DNA of 64,000 bases from NCBI GenBank assembly GCA_000806155.1, contig JWKX01000001.1, positions 739 to 64,738 on the forward strand. The letters run 5' to 3'. The notes below the pieces were generated by a model. It was not told where the DNA came from. It searched no databases and worked only from the letters and a program-made list of their open reading frames with translations. Source of the stretch: an archaeon GW2011_AR18 (lineage in GTDB: Archaea; Nanobdellota; Nanobdellia; SCGC-AAA011-G17; GW2011-AR18). Below are positions 1 to 64,000 of this stretch, piece by piece (within the stretch, counting starts at the first letter, position 1; each line of letters begins with the position of its first letter). The translations under genes were made by a program, and so were the position numbers.

Positions 1-440
1 TCGAACTGTCTATAACCAAAATATGGTAATCTTTCTTTTTTAGAGTCTATTACAGTTCCATCTCCAATATTATGAGCAATTATCATATCAAATACAGGAG
101 TAATTTTGATAGGGAGTATAGGATTAGAAATATAATTTACTCCATTACTTATTTTATAGGAAGTAATATTTTCCTGTAAAATGTAAATACTTATCTCAAG
201 AAGATTGCACAAAGATATCCAAATTCTTAAAGGCACAAAGAAATTTTTATTACAATAATTCTCTTTAAGTATATTTTTAAAAGTATTAAAGGATATGTTA
301 ATTTTATTTTTCAATATGGTATAAGCATTTCTTTTGGTTTTATATTTTAAAAATAACTTATTTTTAATAAGAAGAAAAAGTTCAAGTTTTATTTTTACAC
401 TTACTATATCATCAAGTTCCCAAATATTTATTTCTTCCAT
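1..440 (-). CDS. hypothetical protein, 5' end of gene present, partial (runs off window start)
   Basis: Open frame on the minus strand from ATG at 440 to the window edge. Contains IIAHNIGDGTV, weakly reminiscent of a LAGLIDADG motif. AT-rich, Lys/Asn/Ile-rich. Confidence 0.3.
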   Translation of the reverse strand, partial: MEEINIWELDDIVSVKIKLELFLLIKNKLFLKYKTKRNAYTILKNKINISFNTFKNILKENYCNKNFFVPLRIWISLCNLLEISIYILQENITSYKISNGVNYISNPILPIKITPVFDMIIAHNIGDGTVIDSKKERLPYFGYRQF

Positions 441-568
441 TTAATAATATTAGAAATTTTCTTTATAAACCTGGCGCGCAAGTTTGTCGTGTCCAGTGGC
501 CAAATGCTATTTTATTGCATTATTAACAATGTATAACTAAATTTTCAAAAAAATATATTTAAAGAACT

Positions 569-988
569 CTACAAGTTTTTCAATCTATTTTCTATTGCAT
601 CTATCTCTCTTCTTAGTTTTGAGACATCATCATTAGCCTCTATTCTCATCTTTGGTTTTTCTTGTTTCTCAACTTTTACCTCTTGAACTTGTTGTACTTG
701 TTTTGGTTTATGTTCTATTGGTATTTTTGGCAGTTCTCTCTCTTCTAGTCTTCTCATTCTTTTTTCTATATCTTCATATAATCTGTGCAGCATTCCTAAC
801 ACTCTTGTTTTTTCCTCTCTTATTAGTTTCAGTTCAGAATGATCTTTTAGTGCTTTTGTTGCATCTATTGCTGCTCTTAATACCTGTTTTCTTAAGTATA
901 TTGGTCTATCTAATCTTGTATGTACTACTTGTTGTTTTTTTCCAGAAGTATTTGCTTCCTTTTTCTTATGAGAATGTTTAGTAGGCAT
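569..988 (-). CDS. hypothetical coiled-coil protein with basic N-terminus
   Basis: 139 aa ORF with lysine-rich N-terminus and long heptad-like charged segments. No recognisable catalytic motif. Confidence 0.4.
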   Translation of the reverse strand: MPTKHSHKKKEANTSGKKQQVVHTRLDRPIYLRKQVLRAAIDATKALKDHSELKLIREEKTRVLGMLHRLYEDIEKRMRRLEERELPKIPIEHKPKQVQQVQEVKVEKQEKPKMRIEANDDVSKLRREIDAIENRLKNL

Positions 989-1450
989 TTATACCTCAAA
1001 TAATTCTTGGTCTATTGATAATAATCTCTCTTTCATGTTCTGGACATCCTGTTTCCACTCTTCGATTTTTTGTTCTTCTTTTGTTTTCAGTTCATCCAGT
1101 CCTTTCAATAGATCTTCTGCATTTGCTAATTTTGCCTTTAATACTTCTATACTTCTTAATACATCTTTATACTTGTCAATTTGTACAAATAACGGTTTTT
1201 CATCATCCATATTCTTTTGCATTGATGGACGTGTATTTTGTTGGACTGGTCTCTCTCTTTGTGGCACTTCAAAATCATCCTCTTTATCTACCTCATTTTT
1301 GATATCACTTATTGTCGGCTCGTAACTTGGAAATTCTAGAACATCTTCATGCATTGATTGATCATGCATATCTGGAAAATCTGGTAATTCAGGTAAGTCC
1401 CCCCCGTTTGATTGTGATTGATCTTGCTTCTTCTTAGTGAATAATCCCAT
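989..1450 (-). CDS. hypothetical coiled-coil protein (acidic N-terminus, C-terminal coiled coil)
   Basis: 153 aa ORF directly upstream of and co-oriented with 569-988. Begins MGLFTKKK. No enzyme motifs. Confidence 0.4.
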   Translation of the reverse strand: MGLFTKKKQDQSQSNGGDLPELPDFPDMHDQSMHEDVLEFPSYEPTISDIKNEVDKEDDFEVPQRERPVQQNTRPSMQKNMDDEKPLFVQIDKYKDVLRSIEVLKAKLANAEDLLKGLDELKTKEEQKIEEWKQDVQNMKERLLSIDQELFEV

Positions 1451-1672
1451 TGTTATTCCCCCTTTTTTAATAAGTCTTTAATCGCCTCTATTAGATAAAA
1501 ACTTTTCTTATTATTTATATGTAGTAAATATAATATAATATATGTAACCTCATATAAGTAGTTACAATTAGAAAGATTTATATAGCTGGGAATTAAAATG
1601 ATACTATATAGTCAGCTTTAAAAGGAACATTTATAAAGCTATTTGCCCGAATTAACCAGTAAAACACCAAAA

Positions 1673-2185
1673 ATGAAAATACCTGTAAAAAACATTGAAG
1701 AAACTTTCGAGGAAATCGCCGGTCCTGAAGGTGTACAAGTGTACAGGCTTTTAAAGAATAAGGAAGACGTCAATGAATTCAATATAGCTGAAAAATTAAA
1801 GATAACTATTAATCAGTTAAGGAATATAATCTACAAGTTCGAGAAGTACAACCTTTTGACCTCAATAAGGAAGAAAGACAGGAAAAAAGGATGGTATATC
1901 TATTTCTTCACATTAAACCCTAAACAGATTGATGATACAGTAGTTCAGCTAGTAAGAGATAAGATGAGCATTATAGAGAAGCAGTTAGACAGGGAAAAAG
2001 CTCATCAGTTCTATTTATGCCCTAATAGGTGTGTAAGGCAGACTATTGAGAATGCTATGGAAAATCAGTTCATGTGCCATGAATGCGGCTCTTTATTAGA
2101 TGCAGAGAATAATGATAAGACAATAAATAAGATGCAAAAGAGGATTGAAGAATTAAATATTAAATTAAAGGAATTATCCAAATAA
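1673..2185 (+). CDS. tfe: transcription factor E (TFIIE alpha homolog)
   Basis: N-terminal winged-helix region plus C-terminal zinc ribbon (CPNRC ... CHEC). Size and layout are typical of archaeal TFE. The ORF track begins at 1643 with a TTG. ATG at 1673 is preferred because a TATA-like box sits at about 1631-1640. Confidence 0.75.
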   Translation: MKIPVKNIEETFEEIAGPEGVQVYRLLKNKEDVNEFNIAEKLKITINQLRNIIYKFEKYNLLTSIRKKDRKKGWYIYFFTLNPKQIDDTVVQLVRDKMSIIEKQLDREKAHQFYLCPNRCVRQTIENAMENQFMCHECGSLLDAENNDKTINKMQKRIEELNIKLKELSK

Positions 2186-2752
2186 ACTTCCAAATAATGG
2201 ATATAATACCTTGCTTCCATCTAATGGTGGTATTGGTATCATATTAAATAAGAACATCCATTTATTTATCTCTTTTGTCATTAATAATATCATCATTGTC
2301 TTCTCACTGTATTTTTTCTTAGAATAATCTAATATTAGCATTGGTATTATCCAGAATAATAAATTAATAAATGGTCCTGCAAATGCTGTTAATGAAAATA
2401 GATATGGATTGCTTGTTCCTGAAATACTTACATATCCTGGTGCTATAAGCATTAATGGTGCATTTAATACTTTCATTGCTATCCCTATTATCATTCCTGT
2501 AGGCCATATCTCAAATACTGCTTTAAATCCAAATGCTAATGCTACAAACTTATGTCCTAGTTCATGGAATATCACTCCTGGTGCTGCTGCTAATACTGCT
2601 ATCTTGAATTCTTCCCAGTTGAATCTTTTTAATGAAGTTAAAACATCTTTATTTGGTATCTTTATTACACCACTAAATATATATCCTACTACTAAAGTAG
2701 TTATTACTAAGTATATGATTTCTAGTGGTGTTATTATCACTTTACTCTTCAA
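2174..2752 (-). CDS. site-2 protease family zinc metalloprotease (peptidase M50)
   Basis: HELGH zinc-binding motif inside a TM helix and a downstream PLDGS (LDG) motif, in a multi-TM protein. The start codon is TTG at 2752. Confidence 0.7.
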   Translation of the reverse strand: MKSKVIITPLEIIYLVITTLVVGYIFSGVIKIPNKDVLTSLKRFNWEEFKIAVLAAAPGVIFHELGHKFVALAFGFKAVFEIWPTGMIIGIAMKVLNAPLMLIAPGYVSISGTSNPYLFSLTAFAGPFINLLFWIIPMLILDYSKKKYSEKTMMILLMTKEINKWMFLFNMIPIPPLDGSKVLYPLFGSLFG

Positions 2753-2921
2753 AGCTTAATAACAAGAATACTAATCCTACTACAAATACTACTACTGGTA
2801 TTCCTGCTTTTAGCATCACTAAAAAGTCTGTCCAAAACTTTGGCCATACAAATAATGCATACAATGATGCAACTATTAATAATAAGCCTACAATCATTTT
2901 TACTAATCCGCTTGCTTTCAT
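2742..2921 (-). CDS. small two-TM membrane protein (59 aa), overlaps start of S2P gene
   Basis: Manually translated: MKASGLVKMIVGLLLIVASLYALFVWPKFWTDFLVMLKAGIPVVVFVVGLVFLLLSFEE. Its stop overlaps the TTG start of the downstream gene by 8 nt, an operon-style overlap. Confidence 0.3.
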   Translation of the reverse strand: MKASGLVKMIVGLLLIVASLYALFVWPKFWTDFLVMLKAGIPVVVFVVGLVFLLLSFEE

Positions 2922-2990
2922 GTGTTTTTACTCTTAAGTTCTTATTTATAAGCTTTTTTACAGTAGAAAAGAGGTATCAAAAAGTCAGCC

Positions 2991-3359
2991 TTACATAGAA
3001 ATCATATCGAGATAAAGTCTATCACGTCTACTTGAATAATCTCTTTGACGAGGCATTTTTGGAATTTGCCAATCTCTATTCTTAATTTCTGTAACTACAT
3101 CAACATATGTATGATAAGATAAATCACCCACAATATTGTCACTAGTATTTAATATGTTGATAGAATACATTAAATCTTTAATTACAGGATCTCTAGTTCC
3201 ATATTCTTTCCACATCTCTCTTTGTTCTTTACTAACATCTTCTACATCACGTTTTAGATGAAGTTTTAATGTTCTAAATTTATCAGATAAAGACATCCTT
3301 CTTATTGTAGAAGGTTGTTCAGATTCCATTTCTTGTAGTCTCTGTTGTAAAGCATCCAT
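2991..3359 (-). CDS. hypothetical protein
   Basis: 122 aa ORF with no recognisable motif. Confidence 0.35.
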   Translation of the reverse strand: MDALQQRLQEMESEQPSTIRRMSLSDKFRTLKLHLKRDVEDVSKEQREMWKEYGTRDPVIKDLMYSINILNTSDNIVGDLSYHTYVDVVTEIKNRDWQIPKMPRQRDYSSRRDRLYLDMISM

Positions 3360-3498
3360 GATATTTTATAGTAAAACTAATATATAAAGTTTACGACTAA
3401 TTAACCACTGTATAAAGACAACATTCCATTCATATTTTCTTAATAGTTGTATAACCTCGTAGAAACCTTTAAAAAGCACAGGTTTTTGCTCTTATTTT

Positions 3499-4077
3499 AT
3501 GGGATTATATAAATACTTATCAAAAGCTATCAGAAGCCATTCAACTGAAATGATACAAATTCAGAGAGAGAGAATGATTGAATGGAGAAGAGAGAATAAT
3601 GTTAAGAAAATCGAGTATCCTACTAATTTAGTTTCAGCTAGAAGACTTGGTTACAAAGCTAAGACTGGTTTTATTTTAATAAGAGTTAGAGTTCCTAGAG
3701 GTGGTAAAGCACGTCCTAGTATCAGACATGGTAGAAGATCTGCTCATTCAGGTCAAAGATTAGTTTTCGCTAAAGGTTATCAGAGAGTAGCTGAAGAGAG
3801 AGCTAACAAACAATATCCTAATCTTGAAGTTTTAAATTCTTACAAAGCAGGTATGGATGGTGTTCATTATTGGTTTGAGGTTATAATGTTAGATCCTTAT
3901 AATCCTAATGTTGCTAATTCACCTACTGTTGGATGGATTTCAAATGGTAAGCATAATGGTAGAGTTTATCGTGGATTAACTTCTGCAGGAAAACGCAATA
4001 GAGGATTAGGAAATAAAGGACAAGGTGCTGAAAAACTAAGACATAGTTTAAGAGCTCATGATAAGACTGGTAAGTAA
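3499..4077 (+). CDS. rpl15e: 50S ribosomal protein L15e
   Basis: MGLYKYLSKAIR ... GYKAKTGFILIRVRVPRGG ... YWFEVIMLDP matches the L15e family along its full length. Confidence 0.9.
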   Translation: MGLYKYLSKAIRSHSTEMIQIQRERMIEWRRENNVKKIEYPTNLVSARRLGYKAKTGFILIRVRVPRGGKARPSIRHGRRSAHSGQRLVFAKGYQRVAEERANKQYPNLEVLNSYKAGMDGVHYWFEVIMLDPYNPNVANSPTVGWISNGKHNGRVYRGLTSAGKRNRGLGNKGQGAEKLRHSLRAHDKTGK

Positions 4078-4108
4078 GTTCTTATATTACCTTTAATTAT
4101 TCTTTTTT

Positions 4109-5038
4109 ATGATTAAAACTTTAGTTACTAGCTATAATAATCCAGATCTTGATGGTTCTGCTTGTTCTTTTGCTTATGCTGAATTCCTGAATAAGACTAA
4201 CACAGAGATTATAGCAGCAGTATTTGGCAAGATTCATCGTGAGGCAGAGTTTGTTTTTAATAAGTTTAATATTACTCAAATGCAAGACGCTGATGATTTA
4301 AGAAATTTAGAAAATTATAATTTTATTCTTGTTGATTCTTCTGATCTTAAGGGTATTTCAAGAAAGATTATTCCAAATAAGGTTATTGAAGTAATTGATC
4401 ATAGAAAAATTAATGATTCTTATATGTTCCAGAATGCTAAAGTTCAGATTGAATTAGTTGGTTCCTGTGGTACTTTGATTGCTGAAAAATTTTATAATAA
4501 TAAAGTTGATATCTCTAAAGAATCTGCTATTTTATTATATTCTGCTATTATTTCTAATACTATTAATTTTAAGGCTAATGTTACAACTGATCGTGATCGC
4601 AATATGGCTTCTTTTTTAAAGTCTAAATTAGATCTTCCTGATGATTATGCTCATGAGATGTTTTATTTTAAATCTAGATTTAATACTTCTTTGAAAGAGA
4701 CTATTATTCATGATTTTGCTTATTTTAATTTCTCTGATAAGAATATTGGTATTGCTCAGTTAGAGATTGTTGATGTTGATAATTTTATTAAAAATAATTT
4801 AGGAGAATTGAATACTATTCTTAATAATCTAAAAAATGATAGAAAATTTGATTTTATTTTTTTAAGTTGTATTGATATTGAAGCAGGTTTTAACACTTTT
4901 TTAGTTATAGATGATAGTTCTAAAAGTTTAGTTGAGAATTCTTTAAATATTAAATTTAATAATAACATTTGTAAAATATCAGGCATAATAATGAGGAAAG
5001 AGATAACTCCTAAGTTGAAAGAATTTTTAGAAAGATAA
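4109..5038 (+). CDS. DHH/DHHA2 family protein resembling family II (Mn-dependent) inorganic pyrophosphatase, with active-site substitutions
   Basis: Collinear with PpaC (309 aa): NPDLDGS, VIEVIDHR, VGSCGTLIAEKF, AIISNTINFKANVTTDRD and a C-terminal DHHA2-like region. The positions of His9, His98 and Asp149 appear as Y/S, R and N. Confidence 0.65.
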   Translation: MIKTLVTSYNNPDLDGSACSFAYAEFLNKTNTEIIAAVFGKIHREAEFVFNKFNITQMQDADDLRNLENYNFILVDSSDLKGISRKIIPNKVIEVIDHRKINDSYMFQNAKVQIELVGSCGTLIAEKFYNNKVDISKESAILLYSAIISNTINFKANVTTDRDRNMASFLKSKLDLPDDYAHEMFYFKSRFNTSLKETIIHDFAYFNFSDKNIGIAQLEIVDVDNFIKNNLGELNTILNNLKNDRKFDFIFLSCIDIEAGFNTFLVIDDSSKSLVENSLNIKFNNNICKISGIIMRKEITPKLKEFLER

Positions 5039-5040
5039 TA

Positions 5041-6417
5041 CTAATAACAAACATATGTTTCTTCTTCTGGTAATGGTTTATACTTTAGTTTAGGACCATT
5101 TTTAGAAATTTCTTTTAATGCTTCAACTAATATATCAATATCTTTTTCTGTATTGTGTATTCCTATGCTTGCTCTTACTATCCCATAAGAAGCTAACCTA
5201 TTGCCTTTTTTTATTTGCTCTTCTATTTTATTCTGTTCTTTATCATTAATATTAAACCATCTTCTTACTAATCTATGATTACATATTGTTCCAGCTCTTG
5301 TCTCTATCCCATATTCATTTTCCAATATAGAAGATAATAATGCATGATGACAATCTTTAAGATTGAAAGTAAATGTTCCTATTCTATCTTCTTCTAGATA
5401 TGTTTCTGGTTTAACATACAAAGTTATTCCTGGAACTGTTCTTAACTTCTCTACTGCATAATCTATTAATTTTCTTTCATGATTAATAATATTATTCCAT
5501 CCTGTATTCATTATTGTTTTACAACTTGCTGATGTTGCTATTATTCCTGTAACATTCCAAGTTCCAGTCTGATGTCTTAGTTCCGAAGGTGACCAGATTA
5601 CACCTGTTTCATTTATCATGTCTATTGAACCTCCGCCAGGATCTACAGGTGAAGTTTCTAAAATTTTCTTGGGTAAAGCTAAAACGCCTAATCCAAATGG
5701 GGCATATAATTTATGTGAAGAGAAAGCTAATGTGTCTATATTATCATTTTTCATATCAATTTTCCTATGTGGTGCTAATTGTGCTGCATCTACAAATAAT
5801 AGTGCATTATGTTTATGTGCTATTTTTGAAATCTTTTTTATATTGGGGATATATCCTGTTAAGTTTGAAGCTCCAGTTATTGTTATTAATTTTAAGTTCT
5901 TGGAATATTTTTTTGCTTTATTTTCTAGATCTTTATAGTCTATTGAACCATCATCAAAAGAGTTTATATAAATAGTTTTACAACTGCCAAATTTCCATGG
6001 TAAGTTGTTTGATGTATGTTCAATGAATGAAGTTAGTACTACATCATTTTTACTGAATTTTAATAATCTTGATAATAGGTTTATTGCATTGCTTGTATTT
6101 GATGTGAAGATTAATTCTTGATCTTCTCTTAGATTTAGGAATGTTTTTATTGTTTTTATTGCTTCAGTTGCTTTTTTATATGTTATATTAGCATGAGGTC
6201 CAGCTCCCCTATGTAATGCCCCATAAGTTTGTAAAAATTCATTAACTTCTTTTAAAGTTTCTTTAAATGGTGGTGTTGTGGCTGCATTATTCAGCATTAT
6301 TATTTTTTTAACACTTCCATTCTTTAATTTTATAGAGTTATTTGTTCCAATGACTTCTGGAAGTATATTTTTCATATAATTCAACAATAAACAAGATTTA
6401 TATCCCTTATTATCCAA
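5041..6417 (-). CDS. aminotransferase class V fold PLP-dependent enzyme (cysteine desulfurase-like)
   Basis: SSHKLYAPFGLGVL PLP-lysine motif and a class V fold N-terminal region, with a roughly 60 aa C-terminal extension. Confidence 0.75.
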   Translation of the reverse strand: MDNKGYKSCLLLNYMKNILPEVIGTNNSIKLKNGSVKKIIMLNNAATTPPFKETLKEVNEFLQTYGALHRGAGPHANITYKKATEAIKTIKTFLNLREDQELIFTSNTSNAINLLSRLLKFSKNDVVLTSFIEHTSNNLPWKFGSCKTIYINSFDDGSIDYKDLENKAKKYSKNLKLITITGASNLTGYIPNIKKISKIAHKHNALLFVDAAQLAPHRKIDMKNDNIDTLAFSSHKLYAPFGLGVLALPKKILETSPVDPGGGSIDMINETGVIWSPSELRHQTGTWNVTGIIATSASCKTIMNTGWNNIINHERKLIDYAVEKLRTVPGITLYVKPETYLEEDRIGTFTFNLKDCHHALLSSILENEYGIETRAGTICNHRLVRRWFNINDKEQNKIEEQIKKGNRLASYGIVRASIGIHNTEKDIDILVEALKEISKNGPKLKYKPLPEEETYVCY

Positions 6418-6426
6418 CTAGTAGGT

Positions 6427-7353
6427 TCATTTCTTATGTTTTAACTCTTCTAAATACTCATCTGCTTCCATTGCTGCCATGCATCCTGCTCCTGCTGCTG
6501 TTACTGCTTGCATATATCTATGGTCACTTATATCTCCTGCTGCGAATACTCCTTCTACTGATGTTTTTACATTATGTTTCACTACTATATATCCATTGTC
6601 TAGTTCTATTTGCCCTTTTAAGAAATCTGTGTTTGGTTTGTGTCCTATTGCTACAAATGCTCCATCAATTTTTAGTTCTTCTATTTTTCCTGTTTTTACA
6701 TTTTTTAATTTTAAACTCTCTAATTTATTTTTACCAATGAATTCTTCTATTGTTGTGTTCCATATGAATTTCATGTTTTTAGTATTTAGTGCTCTTTCCT
6801 GTAATACTTTTTGTCCTCTCATCTCATCTCTTCTATGTATTAAAGTAACAGTCTTGCACATCTTAACTAAATGTAATGCCTCTCTTAGTGCTGTATCTCC
6901 TGCTCCTATTACACAAACATCTTTATTCTTAAAGAACATTGCGTCACATGTTGCACAAGCTGAAACTCCTTTTCCTATTAGTTTTTTCTCACTCTCTATA
7001 CCTAGCCATTTAGCTGATGCTCCAGTTGCTATTATCACTGATTTTGCATCATATGTTTTTTCATCTGTATTCAATTTGAATGGTTTTTTCTTGAAATCTA
7101 CACTAATTACATCTTCTGTTATGAATTCTACTCCAAATGATTTTGTATGGTCTATCATTTTCTCCATTAATTCTGGTCCTTGTATATTTTTATAACTTGG
7201 AAAATCCTCTACATCTGTTGTTATCATTAACTGTCCTCCAGGTTTGCTTCCGGCTAATACACATACTGATAGATTTGCTCTTGCTGCATATATTGCTGCT
7301 GTCAATCCTGCAGGTCCTGATCCTATTATTACTACATCATAAGAATTTTTCAT
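6427..7353 (-). CDS. trxB: thioredoxin-disulfide reductase
   Basis: N-terminal FAD motif VVIIGSGPAGLTAAIYAAR, redox-active CATCD and a second NAD(P) Rossmann motif CVIGAGDTALREA. Length 308 aa. Confidence 0.9.
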   Translation of the reverse strand: MKNSYDVVIIGSGPAGLTAAIYAARANLSVCVLAGSKPGGQLMITTDVEDFPSYKNIQGPELMEKMIDHTKSFGVEFITEDVISVDFKKKPFKLNTDEKTYDAKSVIIATGASAKWLGIESEKKLIGKGVSACATCDAMFFKNKDVCVIGAGDTALREALHLVKMCKTVTLIHRRDEMRGQKVLQERALNTKNMKFIWNTTIEEFIGKNKLESLKLKNVKTGKIEELKIDGAFVAIGHKPNTDFLKGQIELDNGYIVVKHNVKTSVEGVFAAGDISDHRYMQAVTAAGAGCMAAMEADEYLEELKHKK

Positions 7354-7388
7354 AAGAATTATAATTTATAGTACCTATTTAAATTTTT

Positions 7389-8255
7389 TTATGCGAAATT
7401 TTCTCTTATTGGCATGTTTCTTTTATGTTCTCTTATTAAGAATGGTTCTAGTTTTTTTCTTCCTATAGCTAAAAAATCTTTAGGGTTTAGTATATCATTA
7501 GGGACATCATCATCTGTTGGATATAAGACTCCAGCCCCATTATAAACAACAAATGGTAGATCATCTCTTAATAAATAAGCTACCCACATTGTGTATGTTC
7601 TTCCACTACATGTAGCTATTGCATATTCTTTTAATGGTGGATATTGTTCTTTTACTCTTCTCTCTGCATCTGTATTTTTTCTCATTCTTAACGGTGCACC
7701 GCTAATCTCTGCTAATAATTCAGTTCTTCTCTTATTTTTGTCTATTAAACTTTTTAATCTTGCACCTGTCTCTTCTAGTTTAATATTATAAATTTGAAAT
7801 CCTTCTTGATCTTCATAAACTATTGATCTGGTTTCAGCTTCTAGTTTTTGATAAGCATTCATTTTTTCTTCTAATATTTTGCTTAATTCATTTGCTGGAA
7901 CATAATCTTTTGGTGCCATTGAAGTAATTTTTATTCTATCAATTTCTCTTTCTAATTCACTAATTCTTGTTGTATGTCTCTCATTGAATATTACTTCATA
8001 ATCTCTTAATGCTCTTACATATAGCATTCTATCAATTGTTGTTCCTATCACCACTAATCTTGTATCAATACCAATATTATCTTCTGAATCTACTACTACA
8101 TATTCTATATCTTCTAATTTAAAATCTCCTTTTAATCTCTGTCTCCCTCTCTGTTGTGTTGTTGATAGCTTTTCATCTGTTATTTGGGCTAATACTGCCT
8201 GTTCAAGTGTTGGTAATAGTTGAAATGCTTGATAGTTTTCCATTTTTAGAAACAA
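7389..8255 (-). CDS. hypothetical protein
   Basis: 288 aa ORF with no recognisable motif. Convergent with trxB. Confidence 0.4.
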   Translation of the reverse strand: MFLKMENYQAFQLLPTLEQAVLAQITDEKLSTTQQRGRQRLKGDFKLEDIEYVVVDSEDNIGIDTRLVVIGTTIDRMLYVRALRDYEVIFNERHTTRISELEREIDRIKITSMAPKDYVPANELSKILEEKMNAYQKLEAETRSIVYEDQEGFQIYNIKLEETGARLKSLIDKNKRRTELLAEISGAPLRMRKNTDAERRVKEQYPPLKEYAIATCSGRTYTMWVAYLLRDDLPFVVYNGAGVLYPTDDDVPNDILNPKDFLAIGRKKLEPFLIREHKRNMPIRENFA

Positions 8256-8345
8256 TTTTAGTAATGATTTTTCTTATTTAAACAGATACTATATAGTCTA
8301 TATAAAAAAGGAAATAGTTATTAATATTAAAAAGGTGATTATCCT

Positions 8346-8753
8346 ATGCTATCTAAAGTTAATGTTTATTGTGATGGTGCTTCTAGAGGAAATCCAGGAA
8401 GATCTTCTATTGGCGTTGTTATTTATGATTCCGATATGAATATTATTGAAAGATATAAAGAATTTATTGGTAAGAATACTAATAATTTTGCTGAATATAG
8501 TTCTCTGATTAAAGCTTTAAAATTAGCTTCTAAATTTACTGATAATGAGGTTAATGTTTTTATGGATTCTGAATTAGTTGTTAAACAGTTATTAGGTAAA
8601 TATAAAGTTAAACAAGTTCATCTTAAGATTTTATTTGATAAAGTTAAAATTAATGAAAAATTGTTCTCTAAAGTTAATTATAAGAATGTTCCTAGAGAAA
8701 ATATTTATCAACAAGAAGCAGATAAGTTAGCTAATGAGGCTTTAGATTCTTAA
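8346..8753 (+). CDS. rnhA: ribonuclease HI (type 1 RNase H)
   Basis: DGASRGNPG ... AEY ... MDSELVVKQL pattern of the RNase H1 fold. Length 135 aa. Confidence 0.8.
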   Translation: MLSKVNVYCDGASRGNPGRSSIGVVIYDSDMNIIERYKEFIGKNTNNFAEYSSLIKALKLASKFTDNEVNVFMDSELVVKQLLGKYKVKQVHLKILFDKVKINEKLFSKVNYKNVPRENIYQQEADKLANEALDS

Positions 8754-9307
8754 TAATGCTTTTTTGTATCTTCTGCATGTGAAAAGAATGAAACATTGCA
8801 GTTTATCATTTTTTCATAGAATTCTAGTTCATGTCTTTTCTTTTTTGATTCAAATAATATCATTCCTAATCCTTCCCAGAATAAGAACCATCCTCCCGGC
8901 TCTAATAATATTATCAAGAAATTCAACAATAGGCTATGCTCTTCATAATAAAAGAGTATGAATGTTGCTATAATCATTAGCATAATGCCTGTTATTGTAA
9001 AAGCTGCTCCTTTTTGCATTAATTTAATTTTTTCATCATGCAATAGTTTGTAATGTTTATGAAAATGAACTAACAGCCTTTGTTTGATAATATTCTCATA
9101 ATTTTTATCTCTCCCTTTTAATGGGAGGCAGAATTTTATATTTTTTAATTCTCCTTTCTTTTTTTCTATACTTGCTTTTCTTGTTTCTAGTAAAAAATCA
9201 TCTGATAAAGTTCTTACAGAATAGTTTCTATGATCAAAGTCTGAGAATAGATCATTATATCCATTAAGCCATAGATTTATTTCTGCTGCATTATCTTCCT
9301 CTTTCAT
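8750..9307 (-). CDS. hypothetical membrane protein
   Basis: 185 aa ORF with two or three hydrophobic helices in its C-terminal half. Confidence 0.4.
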   Translation of the reverse strand: MKEEDNAAEINLWLNGYNDLFSDFDHRNYSVRTLSDDFLLETRKASIEKKKGELKNIKFCLPLKGRDKNYENIIKQRLLVHFHKHYKLLHDEKIKLMQKGAAFTITGIMLMIIATFILFYYEEHSLLLNFLIILLEPGGWFLFWEGLGMILFESKKKRHELEFYEKMINCNVSFFSHAEDTKKHY

Positions 9308-9343
9308 AAGAAATTATTTGTTAAAATGAATTTATAAATATTG

Positions 9344-9351
9344 CTTATTTT
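9344..9351 (+). repeat. target site duplication (left copy) CTTATTTT
   Basis: Identical 8-mer immediately outside both inverted repeats. Confidence 0.7.
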
Positions 9352-9373
9352 GGTTCTGTAACTTAAAAGGTTG
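9352..9373 (+). repeat. left terminal inverted repeat of IS6-like element
   Basis: GGTTCTGTAACTTAAAAGGTTG. It begins with GGTTCTG, as in IS26/IS257-type IRs. Confidence 0.8.
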
Positions 9374-9646
9374 ATGAATTATTGGATAGATAGTTTTTTA
9401 AGCATAAAATTATTGATTAGTTTTATGAATAGAAACCAATGGTTAGTACTAAGCATAGGATTATTTTTAGCTGGTTCAATTTTAGTGAATTTTTCAATGT
9501 TTTGTGGTGGGTTTACTGATGAATTATTAACATCTTGTATGATACAAAGGTACGCTTTTGGCATCCCATCTATAATCATGGGTATATTAGGAGTCTTGTT
9601 TTTTATTATAGCATTGTTAGAACCTAAAAAGAAGAACTTAGATTAA
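9374..9646 (+). CDS. small hydrophobic ORF inside IS element (possibly spurious)
   Basis: 91 aa with two hydrophobic segments. It overlaps the 3' end of the transposase gene. Confidence 0.2.
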   Translation: MNYWIDSFLSIKLLISFMNRNQWLVLSIGLFLAGSILVNFSMFCGGFTDELLTSCMIQRYAFGIPSIIMGILGVLFFIIALLEPKKKNLD

Positions 9647-10478
9647 TCAAACTTAACCATTTATTCTGTCCTAGTTTTAATTCTATTAAGCTTTTCTGTG
9701 CTGGTGTTGTATTTATTCCTTGATGTATTCTTATGTAATTATACCACACTATTAGTAAATCTAGTATTGCTATTGCTGAATACTCTCTTTTTAGTCCACG
9801 CATTACTTTTACTCTTTCTCTTATTGTTCCTTGAACTCTCTCAATAATATTGTTTCTTTTATCCTTATCAGCTTTTAGTCTAGTATAACATTCTCTGTCT
9901 TGACTTTTCTTTTTCTTTCCCCATGTTTTACGATATGCTTTCATGTATGCTGGAAGTTTATCAGTAAATAATTTTATTGGTGGTTGTTTTACTTTCATGA
10001 AGAACTTTCTAGCTTCTTTACTGCTTCTCTTAGTTGAATAATGAGTAGCTACCAAAAACCTTGTTCTTGCATCTACAATATCCCAATAATAGTTCTGTTC
10101 ACCTTTACATTTTATGAATATCTCATCAGCATGATATACTCTGCTTAATTGAGGTTCTAAATTGTCTGTAAAAGATTTTATTAGTTTACTATACTTTATT
10201 AGCCATCTCCATACACTCATATGGCTCACTCCTTGAGGAGTAAACTGTCTAACATGACTTCTTATCTTTCTAAGGCTCATTCCATTAAAATACAAATCCA
10301 AACAAGATGTAATAAGTTCTTTTGATTTTCTCATATGATAAAAACCATCATTCAAAGTAAAGAACCTTTTACATTCTTTGCACTTATAACGTTGCTTAAT
10401 TCCGTTAAGTGTTTGCCTTTTAGACCATTTAACAATACTCTTAGAACCACAAAACCTACATTGTATATTCTCTTCCAT
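9624..10478 (-). CDS. IS6 family DDE transposase with N-terminal zinc finger
   Basis: YHADEIFIKCKGEQNYYWDIVDARTRFLV matches the IS6 DE...K..G...Y.W.A.D signature. N-terminal CxxC...CxxC as in archaeal IS6 transposases. C-terminal NNIIERVQGTIRER ... IRIHQG. Confidence 0.8.
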   Translation of the reverse strand: MEENIQCRFCGSKSIVKWSKRQTLNGIKQRYKCKECKRFFTLNDGFYHMRKSKELITSCLDLYFNGMSLRKIRSHVRQFTPQGVSHMSVWRWLIKYSKLIKSFTDNLEPQLSRVYHADEIFIKCKGEQNYYWDIVDARTRFLVATHYSTKRSSKEARKFFMKVKQPPIKLFTDKLPAYMKAYRKTWGKKKKSQDRECYTRLKADKDKRNNIIERVQGTIRERVKVMRGLKREYSAIAILDLLIVWYNYIRIHQGINTTPAQKSLIELKLGQNKWLSLINLSSSF

Positions 10479-10627
10479 AGAATATTATGGTACCGCCAGT
10501 TTATATATCTTACGGTACCATAATTATGGCGCAAAATACAACTTTATCTTTTATATAACTTATTTATCGTCTATTAACATTTTGCGCAAAACAAAGATTT
10601 AAATAGAAGAAAGGCTCTATTTTTAGC

Positions 10628-11695
10628 ATGACATGGGTAAAGCCAAAGGGACATTCTAAATCAAGAATCAATTGGGCAGGAGATGTTTTAATTAATACTG
10701 AATCCACTGAAGAAGAAAAAATACTTGCAATAGAAATATTAGACAATTGGAGAGCAATACACAGTTATCCAATGCACATTTTTAAGAAAAGATTAAAAGA
10801 AAAATCTCGACTTTTAGATAAGAACCTATTAACTGTTCAAAGACTTAAACGTGTTACTGCTATTCTAAATAAACTAAAAAGAACGCAAACAAGTACTATG
10901 AATCTTTCACAGATGCAAGATATTGGCGGTTGTAGAGCCGTCTTGTCTAACGTTGCCCTAGTGAGGGATTTACACGAGAAGTATTACTTAAAGGAAAATT
11001 TTAAGCATAAAAAAATGAAAACACAGGACTATATCTCTAATCCAAAAAATGATGGTTATAGAAGTCTTCATTTAATTTATAAGTATAATACTGATAGAAA
11101 AGGAAAAAAATACTATAATGGATTACTTATAGAAATTCAGATAAGGTCAAGGTTACAACACCTTTGGGCAACAGCAGTTGAAACAGTTGGCTTCTTTACA
11201 AGACAGGCAATTAAATCTAATGAAGGACATCCAGATTGGGCAGAATTTTTTAAATTGATTAGTTCAGCATTTGCTAAAATGGAGAATTGCCCATATGTTC
11301 CAGATACTCCACAAGATGAAAAAGAATTATATACTAAAATAAAAGAAAAAGAAAAAGCATTGAAAATTATAGATAAATTAAAAGCATGGACAAATACAAT
11401 GAGACTTTTAGATGAAAAGATTAAAGCTAAAGATAAACATAAGGTAGAGTTTTTCTTACTAGAATTAGATATTGTTGGTAGAAAATTAGGAATTTTAACC
11501 TATACAAAGGAACAAGAACAAAAAGCTATAGATGATTACTCTGCACTCGAAAAAAGACATAGTGGTGCGAAAGACTATGATGTAGTACTTGTCGGGGCAG
11601 ATACAAGTAAGGATTTGAAAAAAGCTTACCCTAATTATTTTTTAGATACTGGAGACTTCTTAATTTATCTCCAAAAAATTATTAACAAATATTAA
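10628..11695 (+). CDS. RelA/SpoT-homolog synthetase-domain protein (small alarmone synthetase / toxSAS-like), cargo of IS element
   Basis: RLKRVTAILNKLKR, DIGGCRAVL, DYISNPKNDGYRSLHLIY and IEIQIRSRLQHLWA match the nucleotidyltransferase motifs of the (p)ppGpp synthetase domain. There is a roughly 150 aa coiled-coil-rich C-terminal extension and no HD hydrolase domain. Confidence 0.75.
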   Translation: MTWVKPKGHSKSRINWAGDVLINTESTEEEKILAIEILDNWRAIHSYPMHIFKKRLKEKSRLLDKNLLTVQRLKRVTAILNKLKRTQTSTMNLSQMQDIGGCRAVLSNVALVRDLHEKYYLKENFKHKKMKTQDYISNPKNDGYRSLHLIYKYNTDRKGKKYYNGLLIEIQIRSRLQHLWATAVETVGFFTRQAIKSNEGHPDWAEFFKLISSAFAKMENCPYVPDTPQDEKELYTKIKEKEKALKIIDKLKAWTNTMRLLDEKIKAKDKHKVEFFLLELDIVGRKLGILTYTKEQEQKAIDDYSALEKRHSGAKDYDVVLVGADTSKDLKKAYPNYFLDTGDFLIYLQKIINKY

Positions 11696-11697
11696 TA

Positions 11698-11862
11698 CTA
11701 TTCTTTATCAATAATTATTCTGTGATTTTCAATCCTTGCTTTAAGTTCTTTTCCAAAAAAGTTGGACTGTTCTACAATATCTTTAGGTAAATTCAGAATA
11801 TACTTTGAATATTCTTTATTGTCTACCTTCTTTGATAGTACCTTTATTATTTTCATAATCAT
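11698..11862 (-). CDS. small AbrB/SpoVT-like ORF (54 aa), candidate antitoxin
   Basis: Manually translated: MIMKIIKVLSKKVDNKEYSKYILNLPKDIVEQSNFFGKELKARIENHRIIIDKE. Resembles swapped-hairpin antitoxins (VapB/MazE-like). Convergent with the RSH gene and inside the IS. Confidence 0.35.
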   Translation of the reverse strand: MIMKIIKVLSKKVDNKEYSKYILNLPKDIVEQSNFFGKELKARIENHRIIIDKE

Positions 11863-11925
11863 TTAATGTACAACCAGTATTTATATTTTTCTGTACCATA
11901 AAAAATTTTTAAGTTTTTCATCTAT

Positions 11926-11947
11926 CAACCTTTTAAGTTACAGAACC
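11926..11947 (-). repeat. right terminal inverted repeat of IS6-like element
   Basis: CAACCTTTTAAGTTACAGAACC, the exact reverse complement of the left IR. Confidence 0.8.
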
Positions 11948-11955
11948 CTTATTTT
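11948..11955 (+). repeat. target site duplication (right copy) CTTATTTT
   Basis: Identical 8-mer immediately outside both inverted repeats. Confidence 0.7.
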
Positions 11956-11960
11956 AAAGT

Positions 11961-12383
11961 TTATTCTGCTATTAAGTTTCCGTATCCCATTCCCATTGAG
12001 CATGAGAATTTGTATGTTCCTGGTTTTTTTATTGTTAGTTCCAATGTATCTGTGCTTGATATTAAATACTCCGATATTCCTAAACTTCTTATTGTGAATG
12101 CTCTATAGCATCCTGTTACACTGTCATCTAATGTTATGCTTATTTTCTGTCCTGCTTTTACTCTTATCTGATTTGGATAATAATTATAGTTCTTGAAACC
12201 TATTACAATATTTTGCACATCAGCTGTTTCTTCATTTATATTATTTTCATTGACAGGAATTTCTTTTTCAGTATTAGTGAATATAAAATATCCTCCTATT
12301 ATTATGATTATTATTATGCCTAATATTACTGTTGTATTCTTCATTGGAATATTCCACCTCTTGGGCCGTAGATTATTATCCAT
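11961..12383 (-). CDS. cupredoxin-like domain protein with N-terminal signal anchor
   Basis: YYPNQIRVKAGQKISITL ... GTYKFSCSMGMG resembles the small-blue-copper / EfeO-like cupredoxin fold. Adjacent to the copper ATPase cluster. Confidence 0.45.
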   Translation of the reverse strand: MDNNLRPKRWNIPMKNTTVILGIIIIIIIGGYFIFTNTEKEIPVNENNINEETADVQNIVIGFKNYNYYPNQIRVKAGQKISITLDDSVTGCYRAFTIRSLGISEYLISSTDTLELTIKKPGTYKFSCSMGMGYGNLIAE

Positions 12384-13024
12384 GTTGTTATTGAGATTAA
12401 TACTATTGTAAATATTATTGTAAATAGGTGATCATCTTTTTTCTCTCTCTCAGTTTCTTTTGTCTCATTATATACCATGTAATTTAGTTTTATCATTATT
12501 ATTGAACTTATTATAAATATTAGTATTCCAGCAGTTTTTAGATGGTCATTTAATAGCATGACTGATGTCATTGCTCCCATCAATCCTCCCATGAATCCTG
12601 CCATTATTCCTTCCATTGATCCCATTATCCCGCAGGATTTTCCTGTCCATACCCCTATTATTATTCCTATTATTACACCTAAGAATCCTCCGTAGAACAT
12701 TCCATTTGTTGAAGCAACATAAAATCCTATTAAAAATGATGATAACATGCCTAATGTCATTCCTATCATCATCCCGCTCATGCATGGGAATTCTTTGTAT
12801 GCTCTTACCTGTCTTATTGCAGGTGTTATTATTGCATAGCTTAAAGCACTAAAAAATAAATAAAATCCATATTTTGGTATTATGCTCTCTATTGTTTTTA
12901 ATTTCAGATAATATGCTATAAATAAGAAGATGAATGATGTTAATAAAGAATAGAACATTGTTATTAGTAATTCTCCCTCTACTCTATTGCCGTTTAATTC
13001 TTTTACAAAATTTTTGAATGCCAT
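12341..13024 (-). CDS. Met-rich polytopic membrane protein (putative copper-handling)
   Basis: Multiple GM/MxxM repeats (GMMIGMTLGM, MGSMEGIMAGFMGGLMGAM) within TM helices. Located between copA and the cupredoxin gene. Confidence 0.5.
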   Translation of the reverse strand: MAFKNFVKELNGNRVEGELLITMFYSLLTSFIFLFIAYYLKLKTIESIIPKYGFYLFFSALSYAIITPAIRQVRAYKEFPCMSGMMIGMTLGMLSSFLIGFYVASTNGMFYGGFLGVIIGIIIGVWTGKSCGIMGSMEGIMAGFMGGLMGAMTSVMLLNDHLKTAGILIFIISSIIMIKLNYMVYNETKETEREKKDDHLFTIIFTIVLISITTWIIIYGPRGGIFQ

Positions 13025-13025
13025 T

Positions 13026-14970
<1,945 letters not shown>

Positions 14971-14978
<8 letters not shown>

Positions 14979-15189
14979 ACTCCAGTTTTGTTGCTGTATA
15001 TCCCGCTTTTTTTACTGCATTTTTTATATCTTCTTCTTTGACATTGTCTTCAATTTCAGCATATCCTTTTTTCATTATCACATTTACTCTTATATTTTTT
15101 ATTCCGTTTATTTTAGATAGGCTTTTCTCTATATTTGAAGCACATGATGCACAATGCATTCCTTGTATGTAGATTACTATTTTTTTCAT
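14971..15189 (-). CDS. copZ: heavy-metal-associated (HMA) domain copper chaperone
   Basis: GMHCASCASNIEKSL = GMxCxxC metal-binding motif. 72 aa, overlapping the copA start. Confidence 0.85.
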
Positions 15190-15419
15190 TTTTTTCCACC
15201 CAATTGTTTAATTAACCAAATTATAAACAATATTAGAGCTGCTGCAAAAAGAGTCATTAATAACCATCCAAATAATGGCATATATCCAAATCCTGAATAA
15301 AATCCTCCCATCATCCCATAGTTTCTAAAACCCATCATTCCATAACCTCCAAATAATGGTATTATAAATATTAAGATTATTGTTAAAATAATTATTATTG
15401 TCACGTTTTCATTTTTCAT
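15186..15419 (-). CDS. small Gly/Met-rich membrane protein
   Basis: 77 aa. GGYGMMGFRNYGMMGGFYSGFGYM between two hydrophobic helices. Co-oriented in the cop cluster. Confidence 0.4.
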   Translation of the reverse strand: MKNENVTIIIILTIILIFIIPLFGGYGMMGFRNYGMMGGFYSGFGYMPLFGWLLMTLFAAALILFIIWLIKQLGGKK

Positions 15420-15421
15420 TT

Positions 15422-15619
15422 TTATTCCTTATTTTTTATATTAAATGCTGTATGTATCCAGCACCATCCTATGAAACTCTCTATTAATGCTATTATTCCA
15501 ATAATTGTAATTATCCAGTTTATCCATATTGTATTAAATTCTGGTCTGAATGGTCCTAATAGCCAGAATGCTAAAGCAAATCTTAATACCCTGTCAGTTT
15601 TTCCTAAGTTTTTTTTCAT
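15422..15619 (-). CDS. DUF2892 family (YgaP-like) membrane protein
   Basis: MKKNLGKTDRVLRFALAFWLLGPF ... IGWCWIHTAFN matches the DUF2892 pattern. 65 aa. Confidence 0.6.
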   Translation of the reverse strand: MKKNLGKTDRVLRFALAFWLLGPFRPEFNTIWINWIITIIGIIALIESFIGWCWIHTAFNIKNKE

Positions 15620-15993
15620 TTTTTTACCTCTTTGTTTTTTGTTTTACCATGCAGTATATGCACGCAATATTGTGACATGTGTTCATCTATTAGCTCCATC
15701 AATGGGTTTATTGTCTTTTTGTTTAGTTTATAATATCTGTATTTTCCTTCTATCTCTGATTTTACAAAACCACATTTTTTTAATCTTGCTAGATCATGTG
15801 ATACTGCTGTCTGATTCATTCCTAATTCTTTGATTATCTGTGTAACATTCTTTTTTTCTTTTCTCAGCATATTTATTATTCTTAGTCTTGGTTCTGACAC
15901 TAATGTTCCAAAGAATATTTTATAGCTTCCGTAGATATCTTTCTCACTAAGACAATGTTCATGTGATTTTCCCAGCATATTTTTAGTTATCAT
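15616..15993 (-). CDS. ArsR/SmtB family metalloregulator
   Basis: wHTH region LSEPRLRIINMLRKEKKNVTQIIKELGMNQTAVSHDLARLKKCGFV. First gene of the minus-strand cop cluster. Confidence 0.8.
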   Translation of the reverse strand: MITKNMLGKSHEHCLSEKDIYGSYKIFFGTLVSEPRLRIINMLRKEKKNVTQIIKELGMNQTAVSHDLARLKKCGFVKSEIEGKYRYYKLNKKTINPLMELIDEHMSQYCVHILHGKTKNKEVKK

Positions 15994-16276
15994 ATGAGAA
16001 AGCGATACATATAAGTATTTAAAGTTTATTATAAAAAATAGTATTATTTAATTACATTATTTTATGATAATTGTGCAAAAACAACTCTCTGAAAATGTTT
16101 TGTAATCTCAGTGCTTTTTTGAGTGTGTTTTTTCTCCTGACATCCAGATATTTTTGATTATATGGCTCGTTTTCCATGTTTTTTACTCCTTCTTTGGTTT
16201 TCCGAAGATATAAGCTCTGTAGTCATGTTGTTGCCAAAACCCAAAATTTATAAATAAATCACAATATCGAGGTTAT

Positions 16277-16506
16277 AGACGCCAAGGTTTTGTTGCCTTT
16301 GCTTTTTTCTGTTTGTTTAGTTCTTTTGAACCTTATTGGATTGTTTTATTTCATCTGAGCATTTTGTTTGTGCCAGATATTTTTGTGCTACCATGTTTAC
16401 TTTTGTCAACAAGCTATAATGCTTGTAAAATGTTTTATAAGACTATAATGGATATAAAGTATTTAAGCTCTTCCAAGTTTTTTGTAACCTTGGTGCCATT
16501 GTATAT
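16277..16506 (+). ncRNA. candidate structured ncRNA A (unknown family)
   Basis: TATA-like box at about 16254-16261, then AGGTTATAGACGCCAAGGTT at the predicted start. A 12-nt terminal helix GACGCCAAGGUU/AACCUUGGUGCC (one mismatch) closes a roughly 230-nt region. No convincing ORF inside. Confidence 0.3.
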
Positions 16507-16579
16507 AAAATAACAGATGCTATTGAGAAGTGGTTTTTTGTATAGCAACATTTAAATAATGTTCAAACTCTATTTTTAT

Positions 16580-16834
16580 ATGGCTAAAAAAGTAAAAGTA
16601 AGTGAAGATGAAATGTATGCAACAATCATGGCTAAGATTGGTGAATTAAAAAAATCTGTTGAAAAATTTGAAGAAAATTTTAGAAAATATGGTAGATCAA
16701 TGTTAGGTCCCGCTGCATCTGGGCAATCAGCTGAAATAGTTAAAGGTCAAGCAAGTAGCATAGCAGTTCAAGCCGCAGAATTTAGTGATTACGTGCAAGA
16801 GGTTAAAGTTATAAATCCCCATTTGGATAATTAG
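16580..16834 (+). CDS. small hypothetical protein
   Basis: ORF beginning MAKKVKVSEDEMY with a TATA-like box about 60 nt upstream. Confidence 0.35.
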   Translation: MAKKVKVSEDEMYATIMAKIGELKKSVEKFEENFRKYGRSMLGPAASGQSAEIVKGQASSIAVQAAEFSDYVQEVKVINPHLDN

Positions 16835-17053
16835 TTCTATATTTTTATGTTTTCATGTTTGTGGTCTTGTTTGTTCTACAAAGTTTATATAGTAAATTTC
16901 CCAATAATCTAATAAGTTAAAAAAATGAAAGGTGAAACAAAGAAAACAAAAATTTAGAAAAAAATAGAAGAGAATGTTCCTTACAAGACATTTAATACTT
17001 GTAGAACAAAAGACCTCACATAGCGTTAATTTTATAAATAAAACCAAATCCGT

Positions 17054-17231
17054 AGGTTACAGACGCCAAGGTCGCCTAACCTGGTATGGCACAGGATTGC
17101 TATAATAGTTTTGCAATCATCCTGCGTCCGCAAGGACTTGGGGGTTCAAAAATCATTTAAAGCACTATCAAGAATTAAGCTGTAAATGTTTGATAGTCCC
17201 CCTCTTGGCGTTTTTCTTTTTATATAACGCC
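17054..17231 (+). ncRNA. candidate structured ncRNA B (paralog of A by 5' motif; unknown family)
   Basis: TATA-like box 17032-17045, then AGGTTACAGACGCCAAGGTC. The 5' ACGCCAAG pairs perfectly with CTTGGCGT at 17215-17222, followed by a T-run. Internal hairpins include CAGGATTGC...GCAATCATCCTG and GTCC-GCAA-GGAC (GNRA loop). Confidence 0.35.
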
Positions 17232-17265
17232 TGTTTTGGTAGAACGTTTACTTTTTAAGTAACGC
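17211..17265 (+). repeat. 55-bp exact direct repeat copy 1 (promoter/operator module)
   Basis: CCCTCTTGGCGTTTTTCTTTTTATATAACGCCTGTTTTGGTAGAACGTTTACTTT is identical to 19949-20003. It contains the palindrome GGCGTT/AACGCC around a TTTATATA box. Confidence 0.85.
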
Positions 17266-17427
17266 CCAAGGGAGAACGTTGGTATGATGTTTTTGTTCTT
17301 AATTTGTGTGCACGTTGTACGTGCAGACATTATATATTGTTAAAACAGAGTTTTTCATAGGAGAAAAAATGCTTGAGAAAAACTGTTTATATATTCATAA
17401 AAAGTAATAAATATGGGTATTCTTATA

Positions 17428-19163
17428 TTATTCTTATGAAGTATTATTTATTGTTAGTTTTTATAGTTGTTTTTCTAGTTTCTTGTAGCAATAATAATTT
17501 AAAAAATTTTAGTTATTGTCAGGGAGATAATGATACTAATGAATATATTGAGTTTTCTTGTCAGAAGGTTGTTAATAATTCCTGTATTGTTTCATTAAGT
17601 GATTATAAGCCTTGTAATCTTACTGATTTAACTTTTGTTGTTGTTGGTTATAGTTCCTTGAATCCTTCTCAGGGTAATTTTATTAATATTAGTGCTTTTG
17701 TTGTAAGTAGAGGTCCTTCTTTTAATGATAATTTTGGTATTTCATTTTATGTTAATATTTCTTATCCTGATGGATCTGTTGTTAATGAATTAATTTCTAG
17801 ACAAGAACATAGTATAGTAAAAGTTTCTAATGAATCATTATGGGGTAGTAATACAGTTTGGAAAGATTATGAAGGATATCATTATGGTGAGAATGGTTTT
17901 GTAATGATAAATGCTTCATATAAAATAAAAGGTTATGGTTTTCATCAGTTTTATGAAGTGTTAGATGAAGATAATAAGATAATTGAAGCTAATGAAAATA
18001 ATAATTTTTATTCTAGAAAAATGTTCGTTAATCCAGTAAGTGCTTTTATTAATATTACAGGTGTTTTTAATGATTATAATAAAACTGGTAGTATTGATAA
18101 GAATGTTTTTGATTATTTAAAAAAGGTAGTTTATTGTAATAGTATTATTGATTGTGATATTAACACTTTTTTTATTACTAAAAAAGAGATTAAAAAAATT
18201 AAGGATTATTTAATTATAGATATTAATTTTACAAAGCCTTCTAATGAAGAATTTTCTGTTATGATAGATAATTTTTTTAATAATACTTATTGTTTTAATA
18301 AAGCCGATAATAAGTTATGGTATGATGAATATTATAAGATAGATAATCCATATAGGTATGAAGAAGTTGATATTGGAAGGATTTATGATAATAATTGTAA
18401 TGATTTTAATATTTCATATAAAGATACAATTTGGCGTTATAAGAGACTTTCTCCAAATCCAGGCTTAACTCTTATGAAGATAGAAAGTAATATTACACAA
18501 TCAATATTGATTAATGCTATAAATTATTATAATAAGAATACAATATATAATATGGTCTTGAATTATTCAATATTTAAAGTTAATGATAATTATATAATAC
18601 ACACTATAGAGACAGATGCTATTACTATTAAGGATAAAAGATTGTGTTATGATAGTCCATTATTTTATGAAGTATATAAAGTTAATAAGGAAGATAAAAT
18701 ATTAACAAGGATTAATACAGTATATACAAATGAAACAATTAATAATTGTGATAAAAAAGATATCACTCCAACGCTTAATAATATAAAGTTTTCTTATAAT
18801 CTAAGTATAATAAAATGTCCAGAGTTCACAGATGTAAAAAAGATTAATTTAATTGGAGATGAGTATATAGAACTATTAGAACAACAAGGGGATAACCTAT
18901 TTGATAATATGCTTGATTACACAATTAATGGTAACAATGTAGAATTATGGACTGCTGCTGGGAAAGGAACACCATGTAATAATGTTAAATACTATATATC
19001 AAAAGAAAAAAATGACATTCACATAAATAGAGAAGATTTAGGATATGAAGGTGCATGTGTTCAAGTAGTTAGCAGTGATTGTTTGGATATTAAAATGACA
19101 TTACCTATAGGAAAATATAATATTTATATGATAAGTATGAATAAATCAATAGAAATAAAATGA
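17428..19163 (+). CDS. secreted Asn/Tyr-rich protein with lipobox-like signal peptide
   Basis: MKYYLLLVFIVVFLVSCSNN is a signal peptide with LVSC. 578 aa, low complexity, no catalytic motifs. The ORF track extends to 17373 with a TTG. Confidence 0.55.
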
Positions 19164-19370
19164 AGAATTCTCTAAAGACTTTCTCTGAAACTGCAGAGAC
19201 TATTGAAGAAGTTAAGGTTATATATGAAAAAATAGAAAAAGAAAAAATATTATGGAAACAAGCGAAACTATAATTTAGTCATGGTTCTAATAAAGTTCAT
19301 TTGAGTTTTTAGAAAATTATTCAATATTTTTACAGTTAAGTATTTAAACTCTTATACCTATTATATCTTT

Positions 19371-19592
19371 ATGAAAACTAAGAGAACTTTTAATGTTGTT
19401 ATAGAGCAAGGAGAAGATGGTTATCTCATTTCTAGTGTAGTTGAACTTCCTGGTTGTCATACTCAAGCTAAAACATTAGATCAGTTGATGGAAAGAACAA
19501 AAGAGGTTATATCATTATACCTAAAATGCAAAGATCCTGTAGATACAGAAGTTAAGTTCATAGGTTTACAGAAAGTAGAAGTCGAGGCTTAG
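19371..19592 (+). CDS. hicB: HicB family antitoxin (UPF0150)
   Basis: FNVVIEQGEDGYLISSVVELPGCHTQAKTLDQLMERTKEVISLYL matches HicB/UPF0150. Confidence 0.8.
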   Translation: MKTKRTFNVVIEQGEDGYLISSVVELPGCHTQAKTLDQLMERTKEVISLYLKCKDPVDTEVKFIGLQKVEVEA

Positions 19593-19595
19593 ATA

Positions 19596-19823
19596 ATGAA
19601 TAAAGTTCCACTCTTGACAGCAAGAGAAGTGATTAAAATTCTTAAGAAAATGGGTTTTGAATTAAAAAGACAGGAAGGAAGTCATATGTTTTTTGAACAT
19701 CATGATGGAAGGACAACAACAATACCAAACCATCCTGGAGAAGAATTAGATCGTGGATTATTAAACAAAATAATCAAGCATGACCTACAAGTAACAAGAG
19801 AAGAATTTATGGGATATGTATAA
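19596..19823 (+). CDS. hicA: HicA family mRNA interferase toxin
   Basis: GFELKRQEGSHMFFEHHDGRTTTIPNHPGEELDRGLLNKIIK matches HicA (YcfA-like). 4 nt after hicB. Confidence 0.8.
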   Translation: MNKVPLLTAREVIKILKKMGFELKRQEGSHMFFEHHDGRTTTIPNHPGEELDRGLLNKIIKHDLQVTREEFMGYV

Positions 19824-19948
19824 TTTTAGTTCTTGCTACTTTTTGGCAGCATCGTTATTTTTATATATTACTTAAACTATATTTGTTATTATGAAAAGTC
19901 TCTGTATTAATCATATGTTTTAAGAACCGATGCATTATACCTGGCTTT

Positions 19949-20003
19949 CCCTCTTGGCGTTTTTCTTTTTATATAACGCCTGTTTTGGTAGAACGTTTAC
20001 TTT
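19949..20003 (+). repeat. 55-bp exact direct repeat copy 2 (promoter/operator module)
   Basis: Identical to 17211-17265. Lies about 85 nt upstream of the AbrB-family antitoxin gene. Confidence 0.85.
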
Positions 20004-20088
20004 GACATTCTAAACCAATAAATACAAAAGTTTTATATAGTTAGTAAGATATATCTTACTTGTGGAAGCTGAGATTGATATAACAACA

Positions 20089-20334
20089 ATGAGTTCTAAG
20101 GGACAGATAGTTATACCTAGTAGTATGCGTAAAGATTTTGAAGAGGGAGAAAAGTTTATTATAATAAAGAAAGATAAGAAGTTTATTCTTAAAGAACTTA
20201 AATCGTTAAGCAAGACTTTAGAGGAAGACTTAATTTTTGCTAAAAGAACTGAAGAAGCTTTAGAAAGACATTCTAAGGGACAGTTTAAATCAAGCACTAA
20301 AGAAGATTTTTTGAAAGAACTTGACAAATGGTAG
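20089..20334 (+). CDS. SpoVT/AbrB-family antitoxin
   Basis: MSSKGQIVIPSSMRKDFEEGEKFII is a swapped-hairpin DNA-binding domain. Overlaps the downstream RelE-like gene by 7 nt. Confidence 0.7.
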   Translation: MSSKGQIVIPSSMRKDFEEGEKFIIIKKDKKFILKELKSLSKTLEEDLIFAKRTEEALERHSKGQFKSSTKEDFLKELDKW

Positions 20335-20579
20335 TTGAACATATAGATAGAGATATTCATTTCGAGAAATTATTCCAAAAATTAGATGGTTCAATTAAAG
20401 ATAAAGTGAAGAAGCAGATAATAAAGATTATTGAAAATCCAGAAATTGGAAAACCAATGAGGTATACAAGAAAAGGAACTAGAGAGGTGTATGTTAAACC
20501 TTATAGATTATCATATCTTTATTTAGAAGAGGAAAATAAGATAATATTCCTAGATTTATACCATAAGGATGAACAATAG
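20328..20579 (+). CDS. RelE/ParE family toxin
   Basis: 83 aa. GKPMRYTRKGTREVYVKPYRLSYLYLEEENKIIFLDLYHKDEQ is typical of the RelE/YoeB fold C-terminus. Confidence 0.75.
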   Translation: MVVEHIDRDIHFEKLFQKLDGSIKDKVKKQIIKIIENPEIGKPMRYTRKGTREVYVKPYRLSYLYLEEENKIIFLDLYHKDEQ

Positions 20580-20591
20580 GTTTTTGTTTTT

Positions 20592-21794
20592 TTAGAAATT
20601 CTTTAATATCTTTTTAACTTCTTCTACAAATGTTTGTGCTTCCTCTTCTGTATTATACAGGTATAGTGATGCTCTTACGCTTCCATCTATTTTTCTTGAA
20701 TTATACCAGCTGTGCACACAATGTCTTCCGCTTCTTGTTAATATGTTCTTTGAACTATCTAATATGTTTGCTATATCATGATTATTCATTCCTTTTATAT
20801 TGAATGAGTATATTGAACTTCTTTTCTCAGCTTCTTTTGGTCCTATCAGTTCTATTTTATCACTATCTAATCCTTCTGTTATTATCTTATTTAATTTTAT
20901 CTCATGTTTTTCTATTTTTTCTAATCCTATTTTTTTCAAGTATATTATTGCCTCTCCTAATCCTATTATTCCTGCATAATCCTGCAATCCTGCTTCATAT
21001 TTCATTGGTAATTCTTCTATTGTATATGAATCATATGTTGAATCAGTAACTGTGCTTCCACCTACATTATATTGTTCATTTTCTTCTAATAATTCTTTTT
21101 TTCCGTATAATATTCCTGTTCCTGTTGGTCCTAGCATTTTATGTCCTGAAAATAATAAATAATCTATATCTAAGTCTTTTACATCTATCTCTTTTGATGG
21201 AGCTAGTTGTGCTGCATCTGCTATTATTTTTATATTTTTTTTATGCAGTATTTTTGTTATCTCTTTTATTGGGTTTGTAACTCCATCTATGTTTGATCTA
21301 TACACTATTGATGCTATTTTTGTTTTTTCTGTTATTGAATCTTCTAAATTCTCTATATTGAATGTATTATCAGGATTTGTTTTTATTATCTTTAATTTTA
21401 TTCCTTGTTTTCTTAATTTTAGCCATGGTATCAGGTTTGAATTATGTTCTTTGTCTGTTATTAATACCTCATCCTCTTTTTTTAGCCCTATTGTATCTGC
21501 TAAGAGATTTATTCCCTCTGTTGTATTTCTTGTGAATATTATCTCTTCCTGTTTTTTTGCATTTATGAATTTTTTAACTTCCTCTCTTGTCTTATTTACT
21601 TCAGTTATGACTCTTTCTGCTAGTTGATGTGAACTTCTTCCAGAACATGCTGTATACTCTTTATAATACTCATTTATTTTTTCTATTACCTGCACTGGCT
21701 TTAATGACATGCATGCACTGTCTAGATATATTATTTTATTATTTAATATTGGAAAATCTTTTCTTATCTTGTTTACATCATATCCTAGTATCAT
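20592..21794 (-). CDS. sufS: cysteine desulfurase (SufS/CsdA-like, class V aminotransferase)
   Basis: FSGHKMLGPTGTGILYG PLP lysine motif, RSGRHC near the C-terminus. 400 aa. Confidence 0.85.
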   Translation of the reverse strand: MILGYDVNKIRKDFPILNNKIIYLDSACMSLKPVQVIEKINEYYKEYTACSGRSSHQLAERVITEVNKTREEVKKFINAKKQEEIIFTRNTTEGINLLADTIGLKKEDEVLITDKEHNSNLIPWLKLRKQGIKLKIIKTNPDNTFNIENLEDSITEKTKIASIVYRSNIDGVTNPIKEITKILHKKNIKIIADAAQLAPSKEIDVKDLDIDYLLFSGHKMLGPTGTGILYGKKELLEENEQYNVGGSTVTDSTYDSYTIEELPMKYEAGLQDYAGIIGLGEAIIYLKKIGLEKIEKHEIKLNKIITEGLDSDKIELIGPKEAEKRSSIYSFNIKGMNNHDIANILDSSKNILTRSGRHCVHSWYNSRKIDGSVRASLYLYNTEEEAQTFVEEVKKILKNF

Positions 21795-22705
21795 TTAAGT
21801 TCCTCATCTATTATATTCTTGAATGTCCTATATGGTTTTGGTCCCACTATTACTTTGTCATTTATGAAGAATGTCGGTGTCCCTCTTACTCCTGCTTTTA
21901 ATCCTATCTCATTATCTTTATCTGTCTCATTTTTATATTTCTTTGTTTCTAGGCATGTATTATATTGTTCAGTATCTATTCCTAATAATAATGGTATTTC
22001 ATCAAAGAATTTTTCAGTCTGGTTTTCTTGTTGTTCAAATACTAGTTCATGATATTTTTCATATGCATTTTGTTCTAGTACGCAGTTTGACGCTAATGCT
22101 CCTATTATACTATAATTATGATGTGGTATATAGAATGTCTTGAACTGTAAGTTTACTCTTCCTTTATAATTTTCTAATACTTGTTTTACTGTCTCTTCTG
22201 CTTTTTTTGTATATGGGCATGAATAACATCCGAATTCTATTATTGTTAATTCAGCATTTTTATCTCCAATTATTGGATCATCTTCCTCTATTGTTGGTAA
22301 TATAATATCTTTCTGTGTCTTAGTATCTATCTCTGATGTCTTGCTGTTTGCTCCTGTTGGGTCTAGCATGCAGAATCCTGTGTTTTCTGGCCCGTTGCAG
22401 TTTCCATATTCTATATAATTATATATTCCTATTCCTGTATAATATAGACTTGCTAAAAATAATAATAGTATTATGAATGAGAATATTTTATAATTATTAT
22501 AGAAAAATGAAGCTGTTCTTGGTGATTTCTTCATCACTTTTCCTGTTATTGTAGATTTTATTCTCTCATCCAATCCTGATTGACATTTTCTTAATGTTGC
22601 TGTCTTGAATAAGCATTCTAATGAATCTTTTGTTAATTTTCTGTACTTGACACTGAATATGCTTAATATTGCGAATATTGGTAAAGCTAGTATACATAAT
22701 ACCAT
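21791..22705 (-). CDS. membrane-anchored thioredoxin-fold thiol-disulfide oxidoreductase (DsbA-like)
   Basis: Two N-terminal TM helices, then a DsbA-like domain with CYSC (CxxC) and cis-Pro GVRGTPTFFIN. Confidence 0.6.
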   Translation of the reverse strand: MVLCILALPIFAILSIFSVKYRKLTKDSLECLFKTATLRKCQSGLDERIKSTITGKVMKKSPRTASFFYNNYKIFSFIILLLFLASLYYTGIGIYNYIEYGNCNGPENTGFCMLDPTGANSKTSEIDTKTQKDIILPTIEEDDPIIGDKNAELTIIEFGCYSCPYTKKAEETVKQVLENYKGRVNLQFKTFYIPHHNYSIIGALASNCVLEQNAYEKYHELVFEQQENQTEKFFDEIPLLLGIDTEQYNTCLETKKYKNETDKDNEIGLKAGVRGTPTFFINDKVIVGPKPYRTFKNIIDEELK

Positions 22706-22788
22706 GATTTCGCAGTGTATAACACATTAATAACTATTCCTAATCTGTTTTTAATAAAGTTTATATTGTAATAATAAATTAAAATAAT

Positions 22789-23676
22789 ATGGGTTTATTG
22801 GATTTTATTAGGTCTGATGAGGTTTTGGCTGAGAATGTTCAGTTAGATGATAAAAAAATAGTTTCTATTTGGAATAATTATCTTAGGACTTTTGAAGAGA
22901 AAGGAAAAGTAATTTTTGCTATAAGAGAAGATAACATGTCTCAGTCTATTATAAAATTAAGAGTATTGTTAGATACAGAATTGATTGATATTTCACAATC
23001 AGGAGATTTAGAAGAAGATATTATTGAAGATTTAAAAAATTTAGAACATTCTGAAAATATTAAAAGAATTCATAAATTACAACGTTGTCTTGGTTATGCT
23101 GAAACAACTTATGAATATGTTCATGCTTTAATGAAAAAATTGTATTCTATTATTATTCTTGAAGTAAGATGTGCTAATAAAGAAAATTTTAATATTAGTG
23201 ATGTAGATGAATTGAAAAATCTTTATGATCTTGAATTGGAAGTTGTTAATAAGACAGAAAATTTAGACCAGACAAAGAATAGAGAATCTTTTCAGGAAGT
23301 ATTCATATCTTTAGTCATTGGTGAAAGAATTATTAAGAGAATGAATAAGACTGAAAAAAGACTGATGAGAAGTATGAAAAGAGTTATGGATAAAGTTTTC
23401 TCAACAGATGAAGATGAACAAATTAGTGAAGGTTTAATTCATGATTGGGTTGCTGATGTAGTTAATGCAATAGATGATAAAATAGGTGAGGGGATAGCTG
23501 ATCTTTTATTTAGTGGTGATAATGAAGATATTAATCTTGAATTTGTGAATAAGCCTCAGTTTGTTGATTTAGTAAGAGAAAAAAGAAGAGCTTTGACTCA
23601 AGATAGAATTTCTGAAGAGAGTATTAATGTTTTTGTTCATCTTTTTAGGGAATGGTATAATCATAATGACAAATAG
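22789..23676 (+). CDS. hypothetical protein
   Basis: 295 aa, acidic, with no recognisable motif. Confidence 0.4.
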   Translation: MGLLDFIRSDEVLAENVQLDDKKIVSIWNNYLRTFEEKGKVIFAIREDNMSQSIIKLRVLLDTELIDISQSGDLEEDIIEDLKNLEHSENIKRIHKLQRCLGYAETTYEYVHALMKKLYSIIILEVRCANKENFNISDVDELKNLYDLELEVVNKTENLDQTKNRESFQEVFISLVIGERIIKRMNKTEKRLMRSMKRVMDKVFSTDEDEQISEGLIHDWVADVVNAIDDKIGEGIADLLFSGDNEDINLEFVNKPQFVDLVREKRRALTQDRISEESINVFVHLFREWYNHNDK

Positions 23677-23706
23677 TTTTATATAATAGTTTTCAAGGAT
23701 TAGTTT

Positions 23707-24246
23707 ATGCCTTACGGTTTTACTCACATGGTTTTTTCTTGGCTTCTTGCTAAGCTTTTCTCTTATTTTAAAAAGATTAAGTTCTCTTCTTGGCAGTGGT
23801 TTGCTCTTATTTTTGGTTCTATTTTTCCTGATATTGATTTTGTTGTCCAATGGACTTTTCATTTGAGAATTCATAAGGTTTTTACTCATAGTCTTGTAAT
23901 GATTGTTTCTGGTTTTATTCTAGCCTGTATTGGGTTATTTATTATAAAAAAGATCTTCAATCAGAAATTCAGGATTTATCATGTTGCCTTGTTCTTCTCT
24001 CTTGGTATTATAAGTCATATTTTCCTTGACATGGCTTCTGGTTGGCCTGGTGTTGGTTTATTATGGCCTTACAAGACTGTATGGGTTTATTTTTTCGGTA
24101 TTGTTCATGGATATAATCCTTATTTATTAAGTGAAAAAACTATTGAAGATGTTATCAGGACTCTTAAATGGGCTATTTTTGATATTGGTCTTGGTGCTTT
24201 ATGGATCTTCTATCTTATGTATTCTAAGAAACTTAAAGAACTTTAA
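23707..24246 (+). CDS. membrane-bound metal-dependent hydrolase (YdjM/DUF457 family)
   Basis: HMVFSW ... GSIFPDIDF ... HRIHKVFTHSL ... ISHIFLD pattern of the YdjM family. Four TM helices. Confidence 0.55.
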   Translation: MPYGFTHMVFSWLLAKLFSYFKKIKFSSWQWFALIFGSIFPDIDFVVQWTFHLRIHKVFTHSLVMIVSGFILACIGLFIIKKIFNQKFRIYHVALFFSLGIISHIFLDMASGWPGVGLLWPYKTVWVYFFGIVHGYNPYLLSEKTIEDVIRTLKWAIFDIGLGALWIFYLMYSKKLKEL

Positions 24247-25131
24247 TTTTATTTTAGTTATAAGACTCATTTTTTTATTTAGTATTATTCCTCTGCAGCT
24301 TTTTGAACATGTACCTTCCCAAGTATTATCACATTCATTACAGCATATGAATAGTTTATCGCATTTCATATTTGCACAATTGATATATCTTCCGCATGGT
24401 ATATGACAAAATTCACATAATGCTATATCTTCTGTTTTATCCCCGCTAGGAACTGATAACCTATTATCGAATACAAAGCATCTTCCCTCAAAATATGTAT
24501 CTGGATATTGTTCTATATAATTTAATATTCCGTCTTTTAGATGATAGACTTTTTTATATCCTTGTTCTTTCATGTATGCTGAAGCCTTTTCACACCTTAT
24601 CCCTCCTGTGCAGTACATCACTATTTTTTTATCTTTATGTTTTGATAATTTTTTTGCTACTTTTCTAAAGTCTCTGAATACCTCTAGTTTTGGTGTTATT
24701 GCATTATGGAATTTTCCTATCTTGCTCTCATAATCATTTCTCGCATCTAATATTATGAAATCCTCTTTTTTGTCATATAATTCTTTTAATTCTTTTGGGG
24801 TGATTCTCTCTCCTACATTTTTCATATCTACATTCAGTCCTGATGTTACTATCTCTTTTCTTATTCTAACTATTGTTTTCTTGAATGGATGTTCATCTGT
24901 TATTGTTCTTTTATATGTCATTCCAGAAAATAGTTTATTATTTAATAGGTGTTTCTCATATTTGTCTATATGCTCTTTTGTTCCTGATACTGTCCCGTTT
25001 ATTCCCTCTCTAGCCACTAATACTTTCCCTTTTATTCCTAATTCATTGCAATAGTTCTGATGTTCTCTCTGAAAAGCTTCTGGATTTTCTATTTCTGTAT
25101 ATTTATAGAATGATGATACCACTATTTTCAT
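24199..25131 (-). CDS. rhodanese-domain protein of UPF0176/TrhO (YceA) family with C-terminal Cys-rich tail
   Basis: MKIVVSSFYKY ... LVAREGINGTVSG N-terminus and rhodanese CTGGIRCEKA active-site loop. The C-terminus has multiple CxxC pairs. Confidence 0.75.
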   Translation of the reverse strand: MKIVVSSFYKYTEIENPEAFQREHQNYCNELGIKGKVLVAREGINGTVSGTKEHIDKYEKHLLNNKLFSGMTYKRTITDEHPFKKTIVRIRKEIVTSGLNVDMKNVGERITPKELKELYDKKEDFIILDARNDYESKIGKFHNAITPKLEVFRDFRKVAKKLSKHKDKKIVMYCTGGIRCEKASAYMKEQGYKKVYHLKDGILNYIEQYPDTYFEGRCFVFDNRLSVPSGDKTEDIALCEFCHIPCGRYINCANMKCDKLFICCNECDNTWEGTCSKSCRGIILNKKMSLITKIKLKFFKFLRIHKIEDP

Positions 25132-25209
25132 ATCTATGTTGTAATGATAATTTTTATAAAGATTTTCATTAATTAGAATTTAAACAAAAAAGTATTTAAA
25201 CCACTATAA

Positions 25210-28095
25210 GTGATATCATTGAAAATGAAAAAGGGTTTGATATTATTAGTTTTAATTTCTTTACTAGTTATGTCTATTGTTGAAGCAAAAAACAGCGCAA
25301 AGATTAATTATATATCACCTTCTGAGATTTACGAAGGAACTTCTCAGAATATAATAACTAATGTAGAAAATAAAAAGGGTGGTGTTTGTGATTCAAATTC
25401 TTCTATTAATTATATGAAATTTACACTTAAAGATTTATTAATTTCTGGTTATGTGAATAATTTCAATTCATGGGAGTATTTCATATCTGATGACAAGAAA
25501 AATATTGAATATTCTACTATATCTAGTGGCATTTCATGCGGTATTGATACTAATGAAGAGGTAAATTTTAGTGTTACAGCTCCTCTTGTTTCTTCAGATG
25601 AAAATTATGATATTGAACTTTTAGCTAAAGATTTAGTTGGTGATTCTAAGGATTCTCAGATAAAATTCAAGGTTCTTAACGATGATTTAGTTCCTAGATT
25701 ATTATCTGTCTCTCCTGTTAATTTTAGTATTGCTCCTAATAAGCTTATTAATTTAAATCTCCAGTTCCAAGAAGATGAATCCGGTTTTGTTAAATCAAGC
25801 CCTTTTATTGAATATAAAGATAGTGATAAAGTTACTTATTCTGGTGATACATCTAGATTAGTAGACTTAGAATGTAATGATTCTTTATCATGTTCTGGCT
25901 TATTAGACCTTAGTAATACTCTATTATCTAGTTTCATTGATTATAGATTGAAGAATGCTAGCGATGTTGCAGGTAATGTTCTTGATGATGGTACTAATTT
26001 CCCTTATCACATTTTTATTGATAATAGTAATCCCTCACTAAGTTTATCTTCTCCTGTTGATGATTTCAAGACTAATAAGAATATTTTATCTATTGATTTT
26101 ATTGCTTCTGATGATTCTTTTGCTGCACCTTCAGATTTCAGTCCTTCTTTAAGTTGTGATACTTATCTTGATTCCGATATATATTCAACAGATTCAAATG
26201 TTCTTAATAATTCAGATAATCCTTCAAATATTGATTTATCTAGTATTGTTGATGGTGTTCATTCATGGAATGTAATTTGTAGTGATAAAGCTGGTTATTC
26301 AACATCTTCTGAATCTAGATCATTCTCTGTTGATAGACAAGGACCTGGTATAACATTCCTTCTTGAGGATAATATGACTCTTTCAAATAATACTTTTGTT
26401 CCTTTCATTGTCACTGACTCTCTTAATGATGTAAGCCATGTCTGGTATTCTTACAATTCATCTAGCGGAGATTTTGATCTAGAACAATTATTTGGAATTT
26501 ATTTGATTCCTACAAACCTTAGTGATGGTTCATATTTGTTAAAGGCATATGCTAATGACTCTTTTAATAACATAAATTCATCTAGCATAAATATTATTAT
26601 AGATACAATCTCTCCAGTTATTGATTCTTTGACAGCTAATGGTTCTGTATCTAATAGTTCTGTATTATTGTCTTATGCTGCTTCTGATAATCATGCAAGT
26701 TCATTAGGTTGTGATTTCCGTATTGATAATGAGTTTGTTGATTCTAGTATTATAGATTCAGGTTCATCTAAGGATATTAGAAAGACATTGAGTGATGGTT
26801 TACATTCTTATAATGTTAAATGTCTGGATGAAGTAGGTAATATTATAGTTTCTGATACAAATTATATTAATGTTGATGATACTATGCCTGTTATTAATCT
26901 TTTATCACCTCTTGATTATTCAATAACAAACTCAAGTGATTATAATATTATATTCTCAGCATCTGATGCTTATGATATTAAATACTGTAAACTATATGTT
27001 GATGGTTTATCTGTAATGGAAAATTCTACTATAACAACTGGTAATACGACTTTCTCTAGAAATTGGAATGAAGGAAATTCATCTTGGAGTATAGGATGTG
27101 TTGATAATAATTATAATTCAGCAGTATCAGAAAGCAGGATTTTAACTGTTGATACATTACCTCCTGTAATATCTTTATTATCTCCTGATGTTGTTGAATT
27201 CCAGAAAGATAATATCTCAATAAGTTTTTCAGCTAGTGATATTAATAAAGAATCTCAGTTATATGAATTATTTGATAGTAATGATGAGTTTATTGCATTC
27301 TCTATAGTTGATGGAAATGCTTTATATGATAAGATGGTTCTTCCTAGGGGTAATTATGTATTGCATATGACATCTTTGGATAGGGCTGGTAATTCTGTAG
27401 AAGTTTTCAAGAACATGTCTGTAGTTGATAATACTATACCTCAGATATTGTCTTTCTCCCCATCTAAAGGATTTAAGTTTGGTTCTGGCACTCAGAATGT
27501 TGATATTAAAGTAAATACAGATGAAGAATCTTACTGCAGATTAAGTCAGTCATCTCTTGTATGGAATGATATGTCTGAAATGTCTAACTCAACACCTTTC
27601 AACCATTCATTTTCTTTAAGTGTATCTTCAGATTCTTCATATAATAGGTTGATATTATGTCAGGATCTTTACGGACATTTGGATTTTGATGAATCCCTTA
27701 ACCTGAGTTTCAGTGTTGATGCTGTTGCTCCAGGATCTCCAGGTGAAAGTACTGGTCGTGGTGGTACTAGGAGACAGGAAATTAATAATACTATAGTTGT
27801 ACAGCAGCAAACTCCTGTTAATACAAATGTTATTAGAAATATAGAACCAGTTACTGAAAAGCCAAGTGTTGTTGAAGAGTCTCAGAATCCATCATCTAGT
27901 GTTAGTGTTGAATCAGAGCCAGTTAATAATAAGCTTTCAGGCATTACTGGAACAGTTATTAAGGCTCTTGCTAATAAAAGAGCTGTTTATATTCCAGTAT
28001 TTTTAGGTGCTTTAGGTATATTATCTTATAGCGGTTTCCTTGGTGTCAGGCATTATTTGAGGATTAGGAAATTTAATAAAATGTTCAAGCTTTGA
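25210..28095 (+). CDS. large cell-surface protein with repeated Ig-like beta-sandwich modules and C-terminal TM anchor
   Basis: Signal peptide MISLKMKKGLILLVLISLLVMSIVEA, repetitive Ser/Asn/Asp-rich modules, then a Thr/Pro/Ser/Val linker and the C-terminal hydrophobic anchor AVYIPVFLGALGILSYSGFLGV. Confidence 0.6.
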   Translation: MISLKMKKGLILLVLISLLVMSIVEAKNSAKINYISPSEIYEGTSQNIITNVENKKGGVCDSNSSINYMKFTLKDLLISGYVNNFNSWEYFISDDKKNIEYSTISSGISCGIDTNEEVNFSVTAPLVSSDENYDIELLAKDLVGDSKDSQIKFKVLNDDLVPRLLSVSPVNFSIAPNKLINLNLQFQEDESGFVKSSPFIEYKDSDKVTYSGDTSRLVDLECNDSLSCSGLLDLSNTLLSSFIDYRLKNASDVAGNVLDDGTNFPYHIFIDNSNPSLSLSSPVDDFKTNKNILSIDFIASDDSFAAPSDFSPSLSCDTYLDSDIYSTDSNVLNNSDNPSNIDLSSIVDGVHSWNVICSDKAGYSTSSESRSFSVDRQGPGITFLLEDNMTLSNNTFVPFIVTDSLNDVSHVWYSYNSSSGDFDLEQLFGIYLIPTNLSDGSYLLKAYANDSFNNINSSSINIIIDTISPVIDSLTANGSVSNSSVLLSYAASDNHASSLGCDFRIDNEFVDSSIIDSGSSKDIRKTLSDGLHSYNVKCLDEVGNIIVSDTNYINVDDTMPVINLLSPLDYSITNSSDYNIIFSASDAYDIKYCKLYVDGLSVMENSTITTGNTTFSRNWNEGNSSWSIGCVDNNYNSAVSESRILTVDTLPPVISLLSPDVVEFQKDNISISFSASDINKESQLYELFDSNDEFIAFSIVDGNALYDKMVLPRGNYVLHMTSLDRAGNSVEVFKNMSVVDNTIPQILSFSPSKGFKFGSGTQNVDIKVNTDEESYCRLSQSSLVWNDMSEMSNSTPFNHSFSLSVSSDSSYNRLILCQDLYGHLDFDESLNLSFSVDAVAPGSPGESTGRGGTRRQEINNTIVVQQQTPVNTNVIRNIEPVTEKPSVVEESQNPSSSVSVESEPVNNKLSGITGTVIKALANKRAVYIPVFLGALGILSYSGFLGVRHYLRIRKFNKMFKL

Positions 28096-28101
28096 TTTTT
28101 T

Positions 28102-28629
28102 ATGGACAATAGGTTTAAGGTAATTAATGAATTAGAGAATGATAGGCAGGAACGTAATATCTCTCGTGATTCTATTGAGTTCATTTCTTTATTATGCAGG
28201 TCTATTAAACATTCTAATACCCTTGAGATTGGCACTTTTAATGGTTATTCTGCTTTATGGTTCTCTCTTTATTCTAAGAAAGTTGTTACTATCGAAGTTC
28301 ATTCTGTTTACGCAAACATGGCTAAGGAAAATTTTTGTAAGTCTGGTGCTGAGAATATTGAACTTATTCATGGCAATGCTATTGATGTATTGAAAGATCT
28401 TAAAGAGAAGTTCGATATTATCTTTATTGATGCTAAGAAATCAGAATACAAGGAATACTTAGAATTATCTCTTAACCTTTTATCTGATGATGGGATTATA
28501 TTTGTTGATAATACAATTTCTCATAAAGAGAGCATGTTAGATTTTTTTGAATATATTGAAAGAAGTAGTTTGTATCATCAGGAATTAGGTATTGGTAAGG
28601 GTTTGATGATTATTTCTAAGCTTCACTGA
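28102..28629 (+). CDS. class I SAM-dependent O-methyltransferase (family 3, caffeoyl-CoA OMT-like)
   Basis: LEIGTFNGYSALWF, GAENIELIHGNAIDVL, FDIIFIDAKKSEYKEY pattern of PF01596. Confidence 0.75.
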   Translation: MDNRFKVINELENDRQERNISRDSIEFISLLCRSIKHSNTLEIGTFNGYSALWFSLYSKKVVTIEVHSVYANMAKENFCKSGAENIELIHGNAIDVLKDLKEKFDIIFIDAKKSEYKEYLELSLNLLSDDGIIFVDNTISHKESMLDFFEYIERSSLYHQELGIGKGLMIISKLH

Positions 28630-29286
28630 TTATCTTGAATTTTTTATTCCTATTTTTTTACAATATTGATTTATTTTGCATTTAGTGCATAATGGAGAAT
28701 TTGATAAGCATATATTCTGTCCATATTTTACTAGTAAATCATTATATTCATACCAATATTTTTTGTCTAATTTTTTCATTAAAGTATCCATTGTCTCATC
28801 TGGTGTTTTTGTCTTTACTATTCCTAGTCTATTAGAGATTATGTGAACATGGCTGTCTGTGGGTATATAATCTCTTGATTTATATCCATAAACCATTGTT
28901 ATTGCCGCTGTTTTCTTTCCTACTCCTTTTAATTTTAATAATTCTTCAAAATTATTTGGCACTTTTCCATTATATTTATTGATTATATCTTCACATATGC
29001 TTATCAGATTTTTTGCTTTTATTCTATAGAATGCTACCGGATAGATTATTTTCTCTATTTCTTCTATTTCTAATTTTAATAATTTCTCTGCATTATCAGC
29101 TCTCTCAAATAATCTTTTAGCAGCTAATCCTGTTACTTGATCTCTTGTCCTTAGACTTAATACACATGATATTAATACTTTAAATGGATTATCTGTTATG
29201 TTTCCTATCTCTGTTACTATCGGATTTTCCCATTTTTTGCACTCTTCATTTAATATTTGCATTATATTATCTATGTTTTTTATCAT
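28630..29286 (-). CDS. nth: endonuclease III (HhH-GPD base-excision glycosylase with 4Fe-4S cluster)
   Basis: HhH-GPD region LKLKGVGKKTAAI and C-terminal CLSNSPLCTKCKINQYC (C-x6-C-x2-C-x5-C). Confidence 0.85.
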   Translation of the reverse strand: MIKNIDNIMQILNEECKKWENPIVTEIGNITDNPFKVLISCVLSLRTRDQVTGLAAKRLFERADNAEKLLKLEIEEIEKIIYPVAFYRIKAKNLISICEDIINKYNGKVPNNFEELLKLKGVGKKTAAITMVYGYKSRDYIPTDSHVHIISNRLGIVKTKTPDETMDTLMKKLDKKYWYEYNDLLVKYGQNICLSNSPLCTKCKINQYCKKIGIKNSR

Positions 29287-29386
29287 AAAATCTGTAAATT
29301 AACGTATGTTAATAAAAGTTCATGTTTTGATAACCTTTTTATATAAGCTTATCTATATATATAATGCTAAAAGTGATATTTAAACA

Positions 29387-29713
29387 ATGATGCCTAAACT
29401 TAATCCTAAACAACTAGAACAAGCTATGAAAAAACTAGGTGTTAAACAGGAACATATTGATGCTTATGAAGTGATAATTAAAACTAAGGAAAAAAACCTT
29501 ATTATTAGAAATCCTGAAGTTGTTAAAGTGAATATGATGGGTCAGGAAAATTTTCAGATCTCTGGTGATATTGAGGAAGAATCTAATATTACTGAAGATG
29601 ATGTTAATACAGTTGCTGAGCAGGCTAACGTCTCAAAAGATGTTGCTCGTAAAGCTTTAGAAGATAATGATGGTGATTTAGCTAAGACTATTTTAGATCT
29701 TAGTGAAAAATGA
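29387..29713 (+). CDS. nac: nascent polypeptide-associated complex protein (archaeal NAC alpha)
   Basis: MMPKLNPKQLEQAMKKLGV N-terminus, NAC domain and C-terminal UBA-like VSKDVARKALEDNDGDLAKTILDL. Confidence 0.85.
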   Translation: MMPKLNPKQLEQAMKKLGVKQEHIDAYEVIIKTKEKNLIIRNPEVVKVNMMGQENFQISGDIEEESNITEDDVNTVAEQANVSKDVARKALEDNDGDLAKTILDLSEK

Positions 29714-29773
29714 ATGGAGTAATGGGATTAATGCAAAAAATATCTGAATGTAATCTTTCTATAGTCAAAGGAG

Positions 29774-30235
29774 ATGGTTGATATGATGGAAGAAGAGATC
29801 GTAAGTCCAGAAGAGGAATTGAAGAGAGCAGATCATCTGATCTATGTCTCATTGAAGTATACTAGGACTTGCGATATCATGAAGAATGCTATGAAGAGAT
29901 TGATCAATGCTTTTGAAATGTCTATGTATGCTTATCTTGAAGATTTAAGGAAAGAGAAGAAAATAAAAGAAGTTCCTGGGACTATTAAGGAAAGAGCTAT
30001 TCTTGTTAAGAAATTAGTTGGCAATCCTGTTAACAAATATATGGCTCTTTATAATCTATTGAAGAAGATTGATAAGGCTGAATATTCTGCTAAGGAAGAG
30101 TTCAGGAAAAATGTTACATTGACAACTAAGAATACTCCTACACCTATTGAAGTTAAGGTTGTTAATCTCTATCAGTATTTAGAAATTACTAAAGAATTTG
30201 TTTCTTTTATGAGAGCTAAGAGTTTTAAGAGATGA
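29774..30235 (+). CDS. hypothetical protein
   Basis: 153 aa, Lys/Glu-rich. Confidence 0.4.
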   Translation: MVDMMEEEIVSPEEELKRADHLIYVSLKYTRTCDIMKNAMKRLINAFEMSMYAYLEDLRKEKKIKEVPGTIKERAILVKKLVGNPVNKYMALYNLLKKIDKAEYSAKEEFRKNVTLTTKNTPTPIEVKVVNLYQYLEITKEFVSFMRAKSFKR

Positions 30236-30239
30236 TTAT

Positions 30240-31169
30240 TTATAATGCAAAATGTTGAATTTTTCTTCTAAGTTCTTTAACATCTAATCCAAGAGCTTTA
30301 GCAGCAGTTTCTATATTTTCATGTGCTGCTAATACTAATTGTAAAAAAAGTTTTTGTTGTTCTTGCCCATCTCTATCTTCTGAAGGTATTCTTCCAACCA
30401 TTTTTCTTATCATAAATTTAAAGTCTGCAAAAGTTAGTATGTCTGAAGAACCTTCATGTGTTACTATTGCTGTCTCTACTGCATTTTGTAGTTCAATGAC
30501 ATTTCCTGGCCAGTCATATTGTTTTAATAATTTAAGTGCTTTATCATCTACTTTAAAATATCCATGTTCTTTCGAGTTCACACAAGCTAGTTTAACAGTT
30601 GTATCAAATTCATCTCCTCTATTTCTTAAGGCTGGAATTCCTATTTCTACATAACCTAATCTTGCACGTAAGTCATCTCTGATATTGCATCTCGCTAAAT
30701 TTGTATTTGATCCTGTAACTAATCTTGAAGTTAATGAATATTGTATTGGCTCTCCTTCTAAACGAAATTTTTCATTTCTTAATGATTCTTCTATATATAT
30801 TTGAGAACGTGAATCCATTCCATCAATATTATCTAGAAATAATGTTCCATTTCTTGATTTAAATAAGGGGCTCATACCCTCTTTTGTACTAGTTGTACTA
30901 TATCTTGAACCAGATAATTTATTGTATAAATCTGTATCTTGAGAGTTTTGGTATGTAAAATTTCCACGTAATCTGCCAAGTTCATGAATTGCCTTTGCAG
31001 TTTCCTCTTTTTCTGTTCCTAATTCTCCAAAGATATGAACTGTAAGATCATTTATTGCAGCAGGAATTATTTTCTCCCAAATTTTACCCATAGATCCTGC
31101 TAAAGGTATACCATAGAGAGCTTTATCATGTAACTCTAATTCATATGGATGAAAACTTGCTTTTACCAT
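30240..31169 (-). CDS. NtrC-family (sigma-54 activator-like) AAA+ domain protein with C-terminal Fis-type HTH, degenerate ATPase motifs
   Basis: GELGTEKE in place of Walker A GESGTGKE. GTLFLDNI, the RLVTGSNTNLARCNIRDDLRARLGYVEIGIPALRNRGDEF arginine-finger region and YDWPGNVIELQNAVE are present. The GAFTGA loop is absent. C-terminal HTH is AAKALGLDVKELRRKI. Confidence 0.7.
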   Translation of the reverse strand: MVKASFHPYELELHDKALYGIPLAGSMGKIWEKIIPAAINDLTVHIFGELGTEKEETAKAIHELGRLRGNFTYQNSQDTDLYNKLSGSRYSTTSTKEGMSPLFKSRNGTLFLDNIDGMDSRSQIYIEESLRNEKFRLEGEPIQYSLTSRLVTGSNTNLARCNIRDDLRARLGYVEIGIPALRNRGDEFDTTVKLACVNSKEHGYFKVDDKALKLLKQYDWPGNVIELQNAVETAIVTHEGSSDILTFADFKFMIRKMVGRIPSEDRDGQEQQKLFLQLVLAAHENIETAAKALGLDVKELRRKIQHFAL

Positions 31170-31228
31170 ATTATATTATAAGGTTTGAAGTTTATAAAAC
31201 TTATGGTTTGTTACTACTTATAAGTGTA

Positions 31229-31564
31229 TTATAGCATATGCATTTCTTCCTGCATTTTTTTAATTCTTCTTTTTAAATATTCTCTCTCATTGGGCTTGTG
31301 CCTTAACATCATATAGACTTCTGATTTTATGTCTATTCCATAATAAAAATATAAAAATCTTGCAACAGCATCATAATAAGGGAAAAATTCTTGGAATCCC
31401 CTAATTTTATTAGATTCTATTTGAGAAATTTTTGCATCTTCATAAAGTGCCTCTCTCACATATTTTTTTAGAGCAACTTTTTCTATTAAAGTTAATTCTA
31501 GATCTAAATTCTCTTTTATATCACTTAAAGTTCTAATAAAAGTTAATTGTTCTAAAGAATCCAT
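31229..31564 (-). CDS. hypothetical protein
   Basis: 111 aa ORF. Confidence 0.35.
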   Translation of the reverse strand: MDSLEQLTFIRTLSDIKENLDLELTLIEKVALKKYVREALYEDAKISQIESNKIRGFQEFFPYYDAVARFLYFYYGIDIKSEVYMMLRHKPNEREYLKRRIKKMQEEMHML

Positions 31565-31583
31565 AATAATAAGAAATAAAGGT

Positions 31584-32012
31584 TTATCTTCTTCCCTTCT
31601 CTATCTTTCCGCTTAATAATGCATCTAGGCTCTGGTCATTTACTTTGATTACCTGCCATCTTACACATGGGATATCTCCTTTTGCTCTTCCCATTTTCCC
31701 GCCTATGCATTCTATGATTACTTCATCGTGTTCGTTTATGAATCTTTGAGCATTATCTCCAGGTATGAATGCAGTTATTTGTTTTCCGTTTTTTAATAAT
31801 TGTACTACTGCACATTTTCTCATAGCTGAGTTTGGCTGTTTTGCCTCTATCTGTCTCTTTTCTATAACTATTCCTTTTGCCTGATGTGCTCCTCTTAATG
31901 GGTCTGCTTTTGCTTTTAGGTTTAATGCTCTCTTTACAAACCATTTATTATGCCATCTAGCGCTCTTTCTGGTCTCTTTAAGCTTTTTTCCTGCATTTAA
32001 TCCATTTCCCAT
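31584..32012 (-). CDS. rps12: 30S ribosomal protein S12 (uS12)
   Basis: [29 protein letters not shown] ... [23 protein letters not shown] full-length match. Confidence 0.9.
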
Positions 32013-32065
32013 TAATCTTATGGATAAACTATCCTTTTATAAATATTTCCTTATTACTTTGATTT

Positions 32066-32611
32066 ATGGGAAATGTTAAAGTCAATTATGTTGATCAGGA
32101 TAGTATTCCTAAAGATATTAGGGAAGTTTTAGACAATGTAATAGCTTCTGAAGTTCTTAAAAGGGTCCATTTTAGAGCATCTCCACATAAGAAGCCTGAT
32201 TTTGAGATTGAAGCTGAAGATGTTTGGAGAAGTGTTAGAGATTCTAAATTAAAAGACCGTTGGCTTACTGATATTATTGCTTCTAATGGCATACCATATT
32301 CTTTTGACAGGCTTGCAAGTGATAGAACTGATTCTTATGTCGTATATTCAAGAACGAATAGAAGCATAGCTGTTAGTATTGATGAAAATCCTGTAGTCCA
32401 AGTTTATGATTCTCTTAATCTAGAAGGCATTTCAACAGAGATAGGATTTTATGTTCCAATAAATAATCAGAGCAGAGTTTTATGTAATAATCAAAGAACA
32501 GTTTTACTTTTAGAGATGAAAGTTAATCCCTCAAGAATTTATGAAATTGATTGTTCTGTTTTAGATTCTGACAGAAATTTTGACAGGTTGTTTTTATTAC
32601 ACGGTTCATAA
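32066..32611 (+). CDS. hypothetical protein
   Basis: 181 aa ORF on the opposite strand inside the rpo-S12 region. Confidence 0.4.
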   Translation: MGNVKVNYVDQDSIPKDIREVLDNVIASEVLKRVHFRASPHKKPDFEIEAEDVWRSVRDSKLKDRWLTDIIASNGIPYSFDRLASDRTDSYVVYSRTNRSIAVSIDENPVVQVYDSLNLEGISTEIGFYVPINNQSRVLCNNQRTVLLLEMKVNPSRIYEIDCSVLDSDRNFDRLFLLHGS

Positions 32612-32625
32612 TAGTTTCAAGAATT

Positions 32626-32784
32626 CTATTGAACGGTTATTTCCATATGTAACTCTACAGCTTCTTTAAGATTTTTTATTGATTCTTCTACAGTATATCC
32701 CTGACTTACAACATCCAATTCGGGACATAATGCTACATATTGTTTTTCTCCTTTCTTTATTACTGCTGTTAGTTTCATATCCAT
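32626..32784 (-). CDS. small HicB-like (UPF0150) protein, solitary
   Basis: Manually translated: MDMKLTAVIKKGEKQYVALCPELDVVSQGYTVEESIKNLKEAVELHMEITVQ. AAATATATAAAC TATA-like box about 25 nt upstream on the minus strand. Confidence 0.4.
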   Translation of the reverse strand: MDMKLTAVIKKGEKQYVALCPELDVVSQGYTVEESIKNLKEAVELHMEITVQ

Positions 32785-32899
32785 AGTATCGCCTCGAAAG
32801 TTTATATATTTATCCCATTTAAAATTAATATAATTTACCTGGAATTTTCAGAAAAGTTTTCAGTTAAACTGTAAATTTTACAGGCTTCTCATGTTTTAT

Positions 32900-33292
32900 T
32901 TAAATTTTTAATTCTAATTGTTCAATTCCCATATCTAATCTATAAGGAATAAAAATTCCAAAAACCTGCACATTTGCAAAGATATAATTTTGGTTTGTAC
33001 TAAATATTAGATTATCTAAAGAAAAATGTGTTGCCTTTAGTGAGATACATGTTACTTCTGCATTAGATAAAACTTGATCTAAAAGTTCTTGATAAACTAT
33101 TGGTTGTGGATTATGTTGTCCTTCTCTATCTACTGCTGTCAATACATTATTTGATAAAGAAATTACTCTTGGTTCTAATAATGGCCTTAAAAATTTGGGT
33201 AAGATAAAATCTCCGTAATACTCATAATTTTCACCGTTAAATTCGGCTGTATAGAAAAGTTCATTTTCTAATCTAACTAATTGTGGTTCCAT
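32900..33292 (-). CDS. hypothetical protein
   Basis: 130 aa ORF between nusA and S12. Confidence 0.4.
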   Translation of the reverse strand: MEPQLVRLENELFYTAEFNGENYEYYGDFILPKFLRPLLEPRVISLSNNVLTAVDREGQHNPQPIVYQELLDQVLSNAEVTCISLKATHFSLDNLIFSTNQNYIFANVQVFGIFIPYRLDMGIEQLELKI

Positions 33293-33327
33293 AAATTTTA
33301 ATATAATAGAAATTATTATAAGTTTAT

Positions 33328-33732
33328 CTAAACAATCTTTACTTCCATCTTGAAATATTTCTTTACCAGATCATTTATTTTCTTTAGATTCTCTCTCCCT
33401 CTTCCAAATGCTCTCCCTTTCATTACTGGATCATTTATTACTATTATTACATTATTATTATCTATTTTTATCTCATCTGCCCTGTTTGGATATATTAAGT
33501 TCCTTACAAATTTAAGTACATCATCTGAATATCCTATTATCTCTATCTGTTTTTTTAATAATTTCTCTAATCTGAATATGTTAGAATTTTCTTTTCCTAA
33601 TGCCTGTTTTATATTTCCTTCCTCTACTAAAAAGATTAATTTTCTCTCTTCTGTTATGCAGTCTTTTACTCTTGCTCCTGTAAGATTTTCAAACAGATTG
33701 ATATTGTTTATAGAATCCAGTGTTAATTTCAT
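33328..33732 (-). CDS. nusA: archaeal NusA-like transcription termination factor (two KH domains)
   Basis: Size (134 aa), position downstream of rpoA''/L30e and KH-like segments. Confidence 0.8.
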   Translation of the reverse strand: MKLTLDSINNINLFENLTGARVKDCITEERKLIFLVEEGNIKQALGKENSNIFRLEKLLKKQIEIIGYSDDVLKFVRNLIYPNRADEIKIDNNNVIIVINDPVMKGRAFGRGRENLKKINDLVKKYFKMEVKIV

Positions 33733-33734
33733 TT

Positions 33735-33983
33735 TTACTCAAAACTTACTGCACTTATAGGATACCATCTCTTGCATAATACCCCGACTTCTTTGTTGTT
33801 TTCTTTTAATTCTTCTGATTCTATATTATGTGTTTTTGCAAGGCTTAGTATCTTTCCTTTCTGAGGGCAATTAGAACTCACATATACTTTTATAGCCTTA
33901 TGTTTTAATATTGCTTTTATTACTTCATCTGTTCCCACTAATGGTTTTTTCTTTTTGAGATCATCTTTTATTGTTGTCATCAT
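33735..33983 (-). CDS. rpl30e: 50S ribosomal protein L30e
   Basis: 82 aa. KAIKVYVSSNCPQKGKILSLAKTHNIESEEL matches L30e, in the conserved position after rpoA''. Confidence 0.85.
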   Translation of the reverse strand: MMTTIKDDLKKKKPLVGTDEVIKAILKHKAIKVYVSSNCPQKGKILSLAKTHNIESEELKENNKEVGVLCKRWYPISAVSFE

Positions 33984-35116
33984 TCATCTTTCTCCATATC
34001 AGCAGTTTTTGCTATTAATCCTGGTAATCCTGTTCCTAATGGTACTGGCTGATTTAATATTACATTCTCTACTACACTGTTTAGATCATCTCTCTCACCT
34101 ATTAGGCTTGCGTTTATCAGATGTTTTATTGGAGTCTCGAATGTTGCTCTTGCTATTACGCTCTCTTTCTCTCCTGTTATTCCTGTTCTTGTTATTCCCT
34201 TGATATTTCCTGTCATTGTCATTACATCTACTAATAGCATGATATGTCTTACATCTATGCTTATACCCTGGTCTTTCAGTACTTTTGTTGCCTCTCTTAT
34301 TATTGCCTCTCTTGCTCCCTCTATTCCAAATATCTTAGAGACTTCAAATATATCATTTGTCATTATTGTCTCTTTTTCTACTTCCTCTAGTTCTAATGCC
34401 TGTTCTAGGTTTGATCCTGCACATAATATTGTATATCCATTTTCATCTTTTACTGGTAATACATGTGTTACCCCCTCTAATCCTCTTACATGTATCTGTT
34501 TTGCTTTCTCTTTTAATTTATAAATCTCTGATAATAGTAAATCTTTCTCTTTTGGTTTTATTATAATACTTTCATCTCCGCCTTTTACCTCTAAGCTTTT
34601 CATCTCTGTTACTATTTTATCAAATACTGCTTTTGGTTTTATGTCTAATTCTCTTAATTTTTTCTTGTCTAATACTATCTCTATGTTTGCTTTTGCTACA
34701 TTGATTGTGATCTCCTGTGCTACATCCCCTAATTTTGTCTCTTTGATCTTCATTGCAATCTCTCTTACCATATCTGTTGTCTTTGAATATTTTGCTTTTA
34801 ATTTTAGTTCCATTCTTGGTGTGCTTGGTCTTTTTCTTGCATCAAAAATCTCGATCAGTCTAGGTAATCCTACTGTGACCTGCATCTCAGAGACTCCTGC
34901 AAAGTGGAATACATCTAGTGTTAATTGTGTGCTTGGCTCTCCAAAGCTTTCTGCTGTGATTATTCCTATTGCCTCTCCAGGGCTTATTTTTGCTTTCTCA
35001 TATTTTTCTTCCACTCTTCTTGCTGTTTCAGCTTTTTCTTTATCTGTTATCTTGTATTTTTTTGAGTATTTCTCTACTTTATCATGTAAATGTTTTGGTA
35101 ATGTCATTTTATTCAC
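33980..35116 (-). CDS. rpoA2: DNA-directed RNA polymerase subunit A'' (Rpo1C)
   Basis: 378 aa, collinear with the C-terminal third of the largest RNAP subunit. Overlaps the rpoA' stop. Confidence 0.9.
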   Translation of the reverse strand: MNKMTLPKHLHDKVEKYSKKYKITDKEKAETARRVEEKYEKAKISPGEAIGIITAESFGEPSTQLTLDVFHFAGVSEMQVTVGLPRLIEIFDARKRPSTPRMELKLKAKYSKTTDMVREIAMKIKETKLGDVAQEITINVAKANIEIVLDKKKLRELDIKPKAVFDKIVTEMKSLEVKGGDESIIIKPKEKDLLLSEIYKLKEKAKQIHVRGLEGVTHVLPVKDENGYTILCAGSNLEQALELEEVEKETIMTNDIFEVSKIFGIEGAREAIIREATKVLKDQGISIDVRHIMLLVDVMTMTGNIKGITRTGITGEKESVIARATFETPIKHLINASLIGERDDLNSVVENVILNQPVPLGTGLPGLIAKTADMEKDE

Positions 35117-37685
35117 CCACTACTTCCCTCATTGTCTTTACAACTTTGATCTTTCCTGCATCTGTCTTTGAAACATCTAATCCATCATCTCCGTACTTGA
35201 ATTGTACTATGTTATGGTTTGCATCTCTTACTGTATTATCATATTCTACTTTGATATCCTGTAATGCACTTTCCAGTCTTCTGTATAAATATCCTGATCT
35301 AGGTGTTCTTAGAGCTAAGTCCATGAAGCTGTCTCTTCCTGTCATTGAGTGCATGAAGAATTCTTCAGGTGTCAGTCCGTCTTTGTATCCTCTTCTTACA
35401 AATCCTCTTGCTTTTGGTGATAAGTCTCCTCTGTTGAACATGCTTAATGTCCTGTTCCTGTATCCTAAGTCTATTCTCTTTCCTGATAATGACTGCTGTC
35501 CTACACATGCTGCGATCATTGCTAAGTTTAGTAAGTTTCCTTTTGCTCCGGCTAGTGCCATTGTGATTGTTGAGTTGTTTGCATCAGATATCTCTCCTAC
35601 TACCTCTCCTATTCTCTGTCTTGCTTTGTTCAATACCTCTAATATTTTCACTTCTAATGTTGCTTCCAGTGTCTGTCCTGGCAATGGTTCTAATTCTTTT
35701 GATTCATATTGTCCTATCAACTGTGCTACTCTTTTTTCTGCATTATATATTGCCTCTCTGCATTTTTCTTGTACATCTTTAGGTAAGTCAGTATCTGATA
35801 TTGCTGTTGTGAATCCGTAGATTCCTAATGATGCAATTCCTAATCTGAATATTTTTCCTAATATCTGTAATGTTCTTGTATGCCCGTAATTATTTACTAA
35901 TGCTCTTATTAATTCTCCTTTTTCCTGTCCTATTGTTGCCTGGTCTATTACTCCCTCTATTAGCATTCCCTCTTTGATTACTACTGGCTGTTTTGATTTT
36001 GATTTTCCTATGAAGTCCAAGTCTTCAGGTAATAATGCACTGAATATATCTTTTCCATCTACTGTTTTCTTGAATGTTAAGAATCTCTCTGTATCATAAA
36101 ATCCTATGCTATGCAATAATTGTACTGCATCTTCTTTGCTTAATTTCATGAATTTAGTTAATACATAATTTCCTGTTATTGCATCTTCTGAGCATCCTAT
36201 TACATTTGTTCCGTTCTTAGGAGTAATAATCTGTGTCTGTACTTCCATTAATGTTTCTGCTTCTGCTTTTGCCTCTTCTGTCTGGGGAATATGTAAGTTC
36301 ATCTCATCTCCGTCGAAGTCTGCATTATATGGGAAGCATACTGCTGGATTTAATCTAAAGCTTTTTCCTGGCAATACTTTTACTCTGTGAGCCATTATGC
36401 TCATCCTATGTAGGCTTGGTTGTCTGTTGAATATGCTTATATCTCCATCCATCAAATGCCTCTCTACTAAGTATCCTGGTTGTAATTCTTCTAATAATTG
36501 TTCCTGTGTCTCATCTGTGATCTTTTTCTTTCTTCCGTCAGGTCTTACTACATAATTGCTCCCTGGATATTTTTTTGGTCCTGCTTCCACGAACTTCTTT
36601 AATCTTTTCATGTTCCATTCTGTTACTCTCTCTGGTGTTGTAAGTTCCATTGCTACTTCCATTGGCACTCCAACTTCATTGAGTTCTATTTTGGAATCTG
36701 GTGTAATTACTGTTCTTGCTGCATAGTTTACTCTTTTTCCAGCTAGATTATGTCTGAATCTTCCTTCCTTGCTTTTTATTCTCTCACTTAGTGTTCTTAA
36801 TGCCTGTCCTGATCTATGTCTTGCTGGAGGTACCTGGCTTATCTCATTATCAAAATATGTTGTCACATGATATTGTAATAGATCCCATAGATCCTCTACA
36901 ATTATTTCCGGTGCTCCTGCATTTATGTTCTCGAATAATCTCTGGTTAATCCTTACTATATCACCTAATTTATGTGTTAGATCATCCTCTGATCTCTCTC
37001 CTGTCTCTAATGTTATGCTTGGTCTGATTGTTACTGGAGGAACTGGTAATACATTCAGTATCATCCATTCTGGTCTTGCGAATTTTGGATCTAATCCTAA
37101 GAATGCTACATCTGAATCAGAGACTTTTTCCATTCTTGTCCTTATATCTATTGGATTTATTCTCTTGTCATCTTCTAGATATGTTGTTGGTTTTTCAACT
37201 TTTATTGTGTGTTGTTTTGCCTGGCAGTGCGGACACTTTTTCACATTTCTTAATGTTGTAGAAATTCCCTTTACCTGTTTTTTTGTGCTTACATCAGCAT
37301 CATCTTCTGTTACTTCCTGCTCTTCATCATCCTCTATCTGTATTCTCATTTTCTTGTCTGTTAATAATTTTCCGCACTCTCTGCATGTGCATCTTAAGAA
37401 ATTTAATATTACATCTGCATATTTTACATGTATTATTGGTCTTGCTAATTCTAGGAATCCGAAATGTCCCATGCAGTCTCTTAAGTTTCCTCCGCATGTC
37501 TTGCACCTCAATCCTGGATCTATTACTCCTAATCTTACATCCATTAATCCACCATCTACTGGGTATCCTTCCTTATCGAATAATTCTGGTGTTACTATTT
37601 TCGCACAAGCCATCTTTCTTACTATATCTGGGCTTAACATTCCGAAGATCATTGAATTTATTTTTTTGTATACGTAACTTTCCAT
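35109..37685 (-). CDS. rpoA1: DNA-directed RNA polymerase subunit A' (Rpo1N)
   Basis: Zinc motifs CKTCGG and CPHC, catalytic NADFDGDEMNLH. 858 aa. Confidence 0.95.
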   Translation of the reverse strand: MESYVYKKINSMIFGMLSPDIVRKMACAKIVTPELFDKEGYPVDGGLMDVRLGVIDPGLRCKTCGGNLRDCMGHFGFLELARPIIHVKYADVILNFLRCTCRECGKLLTDKKMRIQIEDDEEQEVTEDDADVSTKKQVKGISTTLRNVKKCPHCQAKQHTIKVEKPTTYLEDDKRINPIDIRTRMEKVSDSDVAFLGLDPKFARPEWMILNVLPVPPVTIRPSITLETGERSEDDLTHKLGDIVRINQRLFENINAGAPEIIVEDLWDLLQYHVTTYFDNEISQVPPARHRSGQALRTLSERIKSKEGRFRHNLAGKRVNYAARTVITPDSKIELNEVGVPMEVAMELTTPERVTEWNMKRLKKFVEAGPKKYPGSNYVVRPDGRKKKITDETQEQLLEELQPGYLVERHLMDGDISIFNRQPSLHRMSIMAHRVKVLPGKSFRLNPAVCFPYNADFDGDEMNLHIPQTEEAKAEAETLMEVQTQIITPKNGTNVIGCSEDAITGNYVLTKFMKLSKEDAVQLLHSIGFYDTERFLTFKKTVDGKDIFSALLPEDLDFIGKSKSKQPVVIKEGMLIEGVIDQATIGQEKGELIRALVNNYGHTRTLQILGKIFRLGIASLGIYGFTTAISDTDLPKDVQEKCREAIYNAEKRVAQLIGQYESKELEPLPGQTLEATLEVKILEVLNKARQRIGEVVGEISDANNSTITMALAGAKGNLLNLAMIAACVGQQSLSGKRIDLGYRNRTLSMFNRGDLSPKARGFVRRGYKDGLTPEEFFMHSMTGRDSFMDLALRTPRSGYLYRRLESALQDIKVEYDNTVRDANHNIVQFKYGDDGLDVSKTDAGKIKVVKTMREVVGE

Positions 37686-37686
37686 T

Positions 37687-39489
37687 TTAGTACTTCCTTC
37701 CCAATAATAGTTTTGGATATATGCATAATGATTTTAGTTCATCAATTAATAGCTTGAATGCATAAGCTACCTCTATTAATGATACTTTTACATTGCTTCC
37801 GCATTTTGTACAATACTCTTTATGTTTGTAGCTGTCATATACTGCTATCATTCCACACTCTTCACATACGTATAATAATGTCTTGTCTGAATCAAATCTC
37901 TCTTTCAATAGCATTGATGCTCCATGTGCTACGAAACAATCTTTCTCCATCTCTCCCAATCTTAGTCCTCCTCCTTGTGAACGACCTTCGATTGGCTGTC
38001 TTGTCAATAATTGTATTTTTCCTGTTGCTCTTGCATGTAATTTATTAGCAACCATGTGTTTTAATTTTAAGTAGTACATATTTCCTACATAGATTTTTGC
38101 ATGATATTGTTTTCCTGTTATTCCTGAATAGAATGTCTCAGTTCCGTTATCTCTGAATCCTTCCTCTTTCAACATTTTTCTTATCTCTTTTTCTGAAACT
38201 GAATCAAATGTTGTTCCATCGATATATTCACCTTTTAATGCTCCTGTTTTTCCTGCTACTATTTCTATTAAGTGTGAGATTGTCATTCTTGATGGTATAC
38301 TGTGTGGACTGAATATTAGATCTGGTACTATTCCTGATGCTGAGAATGGCATATCCTGTGGTGGTACTAATAAACTTACTACTCCCTTCTGTCCGTGACG
38401 AGATGCGAATTTATCTCCTACCTCTAATATTCTCGGCTGTCTTAATCTTAATTGTACTAATCTGTTTCCTTCCTCGTTCTCTGTCAATAATGTCATATCA
38501 ACGATTCCATATTCTCCTCTTGTCAGTGATATTGATGATTCTCTTTTTACATTTGTTGCAATATTGAATTCTTCAAATTCTCCTAAGAATCTTGGAGGAC
38601 TTACTTTTCCTATTATTACATCCTCATCTTTTACCTTTGCTCCTGTATAGACAATTCCATCCTCTTCTAATAACCTGTAATCTTTTTCTGTCCTGAATCC
38701 TTTTACCTCTTTGTCAGGTATGCATACCTCATCTACTAATCCACCCTGATATCTTAGTTCTTCTGCATTGAATGGTTTGAAGAATGATGATCTTGCGAAT
38801 CCTCTCTCAACACTTCCTTTGTTTATTACAATAGCATCCTCCATGTTATATCCTTCATAACTCATTAATGCTATTACAATATTCTGTCCTGCCGGATGTT
38901 TGTCTGATTCAAATATCTCATCCATGAATGTTTTTGTTAATGGTTTCTGTGGATAATGCAATACATTTACATCTGTGTCCATCCTTAATAAGAAATTCGC
39001 TGCATAGATTCCTATTGACTGTTTAAGCATCTTGGATCCTCTGATTAATTTTGAGCTTGCGCAGAAATTTGAGAATGGTACTAGTGAACTGCATAATCCT
39101 AACATTGCTAGTGGTGATATCTCTAAGTGTGTATGTTCTTTTGTTAACTCCTCTTCTGATAATGATGTATAGCAGTTCTCTTCCTCAGCTGCATCTATAT
39201 ATTCTATTACTCCGTCTTTTACTAACTTTTCCCATTTTATTGTCCCGTTTTTTAATTCCTGTATATGCTGTTCTGTTAGTTTTGATTTTCCATTCTCTAC
39301 AACTATCAATGGTCTTCTTGCTCTTCCTCTTGTTGTATCAAAGAACATCTCATCATATTCTTGATCATGATGGAAATTTAATTCTGCTGGTAATACACCT
39401 TTTCTTCTCTCTGCTCTTACCTGTTTTATTAAATCTTTAGCACTTTCTGTTGTTCCTATGTATCTTTCATTTAAGAATATGTCTGTCAT
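37687..39489 (-). CDS. rpoB1: DNA-directed RNA polymerase subunit B' (Rpo2C, C-terminal half of split B)
   Basis: GEMEKDCFVAHGAS ... CEECGMIAV ... C-terminal zinc ribbon. 600 aa. Confidence 0.95.
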   Translation of the reverse strand: MTDIFLNERYIGTTESAKDLIKQVRAERRKGVLPAELNFHHDQEYDEMFFDTTRGRARRPLIVVENGKSKLTEQHIQELKNGTIKWEKLVKDGVIEYIDAAEEENCYTSLSEEELTKEHTHLEISPLAMLGLCSSLVPFSNFCASSKLIRGSKMLKQSIGIYAANFLLRMDTDVNVLHYPQKPLTKTFMDEIFESDKHPAGQNIVIALMSYEGYNMEDAIVINKGSVERGFARSSFFKPFNAEELRYQGGLVDEVCIPDKEVKGFRTEKDYRLLEEDGIVYTGAKVKDEDVIIGKVSPPRFLGEFEEFNIATNVKRESSISLTRGEYGIVDMTLLTENEEGNRLVQLRLRQPRILEVGDKFASRHGQKGVVSLLVPPQDMPFSASGIVPDLIFSPHSIPSRMTISHLIEIVAGKTGALKGEYIDGTTFDSVSEKEIRKMLKEEGFRDNGTETFYSGITGKQYHAKIYVGNMYYLKLKHMVANKLHARATGKIQLLTRQPIEGRSQGGGLRLGEMEKDCFVAHGASMLLKERFDSDKTLLYVCEECGMIAVYDSYKHKEYCTKCGSNVKVSLIEVAYAFKLLIDELKSLCIYPKLLLGRKY

Positions 39490-39491
39490 TT

Positions 39492-40982
39492 TTATAGCGC
39501 TAGCTTCACCCCGCAGTTCTCTAAAGCTTTTCTTATCTTATCCTCAGCAGCATCACCTTTTGTAACACCGCATGTTATTGCCATATTTTTTCTTAATCCA
39601 ATTGATGTTCCCTCAGGTGTTTCAATAGGACATAGTCTTCCGTAATGTGTTGGATGTAATGCTCTTGCCTCAAAATTTTCCTGTGTGCTTGTTAGTAATG
39701 AATTTACTCTCTGTAAGTGTGAATAAGCTGCTAAATAGTTTGTCCTGTCCATGTTCTGGCTTATTCCCTTTCTTCCCCCAGTCCATGATCCTGTTGCTAA
39801 TGCACTTTTTATATTTGAACTTAATAATTCATCTCTTATTATTATTTTTATTGACTGGAATTTTCCTCTCTTTACTAGTCTCTGGAAATTATACATTATA
39901 TCCTGTACTAGACTTCTTAGATTTGCTCTCATTAAATCCTCTAATAAATCTCCTGCCAGTTTCAATCTCTTGTTCATGTAATGGTCTTTGTCTGGTAATG
40001 GTAATTCATCCTCGCTTGCTTTCAGGAATTTTCTTACCATTTTACATAAGTTATATGCTTTTACCATTCTGTCTTTTGGTAATGTTCCTAGATGTGGTAA
40101 TAAATATTTATCAAGTTGTTCTCTTGTCTTCTCGAACTTTACCTCTTTTAGTTGTGTTATTCCTATTTTTTTTGCTAGATGTTCTAATGCCTCATCCTCT
40201 GTTTTTAATTCAGCTGAGTCGTATATGTTTATCATTACTGAATCATATTCTGAATCTCCTGATATCATCTTTACTATATCTGAATCTTTTACTAATCCCA
40301 ATGATTTTATTACTGGTATTACTGGAACTCTTCTGAATCTTGTGAATGTTAGATAGAATAATCCGTCTTTCATCTGTTCTATTGTATGAGGTATTCTGTA
40401 ACTTCCCATTTCTGAGAATACTTTACATACATAAGCACTTGGTCCTACTTCTTTCTTCTCTATGAATATTCTGTTTGATGCTAGATCCTCTACTGTTATT
40501 AATACTCTCTCATTTCCGTTTATTATAAAATATCCTCCAGCTTCATTCGGATCTTCACCTTTCTGTATTAATTCCTCTCTCTTTAATCCGTATAGATGGC
40601 AGTATTTTGATCTTATCATTATTGGCAGCTTTCCTATCATTGCTGTGAAATTTTCTCTCTGTATATCATCTACATATGCACTTACTTCTAGATATATTGG
40701 TGCTGAATATGTTAAGCTTCTTAATCTTGCTTCACAAGGATAGATATCTCTCTTGCTTCCATCTGCCTCTATTATAGACGGTTTTTCTATCCATATCTTT
40801 TTTAATTTTATTACAAAACTCTCCACCTCTTGCGGTATTATTGTCGGAACTACATCACCTAATTCATCTACTAATTTTTGTAATTGTTTTTCTATGAAAT
40901 CATTGAAGCTTCTTATATTTGATTCTACAAAAGGATTCTCTCTGAAAAATGCTTGTAATATCTCCCTGTACTCCTTAACCAT
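39492..40982 (-). CDS. rpoB2: DNA-directed RNA polymerase subunit B'' (Rpo2N, N-terminal half of split B)
   Basis: 496 aa, N-terminal rpoB homology. Split rpoB arrangement. Confidence 0.95.
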
Positions 40983-41217
40983 TTACTACCACCCTATAAT
41001 ATTCACTCTCTCCGATTGTCGGACTCTTTCTTTTTATCATTATCACATCACCAATTTTTACTTCTATCATTTTTAATGCTGGATCATCATTTTTTATTCT
41101 TGGTAATTGTTTAGAAGAAATATTATATTTTTTTAGTACTTCCTGTTTTTGCTCTTCGCTTAATTTTACATGCTGAGGAACCAAGACATGTTTTATTATT
41201 GTTTGTTTCTCTTCCAT
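40975..41217 (-). CDS. rpoH: DNA-directed RNA polymerase subunit H (Rpo5)
   Basis: [24 protein letters not shown] ... [18 protein letters not shown] matches RpoH. First gene of the operon. Confidence 0.85.
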
Positions 41218-41231
41218 TTTTTGTGATTATG

Positions 41232-41379
41232 CGGGCCGGATGGGACTTTCAATCTTTCTTATCTTTTTGAACCCACGACCACTTGCTTTCATTCCGCTTG
41301 TTAAAAGGAACACCATCGACGAAATGATTTTTTCACATCGAGACGATTCAAGTGCTCTACCAAGCTGAGCTACCGGCCC
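41232..41379 (-). tRNA. tRNA with two inserts (anticodon-arm region and T-loop); isotype unresolved
   Basis: Acceptor GGGCCGG/CCGGCCC plus discriminator G. D-arm TAGCTCAGCTTGGTAGAGC. T-stem GTGGG/CCCAT, with a 20-nt insert in the T-loop TTCAAA[...]T. About 55 nt is inserted between CTTGA and GCAAG. The anticodon could not be assigned unambiguously (CGT, i.e. Thr, is one reading). Confidence 0.55.
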
Positions 41380-41595
41380 TTTGGTCATAGATCTATCTAA
41401 TGACATAGTTCAATCTATTGGAACATTATTGATGCTAGTGTCTTAGAAAGATTCATAAGTTCGAATGAAACGCGAGTAGTATATAAAGCTTTTGCTAGGC
41501 TGTTATATTTAAACATTACTGTAATTTATAGTTATGATTATTTTATAAAACTTGCTCTATATAATATATGTTGGATATTTTTATAAGAAAATTAA

Positions 41596-41705
41596 CGCCC
41601 TGGCCGAGATTTGAACTCGAGTTATGACCTTTCGTTGACAAAACATTATATAAAATAAAGCTTCATCTCGACAGGGTCAGGTGCTGACCGCTACACTACC
41701 AAGGC
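41596..41705 (-). tRNA. tRNA-Asp (GTC) with canonical-position intron (~38 nt)
   Basis: GCCTTGG-TA-GTGT-AGCGGTCA-GCAC-C-TGACC-CTGTCG[intron]A-GGTCA-TAAC-TCGAG-TTCAAAT-CTCGG-CCAGGGC-G. Confidence 0.75.
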
Positions 41706-41763
41706 CTAATTTGAAGTCTATTCAAGTAATTTATAAATTTTTCTCATTTTAAAAAGAATAGAG

Positions 41764-41925
41764 TCCCCTAGGAGGGATTCGAACCCCCAGCCTGTCGGGA
41801 TCAGCTGTTTGTTTTTCATTTCTTAGCATTATGCTTTTGATCAAACAATGATTTTCATCTACAGCCGACTGCTCCACCGCTACTCCCCTTATACTAAATG
41901 TATATAGAGCTTGAGCTACCAGGGG
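41764..41925 (-). tRNA. tRNA-Tyr (GTA) with two introns (D-loop ~30 nt and anticodon loop ~60 nt)
   Basis: Acceptor CCCCTGG/CTAGGGG with a C1-G72 pair. D-stem GCTC ... GAGC, with an insert inside the D-loop. Anticodon stem GTCGG/CCGAC, loop CTGTAG[intron]C. T-arm GGGGG-TTCGAAT-CCCTC. Confidence 0.65.
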
Positions 41926-41949
41926 GAACTCTAATAAAAATGAAAGGTG

Positions 41950-42747
41950 TTAGGTATTTAAAATTTGCTCCCAATTGTGTTTTTTTCTTGGGTAATAAAA
42001 ATTAGTGTTGTTATACAATATTTCATAAAGTTTAGAACAATATTCCTTAGGAATGTATAACTCAAAACACGTGCTTCCAAATTTAGGATTTTTAACGTTA
42101 ATTTCTAAAAATGAAAATTTATCTTTTAACTGATATAAAAATTTCTCAGAACCTGATGATATCTTTAAATTTCCATGTCTTGAGTGAGGAACATGTCCAT
42201 CACCATCTATGATACCTCTAATTAGGTTTGATAAAAATAATTTAGAAGAGGGCATATTAGGCATTTCAATTATTAAAGATTTATCACCAATAGGAACATT
42301 AAATGTATTATGAAAAAAATCAACCAAAGGTTTAGAACTAATAGTAATCTCATTATTGATTAATTTATTAAAACCGTATCTTCTAGGCCTAACAGACACT
42401 TTATAATTAAAAAGATTATAAGCAAGTTTGGAAATAAGTGCTAATTCAGCCATATAACTTGTATAAAGACACACTTTATTAGAATCATACTCTTGAGTTA
42501 AATGCCCATCAGTAATTAACAATCCTAAAAAATAATATAAATCTGGATTTTCTAGCGAAGGAATTTGTGCTGTTTGGAATCTCTTAACTTTATAACCACT
42601 AGCTTCCATTAGATTATTCCAACTTCCAAAATACTTCTTAGAATAATAATTTAAAGCATTAGAATCATATTTTGTGGGTCTTCTTCCTAGTTGATTATGA
42701 TATATCTTTATTTCAGAAATTAGATCATTTTTAGAGGAAATAATCAT
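41950..42747 (-). CDS. LAGLIDADG family homing endonuclease (double-motif, free-standing)
   Basis: Two dodecapeptide motifs, YYFLGLLITDGHL and IRGIIDGDGHV, about 100 aa apart. 265 aa. Not embedded in an obvious host ORF. Confidence 0.8.
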   Translation of the reverse strand: MIISSKNDLISEIKIYHNQLGRRPTKYDSNALNYYSKKYFGSWNNLMEASGYKVKRFQTAQIPSLENPDLYYFLGLLITDGHLTQEYDSNKVCLYTSYMAELALISKLAYNLFNYKVSVRPRRYGFNKLINNEITISSKPLVDFFHNTFNVPIGDKSLIIEMPNMPSSKLFLSNLIRGIIDGDGHVPHSRHGNLKISSGSEKFLYQLKDKFSFLEINVKNPKFGSTCFELYIPKEYCSKLYEILYNNTNFYYPRKKHNWEQILNT

Positions 42748-42819
42748 CTATAAATAAAGATTTTAAAGTTTAAAAAGTATTCTCTTAATTATTCGAAAAT
42801 TTTACAAAAAAATAAGAAT

Positions 42820-43614
42820 TTAATCCTTGAATCCTAAGTATTTCATTACAAAGTTTACAAATCCATCATTAGTTTCTACACTCTCATGATAACTCATACC
42901 TAGCATATCTGCTGCTAAGTGTTTGTATTGTACTGCTGCTGCACTTTTTGGATGACTATGAACTACTGTTTCTTTGTTTGCTTGGCTGAATTTTATTGCT
43001 CTGTCTTCTGGTATTACTCCAATGATATTTGTCTCTAATAAATTTTCAATATCTTTTAATGACATATCTGCATTTTTACTATTTGTTTTTGTTACTACAA
43101 CTCCTAATACTTGTTTTCCCATTTCTTTGCATAACTTTATTGTTTTTAATGCATCTGTTACTGCCGGCATTTCTGGATTTGTTACTATTATTACTTCTTC
43201 TACTGCTTTGATTGCTGATTGTGGCTCTTTTCCTAATCCTGCTGCTCCATCTACTAATACTATATCTGCTGTTCCCTCTAATCCGTATATTGCTTTCGCT
43301 AGTTTTGTTGTGTCTACTTTTTTTGCATCTTTTAATGATATACTTGCTAGTACAGCTTTCAGTCCTGATTTATGTGAGAATACAGCTTCTTTGATATCAT
43401 GTTTTCCTCTTAATACATCATGTAATGTTATTGGTGCTATTGGATTTCCTAAATATATTCCTACATTTGGTGTTGTTAGATTTGCATCTAGTATTGTTAC
43501 ATTTTTTCCAAAATATGTTAATGCAGCTGCTAAGTTTATTGTTGTTGTTGTTTTTCCAACTCCACCTTTTGCTGATATGCACCCTATGTATCTTGTTGTC
43601 ATGTTCATGTTCAC
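42820..43614 (-). CDS. minD: MinD/ParA family P-loop ATPase
   Basis: Deviant Walker A SAKGGVGKTTTTINLA. 264 aa. Confidence 0.85.
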   Translation of the reverse strand: MNMNMTTRYIGCISAKGGVGKTTTTINLAAALTYFGKNVTILDANLTTPNVGIYLGNPIAPITLHDVLRGKHDIKEAVFSHKSGLKAVLASISLKDAKKVDTTKLAKAIYGLEGTADIVLVDGAAGLGKEPQSAIKAVEEVIIVTNPEMPAVTDALKTIKLCKEMGKQVLGVVVTKTNSKNADMSLKDIENLLETNIIGVIPEDRAIKFSQANKETVVHSHPKSAAAVQYKHLAADMLGMSYHESVETNDGFVNFVMKYLGFKD

Positions 43615-43674
43615 TATAGTAATTTAATAAACCTTTCTACGCACTATATTATCTCAATTAATATCATAAGGTGA

Positions 43675-43962
43675 TTAGTTATTTATTTCTAAGAATTGTC
43701 TTATCTCGCTTACTTTTCTAGGATTTAACGATATATGTTCATCATATCCTTTTCCTGTTCTTTTTGATGTTATTATTATCCATTCTTTGTTTGTTAGTTC
43801 TTTTATTGTTTTTGCTATTATCTTTATTCCTTTGTGTGTATTTCTATAATGTTCTGGAATTCCTTTTGTTATGTAATCTAATAGTATATGTTTTCCTCCC
43901 CAGGTATTTGTTCTTATTAGTTTTTGTATAATTAATTTTTGAAGTATGATATTATCATTCAT
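43675..43962 (-). CDS. hypothetical small protein downstream of minD-like gene
   Basis: 95 aa, basic. Confidence 0.35.
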   Translation of the reverse strand: MNDNIILQKLIIQKLIRTNTWGGKHILLDYITKGIPEHYRNTHKGIKIIAKTIKELTNKEWIIITSKRTGKGYDEHISLNPRKVSEIRQFLEINN

Positions 43963-44131
43963 TAAGATAAAAAGTATTTATTGTTAATAAGTATTATCAG
44001 CAAATTTCTGAAGATCTTTCATTAATTTTAGAAGAAAAGCATAAATTTCAAGAAGATTTTACTAATTGACATTTGTATACATTGATGTATAATAACAAAA
44101 GGTTTAAATATTTATTAATCTATGATATTAT

Positions 44132-44464
44132 ATGAAAGCTGAATCTATTTTCCTGAAATATATTGGTGATAATCCAAGGATGAGAGTATTGCAATACTTG
44201 ATAGAAGGTAGGAACTTTGATTATACTATTACAGATTTGCTTAATGCTAATGTAAGTTGGGGTACATTGAATAAATTACTCCCAGAGTTTTTTAAATTAA
44301 GTATGGTGATAAAAACTAGAAAAATAGGCAGAGCAACATTATACAGGATAAATCAGGACAATAATATGATTAAACAATTAATGAAATTATATGATGATTT
44401 AATACTTCAAAGATTAGAAAAAATAGATTCTAAAGAAAATAAGAAGTTAGAAATTGCAAATTAG
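44132..44464 (+). CDS. winged-helix transcriptional regulator
   Basis: MRVLQYLIEGRNFDYTITDLLNANVSWGTLNKLL is HTH-like. 110 aa. Confidence 0.5.
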   Translation: MKAESIFLKYIGDNPRMRVLQYLIEGRNFDYTITDLLNANVSWGTLNKLLPEFFKLSMVIKTRKIGRATLYRINQDNNMIKQLMKLYDDLILQRLEKIDSKENKKLEIAN

Positions 44465-44552
44465 AGTTCACTTATAGATTTAAGAGAAATATATTTTCTA
44501 CACACAACTAGTTAATTTTATAAATAAAACACCATCTCAAATTATTAAAGAT

Positions 44553-44697
44553 GGGCCTGTAGCTTAGCTTGGTTGAGCATCGAGTAAATTAAATTTTACG
44601 TGCAAGTCTTATATGACCACTTTAGCTTCATAGAAGTTTTATAGCTAAAGAGTGCTAAGTTAGCCGAAGGTCATGGGTTCAAATCCCGTCAGGCCCA
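44553..44697 (+). tRNA. tRNA with large insert (~80 nt) in the anticodon-arm region; isotype unresolved
   Basis: Acceptor GGGCCTG/CAGGCCC plus A. D-arm TAGCTTAGCTTGGTTGAGC. T-arm ATGGG-TTCAAAT-CCCGT. A TATA-like box lies about 25-35 nt upstream. The anticodon stem-loop cannot be assembled without splicing. Confidence 0.55.
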
Positions 44698-44715
44698 TTC
44701 TTTTATTTTTAAAAA

Positions 44716-45147
44716 TTATTCTAGAACTGTCATTCCCATTACACTCATTAATAATATTGGTAAAGATGAATGATATATTCCTAAACTTGCTACTCCCAGT
44801 ATGTATGAATCATGTCCGAATATTATTAGTCCTAATCCTCCTAGTAAGAATATTAATATTCCAAATGCTAATCCTAATGATAATATTCCTGCAAATAATA
44901 AGTTTTGATCATGTTTTTTTCTTATTGTCACGAAATAATATGTTGAGCTTACTAGTAAAATTATTACAGAGATTATTACTAATAATAATGCACTTATTTC
45001 TATATTTGGTGTTAAATGTGAATATGCTTTTATCCCATTATCGCTTATTATTAATATATTTATATCAGCTAGCCATAATGATAATACAAATAAGAATCCT
45101 ATTGCTAATGCTGTTGGATTTATGCTTAATCTCAGCTCTTTTTTCAT
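44716..45147 (-). CDS. hypothetical polytopic membrane protein
   Basis: 143 aa with four hydrophobic helices. Confidence 0.4.
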   Translation of the reverse strand: MKKELRLSINPTALAIGFLFVLSLWLADINILIISDNGIKAYSHLTPNIEISALLLVIISVIILLVSSTYYFVTIRKKHDQNLLFAGILSLGLAFGILIFLLGGLGLIIFGHDSYILGVASLGIYHSSLPILLMSVMGMTVLE

Positions 45148-45229
45148 ATAATTTTTATTGTTTTATAGGATAATAAAGTCTTTTGTTTTCAGTTAACTTT
45201 AAAAATGAATTCTTTATTCAATTTATTAA

Positions 45230-45407
45230 GCCCCGATCGTCTAGTCCGGTCAAGGATAGGGCCCTTTCGATGCCTTTTCTTAATTAAAGGTTGAAGATAG
45301 GCTCTGACACGAGTTCGAAACAATAGATGATCTAAAACAAGGATGGTTTTATCCGGCGATCCAACTATCCTTCCATATTATCTATTGAGAAATTCTCGTT
45401 CGGGGCG
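45230..45407 (+). tRNA. tRNA-Glu (TTC) with two introns (anticodon loop ~29 nt and T-loop ~70 nt)
   Basis: GCCCCGA-TC-GTCT-AGTCCGGTCAA-GGAT-A-GGGCC-CTTTCG[intron]A-GGCTC-TGACA-CGAG-TTCGAA[intron]T-CTCGT-TCGGGGC-G. The acceptor 3' strand is found 70 nt downstream of the T-loop 5' half. Confidence 0.65.
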
Positions 45408-45464
45408 TTTATAATTTTTTTAGTATATAGTAAGTTTTAATATTACATTAATTTAAATAATTAG

Positions 45465-46442
45465 ATGAAATTCATTTTTATCATAATATTTTTAGTATTA
45501 TTCTCTAGTTTAATATCAGCTCATAGTACAATTATTTTTCATAATACTCTTGATATTAATGATGATTCTGTATTGTTCTCCAATGATGGTTCCCTTACTG
45601 AGGTAGGAGATGATTATCAGGCTTATATTATTAAGAATATTATTATTAAGAATGATGATGTTCCTTGTTCTTTTGGTGATTTTAATTATGATATTGATCC
45701 TATTGATGGCTTTAATGTTTTAGTATCTTGTAACTCTAAAATAAATAATCTAAGTATTAATGATTCAACTCTTTCAGGTACTTTTAACGTCAATAAGGTC
45801 TATGAAGTTAATGTTGGTAACTCTAAAAAAAGATTTGTTGGTGAAGATATTTTATATTTTGAAGTTCATCAAGAACAACCTAGTAATGCTAATATTTTCT
45901 TTAATTATTTAAAGTTAGGTTTTGATCATATTCTTTTTGGTTTTGATCATATCTTCTTCATTATTGGTTTTATATTGATTTCAACAAGTTTCTTTTCTTT
46001 AGTTAAGAATATTAGTGGTTTTACTGTCTCTCATAGTATTACTCTATCTTTAGCAGCTTCTGGTCTTGTTTTTATATCTCCAAAGACTGTTGAGCCTATT
46101 ATTGCCTTAAGTATTATTGTTGTTGGTTTGATGTCTTTAGTTAATCTCTGGGAAAATAAATTGAATAAGTTCTGGTTGATTTTTGGTTTCGGTATTTTTC
46201 ACGGTCTTGGTTTTGCTGGTGCTATTGCTGAAGTTGGCTTTCCTAAGATTGGTTTTTTTACTGCTCTTCTAGGTTTTAATCTTGGAGTAGAAGCAGGACA
46301 ATTATTAGTTGTTTTAATTGTTTATCCTTTAATTTATTTTATTTCTAAATCTAAGCAATATGGTATTTACATTAAGAAATTTATTTCTTTAATTATTGTT
46401 TCTGGTGGTGTTATTTGGTTAATTTCTAGATTATTTTTTTAA
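45465..46442 (+). CDS. HupE/UreJ-like (Ni/Co transporter family) membrane protein with N-terminal extracytoplasmic domain
   Basis: Signal peptide, then GFDHILFGFDHIFFIIGF followed by six TM helices. This resembles the HupE/UreJ H-x-x-x-G-x-DH motif. Confidence 0.45.
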   Translation: MKFIFIIIFLVLFSSLISAHSTIIFHNTLDINDDSVLFSNDGSLTEVGDDYQAYIIKNIIIKNDDVPCSFGDFNYDIDPIDGFNVLVSCNSKINNLSINDSTLSGTFNVNKVYEVNVGNSKKRFVGEDILYFEVHQEQPSNANIFFNYLKLGFDHILFGFDHIFFIIGFILISTSFFSLVKNISGFTVSHSITLSLAASGLVFISPKTVEPIIALSIIVVGLMSLVNLWENKLNKFWLIFGFGIFHGLGFAGAIAEVGFPKIGFFTALLGFNLGVEAGQLLVVLIVYPLIYFISKSKQYGIYIKKFISLIIVSGGVIWLISRLFF

Positions 46443-46864
46443 TCATTTGTATCTTCTATTTCTTCATCTAGTAGACTTACTGGTTTTCTTCCCTCAAATC
46501 CTGTTTCTGGTTCATGCCAGTAATTTATTGTATTTTCACCTGCTCTCCAGCATAATAATATATCTTTTCCCTCATATTTTGAATAGAAGTCTATTAATCC
46601 ACTCTCTATATCTTTTATTACTACACCTTTTTTTGTTATCTCGAATAATTCTTTGAATAATAGATAAGCAATTCTGTGCTGTTTCATTGAATGTTCTAAT
46701 AATGCTAGATTTCCAATGTTAGTATCATCATCTTGTGCTATCCTTATTGATTGTAATAGTTTTAATGATTTATTTAATCTTATGGCTCTCTCTAGTTTTT
46801 TATTTATTTCTGGTAATAATTCCCTTGCCTCATCTAATGTAAAGTATTTAGGATATTCTTCCAT
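46439..46864 (-). CDS. hypothetical conserved protein
   Basis: 141 aa, begins MEEYPKYFTLDEARELLPEI. Confidence 0.4.
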   Translation of the reverse strand: MEEYPKYFTLDEARELLPEINKKLERAIRLNKSLKLLQSIRIAQDDDTNIGNLALLEHSMKQHRIAYLLFKELFEITKKGVVIKDIESGLIDFYSKYEGKDILLCWRAGENTINYWHEPETGFEGRKPVSLLDEEIEDTND

Positions 46865-46918
46865 TATCTTATTATAGAAAATTTGATTTAAATACTTTGT
46901 CTAATAAAGTATATATCT

Positions 46919-47569
46919 TTAGTTTAGATATCCCAGTTTTCTTGCATCTATTTCTAAAGTAGCTCTATAATCTTTTACTGGAAATTTCTGTTTTCTGTAT
47001 GTTAATTCTTTTGCAGATATTCCCTCTTTTGATAATATTAATACTTCAGGATGATGTCTTACAAATTCTCTCATGTTTTCAGTTAATGCATTTTTATATT
47101 CTTGAGTATCTTCTCTGAAAGCTTGTCCATAATTGAAATGTTTTATTAATAATAATTCCATTTTTTCTCTTTTTATTCCTGGTGTTGTTCCCATCAATAA
47201 CCATTGTATTGTCTGTATATCTAATTCATCTAATAATAATTCTACATTTCCCTCTATTGTAGTAGGTGTTATACCTAAAAGTTCTGGATATGTGATTAAT
47301 CCATTATATATTGCTGTTCCTCCTATTTTTCTATAACGATCATTTAAGTAGTCTATATGATGCCTATAATTATCTCTTATTTTTTGTGGATCTCTTATTA
47401 ACAATCTTGCATCAATTCTATGATGTTGTACTTTTATTACATCTTTTAGGAAATGGTTATTAGCAATGAAATCACTTGTAGTATGTAATGTTCTTTCTAC
47501 AGCTGTTTTTTCTCCTTTTTTTAGTTCTCTTCCTAATAATTCATATAAAGTTTTGATTTTATTTTCCAT
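46919..47569 (-). CDS. hypothetical protein
   Basis: 216 aa, His/Arg-rich. ThyX was considered and rejected. Confidence 0.4.
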   Translation of the reverse strand: MENKIKTLYELLGRELKKGEKTAVERTLHTTSDFIANNHFLKDVIKVQHHRIDARLLIRDPQKIRDNYRHHIDYLNDRYRKIGGTAIYNGLITYPELLGITPTTIEGNVELLLDELDIQTIQWLLMGTTPGIKREKMELLLIKHFNYGQAFREDTQEYKNALTENMREFVRHHPEVLILSKEGISAKELTYRKQKFPVKDYRATLEIDARKLGYLN

Positions 47570-47665
47570 TTTAGGGATTTTAAGAAATTATATTAGTATT
47601 ATAAAGACTTCTATTTATTATAATAGCTGTTTAGTTATATAAAATATTATAAACCTTTCAAAAAT

Positions 47666-48016
47666 TTGTATATTATGTTAAGTAAAACATTTTCTGATAG
47701 ACAAGCAATGTGTGTGGCCATAAGATCTATAGATTATATTGGTACAGATAATAATGGACTGATTTATATTCCTAAAAGGCTTATTGTATCAACAGATAGG
47801 ACAATAGAACCTTATATTTTTTATAAAGAAGAAGTTATTGAAGTTCCTGTAATAACAAAGTTGTATATACATCAATTTAGTGAAAGATTATCAAAAGATT
47901 TTAAGCTTAGGCTTGACAATCAAACGGGTTGGGGTCAAAGTTTTAGAATTGATGATGATGAAGCACAAAAGATGTTGGAAGTACTAGCAAGTGATCCATT
48001 AAGATATTTTGAATAA
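47666..48016 (+). CDS. hypothetical protein
   Basis: 116 aa ORF. Confidence 0.3.
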   Translation: MYIMLSKTFSDRQAMCVAIRSIDYIGTDNNGLIYIPKRLIVSTDRTIEPYIFYKEEVIEVPVITKLYIHQFSERLSKDFKLRLDNQTGWGQSFRIDDDEAQKMLEVLASDPLRYFE

Positions 48017-48028
48017 ATCTAAAGCTTT

Positions 48029-48292
48029 CTAGTCACATATTTTATAGTATTTTATATAAAAATTAAGTGCTTTCATGGTTAGACTATTTCCTTCTATAAA
48101 TCCTATATATTCCATCCTTTCTATTGCTGCTTTATATGTTCCTGAATATGGTATTGTAAAATGTCTAATACGAGAACCTATGATTTCAGGTATTAAAAAA
48201 TCAGTATCATTTTCAAGATCTGGTTCATCCATTCTATTAAGTAATGTTTTTACTCTTTCACATAACAAAGCTGATGTCCCTCTTTTTTCCAT
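48029..48292 (-). CDS. hypothetical protein
   Basis: 87 aa ORF downstream of the aIF2 gamma gene. Confidence 0.3.
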   Translation of the reverse strand: MEKRGTSALLCERVKTLLNRMDEPDLENDTDFLIPEIIGSRIRHFTIPYSGTYKAAIERMEYIGFIEGNSLTMKALNFYIKYYKICD

Positions 48293-48299
48293 ATGAGAA

Positions 48300-49531
48300 T
48301 TATTTCTTGATAAAAGCCCAGCCTACTAGTCTCCATCTTGTTCCTATTCTTCTTGATATTGCTATCTTGCTTCCCTCTTCAGCACATACTGGTCTTTTTA
48401 GTTTTACAAATATTTTATTCTTCTCTAATGTTGTTACTATTCCTGCTGTTGTTGCAGAATTTACATTTAGCATTAATGGCTCTCCCTTCTTTATTGGTTC
48501 TACTTTTAATTCATCTTTGCTTCCTATTACATTTTCTAATAATTTTGGTTCTAGTTTTAGTTCATTCCATAACTGAGGCATTTTTCCTTCAATTCCTACT
48601 ATTGTCCCGCTTAACTGGTCTCCTTTTACTATTGATGGGTCTAATTTAGTCAATATTGCTATTGATCCTCCTGGTCCTACAAGATCTACACTCTTTCCTC
48701 CAGTTTTTAAACTCTCAACTACTGTATTTATTGGTATATATTTTTCTACCCCTTTGTCTGATATTAATCTTCCAGGGCTTATTTCTATTCTATCTCCTAC
48801 TTTTATTATTCCCTGTTTTAAGCTTCCGCCTAATATTCCACCTACTATTTTTTTAATATCACTCCCTGGTTTGTTTACATCAAAGCTTCTTGCTACAAAC
48901 ATTATTGGATTTTTTGTATTATCTCTATTTGGAGTTTTCATTACATCTTCTATTGCCTCTATTATATAATTGATATTTACATTATATTTTGCTGATACTG
49001 GTATTATTGGTGCATTTTCTGCTATGCTTCCTTTTACAAATTCTCTTATCTTCTCACTGTTTTTTATCGCATCCTCTTTTGTTACTAGGTCTATTTTATT
49101 CTGTATTATTACTACATTTTTTATATCTTCTATCTGTAATGCCATTAAATGTTCTTTTGTTTGTGGTTGTGGACATTCTTCATTTGCAGCTACTAATAAT
49201 AAAGCTCCATCCATTATTGCTGCTCCTGATAACATTGTTGCCATTAATGTTTCATGTCCTGGTGCATCTACAAAACTTACTATTCTCTGTTCTTCACATT
49301 TTTCACACTGTTTTTTTGTTGAATATGTATGTTGATCACATTTGTATATAGGTGCATCTGCATATCCTAATTTTATTGTGATTCCTCTCTTTATCTCTTC
49401 AGAATGTGTGTCTGTCCATTTTCCTGATAGAGCCTGTAACAAACTAGTCTTTCCATGGTCAACATCTTTGGTTTATAAGCAGAAGCTTAGTAATGTCCAA
49501 TTAGACCGATGTTAATGCTAGGTTGTTGCAT
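48300..49531 (-). CDS. eif2g: translation initiation factor 2 gamma subunit (aIF2 gamma), interrupted by a 29-nt intron-like insert
   Basis: Exon 1 (49531-49493) encodes MQQPSINIGLIGH. After a 29-nt insert with an in-frame TAA, the frame resumes as VDHGKTSLLQALSGKWTDTHSEEIKRGITIKLGYA ... CEKCEE ... The joined product has the canonical QPxVNIGxVGHVDHGKT N-terminus. The ORF track shows only 48300-49442. Confidence 0.85.
49464..49494 (-). other. 29-nt bulge-helix-bulge-like intron inside aIF2 gamma coding sequence
   Basis: Three equivalent 29-nt boundaries lie within 49464-49494. Removing any restores frame and motif. Proposed fold: GGUC-UAA-UUGG-AC|A-UUAC-[UAAGC-UUCU-GCUUA]-UAAA-CCAA-AG|A-UGUU-GACC. 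The central 4-bp helix UUGG/CCAA is flanked by two 3-nt bulges. Confidence 0.6.
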
Positions 49532-49632
49532 GAGTTCTTGTTGTGTAACTTTTTCTTTCTTCAAATTTTTACTCCTTATGGTAATTTGTTGAATTCAGCT
49601 TAATTTATAAATTTAACCTTGCCATAGAGTAT

Positions 49633-49953
49633 ATGCTTGTTAAAATTAATAAGGATGTTTTTGATGTTTCTGTTGCTGATAGTCTGTTTTCTCGTCTTAT
49701 GGGATTGATGTTTTCATTTCCTAAAAATGATGGTTTATTATTTAAGTTTGATAAAGAAATTTATGTTTCATTGCATATGTTTTTTGTTTTCTTTCCTATT
49801 GATATCATTTACATTAATGAAAAGTTTAAAGTTATTAAGATTAAGAAAAGAGTTTTTCCTTTTGTTCCTTTTATTTCTCCTGTTAAATGCAAATATATTT
49901 TAGAATTGAAAGATTGTAGGAATGTTAAAGTTGGTGATAAAATAATTTTCTGA
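49633..49953 (+). CDS. DUF192 family protein
   Basis: GLMFSFPKNDGLLFKF ... FFPIDIIYINEKFKVIKI ... YILELKDC matches the DUF192/COG1430 pattern. Confidence 0.55.
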   Translation: MLVKINKDVFDVSVADSLFSRLMGLMFSFPKNDGLLFKFDKEIYVSLHMFFVFFPIDIIYINEKFKVIKIKKRVFPFVPFISPVKCKYILELKDCRNVKVGDKIIF

Positions 49954-49998
49954 TTAGTTTTTAATAAGTTTTATAAAGAGATTTATTAGAACTAATTT

Positions 49999-50469
49999 AT
50001 GGAGTTTAATATAGGTACAATATTATTTGGAATATTCTATTCAGTATTTATAATTTCATTTTTTACAATTTTTCCTGTTGCTTTAGGAGCATTATATTTG
50101 TGGTTTATATTAAAAATGTTTCACCGTAAAAATCTTGGTTTTTGGAGATTAATAGGAACTTCACTTTTTAGCTATTTTAGTATAATAATGTCAGCAATTA
50201 TTTTGTCATTCATAAGTTCATTAATTATAATTAGTGGCAATATAAATAAAATTGATAATAATATATTTGGATTATCAATATGGATATCACTTTCTTTTAG
50301 TATTATAATAGGCATAATTTCAGGAACATTATGTATTAGGAAATTGATTAAAGAATCTTGGGGTTATTCTCTTCTTATTTCATTTTTAGTAATTGCTCTT
50401 ACGATAGCAACATTTTATTTAATTATGTGGTCTCCAATTGGAAGTTTTATAATTCCACCAGAACAATAA
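49999..50469 (+). CDS. hypothetical membrane protein
   Basis: 156 aa with four TM helices. Confidence 0.4.
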   Translation: MEFNIGTILFGIFYSVFIISFFTIFPVALGALYLWFILKMFHRKNLGFWRLIGTSLFSYFSIIMSAIILSFISSLIIISGNINKIDNNIFGLSIWISLSFSIIIGIISGTLCIRKLIKESWGYSLLISFLVIALTIATFYLIMWSPIGSFIIPPEQ

Positions 50470-52122
50470 TCATAATCTAAACAACTCAGTTAAATTTATC
50501 TCTAATCCTGTACAAGGCATTTCTATTCCAAAGTTTTCTAATACTTTTGGATTTATCTCCCCGAAGTTTCCTATGTATTCATTATTATGTTTTATTTTTG
50601 CATTTCTTCCTTTGATAAAACTTTCATGTTCTACTTCAGTTAATTCATATTGTATTCCTAATGTATTAAATAAATAATCTAGTACCTGTTTCATTTCTGT
50701 GAAGTTTACATTTGAATGACAATTAACTATTGATAATTTTAATACATCTCTGCATCCAACATCTTTCGTATTATCTATAACAGTAGTATGGCTTATCTCA
50801 AAGATTTTCTGTGGATATTCTGCACTTCTATTATTTTCTAATACTCTAATTAATTCTGGTAATAACCACTGCCTTATCATGTTTATTCCTTGTTCTACTG
50901 TTGTTCCTAATTTTACATATCCTGGCTCTTTTATATTCATTTTCTCAAACTGTGTCTCTTTATTTGTTAGCATTAATGTAAAACATTCCTGATATCCTAA
51001 TCCTATTAATAATTTGCTTATTTCCTCTTTTACTTTTACACTTCTTGTTGTCTCTCCTGTTGATTCTACATTTTTCATTCTTAGTTCTAGATTATTGAAT
51101 CCGTATGCTCTTGCTATATCATCAACAATATCTATATCATGCCATATGTCTGTTCTCAGTGGATCTGTTATTATTGTTAATGAATTAGGATTACTGCTTA
51201 CAACTTTATGGTTCATTTTTTCTAATAATTTTTTTACCTCATTTGTTTTTAGTTCTGTTCCTATTATTTTATTTACATATTCTGTTTTTATTGTTCTTTT
51301 TTCTCCTTTGAATTCTGGTGTTGTTATTTTCTTGTTTCCATAATTGACTTCTACTGAATAGATTTTTCCTCCTATTCCTACTAATGCGCTTATCATAACA
51401 TTTAATGCCATATCTATTGTCTTTAATTCTCTTCCAGATACTTCTACAAATACTTCTGTTGTTTTTTCATCAACTCTTCCCAGTTCATGTGAATTTATTA
51501 TTGGTGGCATTGATAATATTTTATTTTTAGAATCTGTGAATATTGGATATTTTTCCCATTTTTCTAATAAGTGTTTATATTTCATTCCTGTTGCATGTTT
51601 CTCTAATATCTCTTTTCCATTTATTTCTTTTTGATACTCTAATGGTCTGAATTTTATTTTTTCTGGTTTCTCTGCTGTGAATGTTATTGGAAATTTTATT
51701 TTTTCTAATGGATATACTCCTATTGCTCCTTTTTTTCTGTTTCTTAAGAATGTTCCACCTATCTTTTCTTGTACTCTTATTATCTCTCTTATTTTTTCAT
51801 CATCTAATTTTAATCCTTTGACTACTGCAGCTGCCGTATTCATCCACTCTTTTGCTGGTTGTTTTACATTTACTTTATAATTTGATTTATTTATTTTTAT
51901 TTCATCATTTTTATTTCCTAAATATGCTCTTAATGCTCTTCCCAATCCATAAGTAGATAGTAAGTCTGGTCTCTCTGTTGTGATATCTATTCTTAATTTA
52001 TCTCCTTCTGCACTTTCTAGTTCATATCCTAGACTGAATAATATTTCTTCTAATTCTTTTATCTCTAGTTTTCTTCCTATTATTTTATTCAGTTGTTTAT
52101 GTTCTGTTTCTAAGATTACCAT
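50470..52122 (-). CDS. pheT: phenylalanine--tRNA ligase beta subunit (archaeal type)
   Basis: 550 aa with B3/4 and B5-like regions. Overlaps the pheS stop. Confidence 0.9.
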   Translation of the reverse strand: MVILETEHKQLNKIIGRKLEIKELEEILFSLGYELESAEGDKLRIDITTERPDLLSTYGLGRALRAYLGNKNDEIKINKSNYKVNVKQPAKEWMNTAAAVVKGLKLDDEKIREIIRVQEKIGGTFLRNRKKGAIGVYPLEKIKFPITFTAEKPEKIKFRPLEYQKEINGKEILEKHATGMKYKHLLEKWEKYPIFTDSKNKILSMPPIINSHELGRVDEKTTEVFVEVSGRELKTIDMALNVMISALVGIGGKIYSVEVNYGNKKITTPEFKGEKRTIKTEYVNKIIGTELKTNEVKKLLEKMNHKVVSSNPNSLTIITDPLRTDIWHDIDIVDDIARAYGFNNLELRMKNVESTGETTRSVKVKEEISKLLIGLGYQECFTLMLTNKETQFEKMNIKEPGYVKLGTTVEQGINMIRQWLLPELIRVLENNRSAEYPQKIFEISHTTVIDNTKDVGCRDVLKLSIVNCHSNVNFTEMKQVLDYLFNTLGIQYELTEVEHESFIKGRNAKIKHNNEYIGNFGEINPKVLENFGIEMPCTGLEINLTELFRL

Positions 52123-53648
52123 TTTTTTGTTACCTTATGTTCTCTTAACCATCTTAGATCTGATGTTGCTCCTAGCATGTTTCTTACATCTTTTTGTTCA
52201 TGTATCATCATTGCTAGTCTCTCTAATCCTAATCCCCATGCTATTACTGGAACTTTTATTCCATATGGTTCTAATGCTTCTGGTCTGAATATTCCTGAAT
52301 TTATTAGTTCTATCCATTTTCCTAATTGTTCATTATATCCATATGCTTCCATCGAGCTTTCCGTATATGGGTTATATGTTGGTTTGAATTTTATTTTATT
52401 TATCCCCATCTTGTTATAGAATTCTTTTACATATCCCATTAGATCTCTTAATGTTAATCCTTCATCCATTATGAATCCCTCTACTTGGTGGAATTCTGGT
52501 AAGTGAGTTGCATCTATTGCTTCATTTCTAAATATTCTTCCTATGTAGAAATATTTTGCTGGTGGTTTTATATTTCTTTCTCCGAAATATCTGAAGGTAG
52601 TAGCTGTTGTGTGTGTTCTTAATAATAATTGTTTTGCTACATTTTCATCAAATTTATATCCGTACCCTTTTGATCCTGATTTTCCTCCGTTCTCATGTAC
52701 TTCTGCTACTTTTTTTACTAATTCTTTTATTGGTAATTTACCTTCTTTATTTAAGTAGAATGTGTCTTGCACCTCTCTTGCTGGATGGTCTTGTGGTATC
52801 CACATTGAGTCCATGCACCAGAATGCTGTCTCTACTAATGGTCCTTCCATTTCTTTGAATCCCATATCTAAGAATATTGTTCTTATATAGTCTATTGTTT
52901 CCTGTAATGGATGTCCTCTTCCCCCTATTAATTTTGGAACTTGACTTTTTACATCATAGCTTCTGAATTCTTTATCTTTCCACTCTTTATTCTTTAATAT
53001 TTCAGGCGTTAGATTCTCTATTAAGTTTACATCTAATTTTTCTTTTACTATCTCTTTTCCTAATTTTGTTAATGTTATTTTTCTCTCTTTGTTCTCATCT
53101 GTTCTAGTTATGTTTCTTTTCCTTAATTCTTCTATTATTTTTTTATCTTTATCACTGAATATTTCTGTTTTTGCTCCATCTTTTAATTTCTCTAATAATT
53201 GTTCTTCATCAGATTTTTTTTCTAATACAGAAATTCCTTGATTGGTTATTTTGAATTTTGCCTCTTTTTCTTTTATGGTTTCTATGTAATTATTTCTTCT
53301 TAGCAATCCTATGCATGCATTTACCTCTTCATTGCTTAGTTCTGCTTTTTGTTTTATCTCTTCTAAGTTTAGTATTGTATTTTTTATTGTTCTTAAAAAT
53401 CTTTTTTCTGGTAGTCCTTTTTCTAAATATTTTCTTCCATGATCTGTTAATTTTGCTGTTTGTGTTATTGTTAATTCATTTATTACTAAGCCTTTTGCTT
53501 CTAGCCATTGTGCTGCTCTTGTTATCTCTACTTCTTCTAATTTAGAGTTTTTCACTATTTCTGACTGTATATTATTGAATTTTAATAATGGTAATAATTT
53601 TCTCTCTAATGGATGTAACTGGTTCACTATCTTTTTGACTTCTGTCAT
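52116..53648 (-). CDS. pheS: phenylalanine--tRNA ligase alpha subunit (archaeal/eukaryotic type)
   Basis: Class II motifs FRNEAIDATHLPEFHQVEG and GLGLERLAMM. 510 aa. Confidence 0.9.
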   Translation of the reverse strand: MTEVKKIVNQLHPLERKLLPLLKFNNIQSEIVKNSKLEEVEITRAAQWLEAKGLVINELTITQTAKLTDHGRKYLEKGLPEKRFLRTIKNTILNLEEIKQKAELSNEEVNACIGLLRRNNYIETIKEKEAKFKITNQGISVLEKKSDEEQLLEKLKDGAKTEIFSDKDKKIIEELRKRNITRTDENKERKITLTKLGKEIVKEKLDVNLIENLTPEILKNKEWKDKEFRSYDVKSQVPKLIGGRGHPLQETIDYIRTIFLDMGFKEMEGPLVETAFWCMDSMWIPQDHPAREVQDTFYLNKEGKLPIKELVKKVAEVHENGGKSGSKGYGYKFDENVAKQLLLRTHTTATTFRYFGERNIKPPAKYFYIGRIFRNEAIDATHLPEFHQVEGFIMDEGLTLRDLMGYVKEFYNKMGINKIKFKPTYNPYTESSMEAYGYNEQLGKWIELINSGIFRPEALEPYGIKVPVIAWGLGLERLAMMIHEQKDVRNMLGATSDLRWLREHKVTKKW

Positions 53649-53697
53649 TAAGTATTATAATTAATATTTGGTTTATATAATTATCTTTTAGAATTTT

Positions 53698-54015
53698 TCA
53701 GGCTGCATTATCATCTTTATATCTGGCGAATATTAAACTGAACTCATCAGCTGTGTCTTCATCTATTTCAGTATAACCATTTTTTTCTAAAAGTTTCTGG
53801 TATAATCTATTATGTGCATTTACATGTACAGGAACATTGCTTCTGTCTATGACTAAGCCTGAATCAACTCCGTCTCTATATAGTCTGACATTTTTAGCAG
53901 CATGATTTATATTATCACATCCCATTACTGCATCTATCCTAGAATTATTTACTACTTCAACTAAAGTTAGTTTACCTTCTTTATCATATACTAAGAATAA
54001 TTTTATTGTTTCCAT
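53698..54015 (-). CDS. hypothetical protein
   Basis: 105 aa ORF. Confidence 0.35.
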   Translation of the reverse strand: METIKLFLVYDKEGKLTLVEVVNNSRIDAVMGCDNINHAAKNVRLYRDGVDSGLVIDRSNVPVHVNAHNRLYQKLLEKNGYTEIDEDTADEFSLIFARYKDDNAA

Positions 54016-54809
54016 ACTTGTTCAAACATCTCTTTCAATGCACCTGCGAAGAATGGTGTTGATACCCATATTCCGACATCTGTTGTATTATCCTGTACTT
54101 TGTCGTGATTTACCATAAACACCAGTTCTTTATCATCTACTACAACAAACCTTGCATTTAAATTTATATCTTTTACTTCTGCATACTCTTTTAGCTCTTC
54201 TGCTGCCTCTTTTGCTTTTTCTGTCTTTAGTGGTGCAGCTATTCTTACTTTTACTTTGTTGTTCTTTATTTTCTTGAATGTTGTTTTTAAATATTCTGCT
54301 TTTCTTACTATGCCATCAGCAGTAGTCACTATTAGTACCTCTTTCTCTGCATTGTTTATTAAATTATTTATATGGTCATAGACATTTTCTCTCCCTTTGA
54401 AGCTTCCAGCGATTGTGCTTGGATCTACATTGTCTATTCCGTGTTTGAATAATAAGCTTAATTCCTTGAATACATCTGTTGTCTGTACGTTTTCTAGCAT
54501 CTGTATCTGTTCTTCTGCTCTGTCCTGGAATCCTTTCTTTACTCTCTTTAATATTTCTGTTGGCTGTACTGCTAGGTATTTTATTGGTCTTCCTAGTTTC
54601 ATGATTATGAATCCTTTCTTTTCTAAGCTTTCTAGGACATCGTATGCTCTTGATCTAGGTACATTGCTTAAGTCACTTAATTCTCCTGCTGTTGCTGCTC
54701 CTTTTCCTAATAGTGATACCCAGATTTTTACTTCATATATGTTTAAGTTGAATGTACTTCTCAATTTCTTCAATAGTTCTTCTTTTACAATCATTTTACA
54801 ACTATACAA
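54003..54809 (-). CDS. TrmB family transcriptional regulator
   Basis: N-terminal wHTH LLGKGAATAGELSDLSNVPRSRAYDVLESLEKKGFI plus a C-terminal effector-like domain. 268 aa. Confidence 0.75.
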   Translation of the reverse strand: MYSCKMIVKEELLKKLRSTFNLNIYEVKIWVSLLGKGAATAGELSDLSNVPRSRAYDVLESLEKKGFIIMKLGRPIKYLAVQPTEILKRVKKGFQDRAEEQIQMLENVQTTDVFKELSLLFKHGIDNVDPSTIAGSFKGRENVYDHINNLINNAEKEVLIVTTADGIVRKAEYLKTTFKKIKNNKVKVRIAAPLKTEKAKEAAEELKEYAEVKDINLNARFVVVDDKELVFMVNHDKVQDNTTDVGIWVSTPFFAGALKEMFEQVWKQ

Positions 54810-54950
54810 TAATAACAGTAAAGGTTTATAAAGCTTTTCATTATAGTTACTATATAGTAGTTATAGATTAAGAATAAGTCTAAAATGTAATATCAAGAAA
54901 AAACAGATAGTCAGGCAAATATTTATATAATATTTAAGTTTTATAATATC

Positions 54951-55493
54951 ATGTCTAAGAAGAAGGTGAATAATCTATTTAAGTATAGTGTCTATTTAGT
55001 GATATTATTAGTTATAATTGGTCTTGCTTATTCTGTCTATGTTTTTAAGAAGAGTAGTTCTGGTGAGAATTCAGAATCTTTTATTGTCTGTAAGGATGAG
55101 AATAATTGTATTATTGCGTTGCATATTCATTCTGAAGTTAGTATAGATGTCTGTAGTAAACAATTAGATCTTCCCTTAGAAGCTGGCAACAAGAGAGGGA
55201 CTCATACTCATAAAGAAAGAAACATTCTCCATTTTGAGGAAAAATTAGCTTACAATAATAAGACTCAAAAAATTATTGACACTGAACCTTTGAAGCTTAA
55301 GAATTTCTTTAATCATGAATCTGTCAATATGGGGTTCAGTAATACTTGTATTAATGATAAATGCAATAATGATTTATGTGATAATACTCCATCTCGTGTT
55401 AGGATGTTTGTTAATGATATTGAGAATTTCCAGTTCCATGATTATGTATGGAATGATGGTGATAAGATAAAAATAACTTTTGGAGGTGAATAA
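54951..55493 (+). CDS. secreted/anchored Cys-containing hypothetical protein
   Basis: N-terminal signal anchor YSVYLVILLVIIGLAYSVYVF and multiple Cys. Confidence 0.4.
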   Translation: MSKKKVNNLFKYSVYLVILLVIIGLAYSVYVFKKSSSGENSESFIVCKDENNCIIALHIHSEVSIDVCSKQLDLPLEAGNKRGTHTHKERNILHFEEKLAYNNKTQKIIDTEPLKLKNFFNHESVNMGFSNTCINDKCNNDLCDNTPSRVRMFVNDIENFQFHDYVWNDGDKIKITFGGE

Positions 55494-55494
55494 G

Positions 55495-55629
55495 ATGAAT
55501 AATGATTGTTTTGTTTGCAAGAAGACTTTAGTTAAGATTATTAGTTTTGAATCTAAGAAGTTCTGTTCTGATAAATGTAAGAAGAAATTTAATGATTGTA
55601 AGAAGAAAAAAGTTTGTGAGTTTTGCTAG
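55495..55629 (+). CDS. 44-aa Cys-rich zinc-ribbon-like mini-protein
   Basis: Manually translated: MNNDCFVCKKTLVKIISFESKKFCSDKCKKKFNDCKKKKVCEFC. Immediately precedes the ccdA-like gene. Confidence 0.3.
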   Translation: MNNDCFVCKKTLVKIISFESKKFCSDKCKKKFNDCKKKKVCEFC

Positions 55630-56316
55630 ATGAGTGATATTAATTTGCCAATAATTATAGGTGCCTCTTTGATAGATGGTATTAACCCTTGTGCTTTCGG
55701 TGTCTTGATATTCTTATTAGCTTATTTAGCTAAGACCACTAAGAAGAAATCTAAGATGTTAGTTAATGGTTTCGTCTATATTTTTGCTGTCTTCCTTACT
55801 TACTTGTTTGCAGGTTTGTTATTATTGCCTATTATCCAGAGTTTGGGGAGTTTCTCTGTTTATTCTTATGTTGTTCTAGCTGTTATAGTGGTCATTGCAG
55901 GTTTATTAGAGATTAAAGACTATTTTTGGTACGGTAAAGGGTTTTCATTATCTATTTTCCCTTCTGAAGCTGAGAGGATCAAGAAATATGTTAGCAGTGT
56001 TTCAGGTAATCCACTGACTGCTTTTGCTCTTGGTGTTTTTGTTGCTTTGGTTGAACTTCCTTGTACTGGTGCTGTTTATTTGGCAGTCTTAGCATTGATG
56101 TCTTTTACTGGTATTACAGTTTCTAATATTTTATTCTTAGTGATATATAATGTGATATTTGTTATTCCTTTGGTTGTAATTCTTTTGTTGGTTTATAGGC
56201 AATCTTCTACTGTTAAGTTTGAGAGATGGAGACAGAAACATAAAGCTTTGATGCGTCTAGCTACAGGTTTAGTATTATTAGCTCTTGGTTTATGGATGAT
56301 ATTTACTATACTATGA
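55630..56316 (+). CDS. ccdA: cytochrome c biogenesis protein CcdA / DsbD-like thiol-disulfide transporter
   Basis: GINPCAFGVL in TM1 and LPCTGAVYLAVL in TM4. Six TM helices. Confidence 0.75.
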   Translation: MSDINLPIIIGASLIDGINPCAFGVLIFLLAYLAKTTKKKSKMLVNGFVYIFAVFLTYLFAGLLLLPIIQSLGSFSVYSYVVLAVIVVIAGLLEIKDYFWYGKGFSLSIFPSEAERIKKYVSSVSGNPLTAFALGVFVALVELPCTGAVYLAVLALMSFTGITVSNILFLVIYNVIFVIPLVVILLLVYRQSSTVKFERWRQKHKALMRLATGLVLLALGLWMIFTIL

Positions 56317-56355
56317 TTCCAAAGCCTTTATATAAAATTAAATTTTAATTAGTTT

Positions 56356-57165
56356 ATGAAACATAATATTAAAGTAACAATTATTCTTTTATTATTATTT
56401 ATCTGTTCTCATCTTATCGGTTTATATGTTATTAATCATTACTTGCCTTCAACTGCTGATTTGCCTTTGAATATAGAAAAGCCGCAATTTGCTGAAGAGA
56501 CTTCTTATCTCCCGATTTTTCTCACTATTATTATTGCTACTGCTCTGGCTTTATTATTGATAAGGTTTAAAGCTCTTAAGATTTGGAAGTTCTGGTTTTT
56601 ACTATCTGTTTTCATGACTCTGACTATTGCTTTCAATGCTTTCATTCCTGAAGCTTTCGCTATAACTTTAGCTATTATCTTTGCTTTATGGAAAATTTTC
56701 AAGCCTAATGTTTATGTCCATAATTTTACTGAATTATTTATCTATGGTGGTCTGGCTGCTATTTTTGTTCCTGTTTTGAATATTTTTTCAGCTGTTGTTT
56801 TATTAATATTGATATCAGTTTATGATTTCATTGCTGTATGGCATACTAAGCATATGGTCTCTATGGCTAAGTTCCAGTCTTCAACTAATGTTTTCGCCGG
56901 ATTGTTAGTTCCTTATTCTGATAATAAGATAATAAATAAATACAAGAAAGCTCCTGAGAATTCTAAAGTATCTAAAGTTAGAGTTTCAGAAGCTATGCTT
57001 GGTGGTGGGGATATTGGTTTTCCTTTATTATTCTCTGGTGTTATATTAAAAACTTTAGGATTAAATCAGGCTTTGATAGTATCTTTATGTTCTGCTCTTG
57101 CTTTATTGTTTTTATTCATTATTGCTGAGAAGAAGAAGTTCTATCCTGCTATGCCTTTCAATTAA
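56356..57165 (+). CDS. presenilin/signal-peptide-peptidase family intramembrane aspartyl protease (A22-like)
   Basis: YD motif (LILISVYDFIAVW), GxGD motif (LGGGDIGFPLL) and a C-terminal PAL-like FYPAMPF. Polytopic. Confidence 0.6.
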   Translation: MKHNIKVTIILLLLFICSHLIGLYVINHYLPSTADLPLNIEKPQFAEETSYLPIFLTIIIATALALLLIRFKALKIWKFWFLLSVFMTLTIAFNAFIPEAFAITLAIIFALWKIFKPNVYVHNFTELFIYGGLAAIFVPVLNIFSAVVLLILISVYDFIAVWHTKHMVSMAKFQSSTNVFAGLLVPYSDNKIINKYKKAPENSKVSKVRVSEAMLGGGDIGFPLLFSGVILKTLGLNQALIVSLCSALALLFLFIIAEKKKFYPAMPFN

Positions 57166-57175
57166 CAAAAAGAAG

Positions 57176-57628
57176 GTGTCTGTATTAATTTTCTTAGTTA
57201 TTCTTTTAACTGTGATTATTGTTATTAATACTCCTAGTAATTGCAAGAGTGATTATTATTGTTTTAATGATCATGTTCTTGACTGTTCTAAAGCTAAGGT
57301 TATTACAGAAAAGGATGATAATACTTATTATTATGAAGTCCTCTCTAAGAAAGATGATAATTGCATTATTAAAGTTCAGTTGAATAAATTGTCTAATTCT
57401 CAGTCTAATGATCTGAAGAAAGCTCTTGAAGGTAAGAATATGTTATGTTCAATTCCTAGTTCTACTCTTGAAGTCAAGGATATTAAATCTATAACTAATC
57501 TTAATGATTATTGTTCAGGACAGTTGAAGGAAGCAGTTCTTGAAGTTACTATACAGAAACTTTATGATGTTGTTGTAGAAAATATAGGACCTATTGCTGC
57601 TGAATTAAGGAATAGCACAAGGATTTAG
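57176..57628 (+). CDS. small secreted/anchored Cys-containing protein
   Basis: Signal anchor VSVLIFLVILLTVIIVI, then a Cys-containing domain. Probable GTG start. Confidence 0.35.
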   Translation: MSVLIFLVILLTVIIVINTPSNCKSDYYCFNDHVLDCSKAKVITEKDDNTYYYEVLSKKDDNCIIKVQLNKLSNSQSNDLKKALEGKNMLCSIPSSTLEVKDIKSITNLNDYCSGQLKEAVLEVTIQKLYDVVVENIGPIAAELRNSTRI

Positions 57629-57694
57629 TTAAAAGTTTTAATTGTTTTAATAAATAATAGGTTTTATATTGTACTTCTTTTAAAGATATAAAAA

Positions 57695-58060
57695 ATGGAA
57701 GTCTTAAAAGGCAATTTTAATGAAGGTAATGAAAAACATAGAGGATGGATTATTGGGCATTTTATAGATGAAAAATCTCCTTTTCACAGTAAAGATTTTG
57801 AAATCAAATGGGGAAGGTATAAAAAAGGTGATTCAAAAATTAGTATTGGAAAAAATTTAAAATCAGAAACTCTGACAATAATGATCCATGGTAGATTAAA
57901 GATAATTTTCCCTGAATATAAAAAAACCTTCATTTTAGATAAGGAAGGTGATTACCTATTTTTCCCTAAAAATATTAGCCATTCATGGGTTGCTGAGGAG
58001 GATTGTATGATTATAGGAATAAGATGGCCTTCTATACCTAATGATCAGAAGATTGTCTAG
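57695..58060 (+). CDS. cupin domain protein
   Basis: 121 aa with two-motif cupin beta-barrel signatures (GWIIGHF ... GDYLFFPKNISHSW). Confidence 0.55.
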   Translation: MEVLKGNFNEGNEKHRGWIIGHFIDEKSPFHSKDFEIKWGRYKKGDSKISIGKNLKSETLTIMIHGRLKIIFPEYKKTFILDKEGDYLFFPKNISHSWVAEEDCMIIGIRWPSIPNDQKIV

Positions 58061-58823
58061 TTTTATCAACAACGTAAAATGTCTCTTCAGTGTATTCTAT
58101 TTTTGTATATTTATAATCTAATCTCTCAAGTAACCTCTCTATCCATCCTCTTTGCGGATGATTCATCTCTCTTGCACCTCTTATGCTTAAATTTGAGAAT
58201 GATATAACTAGATATCTGGCTTTTATTTTTTTTATCAGTTCCTCGCTTGTTTTATGATCTTTTACATCTATGCTATCTAATAATTTAAACAAGAAACATA
58301 CATCAGTTTCTGGTAATTTTATATCTTTAGTTACATCCCCTTTTATTATCTCAAACTTATATTTATTATTTTTTAGATATTCAGAGATTATCTCACAATC
58401 TTTCTCTGTTAGTTCATTTACATAATAATATACATTCTTCCCAATAAGATCATAACTTAATACATTTAATCCTGCTCCTAGGTCTAATATTTTTTTAGGT
58501 TTTCCTGTTATCTCAAATATTTTTTCATAAACATCCTGATATATTCTCTCTCTTTCTCTTGTTGAACTATGTAATTCTAAATTTAATTCATTTTTATTAT
58601 CAACTGTTTTTTCCCAGAATTGTCCATATCTTTTATTTAATTCATTCCTTACTGATTTTACTATCTGTTCTCTATCTCTCTCTTTAAGTAAGTTTTTCTT
58701 ATATTTAGCCTCTAATTTAGAATTCTGTTTCAGTATTAATAATATAAATTTCTCAACAAAACTATCATCTATATTACTTAATGTTTTTTTATCTTTGATT
58801 TTTTTAATTAACTGAATATCCAT
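58038..58823 (-). CDS. class I SAM-dependent methyltransferase (possibly rRNA/tRNA methyltransferase)
   Basis: Motif I ILDLGAGLNVLSY after a helical N-terminal domain. 261 aa. Confidence 0.6.
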   Translation of the reverse strand: MDIQLIKKIKDKKTLSNIDDSFVEKFILLILKQNSKLEAKYKKNLLKERDREQIVKSVRNELNKRYGQFWEKTVDNKNELNLELHSSTRERERIYQDVYEKIFEITGKPKKILDLGAGLNVLSYDLIGKNVYYYVNELTEKDCEIISEYLKNNKYKFEIIKGDVTKDIKLPETDVCFLFKLLDSIDVKDHKTSEELIKKIKARYLVISFSNLSIRGAREMNHPQRGWIERLLERLDYKYTKIEYTEETFYVVDKTRQSSDH

Positions 58824-58868
58824 GATTAAAGAAGTTAACTTTATATTTAAAAACTATTTGATAATTCT

Positions 58869-59285
58869 ATGGAATTAGAGAATCCTGGATTAGATGATAT
58901 AGGTGAAATGGAAAAAGCCATTGATATAATATCTTATGAATTTAATATATGTAAAAGCGTTGCTCCAAGTCCTGGGATGTTTTATATAAAAACAGATTTT
59001 GGTAGGATGTATATTGGCATGGTTATAACAAATAAACTGATTATACATGATTGCAGAGTTAATACTTCAATGATAAGATCTCTTGATAATGTTTTCTCTG
59101 AATTAAGAACTAAAGAATTAGAAAAAGCAACATTTGGAGAGATTATAATAATTGATGAACTTCCTGCTTTTATTCGTGATAAGGATCATGACAGGAGAGA
59201 GGTGCATATAAACTCCTTAAATAGGTGTTATAATCTCGAAGATGTTTACAATAAAATAATGCAGGATTATTTTGAGAATAAATAG
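58869..59285 (+). CDS. hypothetical protein
   Basis: 138 aa ORF. Confidence 0.35.
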   Translation: MELENPGLDDIGEMEKAIDIISYEFNICKSVAPSPGMFYIKTDFGRMYIGMVITNKLIIHDCRVNTSMIRSLDNVFSELRTKELEKATFGEIIIIDELPAFIRDKDHDRREVHINSLNRCYNLEDVYNKIMQDYFENK

Positions 59286-59294
59286 TTTAGATGA

Positions 59295-59738
59295 TCAGAT
59301 TTTTAATGGTGTGCAGATTAATTCCCCTTTTTCTATATCAAAATAGATATTTAATGCAAAACGTCCATCATTAAATTCTATATCTATATTTTTTTCATTA
59401 AAATGTTTTTTTATATACTCAACAAGTAATATTCTCTCAGGAAAATGAATTTTTTCAGCTTCAGATTTATTTTTATAGTCTTGATAATAAATTTTTCCCC
59501 CTCTTAGATATACTTTTACTTCATTTATATTTTTTTTATAAGACTTGATTATTTTATCTATTGAATATTTAATAAAAAAATCATCATGAGAATGTGACAT
59601 ATAAGCAGTTTTAGATTTAGGATCATATACCACTAAACAATAGCATGGCCCAGGTGAACAAGATAAAACATTTGGCGATGAAGCTTTTTTATATTCATCA
59701 GTTTCAACAAGTATCTCTTTTTTCTCTCTTTTATTCAT
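59295..59738 (-). CDS. hypothetical protein
   Basis: The ORF track extends to 59810, but that overlaps the candidate SRP RNA. Met at 59738 (MNKREKKEIL) is preferred. Confidence 0.35.
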   Translation of the reverse strand: MNKREKKEILVETDEYKKASSPNVLSCSPGPCYCLVVYDPKSKTAYMSHSHDDFFIKYSIDKIIKSYKKNINEVKVYLRGGKIYYQDYKNKSEAEKIHFPERILLVEYIKKHFNEKNIDIEFNDGRFALNIYFDIEKGELICTPLKI

Positions 59739-59782
59739 AAAATAATAATAAGATGCAAATTTATATAATTTTGCTAAAAATT

Positions 59783-60048
59783 TAGTAGGCACGCCCAAGA
59801 GTGGATACACTAATCTTCACAGGTTGAGTCCTAATCTTTCCTCTACCCCGCTACCCTGTAAGCGTTATCTTGAATGCTTATTGTTGCTTTGTTCCCAATC
59901 TCACAAGTTTCACAATCAAAACAACCAGACAGGACAGGATATCACTGTAGTTATTAGGGCCTGCAAAAATTAATGCATCGCCTCTTGGACTTCGACTCCA
60001 TCTAAGACCGTTTATGGTTACAGGTGCGGCCTAAACACCCAGCCTAGC
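59783..60048 (-). ncRNA. ffs: candidate signal recognition particle RNA (7S RNA)
   Basis: Minus-strand reading contains the Alu-domain-like GGGUGUUUAGGCCGCACCUGUAACC (UGUAAC motif). A helix-8-like GUUGUUUUG ... CAAAGCAAC contains AGCA. Termini pair (UAGGC/GCCUA). No ORF is coherent across the region, and there are T-runs at both ends. Confidence 0.45.
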
Positions 60049-60211
60049 TTTTTTTAGTCCGAATGAGAATGGATATTTGTCTTCTGTTCCTTCCTCGCTT
60101 AATATCATTGTCTTATGTCCTTTAAATTCTCCTGTTTTTGCTGTCATTTTATTTTTCTCCTTATGATTTTATTTAAGTTTTAAATTTAGTAGATTATTAT
60201 ATACTTTATGA

Positions 60212-61351
60212 TTATTTTTCATAGCTTACTTGATATATTTTTCCTGCATTGTCATCTGATATTAATAATCCTTCTTTGTAATTGATTATATCTACTGGTC
60301 TTCCTTTTACAACTAATGAACTTATCCATCCTGTTGCAAAGTCTTTTACTTCATTAGTTTCTAAATCTGCTGTTACAACTTTGTATCCTGTTGGTTTTTC
60401 ACTGTTCCAGCTTCCGTGATATGCTATGAATATTTTTCCTTTATATTCTTCTGGGAATTTATTTCCATTATAGACTGCTAATCCTAATGGTGCTGAGTGT
60501 GATTGTAGATCTATGAATGATGATTCTGTATCTAAGCATGGATTTCTTACATATGTTTTTTTATCATATTCTGTATCATGTATCTGTTTTCCATAGCAGT
60601 TTGGCCATCCATAATTTTTATTTTCTTCTATTATGTTTATCTCTTCTGGCGGATAATCATCTCCTAATCCATCTCTCCCGTTATCTACACCTATTATTTT
60701 TCCTTTATTTTCTACAAATCCCACTGTGTTTCTTAATCCTGATGAATATGTTTTACAATTGCTTCCGTCTAATTCGCATTGTTCTATTGTTGATCTTCTT
60801 TTATCTGTTTCCTCGCAGACATTGCAGTCTGATCCTATTGAAACATATAATTTTTTATTTATTATTTTTAAAGTTCTTGTCCAATGTCCTCCTTTTGGTA
60901 GATCTAGTAGTTTTTGTAATGTTTCTGTATCAGCTATATTGTCATTATTATCATCTTTTACTCTTACTACTTTATCCTCTTCTGCTATGTAATAATATCC
61001 TTCGTAAAAATCTATTCCATGTGGATTATTCAAATTTTCTATAAATACTTTTTTTGTCTCAGCTTTTCCATCATTATTATTATCTTCTAATGCTACTACT
61101 TTTCCCTGACTTGGTATTGTCACGAATACTGCATTTCTTTTGCTTAGCATAAGTCTCGGTCCTGGATTTGGTCCTGGTCTTGAGATTGTTGTTCCTCCTA
61201 ACTCATCTGCAAATGTTGTTATTTTGAATCCTTCTGGTAAATCTATAAATTTTAATTCTTCTGAATGGTATGAGGGTTTTACAGAAAAATAGTTTGCCGC
61301 ATAATATACAACCCCTATTATTAATATTAAGAATAATATTTTCTTTATCAT
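60212..61351 (-). CDS. PQQ-dependent soluble sugar (glucose/sorbosone) dehydrogenase family beta-propeller
   Basis: PHGIDF, SIGSDCNVCEE, YGWPNCYG, HSAPLGLAVY and DDNAGKIYQV match the GSDH family. N-terminal signal anchor. Confidence 0.75.
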   Translation of the reverse strand: MIKKILFLILIIGVVYYAANYFSVKPSYHSEELKFIDLPEGFKITTFADELGGTTISRPGPNPGPRLMLSKRNAVFVTIPSQGKVVALEDNNNDGKAETKKVFIENLNNPHGIDFYEGYYYIAEEDKVVRVKDDNNDNIADTETLQKLLDLPKGGHWTRTLKIINKKLYVSIGSDCNVCEETDKRRSTIEQCELDGSNCKTYSSGLRNTVGFVENKGKIIGVDNGRDGLGDDYPPEEINIIEENKNYGWPNCYGKQIHDTEYDKKTYVRNPCLDTESSFIDLQSHSAPLGLAVYNGNKFPEEYKGKIFIAYHGSWNSEKPTGYKVVTADLETNEVKDFATGWISSLVVKGRPVDIINYKEGLLISDDNAGKIYQVSYEK

Positions 61352-61413
61352 TATAATATTTAGGAATCTGGCTTTATTTAAATTTATTTATTAATAATAA
61401 AAAGTGTAAATAG

Positions 61414-62301
61414 TTAAACCTCTATCCTTAACCCTTTTTGTTCCTGTTCTAATAATACACTTCCTATCCCTCTTCCCATATTATAGCTTACTCCTGAGAA
61501 TAAATCAAATATGCTTGTCTGGTGTTCTCTTGTTATTACTTTTATCTCTGTATTATTTAGTTCTTTTTTCATTAGTTCTATAGCTGTCTCTCTATTGCCG
61601 AATTCATCTATTAACCCTAGTTCTTTTGCTTCACTTCCTAGATAGAACTCTCCTGTTGCTATTTTTCTCACATCATCTATTTCCATATGCCTGTTGATAG
61701 CTACTTGTTTTATGAAATATTCATGTACTATTTTTAATTTATTTTCCATTAATGTTTTTTCTTCTGGAGTTAAGTCTCTGTATGGTGTCCCTATATCTTT
61801 TTTCTCTCCTGATACTATTCTCTCATATCCTATTCCATATTTTTCAAATAATCCGCTGAACTCTAGATAACTTCCTATTACTCCTATACTCCCTGTTATG
61901 CTCATTGGTGATGCTATTATCTTGTCTGTTGAACTTGCCACCCAATACCCACCTGATGCTCCTACTTCTCTTATTACTGCATATTTTGTTTTATTTATTG
62001 ATTTTACTGCATCTGCTATCTCCTGGCTTGCTACTACTGCCCCTCCAGGACTGTTTATCTCTAAGATTATTCCTTTTACTGTTTTATCTTTTCCTGCAGT
62101 TTTTATATCTTCTAATACAGTTTCAGTTGATTGCCCGCCTAATCCATATATTCCACTGCTTTTTTCTAATGTTATTACTCCATTTATTGGTATCACTAAT
62201 ATTTTATCCTCATAATCCTGTACATTGAATAATTTTGAGCCTAGCCCTGCTACGATATATAAGATTATTATTACTACTGCGAATATTCCCCATTTATTCA
62301 T
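61414..62301 (-). CDS. sppA: signal peptide peptidase SppA (S49 family, 36K type)
   Basis: N-terminal TM anchor, then GIILEINSPGGAVVASQEI and ASGGYWVAS ... GSIGV motifs. Confidence 0.85.
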   Translation of the reverse strand: MNKWGIFAVVIIILYIVAGLGSKLFNVQDYEDKILVIPINGVITLEKSSGIYGLGGQSTETVLEDIKTAGKDKTVKGIILEINSPGGAVVASQEIADAVKSINKTKYAVIREVGASGGYWVASSTDKIIASPMSITGSIGVIGSYLEFSGLFEKYGIGYERIVSGEKKDIGTPYRDLTPEEKTLMENKLKIVHEYFIKQVAINRHMEIDDVRKIATGEFYLGSEAKELGLIDEFGNRETAIELMKKELNNTEIKVITREHQTSIFDLFSGVSYNMGRGIGSVLLEQEQKGLRIEV

Positions 62302-62747
62302 TTTATTACCACTCCTTTCTCAACTACTTGTGTGTTGCTTAATACCTCGAATAATCTCTGGTTTCCTTTCTTATATATCATATAGATTACATCTATCAAT
62401 AAGATTATTCCAAATGGTTTTGTTATATTTCTTAACAATACTTGTATAAAAGTTAACTCATTATTTATCGTGCTTTTCACATATAGGTTCAGTAGTGTTT
62501 TCCCTATTGTCTGTTGTAATTTATATTCCAGTATTGTGAAATAAAACAATTGTAATACTATTATTATAAGACTTGCCATTATTATTCCTGTATTTATTTG
62601 AGGACTTAATAATTTTATATCACTGAATGAATTATTGAATTGCAGCACAACTACAAAGTTTAATATTATTGAATCTATCAGATAAGCAACCATTCTTTTC
62701 CATAATGATGCACTATACTCTCTGTTTAGTATTCTTGCTGTCTTCAT
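62298..62747 (-). CDS. RDD family membrane protein
   Basis: LWKRMVAYLIDSIIL N-terminal RDD-domain pattern. Two or three TM helices. Confidence 0.6.
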   Translation of the reverse strand: MKTARILNREYSASLWKRMVAYLIDSIILNFVVVLQFNNSFSDIKLLSPQINTGIIMASLIIIVLQLFYFTILEYKLQQTIGKTLLNLYVKSTINNELTFIQVLLRNITKPFGIILLIDVIYMIYKKGNQRLFEVLSNTQVVEKGVVIK

Positions 62748-62855
62748 AGCAATTTTTTTTGGTTCTCTTCTTTAAGAAGATTATGGTAATGACATATGTA
62801 ATATAATATAGATGAATGCGAAAATGTTATAAAGAAGTTTTTTCCTTAAATAAAT

Positions 62856-64000
62856 ATGGTAAAAAGAAGTGTTATAGTATTTTTAGTATTATTTAGTGTT
62901 GTTTTTTCTTTTAATGTCTTAGCAGGTTCTGAAGCTCAGGAAGGTTGGTCTTGTGATTACTCTTCAGGTAAGGACGCCGCATGTGATCCATCACGTAACA
63001 TGTATTGTATTAATAATGTCTGTACTACTTACACTGGAGATTTAGAAAAGTGTTCTGGTCCTTCTTCAGCTGATCTTTCTGCAAAAGGTAAAGTTGATCT
63101 TGTTTTAAGAAATGCTCAAACTGGAGCTATTATTCAAGAGTCTCATTCTGATATTTGTTACCCTGAAGGTTCTGGCGGTTTTGCTGAATCATGTTCTGGA
63201 GAAAACTGTAAAGTCCAGGAATATTATTGTTCAGGAAATGAAGCTAAAGTTTTAATATCTAGTTGCTCCTCATGCAGTGACGGTAAATGCCTTTCTTCTG
63301 TTCCTTCTAATTGTAATGATGATGATAATGATGGTTTCTTTGATCGTGATAACTGTGGTACAACTAGAGACTGTGATGATTCAGATTCTTACACAAGACC
63401 TGATAATTTGACTAATGTTATTGGCGGTTGCGGTGCTGGTAACTGTGATGATGTTCATATTAAAGAGATTTGTAATGATAACAAGGATAATGATTGTGAC
63501 GGTAATAGGGATATGCTTGATTCAGAATGTACTGGAAGAGGTCACTGTTCTAATCTTGTAAGAGATGTAGACGAATCTAATGTAGACTGTGGTGGAGCTT
63601 ATTGTTCTGCCTGTCCTACTGTTCCTGTAAATAATCCAGTAATTGATATACAAAGACCTGATAATGAAATTAATGTTACAGAAGAAAACTCTTGTCCAGC
63701 ATTGACTCCTGAAAGTTCATGTAATGATGGTGAATACAAATGTAATACTATATCTCAGGAATTGTCTGTATGTGAGTCTAATACCTGGACTCTTAATAAT
63801 ATCAGGTATTCAGAATTATGTTCAAGTTCTAGGGAATGTATTCCTAATGAATTAGTATGTGATACTGAGAATGGTATTTATAGGACATGTACTCCTTATG
63901 GTTATCTTTCTGAGGGTGTTAGAGAAAACATAGAACAGGTATGCAATAGTATGGCTTGTGATGAGAGTATAGCACAATTCCAATGTAATAATAGGGCTGA
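62856..64000 (+). CDS. secreted Cys-rich protein with DxDxDG metal-binding-like repeats, 5' end of gene present, partial (runs off window end)
   Basis: Manually translated from ATG 62856: MVKRSVIVFLVLFSVVFSFNVLAGSEAQEGWSCDY ... Contains CNDDDNDGFFDRDNCG and CNDNKDNDCDGNRDMLDSEC. Not in the ORF track because there is no stop before the window end. Confidence 0.5.
   Translation, partial: MVKRSVIVFLVLFSVVFSFNVLAGSEAQEGWSCDYSSGKDAACDPSRNMYCINNVCTTYTGDLEKCSGPSSADLSAKGKVDLVLRNAQTGAIIQESHSDICYPEGSGGFAESCSGENCKVQEYYCSGNEAKVLISSCSSCSDGKCLSSVPSNCNDDDNDGFFDRDNCGTTRDCDDSDSYTRPDNLTNVIGGCGAGNCDDVHIKEICNDNKDNDCDGNRDMLDSECTGRGHCSNLVRDVDESNVDCGGAYCSACPTVPVNNPVIDIQRPDNEINVTEENSCPALTPESSCNDGEYKCNTISQELSVCESNTWTLNNIRYSELCSSSRECIPNELVCDTENGIYRTCTPYGYLSEGVRENIEQVCNSMACDESIAQFQCNNRA

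Follow-up and report, generated by a model that had tools for sequence, protein, structure and literature searches.

Insertion sequences of the IS6 family are compact, 0.7–0.9 kb and up to ~1.7 kb in length, with the transposase as their only gene, and members of the family have transposases that are at least ~40% identical (Varani et al. 2021). A start with GG and a G at position 7 are features of the end consensus of IS6/IS26, from which Harmer and Hall would split the long zinc-finger group and the archaeal "IS6" elements. The only "transporter IS" of the IS6 family in the 2021 review is ISDsp3 from Dehalococcoides sp. BAV1 (Varani et al.). Transposon-like restriction-modification (R-M) units with inverted repeats and short target duplications have been described, and no archaeal case passed the screen (Furuta et al. 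2010); according to a survey of 2019, cargo-carrying DNA transposons had not been detected in archaea. For the fused toxin-antitoxin defence protein CapRelSJ46, the account in PMC9712102 describes R79 and R116 as ATP-coordinating arginines, Y155 as the G-loop tyrosine and a YxxY motif that is involved in autoinhibition.

A stretch of 64,000 nucleotides (the window) from a tiny groundwater archaeon (Woesearchaeota, DPANN) holds a locus that combines features of these systems. With a probability of roughly 0.8, positions 9352–11947 form one intact, single-copy unit transposon with an IS6-like backbone and a CapRel-type passenger; the ISfinder term for such an element is "transporter IS". The backbone probably consists of the 22-bp repeats, an IS6-type zinc-finger DDE transposase and a 54-aa AbrB-like protein. 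The passenger is predicted to be a self-contained defence cassette, with its own ACCGCGCAAAA-type repeats, its own TATA box and the CapRel-type gene. The features are as follows.

9344..9351, no strand: target-site duplication, copy 1, CTTATTTT
9352..9373, + strand: terminal inverted repeat GGTTCTGTAACTTAAAAGGTTG on the 3' side of the transposase gene (IRR in IS nomenclature)
9371..9646, + strand: putative orphan ORF, 73–91 aa, two hydrophobic segments, overlapping the 3' end of the transposase gene
9624..10478, − strand: transposase, 284 aa, N-terminal CxxC..CxxC zinc finger and DDE domain (Pfam, NCBIfam, tblastn)
10485..10523, − strand: transposase promoter, TATA at 10500–10507, GGTACC at 10489 and 10514, with 7 nt between its end and the ATG
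10529..10606, + strand: control sequences that belong to the RSH cassette, with GCGCAAAA at 10529 and 10584 and TATA-like TTTAAATA at 10598
10628..11695, + strand: predicted CapRel-type fused toxSAS toxin-antitoxin gene, 355 aa, passenger (Pfam, PADLOC, PDB)
11698..11862, − strand: 54-aa AbrB/MazE-like protein (family F3), proposed element regulator (family alignment A2, PF04014)
11863..11901, − strand: promoter of the 54-aa gene, TTATGGTACA..TATAAATA..TGTACATTAA, 77% similar to the transposase promoter
11926..11947, − strand: terminal inverted repeat on the 5' side of the transposase gene (IRL in IS nomenclature)
11948..11955, no strand: target-site duplication, copy 2, CTTATTTT, 5 nt past the stop of the cupredoxin gene
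11961–12383, − strand: cupredoxin gene, neighbour of the element

The ends of the element are as the first-pass annotation had described them: the 22-bp repeat at 9352–9373 is exactly reverse-complemented (22 of 22 positions) as CAACCTTTTAAGTTACAGAACC at 11926–11947, and the 8-bp sequence directly abuts both repeats on the outside. The unit so delimited measures 2596 bp and contains 3–4 ORFs, and the size was rightly called atypical when set against the 0.7–0.9 kb of single-gene IS6 elements. Its GC content is 29.4%, compared with 29.7% for the whole window. When up to 3 mismatches were allowed, the 22-mer was found only at the two ends in the 64 kb, without a third copy, and it had no match in 100 dinucleotide-preserving shuffles; the inverted complementarity extends inward in a weaker form (76% over 49 nt). 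When both strands are counted, the window has 17 occurrences of the 8-bp sequence, which matches the chance expectation, and from this number the probability of a chance match at one specified position is ~1.3e-4. The 8-bp duplication is genuine and not an artefact of AT-richness. The transposase and RSH genes are each present in one copy in the window. The orphan ORF, which gene callers give as 73 or 90 aa, had no match in Pfam or PADLOC and no homologue in any other locus.

The transposase ORF is intact. The residues D118, D173 and E213 form the DDE triad, with an R at E+7, and align with those of ISCpe7. Pfam DDE_Tnp_IS240 matches the protein with 63.9 bits (2.2e-17; cut-off 27), and the top NCBIfam model is transpos_IS6 (NF033587) with 116.4 bits (1.3e-33), which is under the cut-off of 125. 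A tblastn search matched 1016 plasmid records, and the annotated matches listed were all of the IS6 family; the best annotated relatives among them were clostridial ISCpe7-type IS6 transposases, with 29–31% identity (E 1e-19) and thus below the level of ~40% given by Varani et al. The ends (GGTTCTG...) start with GG and have a G at position 7, and GGTTCTGT..GGTTG ends are also found in relatives. Of the initial assignment to the IS6 family, the top model, the DDE triad followed by K/R, the GG and G7 of the short terminal repeats and the 8-bp direct duplication stand, whereas the trusted model score, the level of identity and the compact layout with a sole transposase gene do not agree with it. 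On this reading of the sequence, the proper label is "IS6-like" rather than clean IS6 membership.

The first-pass annotation had called the gene at 10628..11695 an RSH synthetase, which can be upheld and refined. Pfam RelA_SpoT matches residues 71–182, and PADLOC PDC-S33 covers the full length (2.6e-118). A phmmer search of the PDB gave 7ZTB (CapRelSJ46) and 9ERV with E 1e-47, residues 9–351 aligning with 15–369 of 373. The N-terminal synthetase fold and the C-terminal regulatory domain are colinear with those of CapRelSJ46, and R79, R116, Y155 and the YxxY motif of the latter are kept as R72, R103, Y144 and Y334-P-N-Y337. By homology, the gene is a full-length counterpart of CapRelSJ46 and a CapRel-type fused toxin-antitoxin defence gene. 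Repeats of the type ACCGCGCAAA(A) lie upstream of every archaeal RSH homologue that was examined, with or without a transposon around it.

The 54-aa protein itself had no match in Pfam or the PDB, and a search of the PDB with the F3 profile gave nothing significant; two of the six aligned F3 homologues match PF04014 (best 3.5e-6, family alignment A2), in keeping with the earlier description of the small ORF as AbrB-like. Its promoter and that of the transposase have the GGTACC-TATA-GGTACC architecture in common (repeat family D3). A motif-TATA-motif layout like that of the transposase promoter is also found in five relatives (L041, L047, L050, L068 and L097), and all six F3-bearing elements have it in both promoters. 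At least 12 further transposase-centred loci encode F3 homologues, and an RSH gene was not seen in any of these (L040, L041, L043, L047, L050, L051, L062, L063, L067, L068, L072 and L076). Based on these RSH-less loci and the promoter architecture, the 54-aa ORF is probably the regulator of the element and not cargo, as had been supposed, or an antitoxin. Related "ACC" boxes also flank the TATA where an element codes for a different small protein, so that the 54-aa protein is a candidate for the factor that binds the boxes. The decayed relative L097 has 71% identity to window positions 10475–11811, a homology that begins right at the ATG of the transposase gene. L097 has lost this gene and retains an intact 52-aa F3 gene beside the RSH gene; this hints at a function of F3 that would be independent of the transposase.

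Related repeat-to-repeat elements elsewhere, which the first-pass annotation had proposed to look for, bear passengers in every complete case recovered. Including the element in the window, 37 of 37 complete elements recovered carry passengers and measure 2371–5518 bp, and a ~1-kb version without passengers was not found among them. Perfect target duplications of 8 or 9 bp flank 27 of the 37; most clade members have 9 bp, and L006 and L111 have 8 bp. A DNA methyltransferase or R-M system is present in 21 of 31 annotated elements (MjaI, TaqI, EcoRV and type II endonucleases, and type IIG/L fusions); other cargo includes Fic, KAP/BrxC-like ATPase and MutS-like/AAA_21 proteins. L012 and L111 share 90.7% identity over their full length. 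Their similarity ends at the repeats, and each has a duplication of its own (TAAATTAG versus GTTTTTTG), which indicates that the unit travels with its cargo. L070, L074 and L081 have the left 2.8 kb in common and differ in right-arm cargo and in duplications. The claim that the element in the window is a cargo-carrying transposon follows from the enclosure of extra genes by an IS6-type transposase with inverted repeats and an 8-bp duplication that brackets the whole unit; it is strengthened by the relatives, which take cargo to different sites with different duplications, L012 and L111 being one unit at two sites as is required of a transporter IS or unit transposon.

These observations bear on what the element is and to which family it belongs. 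That the locus is an ordinary short IS6-like IS beside resident genes, with the far repeat as a stray single end or as what is left of another copy in a decayed compound transposon, appears highly improbable. IS6/IS26 elements do classically move cargo as two-copy pseudo-compound transposons, and part of the sequence of the transposase promoter recurs immediately inward of the distant repeat (repeat family D3). However, when an internal end was sought inside the element, the best match to the repeat had 7–8 mismatches in 22, and there is thus no hidden inner end beside the start of the transposase gene; the 8-bp duplication brackets the outer ends, the repeated promoter-like stretch would drive the 54-aa gene in a layout that recurs in distant relatives, and all complete elements are long, with near-identical long units at different sites. 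We give more room, at odds well short of even, to the possibility that the transposase is an IS1 member or represents an unnamed family of its own, in which case the element would work alike and "IS6-family" would be the wrong name. It is in line with this that NCBIfam IS1 is the second model (3.9e-17), that an IS1/IS1595-type zinc domain is present, that NCBI titles the protein of one relative "IS1/IS6 family transposase", that 9-bp duplications predominate across the clade and that the groups Harmer and Hall would remove from IS6/IS26 include the archaeal and long zinc-finger ones. Yet the IS6 model is far better than that of IS1, Pfam gives DDE_Tnp_IS240, the annotated plasmid matches listed are IS6-family transposases throughout, the GG and G7 resemble the IS6/IS26 consensus, and the duplications in this element and its two closest relatives are of 8 bp.

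The age of the insertion and the role of the 54-aa gene were weighed in the same manner. A second copy of the exact element was not found, and a 20-mer had no match in metagenome and viral collections, the metagenome collection evidently being without the source contigs. Contigs that contain the exact transposase, or the neighbour gene in its exact form, all carry the element at the same site (at least 20 contigs of the population), and an empty site was not found among them; in the sister species the locus is rearranged. Across 13 contigs, there were zero differences inside the element and patches of SNPs in the flanks within 200–360 bp of each end, a contrast that is weak evidence since the flank SNPs are clustered. 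The recent insertion proposed in the first-pass annotation agrees with the perfect repeats and duplication and the lack of internal polymorphism; with neither a second copy nor an empty site found, it is only suggested. A fixed, immobile relic of an old insertion, kept only for its defence gene, is unlikely: the single copy in the window, the constant site in contigs from many samples, the GC content identical to that of the host and the existence of decayed relatives (L097, L092 and L108) would fit, but the repeats and the duplication are perfect, the transposase ORF is intact with a conserved DDE triad, and the interior is free of differences. It is also quite unlikely that the RSH and 54-aa genes are a two-gene toxSAS pair with an AbrB/MazE-like antitoxin, and that the pair is the cargo. 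The genes adjoin with a 2-nt gap, the same convergent pair with the 52-aa ORF intact is present in L097/L098, and the Pfam match of the two F3 members is to MazE_antitoxin. A co-transcribed, conserved adjacent antitoxin would be expected of such a pair, whereas the genes are convergent and form no operon, and 5 of 6 distinct RSH loci are without the 54-aa gene. Moreover, the colinear match of the RSH protein to CapRelSJ46, a fused protein that neutralises itself, includes the C-terminal domain and YxxY, PADLOC treats the RSH protein as a single-gene candidate system, and the 54-aa family occurs in transposase-centred loci where no RSH gene was seen.

For the intact unit transposon we propose the following scheme. 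Insertion of the entire unit into the interval from the cupredoxin gene to the next gene's promoter duplicated 8 bp. By analogy with the IS6 family, this would involve a replicative cointegrate through both ends, to be resolved by homologous recombination of the host. As in CapRelSJ46, the N-terminal pyrophosphokinase may be kept closed by the C-terminal domain as long as no viral protein is bound; once released, the enzyme would pyrophosphorylate tRNA 3' ends, translation would stop and the infection would be aborted. The promoter architecture suggests that the AbrB-like protein may repress its own and the transposase gene, which would make transposition rare, and the protein with its TATA-flanking boxes may thus be a small regulatory circuit.

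DNA transposons with cargo have a central part in bacterial gene flow and are scarcely documented in archaea, and the clade is a concrete vehicle that would spread R-M systems and a CapRel-type abortive-infection gene among genomes of <1 Mb. It offers natural evidence, drawn from sequence comparison, that an IS6-type transposase can mobilise 1.5–4.5 kb of cargo as a unit, and it could be developed into a genetic tool where archaea have none at present. CapRel-type immunity would be extended to archaea; we know of no archaeal CapRel member that has been tested. Taken together, the elements may form a hitherto undescribed family, that of small unit transposons in archaea with obligate passengers and interchangeable element-encoded regulators, a joint reading to which we give about even chances. 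It holds that the range is mainly DPANN (Woesearchaeota, Pacearchaeota, Nanoarchaeota and Aenigmarchaeota), that the IS6-like zinc-finger transposase always goes with 1–6 passengers, chiefly type II/IIG R-M systems and also further defence genes, CapRel among them, and that the regulators (AbrB-like, zinc-ribbon and RHH-like) act at TATA-flanking boxes. If true, archaea would have in these elements their first well-delimited DNA transposons with cargo, and the elements would be a main route for movement of defence genes among the tiny genomes of their hosts.

Among known systems, the ISCpe7-type clostridial elements (clade h, Varani et al. 2021), which gave the best annotated transposase match, have the first CxxC..CxxC zinc finger, the DDE triad, K/R at E+7, ends that start with GG and an 8-bp target duplication in common with the element in the window. 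They are ~1.2–1.5 kb long with one gene, whereas the element in the window has 2.6 kb and passengers, its transposase is without the second zinc-finger block, its host is an archaeon and most of its clade relatives duplicate 9 bp. With the pseudo-compound transposons and translocatable units of IS26/IS257 it has in common that an IS6-type transposase moves adjacent genes with an 8-bp duplication, and presumably the cointegrate chemistry; these need two direct IS copies, or one IS with flanking DNA that has no end of its own, whereas here one transposase gene and the cargo lie within a single pair of inverted ends. The passenger resembles CapRelSJ46 over its full length and in the ATP arginines, the G-loop tyrosine and YxxY, and differs in its archaeal host, its carriage by a transposon and a trigger, a substrate and an antiviral effect that are predicted; the archaeal homologues examined have the conserved upstream repeats, of which no description was found in the available sections of PMC9712102. 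In the units of Furuta et al. (2010) and in Tn7-like elements with defence cargo, defence genes, especially R-M, likewise ride in transposons; those examples are bacterial and use other transposases, whereas here elements of 2.4–5.5 kb with a single IS6-like transposase do so in DPANN archaea. ISDsp3 is closest in design, with one IS6-type transposase and a passenger within one pair of ends, but it is a single element with one hypothetical passenger, whereas passengers are present in all 37 complete elements recovered of the DPANN clade and are identifiable defence genes that differ between close relatives. By its sequence features, the element is of a known kind, the IS6-type transporter IS; what is new is a whole DPANN clade of them with defence cargo, clean ends and target duplications.

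Both ends of the element are as the first-pass annotation had read them: the 22-bp sequence GGTTCTGTAACTTAAAAGGTTG recurs at the other end as its exact reverse complement, and the 8-bp duplication CTTATTTT lies immediately outside either end. When up to 3 mismatches were allowed, the 22-mer had no third site in the 64-kb window and none in shuffled sequence. The 8-mer occurs 17 times in this AT-rich window, which equals the chance expectation, and the probability of a match at one fixed position is thus about 1.3e-4. The complementarity between the two ends extends, in weaker form, to 49 nt. A cryptic inner end near the transposase gene was not found, the best internal match having 7–8 mismatches of 22. 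The element so bounded measures 2596 bp, has a GC content of 29.4% (29.7% in the surroundings) and holds a transposase gene and an RSH gene that are each present once in the window. The insertion interrupts no gene: on one side it lies 5 nt past the stop of a cupredoxin gene, the last of a copper-export cluster, and on the other 37 nt ahead of the ATG of a gene for a 185-aa membrane protein, just upstream of its TATA-like box.

Features of the element and of the window around it.
8346–8753 (+): stand-alone RNase H / RVT_3 domain gene, 135 aa, adjoining the insertion-site neighbour; position kept in the sister species
9344–9351 and 11948–11955: 8-bp target duplication CTTATTTT
9352–9373 and 11926–11947: 22-bp terminal inverted repeats
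9371–9646 (+): ORF of 73–91 aa with two hydrophobic segments, between one element end and the transposase stop
9624–10478 (-): transposase, 284 aa
10485–10523: transposase promoter, box–TATA–box layout, "direct repeat" family D3
10529–10536 and 10584–10591: copies of ACCGCGCAAA(A) upstream of the RSH gene
10628–11695 (+): RSH gene, CapRel-type passenger, 355 aa
11698–11862 (-): 54-aa AbrB/MazE-like ORF
11863–11901: promoter of the 54-aa gene, box–TATA–box layout, family D3
41596–41705 (-): Rfam tRNA match spanning 110 nt, 44 bits
59783–60054 (-): archaeal SRP RNA, 124 bits

The ORF at 9371–9646 may be spurious or a private passenger; no homologue was found in any other fetched locus. The SRP RNA confirms an archaeal host, a gene for ribosomal protein L15e lies near the element, and an identical RSH protein is labelled "Candidatus Woesearchaeota archaeon" by NCBI. 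ARAGORN reported no tRNA in the window; the Rfam match is probably an intron-containing archaeal tRNA.

The transposase matched Pfam DDE_Tnp_IS240 (2e-17), and its best NCBIfam model was transpos_IS6 (1.3e-33), with a score of 116.4 bits that falls just below the curated cut-off of 125; the next NCBIfam model was IS1 (3.9e-17), and the N-terminus matches the IS1/IS1595 zinc-binding domain. A tblastn search against 72,556 plasmids matched 1016 records. All annotated matches listed were IS6-family transposases, the best among those listed being Clostridium ISCpe7-type elements (29–31% identity, E ~1e-19). In the alignment, the window transposase and ISCpe7 have in common the first CxxC..CxxC finger, the DDE triad (D118, D173, E213) and a basic residue seven positions past the E; a Tnp26 sequence placed beside them serves for illustration only. 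The ends of ISCpe7 were not delimited by a quick search, and PDB searches found no solved structure for the transposase or the 54-aa protein. The ends of the element start GGTTCTG, that is, with the GG and the position-7 G present in nearly all IS6/IS26 members (Harmer and Hall). Because enzyme, ends and duplication length agree with IS6, the element is IS6-like. The proposed membership of the IS6 family proper is borne out to that extent, but a trusted NCBIfam score, ~40% identity and the compact single-gene layout are wanting. The placement of zinc-finger and archaeal groups inside IS6 is disputed in the literature, and one relative of the transposase is annotated "IS1/IS6 family transposase" by NCBI.

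Relatives of the transposase were collected in two scans, of species-representative genomes and of metagenome contigs (80 kept of 138 loci found). The species-representative scan returned archaeon GW2011_AR20 and one genome each of Pacearchaeota, Woesearchaeota and Nanoarchaeota; no relative was found on viral contigs. Element boundaries were set from terminal repeats first, and then from a position weight matrix of the ends. This yielded 37 complete elements including that of the window, ranging from 2371 to 5518 bp; none is near 1 kb, and on contigs cut at one end the single arm often already exceeds 1–2 kb. Perfect direct duplications flank 27 of the 37. They are 8 bp long in the window element and in the elements at loci L006 and L111, can be read as 8 or 9 bp at L012, and are 9 bp in all others. 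Gene clustering of 31 non-redundant elements (188 ORFs, 108 clusters) showed the transposase alone to be universal. A DNA methyltransferase is carried by 21 of these 31; an N6_N4 methylase with a RAMA domain is found in 12 elements, and further methylases are of the Eco57I, C5 and D12 types or are large type IIG/L fusions. Frequent partners of the methylases are MjaI, TaqI, EcoRV or other type II endonucleases. Other cargo comprises Fic, a KAP/BrxC-like ATPase with winged helix, a MutS-like/AAA_21 protein, a ClpP-like protease, an HTH_XRE protein and, in the window, the CapRel gene. The reading of another family (F5, 199–208 aa) as a PIN toxin was dropped, the proteins being PIN-like by eye only and supported by neither Pfam nor PADLOC. 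The complete 0.83-Mb genome of archaeon AR20 contains two different clade members, each in single copy (L006/L017 and L041).

Comparison of L012 and L111 shows that the cargo of the clade moves with the unit: the two elements are 90.7% identical end to end, the homology does not extend beyond the repeats, and each element has a different duplication at its flanks (TAAATTAG and GTTTTTTG). Three other elements (L070, L074, L081) have their first 2.8 kb in common (endonuclease, methylase, small ORF and transposase) at 84–86% identity, with different right arms and duplications, which shows modular cargo exchange and independent insertions. The pair L085/L090 was not used as a second case of the same unit at two sites, as ~50 nt of the left flank are also homologous. 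One 3487-bp element is present at L054 (13–3499) and L055 (114–3600) with right flanks alike, left flanks different and no target duplication; it may reflect element-mediated rearrangement or an assembly chimera.

Decayed copies were also found. Two Nanoarchaeota loci from the Hainich aquifer, L097 and L098, align with window positions 10475–11811 at 71% identity, a stretch that runs from the transposase promoter through the RSH cassette and includes most of the gene for the 54-aa protein; the position of the transposase ATG marks the exact start of the homology, and the transposase coding sequence is gone. Another RSH locus, L092, has a remnant of the box–TATA–box promoter upstream of the RSH gene. 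The variant with an RSH gene therefore predates this one genome and has a wider distribution. At 6292–6318 of L097, an end-like sequence of a distant subclade, TGTATTGTAACATTAGCGGGTGCTAG, abuts the decayed module and is oriented away from it, toward PIN and MazE genes; this end probably belongs to a second element, adjacent or nested. The closest relative of the transposase found, a 194-aa fragment with 79% identity (L108/L109, 6001–6585), has no repeats, lies inside visibly GC-richer DNA adjoining an Hjc gene and is a relic in a different lineage.

The passenger had been described as an RSH-synthetase gene, and its product does contain a RelA_SpoT domain (Pfam); the description can now be refined. 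The protein matches the PADLOC single-gene candidate PDC-S33 over its full length (2.6e-118), a name not found in the literature searched, and aligns end to end with PDB entries 7ZTB and 9ERV (E 1e-47, residues 9–351 against 15–369 of 373). In CapRelSJ46 (7ZTB), a fused toxSAS toxin-antitoxin anti-phage protein, the C-terminal pseudo-zinc-finger domain autoinhibits the N-terminal toxSAS domain; binding of a phage capsid protein to the C-terminal domain leads to tRNA pyrophosphorylation and a block of translation (PMC9712102). The residues highlighted in that study are all conserved in the window protein.

Residues of CapRelSJ46 and their counterparts in the window protein.
R79: R72
R116: R103
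G-loop Y155: Y144
YxxY motif: Y334-P-N-Y337

The end-to-end alignment with 7ZTB and the conserved residues identify the protein as a full-length CapRel homologue, and a separate antitoxin should therefore be unnecessary. More than 7000 homologues were found; the best 120 are all ~355 aa long and 61–68% identical, and the few of these with a named source come from DPANN archaea and Methanoperedens. The RSH gene stands alone among housekeeping genes in five further, distinct loci. Ahead of it, in every locus examined, are 2–4 copies of ACCGCGCAAA(A), ~52–55 nt apart and followed by a TATA box (the ACCGCGCAAAA repeats are these upstream repeats). They precede archaeal CapRel-like genes with or without a transposon (L092, L095, L097, L115, L116) and are a candidate operator of a regulator. 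Since it has its own repeats and TATA box, the passenger is a self-contained cassette of roughly 10524–11697. At L095 (GCA_030648175.1, JAUSIB010000035.1) a CapRel-like cassette is bracketed by direct repeats (4874–4971 and 6133–6230; 66–98 nt, 79% identity, spacing 1259 nt). The arrangement resembles the "insertion with long target duplication" of bacterial R-M systems, and would be a second, transposase-free mode of movement for the CapRel cassette.

The 54-aa protein alone matched neither Pfam nor the PDB. Together with small proteins of other elements it forms a cluster, family F3, of which two of six members match PF04014 (MazE/SpoVT-AbrB domain, up to 3.5e-6), and by family transitivity the earlier label "AbrB-like" is reasonable. 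In all six F3-bearing elements the promoters of the transposase and of the F3 gene have an identical layout, with a TATA box that lies ~25–30 nt ahead of the ATG, between two boxes of the GGTACC, GGATACC or AGATACC type. This layout suggests that F3 may be encoded by the element to repress both its own gene and that of the transposase, a reading to which we assign a probability of about 0.55. Against it, the F3 gene next to the RSH gene of L097 is intact with the transposase gene gone, and some elements with related ACC boxes have, in place of F3, a zinc-ribbon protein (F2) or a different small protein. The cross-comparison of promoters was not diagnostic, and an operator motif strictly co-varying with F3 was given up for the weaker claim of a shared promoter architecture. 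That the 54-aa protein would instead be the antitoxin of the RSH protein is improbable, and was rejected as the main reading. F3 genes were detected by tblastn at 12 loci (L040, L041, L043, L047, L050, L051, L062, L063, L067, L068, L072, L076), fetched via the transposase and with an identity to that of the window of only 35–40%, and an RSH gene was seen at none of them; of the six distinct RSH loci, in turn, just one has an F3 gene. The F3 gene has no fixed association with the RSH gene.

A GC-rich hairpin, its CGAAG loop constant and its stem pairs co-varying (CAGCCCCGAAGGGCTG, CTGCCCCGAAGGGCAG, GAGCCCCGAAGGGCTC, CGACCCCGAAGGGTCG, AAACCCCGAAGGGTTT) lies 10–25 nt upstream of the transposase ATG at L006 (5980–6000), L007, L012, L024, L027, L030, L031, L032 and L054. 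It is found in a subclade without the AbrB-like gene, is absent from the window element, and may serve as insulator or terminator, or in the control of translation.

The insertion had been taken to be recent. Thirteen contigs from different samples show no differences inside 9352–11947, and the flank SNPs fall in patches (9144–9158, 12302–12368, 3726–4002 and 15079–15321, the nearest to the element being 9144–9158 and 12302) that look like recombination tracts. Because these SNPs are clustered in few patches, their deficit in the element is a weak hint of youth and was ruled out as proof. A second intact copy of the exact element was not found, nor was an empty site: in all contigs identified by the exact transposase, by the exact 185-aa neighbour or by a 99% variant of that neighbour, the element occupies the same site. 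The empty junction was reconstructed as GAATTTATAAATATTGCTTATTTTAAAGTTTATTCTGC, and the form expected at any new insertion is GGTTCTGTAACTT|N. An exact 20-mer had no match in the JGI metagenome collection and IMG/VR, which carries little weight, the metagenome collection evidently being without the source contigs. In a sister species (Hainich H52 contigs, L117–L119), compared with window positions 8750–16500, an 85%-identical 185-aa orthologue is located upstream of the cop operon (the copper-export cluster), and the cupredoxin gene is followed by an unrelated gene of 191 aa. This species gives no usable empty site because the homology stops ~10 nt past the cupredoxin stop; its gene order therefore places the transposon at, or within ~10 nt of, a synteny breakpoint. 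Upstream in L117, genes of the ParE, PIN/RHH and Fic types are abundant.

A targeted full-text search (DPANN, IS6, cargo) found no equivalent in the literature; its coverage was incomplete and a prior description is possible. According to a 2021 review of IS6, most members are 700–890 bp long with 8-bp duplications, and a single passenger-carrying member, ISDsp3, is listed. A 2019 survey of archaeal integrated elements reported composite, passenger-carrying DNA transposons as undetected in archaea, and in a 2026 census of archaeal IS elements passenger genes are unmentioned, "cargo" appearing, among the matches listed, only in reference-list titles. In the classic screen for mobile R-M units, those of transposon-like type came only from bacteria. 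The elements should be of interest to specialists in mobile DNA and archaeal defence, chiefly for the clade-wide pattern and less for the single element; their class of mechanism, a DDE transposon with defence cargo, is already known.

What the first reader, a model, noticed from the sequence alone, without database searches (positions are those of the whole stretch)
10628..11695. RelA/SpoT-synthetase (toxSAS-like) gene as transposon cargo in an archaeon
The protein has the (p)ppGpp-synthetase nucleotidyltransferase motifs (DIGGCRAV, GYRSLHLIY, EIQIRSRLQHLWA) but no HD hydrolase domain. It has a 150-aa coiled-coil-rich C-terminus. In bacteria, stand-alone RSH synthetases of this size on mobile DNA are often toxins (toxSAS, CapRel-like) that pyrophosphorylate nucleotides or tRNA. 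RSH genes are rare in archaea. Finding one inside a recently inserted IS suggests horizontal acquisition of a toxin or defence module.
Basis: partly seen in the sequence, partly recalled or inferred. Interest (0 to 1): 0.75.

Follow-up and report, generated by a model that had tools for sequence, protein, structure and literature searches.

The report
Archaeal transposon carrying CapRel defence gene
A tiny groundwater archaeon carries, inside a 2.6-kb IS6-type jumping element, a full-length relative of the bacterial anti-phage protein CapRel (a self-inhibited enzyme that stops translation by modifying tRNA), which shows that this immune module is widespread in archaea and can travel as transposon cargo.

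Summary
The ORF at 10628-11695 (+, 355 aa) is real and is an RSH synthetase-only protein. It is more specific than "toxSAS-like". It matches the fused toxin-antitoxin CapRel of Salmonella phage SJ46 end to end (PDB 7ZTB: phmmer E 1e-47; Foldseek TM 0.70). It keeps the ATP-site residues, the G-loop tyrosine and the C-terminal YxxY auto-inhibition motif, and it hits PADLOC candidate PDC-S33 over its full length, as SJ46 CapRel also does.

The C-terminus is CapRel's alpha/beta "pseudo-zinc-finger" sensor-antitoxin domain, not a coiled coil.

The gene lies inside a 2,596-bp IS6-family element (9352-11947) with perfect 24-bp inverted repeats and an 8-bp target duplication. That supports the cargo claim.

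First, this clade is not rare in archaea: at least 201 species-level genomes carry it, and 74 of the best 80 are DPANN or Methanoperedens. Second, the adjacent 54-aa ORF is probably not CapRel's antitoxin. It looks like an AbrB/MazE-like gene of the transposon backbone.

Related DPANN IS6 elements carry other cargo in the same position. A second, divergent IS6 element carries CapRel as well.

Archaeal CapRel genes also carry a conserved GCGCAAAA promoter element.

The mechanism (virus-triggered tRNA pyrophosphorylation) is inferred by homology and was not tested.

The parts
9344..9351 (.). Left copy of the 8-bp target-site duplication CTTATTTT
   Evidence: Read. It is identical to 11948-11955. 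The chance of an 8/8 match at this base composition is about 6e-5 (own estimate).
9352..11947 (.). Whole IS6-family transporter insertion sequence, 2,596 bp, single copy in the window
   Evidence: It is bounded by perfect inverted repeats and a target duplication. No internal repeat copy is found at up to 3 mismatches. There is no second copy of any of its genes in the window.
9352..9375 (+). Left terminal inverted repeat GGTTCTGTAACTTAAAAGGTTGAT (GG tip and CTGT motif typical of IS6)
   Evidence: The IS6 end features are described in PMC7986276. The same GGTTCTGTAAC tip is found on related elements.
9371..9646 (+). 91-aa ORF, possible small membrane protein. It starts inside the left repeat and overlaps the 3' end of the transposase gene. 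Its status is uncertain.
   Evidence: No Pfam hit. It is called as a 90-aa or 73-aa gene in most public assemblies. tblastn finds only weak matches in L060 and L080.
9624..10478 (-). IS6-family DDE transposase, 284 aa, with an N-terminal CxxC zinc-ribbon
   Evidence: Pfam DDE_Tnp_IS240, E 2.2e-17. NCBIfam transpos_IS6, E 1.3e-33, 116 bits, covering 1-201 of 202 profile positions (just under the cut-off of 125). Zn-binding domain NF050000, 29.9 bits against a cut-off of 28.
10489..10519 (-). Transposase promoter: two GGTACC sites (10489, 10514) bracket a TATA-like box
   Evidence: GGTACC occurs only 3 times in the 64-kb window. The same GGTAC-TATA-GTACC layout is found at the orf54 and transposase promoters of five elements.
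10529..10605 (+). CapRel promoter module: distal GCGCAAAA box (10529-10536), proximal palindrome TTTTGCGCAAAA (10580-10591), TATA box TTTAAATA (10598-10605) 22 nt before the ATG
   Evidence: GCGCAAAA is found nowhere else in the window. The same boxes lie upstream of 49 of 77 archaeal-clade CapRel genes in unrelated contexts. They are absent upstream of SJ46 and other bacterial or phage CapRels.
10628..11695 (+). CapRel-family fused toxin-antitoxin (RSH synthetase-only), 355 aa
10838..11173 (+). toxSYNTH (RelA_SpoT) catalytic core, residues 71-182. It holds R72, D98, R103, Y144 (G-loop), E169, Q171 and R173.
   Evidence: Pfam. These residues are invariant in 34 homologues. They map onto SJ46 R79, R116 and Y155 through, with the residue roles taken from PMC9712102.
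11228..11605 (+). Linker helices and pseudo-ZFD sensor-antitoxin domain, residues ~201-326. This is the most variable part of the protein.
   Evidence: Secondary structure H202-218, H231-245, H247-268, E273-281, E286-293, H294-310, E317-323. It aligns to the C-terminal half of 7ZTB. Mean column entropy is 1.35 against 0.80 for the catalytic core.
11627..11638 (+). YxxY auto-inhibition motif (Y334-P-N-Y337) within LKKAYPNYF
   Evidence: The sequence is identical to SJ46 LKKAYPNYF (Y352/Y355). It is invariant in 34 homologues. Its role is described in PMC9712102.
11698..11862 (-). orf54: 54-aa AbrB/MazE-like small protein, convergent with CapRel (2 nt between the stop codons). Probably a gene of the IS backbone that acts as a regulator.
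   Evidence: The family has 1,123 proteins. The AlphaFold model has pLDDT 90 and a beta-beta-alpha-beta-beta topology. The top Foldseek hits are MazE, C68, C56, VapB and AbrB, but with E of 1 or more. One member has a Pfam MazE hit at E 0.024. The gene occurs in IS6 elements that carry other cargo.
11863..11905 (-). orf54 promoter, with a GGTAC motif and a TATA-like box similar to the transposase promoter
11924..11947 (-). Right terminal inverted repeat, 24/24 identical to the left one
11948..11955 (.). Right copy of the target-site duplication CTTATTTT. It lies 5 nt from the stop codon of the cupredoxin gene.

Best explanation
The ORF encodes an archaeal-clade member of the CapRel family. CapRel is a single-polypeptide (fused) toxin-antitoxin and innate-immunity sensor.

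Shown here:
- An N-terminal RelA/SpoT-type toxSYNTH domain with an intact active site.
- A C-terminal pseudo-zinc-finger domain.
- A conserved YxxY helix.
- Location as cargo inside a 2,596-bp IS6-family transporter IS with perfect ends and an 8-bp target duplication.

Inferred by homology to CapRel SJ46:
- In uninfected cells the C-terminal domain folds back, and the YxxY segment blocks the ATP site.
- A viral protein (for SJ46 a major capsid protein) binds the variable pseudo-ZFD and holds the enzyme open.
- The enzyme then transfers pyrophosphate from ATP to the 3'-CCA end of tRNAs. This blocks aminoacylation and translation, so the infection aborts. The tRNA target is universal, so the enzyme can work in archaea.

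Inferred from comparative anatomy:
- The gene moves together with its own ~100-nt promoter module (GCGCAAAA boxes plus a TATA box).
- In this genome the module sits in the cargo slot between the transposase gene and a small AbrB/MazE-like backbone gene (orf54). In related DPANN elements the same slot holds other genes.
- The IS transposes as one unit by the IS6 copy-in (cointegrate) route, so it can spread the defence gene between replicons.
For: Identity as CapRel:
- Full-length phmmer match to 7ztb_A and 9erv_A, E 1e-47, residues 9-351 against 14-368.
- BLASTP gives 32% identity over 363 columns, E 4e-52.
- The AlphaFold model (pLDDT 78.7, pTM 0.74) has CapRel SJ46 as its top Foldseek hits (E 2.5e-24, TM 0.69-0.72 over 354-360 columns). 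The ordinary SAS enzymes cover only about 190 columns.
- PADLOC PDC-S33 matches at E 2.6e-118 over residues 1-353. SJ46 CapRel hits the same and only that model.

Functional residues. R72, R103, Y144, V320, L321, A333, Y334 and Y337 are invariant in 34 homologues. They align to SJ46 R79, R116, Y155, V338, L339, A351, Y352 and Y355, whose roles are given in PMC9712102. The sensor domain is more variable than the catalytic core.

Not housekeeping. The NCBIfam YjbM model scores 58 bits against a cut-off of 320, and spoT_relA scores 23 against 499. There is no conserved neighbour across 81 loci.

Transposon:
- Inverted repeats and target duplication and an IS6 transposase.
- A second element, L102/L162, has a transposase only 38% identical, perfect 25-bp repeats and its own duplication. 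It carries the same order of genes: transposase, CapRel, orf54.
- Relatives with 55-68% identical transposases share the GGTTCTGTAAC tip and 8-bp duplications, are 2.37-2.6 kb long, and carry other cargo.
- One of these element types sits at two different sites, each with its own duplication (L106 and L108). That shows that cargo-bearing units of this group do move.
Against: - The substrate (tRNA rather than ATP/ADP, which would give (pp)pApp), the toxicity, the autoinhibition and the antiviral role all rest on 32% identity to one characterised protein.
- No virus or trigger is known for this host.
- The archaeal clade is almost absent from viral collections: 0 phage records and 1 of 35 IMG/VR hits. 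It therefore lacks the prophage association typical of bacterial CapRel.
- The insertion site is not a defence island. The neighbours are a copper-resistance operon and housekeeping genes.
- Only one insertion site of this particular element is known, so its present mobility is inferred from the intact ends alone.
- The NCBIfam IS6 score (116) is just below the curated cut-off (125).
Confidence: 0.75

Rival explanations
1. orf54 and CapRel form a classical two-gene toxin-antitoxin pair, with the small AbrB/MazE-like protein as the cognate antitoxin. This is what the reader's proposed test with 'the adjacent small ORF' implies.
For: - orf54-type genes lie immediately downstream of CapRel and convergent with it in 5 of 81 loci: the window, L029, L084, L102 and L039.
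- The orf54 fold is like that of MazE/VapB-type antitoxin DNA-binding domains.
- The window has only 2 nt between the two stop codons.
Against: - 76 of 81 archaeal CapRel loci lack orf54.
- CapRel keeps its own fused antitoxin domain and YxxY motif.
- orf54 has 52-58 aa, which is a bare DNA-binding domain with no toxin-binding tail.
- Homologues occur in IS6 elements without CapRel (L110, L161, L166) and in loci with neither (L164, L168).
- Its promoter duplicates the transposase promoter, not the CapRel promoter.
- CapRels next to orf54 are scattered across the tree.
Confidence: 0.1
2. The protein is a housekeeping small alarmone synthetase that makes (p)ppGpp for a stringent-like response in the archaeon. 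It would be neither a toxin nor an immune sensor.
For: The RelA_SpoT domain and all catalytic motifs are intact. There is detectable similarity to the YjbM/RelQ and YwaC/RelP structures.
Against: - Similarity to RelP/RelQ covers only the ~115-residue core (E about 1e-11), while CapRel matches end to end (E 1e-47).
- The NCBIfam equivalog cut-offs are missed by a wide margin.
- There is no synteny across 81 loci.
- The gene sits inside a transposon.
- The autoinhibitory YxxY motif is conserved.
Confidence: 0.04
3. The module works mainly as an addiction or stabilisation device for the transposon, or for the replicon it lands on, rather than as antiviral immunity. The catalytic chemistry may be tRNA modification or (pp)pApp synthesis.
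For: - A related IS6 element carries a PIN plus ribbon-helix-helix (VapBC-like) pair in the equivalent position. Toxin-antitoxin cargo therefore recurs in this IS group.
- The archaeal clade is almost absent from viral contigs.
- The insertion site is not a defence island.
- Some toxSAS enzymes make (pp)pApp instead of modifying tRNA (PMC11782079 abstract).
Against: - A fused toxin-antitoxin has no separately degradable antitoxin, so classical post-segregational killing is hard to achieve.
- The sensor domain is the variable part of the protein. That pattern is expected under an arms race with a changing ligand.
- SJ46 CapRel and its characterised homologues are activated by phage proteins (PMC9712102, PMC11578894, PMC13423816).
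- Most cargo of the related IS elements has no recognisable toxin-antitoxin or defence function.
Confidence: 0.12
4. The 2.6-kb unit is not a single mobile element. It would be an ordinary IS6 next to a resident CapRel gene, with the right-hand repeat being a leftover solo end of another copy (a decayed pseudo-compound transposon).
For: - In L040 (Methanoperedens) an ordinary ~1-kb IS6 with its own repeats sits 125 nt upstream of a CapRel gene that lies outside it. IS6 elements therefore do land next to CapRel.
- L029 has an IS-end-like 25-mer (20 of 25 matches) next to orf54 in the opposite orientation.
- L109 looks like a recombinant of two copies.
Against: - The 8-bp duplication flanks the whole 2,596-bp unit.
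- No third repeat copy is found between the transposase gene and CapRel, even at 3 mismatches.
- The two ends are 24/24 identical, and similarity extends to 49 nt.
- Three further elements (L102, L161, L106/L108) show the same whole-unit repeats and duplications around multi-gene contents.
Confidence: 0.07

Closest known systems
CapRel SJ46 (Salmonella phage SJ46; PDB 7ZTB, 9ERV), a fused toxSAS toxin-antitoxin and anti-phage sensor (Zhang et al. 2022, PMC9712102)
   Same: - Same length class (355 aa against 373 aa) and the same domain order: toxSYNTH, three linker helices, pseudo-ZFD, C-terminal helix.
- 32% identity from end to end.
- The adenine-binding arginines, the G-loop tyrosine, the YxxY motif and the docking-interface residues are conserved.
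- The sensor domain is the more variable part.
   Different: - The host is an archaeon.
- The vehicle is an IS6 transposon rather than a P1-like prophage.
- The archaeal clade has its own conserved promoter with GCGCAAAA boxes and an archaeal TATA box. This is absent upstream of SJ46 and of other bacterial or phage homologues.
- The trigger is unknown, and the activity is untested.
PADLOC phage-defence candidate PDC-S33 (single-gene candidate, PADLOC-DB v2.0.0)
   Same: The window protein matches the profile over its full length (E 2.6e-118), and so does SJ46 CapRel (E 1.2e-85). In this library PDC-S33 is therefore the fused-CapRel family.
   Different: PDC-S33 is only a bioinformatic candidate label. 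No paper in the searchable library mentions it. It says nothing about archaeal hosts or transposon carriage.
Two-gene toxSAS modules (FaRel2/ATfaRel2, PhRel2, bicistronic CapRel/PhRel; Jimmy et al. preprint 10.1101/575399; Kurata et al. preprint 10.1101/2021.04.30.441581)
   Same: An RSH synthetase-only toxin on mobile DNA. The likely chemistry is pyrophosphorylation of tRNA CCA ends, or (pp)pApp synthesis.
   Different: In those systems the antitoxin is a separate, conserved neighbouring gene. Here the antitoxin domain is fused, and the only recurrent small neighbour (orf54) is present in just 5 of 81 loci.
IS6 family insertion sequences (IS26, IS257, archaeal ISH-type; review by Varani et al. 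2021, PMC7986276)
   Same: - DDE_Tnp_IS240 / IS6-type transposase.
- Short terminal repeats with a GG tip and a CTGT motif.
- An 8-bp target duplication.
   Different: - Ordinary IS6 elements are 0.7-0.9 kb long with one gene, and they move cargo only as pseudo-compound transposons with two IS copies.
- The review lists a single member (ISDsp3) with a passenger gene, and it finds zinc-finger transposases mostly in Clostridia.
- This element is 2.6 kb long, has four ORFs inside one pair of ends, and has a zinc-ribbon transposase.
- It belongs to a DPANN group in which multi-gene content is the rule.
RelP/RelQ (YwaC/YjbM) small alarmone synthetases
   Same: They share the catalytic fold and motifs of the ~115-residue core.
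   Different: - They have no C-terminal sensor domain and no YxxY motif.
- They are tetrameric housekeeping enzymes at stable loci.
- The NCBIfam cut-offs are not reached.
AbrB/MazE/SpoVT swapped-hairpin DNA-binding proteins, including C68 of pSSVx and C56 of pSSVi from archaeal mobile elements (comparison for orf54)
   Same: - About 50 aa with a beta-beta-alpha-beta-beta topology.
- These proteins are the top Foldseek hits.
- They are encoded on mobile elements.
   Different: - The structural matches are not statistically significant (E of 1 or more).
- No Pfam model reaches threshold.
- A profile search of PDB sequences finds nothing.
- DNA binding is untested.

Membership tests
CapRel (fused toxSAS toxin-antitoxin) | RelA/SpoT-type toxSYNTH domain with an intact active site (adenine-binding arginines, G-loop tyrosine, acidic/ExQ motif) | tested here: met
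   PF04607 scores 67.7 bits against a cut-off of 27. R72, R103, Y144, E169, Q171 and R173 are invariant in 34 homologues. They align to SJ46 R79, R116 and Y155.
CapRel (fused toxSAS toxin-antitoxin) | No HD hydrolase domain and no TGS/ACT regulatory domains | tested here: met
   Only PF04607 is found in the 355 aa. The long-RSH models score 18-23 bits against cut-offs of 499-728.
CapRel (fused toxSAS toxin-antitoxin) | C-terminal pseudo-ZFD antitoxin/sensor domain fused in the same polypeptide, joined by three helices | tested here: met
   The sequence match to 7ZTB runs to residue 351. Foldseek gives TM 0.70 over 354-360 columns. The model shows three helices, a three-stranded sheet with a connecting helix, and C-terminal helices, as described in PMC9712102. 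Model confidence in this half is moderate (pLDDT 66-92).
CapRel (fused toxSAS toxin-antitoxin) | YxxY neutralisation motif and conserved docking-interface residues | tested here: met
   LKKAYPNYF is identical to SJ46. Y334, Y337, A333, V320 and L321 are invariant. SJ46 A77 and A341 are replaced by V70 and G323.
CapRel (fused toxSAS toxin-antitoxin) | Sensor domain more variable than the catalytic domain | tested here: met
   Mean column entropy is 1.35 for residues 231-326 against 0.80 for residues 66-200, across 79 archaeal-clade sequences.
CapRel (fused toxSAS toxin-antitoxin) | Pyrophosphorylates the 3'-CCA end of tRNA. The N-terminal domain alone is toxic and the full-length protein is not. 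| not testable with these tools
   This needs biochemistry and expression assays.
CapRel (fused toxSAS toxin-antitoxin) | Activated by direct binding of a viral protein, and protects against infection | not testable with these tools
   No virus of this host is known. The archaeal clade is nearly absent from viral collections.
IS6 family insertion sequence | IS6-type DDE transposase | tested here: met
   PF13610 scores 63.9 bits against a cut-off of 27. NCBIfam transpos_IS6 gives E 1.3e-33 over the full profile, but 116 bits against a cut-off of 125.
IS6 family insertion sequence | Short terminal inverted repeats with a GG tip and a cTGTt motif | tested here: met
   GGTTCTGTAAC..., 24/24 identical ends. 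The family feature is taken from PMC7986276.
IS6 family insertion sequence | 8-bp target-site duplication | tested here: met
   CTTATTTT on both sides. 8-bp duplications are also seen on L106, L108 and L112.
IS6 family insertion sequence | Compact element (~0.7-0.9 kb) encoding only the transposase | tested here: not met
   The element is 2,596 bp long with four ORFs. It is therefore filed as a transporter-IS variant of IS6, not as a canonical IS6.
IS6 family insertion sequence | Replicative (cointegrate) transposition | not testable with these tools
   This needs a mating-out or cointegrate assay. The only indirect hint is L109, a possible recombinant between two copies.
Housekeeping SAS (RelP/RelQ) | Equivalog-level similarity and a stable chromosomal locus shared by related species | tested here: not met
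   NF053588 scores 58 bits against a cut-off of 320. There is no shared neighbour across 81 loci. The nearest relatives P0003 and P0004 lie in unrelated contexts.
Two-gene type II toxin-antitoxin (orf54 as antitoxin) | Conserved adjacent antitoxin gene across the toxin family | tested here: not met
   orf54 lies next to CapRel in only 5 of 81 loci, and these are scattered in the tree. orf54 also occurs without CapRel.
AbrB/MazE/SpoVT domain (orf54) | Swapped-hairpin beta-beta-alpha-beta-beta DNA-binding fold, or a match to PF04014 | tested here: inconclusive
   The topology fits, with pLDDT 90. The top Foldseek hits are MazE, C68, C56, VapB1 and AbrB-N, but E is 1 or more. PF04014 gives E 0.024 in 1 of 7 members. 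The PDB profile search gives no hit.

The most novel reading that the evidence does not exclude
DPANN archaea may host a previously undescribed group of IS6-derived transposons with a fixed backbone: terminal repeats, a zinc-ribbon transposase and a small AbrB-like repressor that controls duplicated GGTAC-TATA-GTACC promoters. The group would also have an exchangeable cargo slot that repeatedly picks up self-contained toxin or immunity cassettes. The archaeal CapRel cassette carries its own operator (GCGCAAAA boxes, kept even where the core promoter switches from an archaeal TATA box to a bacterial TTGACA box). This would imply that CapRel represses its own transcription, presumably through the zinc-finger-like sensor domain. 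Binding of a viral ligand would then both unleash the toxin and de-repress its gene.
Probability: 0.2. Interest if true: 0.75.

Novelty: new variant of a known kind. Interest (0 to 1): 0.6.

Why it matters
CapRel is one of the few immune proteins for which direct sensing of a viral protein has been worked out. All of that work is in enterobacteria and their phages.

- **A large archaeal clade.** At least 201 species-level genomes carry it, mainly DPANN and Methanoperedens, and its catalytic and autoinhibitory residues are intact. This extends the mechanism to the other prokaryotic domain. These organisms have tiny genomes, and their viruses and defences are barely known.
- **A route of spread.** Because the gene sits inside a single-copy IS6-type unit, it has a concrete way to move. 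It also exposes a group of IS6 elements that carry several genes between one pair of ends. The standard review of the family lists only one such case.
- **Testable cis-elements.** The conserved promoter elements found here (GCGCAAAA boxes upstream of CapRel; GGTAC-TATA-GTACC at the orf54 and transposase genes) give specific hypotheses about how a fused toxin-antitoxin and its vehicle are regulated.

If the protein is simply a CapRel orthologue with the expected activity, the result is a solid but incremental extension of the known range.

Tried and rejected
1. **Empty-site search.** I looked up every public contig encoding the exact transposase, CapRel and the 185-aa left neighbour. All carry the element, including short contigs that begin at the IS end. 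All are at least 99.86% identical. The age of the insertion could therefore not be judged.
2. **Internal repeat.** An internal third repeat copy would make this an ordinary IS next to a resident gene. None was found at up to 3 mismatches.
3. **IS6 end remnants near other CapRel genes.** I scanned the other 80 archaeal CapRel loci for GGTTCTGTAAC at up to 1 mismatch. Nothing lies next to CapRel. Only L029 has an L102-type end-like 25-mer.
4. **orf54 as antitoxin.** I rejected this on distribution, promoter similarity and phylogeny.
5. **orf54 family assignment.**
   - There is no Pfam, NCBIfam or PADLOC hit.
   - The PDB sequence-profile search gives nothing.
   - The single-sequence homologue search found only 3 proteins, while the profile search found 1,123.
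   - The fold search points to MazE/AbrB but is not significant.
6. **Viral origin.** There is no archaeal-clade hit among 50,697 phage records. Only one IMG/VR contig holds a member above 60% identity.
7. **Defence function of other IS cargo.** PADLOC and Pfam give only a PIN/RHH pair and an XRE HTH. The rest is unknown, so I do not claim that the IS group is dedicated to defence cargo.
8. **Coiled-coil reading of the C-terminus.** I rejected this on the basis of the model and the 7ZTB match.
9. **Literature.** No paper in the library combines CapRel with DPANN, Woesearchaeota, Nanoarchaeota or Methanoperedens among the listed hits. None mentions PDC-S33. The 2022 CapRel paper does not mention archaea. 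The library is incomplete, so prior mention elsewhere cannot be excluded.
10. **Unused caps.** I did not use the search of protein representatives or the third fold search, because they would not have changed the verdict.


Full report
**Observation**

The ORF at 10628-11695 (+) is present exactly as described. It runs 355 aa from ATG to stop, and its translation holds the quoted motifs. Pfam finds one domain, RelA_SpoT (PF04607), at residues 71-182 (E 1.4e-18). It finds no hydrolase domain. The NCBIfam models for RelQ/YjbM and for long RelA/SpoT proteins match only the catalytic core and score far below their cut-offs (58 against 320; 23 against 499). The window is archaeal. It holds an archaeal SRP RNA. 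Identical proteins are deposited under 'Candidatus Woesearchaeota archaeon' and 'archaeon GW2011_AR18'. The window is 100% identical to GCA_013331775.1 contig DUFT01000003.1 over the region compared.

**What the protein is**

It is a full-length homologue of CapRel, the fused toxin-antitoxin of Salmonella phage SJ46.

- *Sequence.* A sequence search of the PDB gives 7ZTB and 9ERV at E 1e-47, aligned from residue 9 to 351. BLASTP gives 32% identity over 363 columns. Ordinary small alarmone synthetases match only residues ~70-188, at E about 1e-11.
- *Structure.* An AlphaFold model built on 34 homologues (pLDDT 78.7, pTM 0.74) finds CapRel SJ46 as its best structural match. The E-value is 2.5e-24 and the TM-score 0.69-0.72 over 354-360 columns. 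RelP/RelQ structures cover only about 190 columns.
- *C-terminal half.* The model has three helices, a three-stranded sheet with a connecting helix, and terminal helices. That is the pseudo-zinc-finger domain (pseudo-ZFD) arrangement described for CapRel (PMC9712102). It is not a coiled coil.
- *Functional residues.* The residues that paper identifies as functional are conserved here and invariant among 34 homologues:

| SJ46 residue | Window residue | Role in SJ46 |
|---|---|---|
| R79, R116 | R72, R103 | adenine binding |
| Y155 | Y144 | G-loop |
| Y352, Y355 | Y334, Y337 | YxxY neutralisation motif |
| V338, L339, A351 | V320, L321, A333 | docking interface |

- *Defence library.* PADLOC's candidate PDC-S33 matches the window protein over its full length (E 2.6e-118). 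It is also the only model hit by SJ46 CapRel (E 1.2e-85). In that library PDC-S33 is therefore the fused CapRel family.
- *Variability.* Within 79 archaeal-clade sequences the catalytic core is the most conserved part (mean entropy 0.80). The sensor region 231-326 is the most variable (1.35), and the YxxY segment is conserved (0.59). This matches the pattern reported for bacterial CapRel.

**Distribution**

The word-based search found 7,112 related proteins. The best 120 are all about 355 aa long and 61-69% identical. A scan of one genome per GTDB species found 201 relatives. Of the best 80 (54-65% identity, full length), 74 are archaeal MAGs. They come from Woese-, Nano-, Pace-, Aenigmat-, Micr- and Iainarchaeota, Nanohaloarchaea, and Methanoperedens and other Methanosarcinales. 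Six are labelled Patescibacteria, Saccharibacteria, Gammaproteobacteria or 'bacterium'.

The older RSH censuses list capRel only for bacteria and describe RSHs as few in archaea (PMC3153485). For this clade that statement no longer holds.

The clade is nearly absent from viral collections. It has no hit in 50,697 phage records, where SJ46 itself is the best hit at 32%. It has one hit above 60% identity among 35 IMG/VR hits.

Genomic contexts are highly variable. Among 81 loci no neighbour family is shared by more than six, and the shared ones are ribosomal-protein genes of related genomes. The two nearest relatives (68% identity) sit in unrelated, IS-free contexts. The gene therefore behaves as a solitary mobile cassette.

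**The vehicle**

Perfect 24-bp inverted repeats (GGTTCTGTAACTTAAAAGGTTGAT) lie at 9352-9375 and 11924-11947. They are flanked by an 8-bp direct repeat, CTTATTTT. Between them lie four ORFs:

- a 91-aa ORF of uncertain status;
- a 284-aa transposase with an N-terminal zinc ribbon and an IS6-type DDE domain;
- CapRel;
- a 54-aa ORF (orf54).

The GG tip, the CTGT motif and the 8-bp duplication are the IS6 hallmarks (PMC7986276). The size and gene content are not. That review lists only one IS6 member with a passenger gene.

The element was inserted 44 nt upstream of a 185-aa membrane-protein gene and 5 nt downstream of a cupredoxin gene that ends a copper-resistance operon. It shows no GC anomaly and is single copy in the window.

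**Related elements**

The element is one of a group.

- Transposase relatives at 55-68% identity, several from the same aquifer metagenomes, have the same GGTTCTGTAAC...GGTTGAT ends and 8-bp duplications. They are 2.37-2.6 kb long and carry other genes. These include a 228-aa protein plus an XRE-type HTH protein (L106, L108), and a PIN-domain protein plus a ribbon-helix-helix protein, with two small ORFs (L112/L113).
- The L106/L108 element sits at two sites, each with its own duplication. Multi-gene units of this group therefore do transpose.
- A more distant element in a Nanoarchaeota MAG (L102, also L162) has a transposase only 38% identical. It has perfect 25-bp repeats and its own duplication. 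It carries the same arrangement of transposase, CapRel and an orf54 homologue.
- In a Methanoperedens contig (L040) an ordinary ~1-kb IS6 sits next to CapRel but does not include it.
- In a neighbour-joining tree the two IS-borne CapRels fall in different clades. The association therefore arose more than once, or the cargo is exchanged.
- Most other cargo has no recognisable function. I do not claim that the group is specialised for defence genes.

**The small ORF**

orf54 belongs to a family of 1,123 proteins of 52-58 aa with no Pfam model. Its model is confident (pLDDT 90) and has a beta-beta-alpha-beta-beta topology. The best structural matches are MazE, the archaeal plasmid/virus proteins C68 and C56, VapB1 bound to operator DNA, and the AbrB N-domain. 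None is significant, with E of 1 or more. One member gives a weak PF04014 hit.

orf54 follows CapRel in only 5 of 81 loci, and those loci are scattered in the tree. It is also found in IS6-type elements with other cargo: L161, which has perfect 26-bp repeats, L166 and L110. It also occurs beside a GmrSD-like gene (L164) and beside unrelated genes (L168).

Within each element the orf54 and transposase promoters are near-duplicates. Their consensus is TTTnAGGTACAGAAAGnTTTATATACTTCnnGTACC. In the window, two of the only three GGTACC sites bracket the transposase TATA box.

The best reading is that orf54 is a transposon-backbone regulator and not CapRel's antitoxin. This is an inference from the comparative evidence.

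**A conserved cis-element**

In the 130 nt upstream of 77 archaeal-clade CapRel genes, GCGCAAAA occurs in 49, ACCGCGCA in 48 and the TATA box TTTAAATA in 51. Typically a distal box lies about 54 nt upstream of a proximal box, which abuts the TATA box. A third GCGCAA box often lies near the start codon.

In the window the boxes are at 10529-10536 and 10580-10591, the latter as the palindrome TTTTGCGCAAAA. They occur nowhere else in the 64 kb. Across the 80 loci there are only 131 occurrences in 1.5 Mb counted on both strands, and most of them lie in these upstream windows.

The element is absent upstream of SJ46 and of the 32-41% identical viral-contig homologues. In a mixed bacterial/archaeal sub-clade the box is kept but is followed by TTGACA in place of the archaeal TATA arrangement.

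The surrounding genes are unrelated, so the element travels with the gene. Autoregulation by CapRel itself is a plausible reading. The pseudo-ZFD was noted to superpose on a zinc-finger transcription factor (PMC9712102). This idea is untested.

**Mechanism**

*Shown:* the domain architecture, the conserved catalytic and autoinhibitory residues, the transposon boundaries and the comparative anatomy.

*Inferred from SJ46 CapRel (PMC9712102; PMC11578894):*
1. The closed state has the YxxY segment in the ATP site.
2. Opening occurs when a viral protein binds the pseudo-ZFD.
3. The open enzyme pyrophosphorylates tRNA 3'-CCA ends.
4. Translation arrest and abortive infection follow.

*Inferred from IS6 biology (PMC7986276):* copy-in transposition of the whole 2.6-kb unit.

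*Unknown:* the trigger, the actual substrate, whether the element is still active, and when it was inserted.

**Verdict**

The protein is a new, archaeal member of a known family. The vehicle is a variant of IS6 that is not described in the literature I could search, and so is the conserved promoter element. Overall this is a new variant of a known kind and of moderate to good interest.

Noticed in passing
window 10529-10605; upstream 130 nt of CapRel in L026-L105 and L126: A conserved promoter module travels with archaeal-clade CapRel genes. It has two or three GCGCAAAA / ACCGCGCAAAA boxes about 54 nt apart plus a TTTAAATA TATA box. The boxes are found in 49 of 77 loci, nowhere else in the window, and not upstream of bacterial or phage CapRels. 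A sub-clade that includes bacterial-labelled contigs keeps the box but follows it with TTGACA.
   Followed up: partly
window 10479-10541 and 11863-11925; the same regions in L102, L110, L161, L166, L029, L084: The orf54 and transposase promoters share a near-identical GGTAC-GAAAG-TATA-TTCA-GTACC layout within each element. This suggests co-regulation, possibly by the AbrB-like orf54 product.
   Followed up: partly
L106 87-2505; L108 3988-6400; L109 3988-6586: The same cargo-bearing IS6 element sits at two sites with different 8-bp duplications (taaattag and gttttttg). L109 combines the left flank of L108 with the right flank of L106 and has a different right-hand cargo gene. It is either a recombinant between two copies or a chimeric assembly.
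   Followed up: partly
L112 3839-6209 (= L113 442-2812): A related IS6 element with target duplication ctaattct carries a PIN-domain protein (199 aa) and a ribbon-helix-helix protein (46 aa). This is a VapBC-like toxin-antitoxin pair placed upstream of the transposase gene.
   Followed up: partly
L161 692-3736: A third type of IS6-like element has perfect 26-bp repeats and an 8-9 bp duplication. An orf54 homologue lies next to one end. In the position CapRel occupies in the window, it carries three unknown genes (224, 71 and 61 aa), and a 220-aa zinc-ribbon protein lies after the transposase gene.
   Followed up: partly
L029 7292-7316: A 25-mer matches the L102-type IS end at 20 of 25 positions. 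It lies just upstream of the orf54 homologue but in the opposite orientation to that in L102. It may be a trace of an IS6-mediated inversion or of an abutting element.
   Followed up: no
L164/L165 2613-6301: An orf54-family gene lies between a GmrSD_N/HNH-type gene and an SDH-protease-family gene, next to a DDE_Tnp_1 transposase, an MBL-fold protein and a DNA methyltransferase. This looks like a defence or mobile island that does not involve IS6.
   Followed up: no
window 16533 onward compared with L002 (GCA_018302485.1): One otherwise 99.9% identical assembly diverges from the window after position 16533. There it encodes TrbC/T4SS-pilin-like and other small genes. This is a strain-variable region about 4.5 kb from the IS.
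   Followed up: no
window 9307-9351 and 11956-11963: The IS split an intergenic space of about 57 nt between the end of a copper-resistance operon (cupredoxin, P-type ATPase, HMA, ArsR-type regulator) and a 185-aa membrane-protein gene. That gene now lies 44 nt beyond the IS end, on the same strand as the transposase gene. It may be transcribed from within the IS.
   Followed up: no
window 41596-41705: Rfam finds a 110-nt tRNA match on the minus strand (44 bits), while ARAGORN reports no tRNA in the window. This is consistent with an intron-containing archaeal tRNA.
   Followed up: no
window 34000-42000: GC content rises to 0.34-0.36, against about 0.29 elsewhere, over a run of large minus-strand ORFs (378, 858, 600 and 496 aa). 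I did not examine these further.
   Followed up: no

What the first reader, a model, noticed from the sequence alone, without database searches (positions are those of the whole stretch)
16277..17291. Recurring ACGCCAAGG motif and two paralogous structured transcripts
Two TATA boxes (16254 and 17035) are each followed at the predicted start by AGGTTAYAGACGCCAAGGT. In both cases the ACGCCAAGG segment can pair with a downstream CTTGG(C/T)GY (16493-16504; 17215-17222) to close a roughly 230-nt and a roughly 170-nt domain. The second ends in a U-tract and contains a GNRA hairpin. The same 8-mer or its complement recurs inside both 55-bp repeats, and again as TAACGCCCAAGGG at 17270. In the 55-bp repeat the GGCG can pair either with the upstream ACGCC or with the downstream AACGCC across the TATA box, which are mutually exclusive structures. 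This looks like a small family of ncRNAs or leaders, or a regulator operator reused six or more times.
Basis: seen in the sequence. Interest (0 to 1): 0.55.

Follow-up and report, generated by a model that had tools for sequence, protein, structure and literature searches.

The report
Two-intron tRNA-Ser gene with integration scars
The "structured RNA" is a serine tRNA gene split by two introns, which standard tRNA finders miss, and the recurring ACGCCAAGG motif is simply the two ends of that gene, copied as direct repeats when mobile DNA inserted at both ends.

Summary
The sequence features are real, but they are not a new ncRNA family or a reused operator. Window 17065-17210 is a tRNA-Ser(GCU) gene with two introns. 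One is a canonical 16-nt intron at 37/38. The other is a 46-nt intron in the T-loop at about 59/60. ARAGORN and Rfam miss the unspliced gene. After removal of the T-loop insert, ARAGORN calls tRNA-Ser(gct) and finds the 16-nt intron itself, with 0 calls in 65 controls.

The 19-mer AGGTTAYAGACGCCAAGGT is the 5' leader plus tRNA nucleotides 1-8. Its upstream copy (16233-16288) is a displaced promoter plus 5' fragment, and it bounds a 784-bp insertion. The exact 55-bp repeat (17200-17254 and 19949-20003) is the tRNA 3' end plus downstream sequence, and it bounds a 2.7-kb insertion.

A related DPANN contig has one promoter copy and lacks most of both inserted segments. In relatives, a tyrosine-recombinase operon always sits next to the tRNA 5' end, and one relative has a second integrase just after the 3' end.

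Verdict: an intron-containing tRNA used as a two-ended integration hotspot. It is a new member of known kinds and of modest interest.

The parts
16052..16177 (-). Truncated remnant (41 codons) of the 142-aa ORF that forms an operon with a tyrosine recombinase in relatives. It is the right end of 5'-side element 'A'.
   Evidence: tblastn with the L094 143-aa protein gives 64% identity over 39 aa, E = 2.7e-10, at 16061-16177. The full operon is seen in L019, L094, L095 and L097.
16233..16288 (+). Displaced promoter plus 5' leader plus tRNA nucleotides 1-8. It is the 5' tDNA fragment and upstream attachment-site copy. TATA is at 16247-16258, the 19-mer at 16270-16288 and GCCAAGGT at 16281-16288.
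   Evidence: It is 100% identical over 56 nt to L072, where it is joined to the tRNA body. L070 and L072 share the left flank and diverge exactly after ...GCCAAGGT. It is one arm of the 45-nt direct repeat.
16289..17027 (+). Inserted segment ('element B' remnant): an AT-rich untranslated stretch plus an 84-aa ORF (16580-16834) of unknown function.
   Evidence: It is absent from L019 and L069, which join the promoter directly to the tRNA. In L005 and L070 the same left end continues into a zinc-ribbon ORF and TrbC/T4SS-pilin genes. The fold is not significant and the 84-aa ORF has no Pfam match.
17028..17064 (+). Active promoter (TATA 17031-17042) and short 5' leader of the tRNA gene. This is the second copy of the 45-nt repeat.
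   Evidence: L094 has a similar promoter and leader in front of its tRNA-Ser(GCU).
17065..17210 (+). tRNA-Ser(GCU) gene. Exon 1 is 17065-17102 (anticodon GCT at 17099-17101), intron 1 is 17103-17118 (16 nt, 37/38), exon 2 is 17119-17150, intron 2 is 17151-17196 (46 nt, T-loop about 59/60) and exon 3 is 17197-17210 (G73 = 17210).
   Evidence: ARAGORN calls tRNA-Ser(gct) on the in-silico spliced sequence. A deletion scan gives 28 of 28 calls as Ser(gct) with ARAGORN's own 16-nt intron, and 65 controls give none. Homologues keep the exons 96-100% identical while the introns vary. The arms fold as expected.
17211..17221 (+). T-tracts (TTTTTCTTTTT) that act as the archaeal terminator of the tRNA transcript.
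   Evidence: Read directly from the sequence.
17200..17254 (+). 55-bp repeat, copy 1. It covers the T-stem 3' strand, the acceptor 3' strand, G73 and 44 nt downstream, and is the attachment-site copy at the intact tRNA. It contains the inverted repeat GGCGTT (17207-17212) and AACGCC (17226-17231).
   Evidence: Exact repeat with sharp boundaries.
17255..19948 (+). 3'-side island 1 (decayed). It holds TAACGCC...AGAACGTT repeats, a conserved palindrome at 17309-17325, a 12-codon integrase-start remnant at 17369-17407, a 596-aa cysteine-rich lipoprotein-like ORF (17373-19163), a 37-aa ORF, HicB (19371-19592) and HicA (19596-19823).
   Evidence: Window 17304-20016 has no counterpart in L019. Window 17300-17385 aligns with the region upstream of, and including the start of, the L094 293-aa integrase.
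19949..20003 (+). 55-bp repeat, copy 2. It is the displaced 3' tDNA fragment and marks the boundary between island 1 and island 2.
20004..20596 (+). 3'-side island 2: a MazE-like antitoxin (20062-20334) and a ParE-like toxin (20328-20579). A possible decayed attachment-site remnant (GGTTTTTGTTTTTT) lies at about 20579-20593.
   Evidence: Pfam matches are. In L019 the same module is followed by a 20-nt copy of the tRNA 3' end (CCTCTTGGCGTTTTTATTTT, L019 1741-1760) just before the cysteine desulfurase gene.

Best explanation
Window 17065-17210 is a gene for tRNA-Ser(GCU) in an AT-rich DPANN-type archaeon. It is transcribed from the TATA box at 17031-17042 and ends at the T-tracts at 17211-17221. 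The precursor carries two introns, 16 nt at the canonical 37/38 position and 46 nt in the T-loop. Each is presented in a bulge-helix-bulge-like fold for the archaeal splicing endonuclease, and splicing leaves an 84-nt class-II tRNA.

The gene is an integration hotspot at both ends.

5' side. An element family encoding a 142-aa protein and a tyrosine recombinase recombines within AGACGCCAAGGT, which is the end of the leader plus tRNA nucleotides 1-8. The element brings its own promoter and leader for the tRNA. A second insertion at that site displaced the earlier promoter and 5' fragment to 16233-16288 and later decayed to 784 bp.

3' side. Elements recombine at the junction of T-stem and acceptor stem or just past the 3' end. 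This left the exact 55-bp repeats around a decayed 2.7-kb island (lipoprotein-like ORF and HicAB), followed by a second small island (MazE/ParE).

Shown: the tRNA identity, the repeats, the insertions relative to relatives, the precise breakpoints, and the integrase association in relatives. Inferred: actual splicing, the order of events, which integrase acted at which site, and the exact crossover positions.
For: tRNA identity:
- ARAGORN calls tRNA-Ser(gct) on the spliced sequence. It shows a 7-bp acceptor stem (GCCAAGG/UCUUGGC), U8, a D-loop with GG, the anticodon loop UUGCUAA, a long variable arm, the T-loop UUCAAAU and G73.
- With only the T-loop insert deleted (any 44-47-nt deletion starting at 17147-17155), ARAGORN -i gives 28 of 28 calls as tRNA-Ser(gct) and finds the 16-nt intron itself.
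- The same scan on 25 shuffles and 40 random window regions gives 0 calls.
- Homologues in L019, L010 and L094 are all called tRNA-Ser(gct) after splicing. Exons are 96-100% identical, while introns differ in length (14-18 nt and 32-48 nt) and sequence.
- The anticodon arms fold as stem, short helix, 3-nt bulge. The T arms fold as T-stem, 6x6 internal loop, intron helix.

Repeats and insertions:
- Direct repeats of 45 nt and 55 nt are found.
- L019 and L069 have one promoter copy directly on the tRNA. They have no counterpart of 17304-20016, which includes the second copy of the 55-bp repeat.
- L070 and L072 share the left flank and diverge exactly after tRNA nucleotide 8.
- In L005 and L070 the displaced 5' fragment leads into T4SS-pilin genes.
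- L010 diverges from the window from the anticodon-loop intron onward and has an unrelated downstream flank.

Integrases:
- The 142-aa ORF and tyrosine-recombinase operon lies divergently next to a class-II tRNA gene in L019, L094, L095 and L097.
- The same promoter and leader is joined to a different tRNA in L097.
- L094 has a second integrase (PF00589) directly after the tRNA 3' end. Its upstream region and start codon align with window 17300-17385.

Precedents: 5'-half targeting with tRNA expression from an element promoter (PMC8371274); 159 of 3919 Islander islands carry 5' fragments (PMC4383910).
Against: - No integrase gene lies inside either insertion in the window. The islands are therefore decayed or were mobilised in trans.
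- The two 45-nt repeat copies are only 80% identical, with an exact block of 12 nt.
- No complete 5'-side element with both ends was recovered, because the contigs are too short.
- The T-loop intron shows only a relaxed bulge-helix-bulge. Its central helix is 3 Watson-Crick pairs plus a U-U in the window, and RNAfold leaves it open.
- The Rfam tRNA model gives no hit on the unspliced gene even at E <= 10.
- The L010 variant has a U-U mismatch in the T-stem.
- There are no expression or splicing data.
Confidence: 0.85

Rival explanations
1. One reading: two paralogous structured small RNAs or 5' leaders sharing a 5' module, or a regulator-binding site reused many times.
For: The shared promoter and 19-mer are real and far above chance. 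The second region is significantly structured. No Rfam family matches.
Against: The second region is a tRNA. The first region shares only the promoter, the leader and 8 nt of tRNA, has no significant fold, and is absent from L019. Every motif copy maps to a tRNA end or a duplicate of one. Breakpoints fall exactly at the tRNA boundary.
Confidence: 0.04
2. The locus is a tRNA-derived relic. On this view the two-intron 'gene' is a non-functional pseudogene kept only as an attachment site, and the cell's functional tRNA-Ser(GCU) is encoded elsewhere.
For: A T-loop intron of 46 nt is unusual, and its bulge-helix-bulge is relaxed. Standard finders miss the gene. The L010 variant has a T-stem mismatch.
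Against: Exons are 100% identical between the window and L019, while the flanks are 88-92% identical and the introns differ. Exons are still 96% identical in L094, whose neighbouring 143-aa protein is only 71% identical. The promoter and terminator are intact. The T-loop intron keeps the same architecture with different sequences in four homologues.
Confidence: 0.07
3. An integron-like platform: a resident recombinase next to a promoter and attachment site captures integrase-less cassettes (the toxin-antitoxin modules and the lipoprotein), each bounded by a short repeat.
For: In L019 the recombinase is divergent from the promoter. The downstream segments have no integrase, carry toxin-antitoxin pairs and are separated by repeats.
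Against: The repeats are tRNA 3' fragments, not palindromic attC-like sites, and the second copy has no inverted partner. L094 has an ordinary integrase immediately downstream of the tRNA, and the window keeps the homologous upstream region and start codon. This points to decayed classical islands.
Confidence: 0.04

Closest known systems
Archaeal tRNA genes with multiple or non-canonical bulge-helix-bulge introns (Thermoproteales, Nanoarchaeota, ARMAN; reviews PMC4033280 and PMC4090602; epsilon2 endonuclease of ultrasmall archaea, PMC3239211)
   Same: It has a canonical 37/38 intron and a second intron elsewhere in the cloverleaf. Both sit in bulge-helix-bulge-like folds. The exons are conserved while the introns are free to vary. 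Default tRNA finders miss the gene.
   Different: The host is a groundwater DPANN lineage labelled Nanoarchaeota or Woesearchaeota. The second intron is a 32-48-nt insert in the T-loop. Splicing and the type of endonuclease were not examined.
Genomic islands in tRNA genes (Islander definition, PMC4383910; Williams 2002 sublocations)
   Same: An intact tRNA gene is accompanied by a displaced fragment in the same orientation, with the 3' fragment downstream and the 5' fragment upstream. The arrangement is tandem. The crossover lies at the junction of T-stem and acceptor stem or at the 3' end. One relative (L010) suggests an anticodon-loop crossover.
   Different: The window's islands have lost their integrase genes and are very small (0.6-2.7 kb), so they would fail Islander's integrase filter, and two of them also its 2-kb length filter.
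pTN3-like integrases (with TKV4 and MVV) that target the 5' half of archaeal tRNA genes (review PMC8371274)
   Same: The element sits upstream of the tRNA and replaces its 5' end, and the restored tRNA is transcribed from an element-borne promoter. The review's rule that target switching stays within a tRNA class fits here, since the same element type sits next to two different class-II tRNAs.
   Different: Here only about 8 nt of the tRNA, plus leader and promoter, are replaced. The recombinase gene appears intact in L094 and L095 and lies, behind the 142-aa ORF, outside the attachment site. It is co-transcribed with a conserved 142-aa partner of unknown function. Homology to pTN3 integrases was not tested.
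Caldiarchaeum subterraneum tRNA-Thr locus (Sugahara et al. 2012, PMC3293823)
   Same: A 5' tRNA fragment lies upstream of a two-intron tRNA gene and is separated from it by inserted DNA. Intron content differs within the population. In that study a mobile element was proposed as the carrier of tRNA introns.
   Different: The lineage and the tRNA differ. Here both ends are used, and several allelic 3' parts with different introns are visible (window, L010, L072, L094).

Membership tests
tRNA (class II, serine acceptor, anticodon GCU) | Cloverleaf with a 7-bp acceptor stem, D arm, anticodon arm and T arm, recognised by a tRNA finder | tested here: met
   ARAGORN calls tRNA-Ser(gct) on the spliced sequence and after a single T-loop deletion with its own intron call. 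The 65 controls give 0 calls.
tRNA (class II, serine acceptor, anticodon GCU) | Conserved nucleotides: U8, G18-G19 in the D-loop, U33, purine 37 and a UUCRANY T-loop | tested here: met
   Read from the sequence and the ARAGORN drawing: U8 at 17072, D-loop UAACCUGGUAU, anticodon loop UUGCUAA and T-loop UUCAAAU.
tRNA (class II, serine acceptor, anticodon GCU) | Long variable arm and G73 discriminator. I recall these as serine identity elements in archaea; this is from my own knowledge and was not checked in a paper. | tested here: met
   The variable arm is GUCC-GCAA-GGAC (17126-17137) and G73 is at 17210.
tRNA (class II, serine acceptor, anticodon GCU) | Match to the Rfam tRNA covariance model RF00005 | tested here: not met
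   There is no hit on the unspliced gene at the gathering score or at E <= 10. The spliced sequence could not be submitted to that tool. The 46-nt T-loop insert is the likely reason.
tRNA (class II, serine acceptor, anticodon GCU) | Purifying selection on exons relative to introns and flanks | tested here: met
   Exons are 100% identical to L019 and 96% identical to L094. Introns differ in length and sequence.
tRNA (class II, serine acceptor, anticodon GCU) | Expression, splicing, CCA addition and aminoacylation | not testable with these tools
   No transcriptome or biochemical data are available.
Archaeal bulge-helix-bulge introns | Two 3-nt bulges separated by a 4-bp helix at the splice sites | tested here: inconclusive
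   Intron 1: by inspection, helix UUGC/GCAA with bulges UAU and UCA gives splice sites at 37/38, and RNAfold predicts the helix and the 3' bulge. Intron 2: by inspection, U55-C56-A57 pairs with UGA between bulges AAA and AGU, and the helix is a perfect 4 bp in L010. RNAfold leaves this as a 6x6 internal loop.
Genomic island in a tRNA gene (Islander criteria) | Intact tRNA gene plus a cognate end fragment in the same orientation and on the correct side | tested here: met
   The 5' fragment lies upstream (16281-16288 with promoter and leader). The 3' fragment lies downstream (19949-19959 within the 55-bp repeat). Both are in the same orientation as the gene.
Genomic island in a tRNA gene (Islander criteria) | A tyrosine integrase gene inside the island | tested here: not met
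   No integrase is found in the window (tblastn). Only a 12-codon start remnant and a 41-codon remnant of the partner ORF remain. Integrases are present in relatives L019, L094, L095 and L097.
Genomic island in a tRNA gene (Islander criteria) | Unoccupied and occupied alleles with breakpoints at the repeat | tested here: met
   L072 (unoccupied) and L070 (occupied) diverge exactly after tRNA nucleotide 8. L019 has a single promoter copy.
pTN3-like integrases that target the tRNA 5' half | The attachment site lies in the 5' part of the tRNA and the tRNA is expressed from an element promoter | tested here: met
   The same promoter and leader travels with the 142-aa/recombinase operon and is joined to two different tRNAs (L019 and L097).
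pTN3-like integrases that target the tRNA 5' half | SSV-type integrase whose gene is split on integration, and sequence homology to pTN3 integrases | not tested
   The recombinase genes of L094 and L095 appear intact and lie outside the attachment site. No comparison with pTN3 integrase was made.
Integron | Cassettes bounded by palindromic attC sites | tested here: not met
   The second copy of the 55-bp repeat has no inverted partner nearby, and the repeats are tRNA 3' fragments.

The most novel reading that the evidence does not exclude
DPANN archaea may carry a previously undescribed family of integrative, possibly conjugative, elements. These encode a tyrosine recombinase co-transcribed with a conserved 142-aa partner, and some also carry TrbC/T4SS-pilin genes. 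They insert at the very 5' end of class-II tRNA genes and supply a replacement promoter. Together with 3'-end and anticodon-loop integrators, they would make one tRNA-Ser gene a three-site hotspot. The exchange of attachment-site halves would also move tRNA introns between alleles, giving natural population-level support for the 'mobile element as intron vector' model.
Probability: 0.45. Interest if true: 0.45.

Novelty: new member of a known kind. Interest (0 to 1): 0.3.

Why it matters
- Annotation: an essential-type tRNA gene is invisible to ARAGORN and to the Rfam tRNA model because of a long T-loop intron. tRNA sets of DPANN genomes assembled from metagenomes may therefore be under-called, and GC-rich 'orphan structured RNAs' in such genomes should be tested for split tRNAs before being treated as new.
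- Biology: the locus shows tRNA-targeted integration at both gene ends, with a promoter supplied by the element on the 5' side. It also shows alleles of one tRNA that differ mainly in their introns. This bears on how archaeal tRNA introns spread.
- Neither point overturns current understanding.

Tried and rejected
- Rfam at the gathering score over the whole window, and at E <= 10 over 15900-17500 and 17045-17230. Nothing relevant was found.
- ARAGORN on the window and on the raw region with the intron option. It found 0 genes.
- RNase P RNA, by inspection. No P4 or CR-I-like motifs were seen and the RNA is too short, so this was dropped.
- Retron msr-msd, IS110 bridge RNA and TnpB/IscB guide RNA, each suggested by a terminal helix next to a mobile gene. 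They were dropped because there is no RT, no DEDD recombinase and no TnpB next to the RNA, and because the tRNA reading accounts for every helix.
- Integron attC or attI. Rejected because there are no palindromic cassette sites.
- Collection scans with the 17-19-mer. In species-representative genomes, 54 of 55 hits were chance matches in GC-rich bacteria and only L019 was related. In metagenome contigs, 3 of 10 hits were related. In viral contigs, 0 of 8 were related.
- A look-up of the 84-aa ORF. It returned only the same genomic context.
- A search for the far end (second repeat) of complete 5'-side elements in L094, L095 and L097. Only chance 14-16-mers were found.
- The anticodon of the second tRNA (L097). 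It could not be assigned, because deletion scans gave conflicting calls.
Full report
**Setting.** The window is about 29% G+C. It carries an archaeal SRP RNA and an intron-containing tRNA. Near-identical contigs come from groundwater metagenomes (Rifle, Hainich). The closest named relatives are genomes assembled from metagenomes and labelled Nanoarchaeota or Woesearchaeota, that is, DPANN archaea.

On the minus strand upstream of the finding lies a metal-resistance operon: ArsR-family regulator, YgaP-like protein, HMA protein and P-type ATPase. Downstream lie a 596-aa cysteine-rich lipoprotein-like ORF, HicB/HicA, MazE/ParE and then a cysteine desulfurase on the minus strand.

**The observation.**
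- The two promoter-plus-19-mer copies are real. TTTATAAATAAA lies at 16247-16258 and 17031-17042, and AGGTTAYAGACGCCAAGGT lies at 16270-16288 and 17054-17072. Together they form a 45-nt direct repeat of 80% identity.
- ACGCCAAGG occurs twice, against 0.02 expected.
- The second region folds significantly better than shuffles (z = -3.1). The first does not (z = -1.2).
- An exact 55-bp direct repeat with sharp edges lies at 17200-17254 and 19949-20003. It contains the complement of the motif with one mismatch.
- Rfam finds nothing in the region, even at E <= 10.

**What the structured RNA is.** Reading the helices as a cloverleaf gives the following parts.

| Part | Sequence or position |
|---|---|
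| Acceptor stem | GCCAAGG (17065-17071) with UCUUGGC (17203-17209) |
| U8 | 17072 |
| D arm | GCC-UAACCUGGUAU-GGC |
| Anticodon stem | CAGGA / UCCUG |
| Anticodon-stem interior | 23 nt |
| Long variable arm | GUCC-GCAA-GGAC |
| T stem | GGGGG / CCCCC |
| T-stem interior | 53 nt |
| Discriminator | G73 at 17210 |
| Terminator | T-tracts after 17210 |

Removing 16 nt (17103-17118) leaves the anticodon loop UUGCUAA. Removing 46 nt (17151-17196) leaves the T-loop UUCAAAU.

- ARAGORN calls the resulting 84-mer tRNA-Ser(gct).
- To limit circularity I scanned every single deletion of 20-60 nt across 17045-17230 with ARAGORN's intron option. All 28 positive constructs were tRNA-Ser(gct) with ARAGORN's own 16-nt intron. 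All had a 44-47-nt deletion starting at 17147-17155.
- The same scan gave no call in 25 shuffles of the region or in 40 random window regions.

**Introns.** For intron 1, the exon sequence UUGC pairs with the intron sequence GCAA next to the anticodon stem. This leaves 3-nt bulges UAU and UCA whose second/third-nucleotide junctions are exactly the 37/38 splice sites. RNAfold predicts that helix and the 3' bulge in all four homologues.

For intron 2, U55-C56-A57 can pair with UGA just before the 3' splice site, between the bulges AAA and AGU. RNAfold leaves this as a symmetric 6x6 internal loop between the T stem and an intron helix. The same architecture appears with different intron sequences in L019 and L094, and the central helix is a perfect 4 bp in L010. 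I class intron 2 as a relaxed bulge-helix-bulge by inspection, not as proven.

Multi-intron tRNAs and non-canonical intron positions are well documented in archaea. Broad-specificity endonucleases are known from ultrasmall archaea (PMC4033280, PMC4090602, PMC3239211).

**Conservation.** tRNA-Ser(GCU) homologues in L019, L010 and L094 are all called Ser(gct) after splicing. Exons are 100% (L019) to 96% (L094) identical, while the introns are 14-18 nt and 32-48 nt long and diverge in sequence. The flanks of L019 are only 88-92% identical to the window, and the protein next to the L094 tRNA is 71% identical to its L019 counterpart. This is the pattern expected of a functional intron-containing tRNA.

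**What the repeats are.** The 19-mer is the 5' leader (AGGTTAYAGAC) plus tRNA nucleotides 1-8. The 55-bp repeat is the last three T-stem nucleotides, the acceptor 3' strand, G73 and 44 nt of downstream sequence. These are a 5' tRNA-gene fragment lying upstream and a 3' fragment lying downstream, both in the gene's orientation. That is the signature of integration into a tRNA gene (PMC4383910).

Comparative evidence:
- L019 and L069 carry one promoter copy joined directly to the tRNA, so the window's 16289-17072 (784 bp) has no counterpart there. Window 17304-20016, which includes the second copy of the 55-bp repeat, also has no counterpart there.
- L070 and L072 share about 175 nt of left flank and the 56-nt module 16233-16288. 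They diverge exactly after ...GCCAAGGT, into the tRNA body in L072 and into the inserted DNA in L070.
- In L005 and L070 the inserted DNA continues into a zinc-ribbon ORF and TrbC/T4SS-pilin genes. The window's 784 bp is therefore a remnant of a larger element.
- L010 is identical to the window through exon 1. From the anticodon-loop intron onward it differs: other introns, another variable loop and an unrelated downstream flank. This is what a crossover at the anticodon loop would produce.
- In L019 the MazE/ParE module is followed by a 20-nt copy of the tRNA 3' end just before the cysteine desulfurase gene. The window has only a degenerate trace there.

**Recombinases.** The window has none. 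It does retain a 41-codon remnant (16052-16177, minus strand) of a 142-aa ORF (E = 2.7e-10).

In L019, L094, L095 and L097 that ORF overlaps, and is followed by, a tyrosine recombinase (PF00589). The pair always lies divergently next to a class-II tRNA gene. In L097 the same promoter and leader as the window's upstream copy is joined to a different tRNA, with acceptor stem GCCGUCA/UGACGGC. The promoter therefore travels with the element, not with the tRNA.

L094 also has a second integrase starting about 190 nt after the tRNA 3' end. Its upstream region, a conserved palindrome and its start codon align with window 17300-17385, where the reading frame stops after 12 codons. The window's islands are thus decayed versions of integrase-bearing elements.

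[quoted passage not shown] It is described for pTN3-like integrases in Thermococcales and 'seldom' in bacteria (PMC8371274). In Islander, 159 of 3919 islands carry 5' fragments. The closest single precedent is the Caldiarchaeum tRNA-Thr locus, where a 5' tRNA fragment lies 1.8 kb upstream of a two-intron tRNA and the population is heterogeneous in intron content (PMC3293823).

This case differs from those in five ways:
- the lineage (DPANN);
- the very short tRNA portion replaced (about 8 nt);
- the 142-aa partner gene;
- an apparently unsplit recombinase gene;
- use of both gene ends.

**Verdict.** The finding is explained by known biology. One tRNA-Ser(GCU) gene with two introns sits between attachment-site duplicates of its own ends, left by mobile elements that have since decayed. 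It is not a new RNA family or a regulatory motif. The remaining interest lies in the missed tRNA annotation, the 5'-targeting element family in DPANN and the intron-swapping alleles.

Noticed in passing
L095 8736-9483 (minus strand; GCA_016179945.1, Woesearchaeota genome assembled from a metagenome): The class-II tRNA next to the 142-aa/integrase operon has its 5' part (GCCGCGAUAGCUUAACAUGGUAUGGCAC...) separated from its 3' part (variable arm, intact T arm, UGGCGGC-G) by roughly 760 nt. That insert contains a 225-aa LAGLIDADG_3 ORF. It may be a tRNA intron carrying a homing endonuclease. The acceptor stem has one G-G mismatch.
   Followed up: partly
window 41596-41705 (-): A second intron-containing tRNA (41-nt intron) is found by Rfam (44 bits) but not by the ARAGORN tool, which reports 0 tRNAs in the whole 64-kb window.
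   Followed up: no
window 59783-60054 (-): Archaeal SRP RNA (RF01857, 123.9 bits), with many non-canonical pairs relative to the model.
   Followed up: no
L019 1-332 (-), L069 2390-2650, L097 2526-3296: The tyrosine recombinase next to the tRNA has an in-frame TAA after ...KKQDIDFNRM in three Hainich assemblies, and the reading frame continues intact afterwards. It is either a pseudogene or a recoded stop.
   Followed up: no
window 17225-17248 and 17260-17281: Two direct copies of TAACGCC-N(8-9)-AGAACGTT lie just downstream of the tRNA. L097 has an analogous pair (TAACGTCCC twice) and L094 has repeated ACGCC motifs. These may be arm-type binding sites of the 3'-side attachment region.
   Followed up: partly
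window 17309-17325: The palindrome TGCACGTTGTACGTGCA is conserved with L094 upstream of its 293-aa integrase. It may be an operator of the lost integrase gene.
   Followed up: partly
window 16061-16071 and 9624-15993: The 142-aa ORF is truncated where the ArsR / copper-ATPase operon begins. Further upstream are an IS6/IS240-family transposase (9624-10478, minus strand) and a RelA/SpoT-domain gene (10628-11695). The metal-resistance block may itself be an insertion that removed the recombinase.
   Followed up: no
window 16473-16500: tCCAAGttttttgTAACCTtGGTgcCA resembles tRNA positions 2-25 (GCCAAGGTCGCCTAACCTGGTATGGCA). The similarity was not tested statistically.
   Followed up: no
L097 3506-5965: The element next to the second tRNA carries two DNA methylases (PF00145, Dam) and a reverse-transcriptase-domain ORF (RVT_1).
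   Followed up: no
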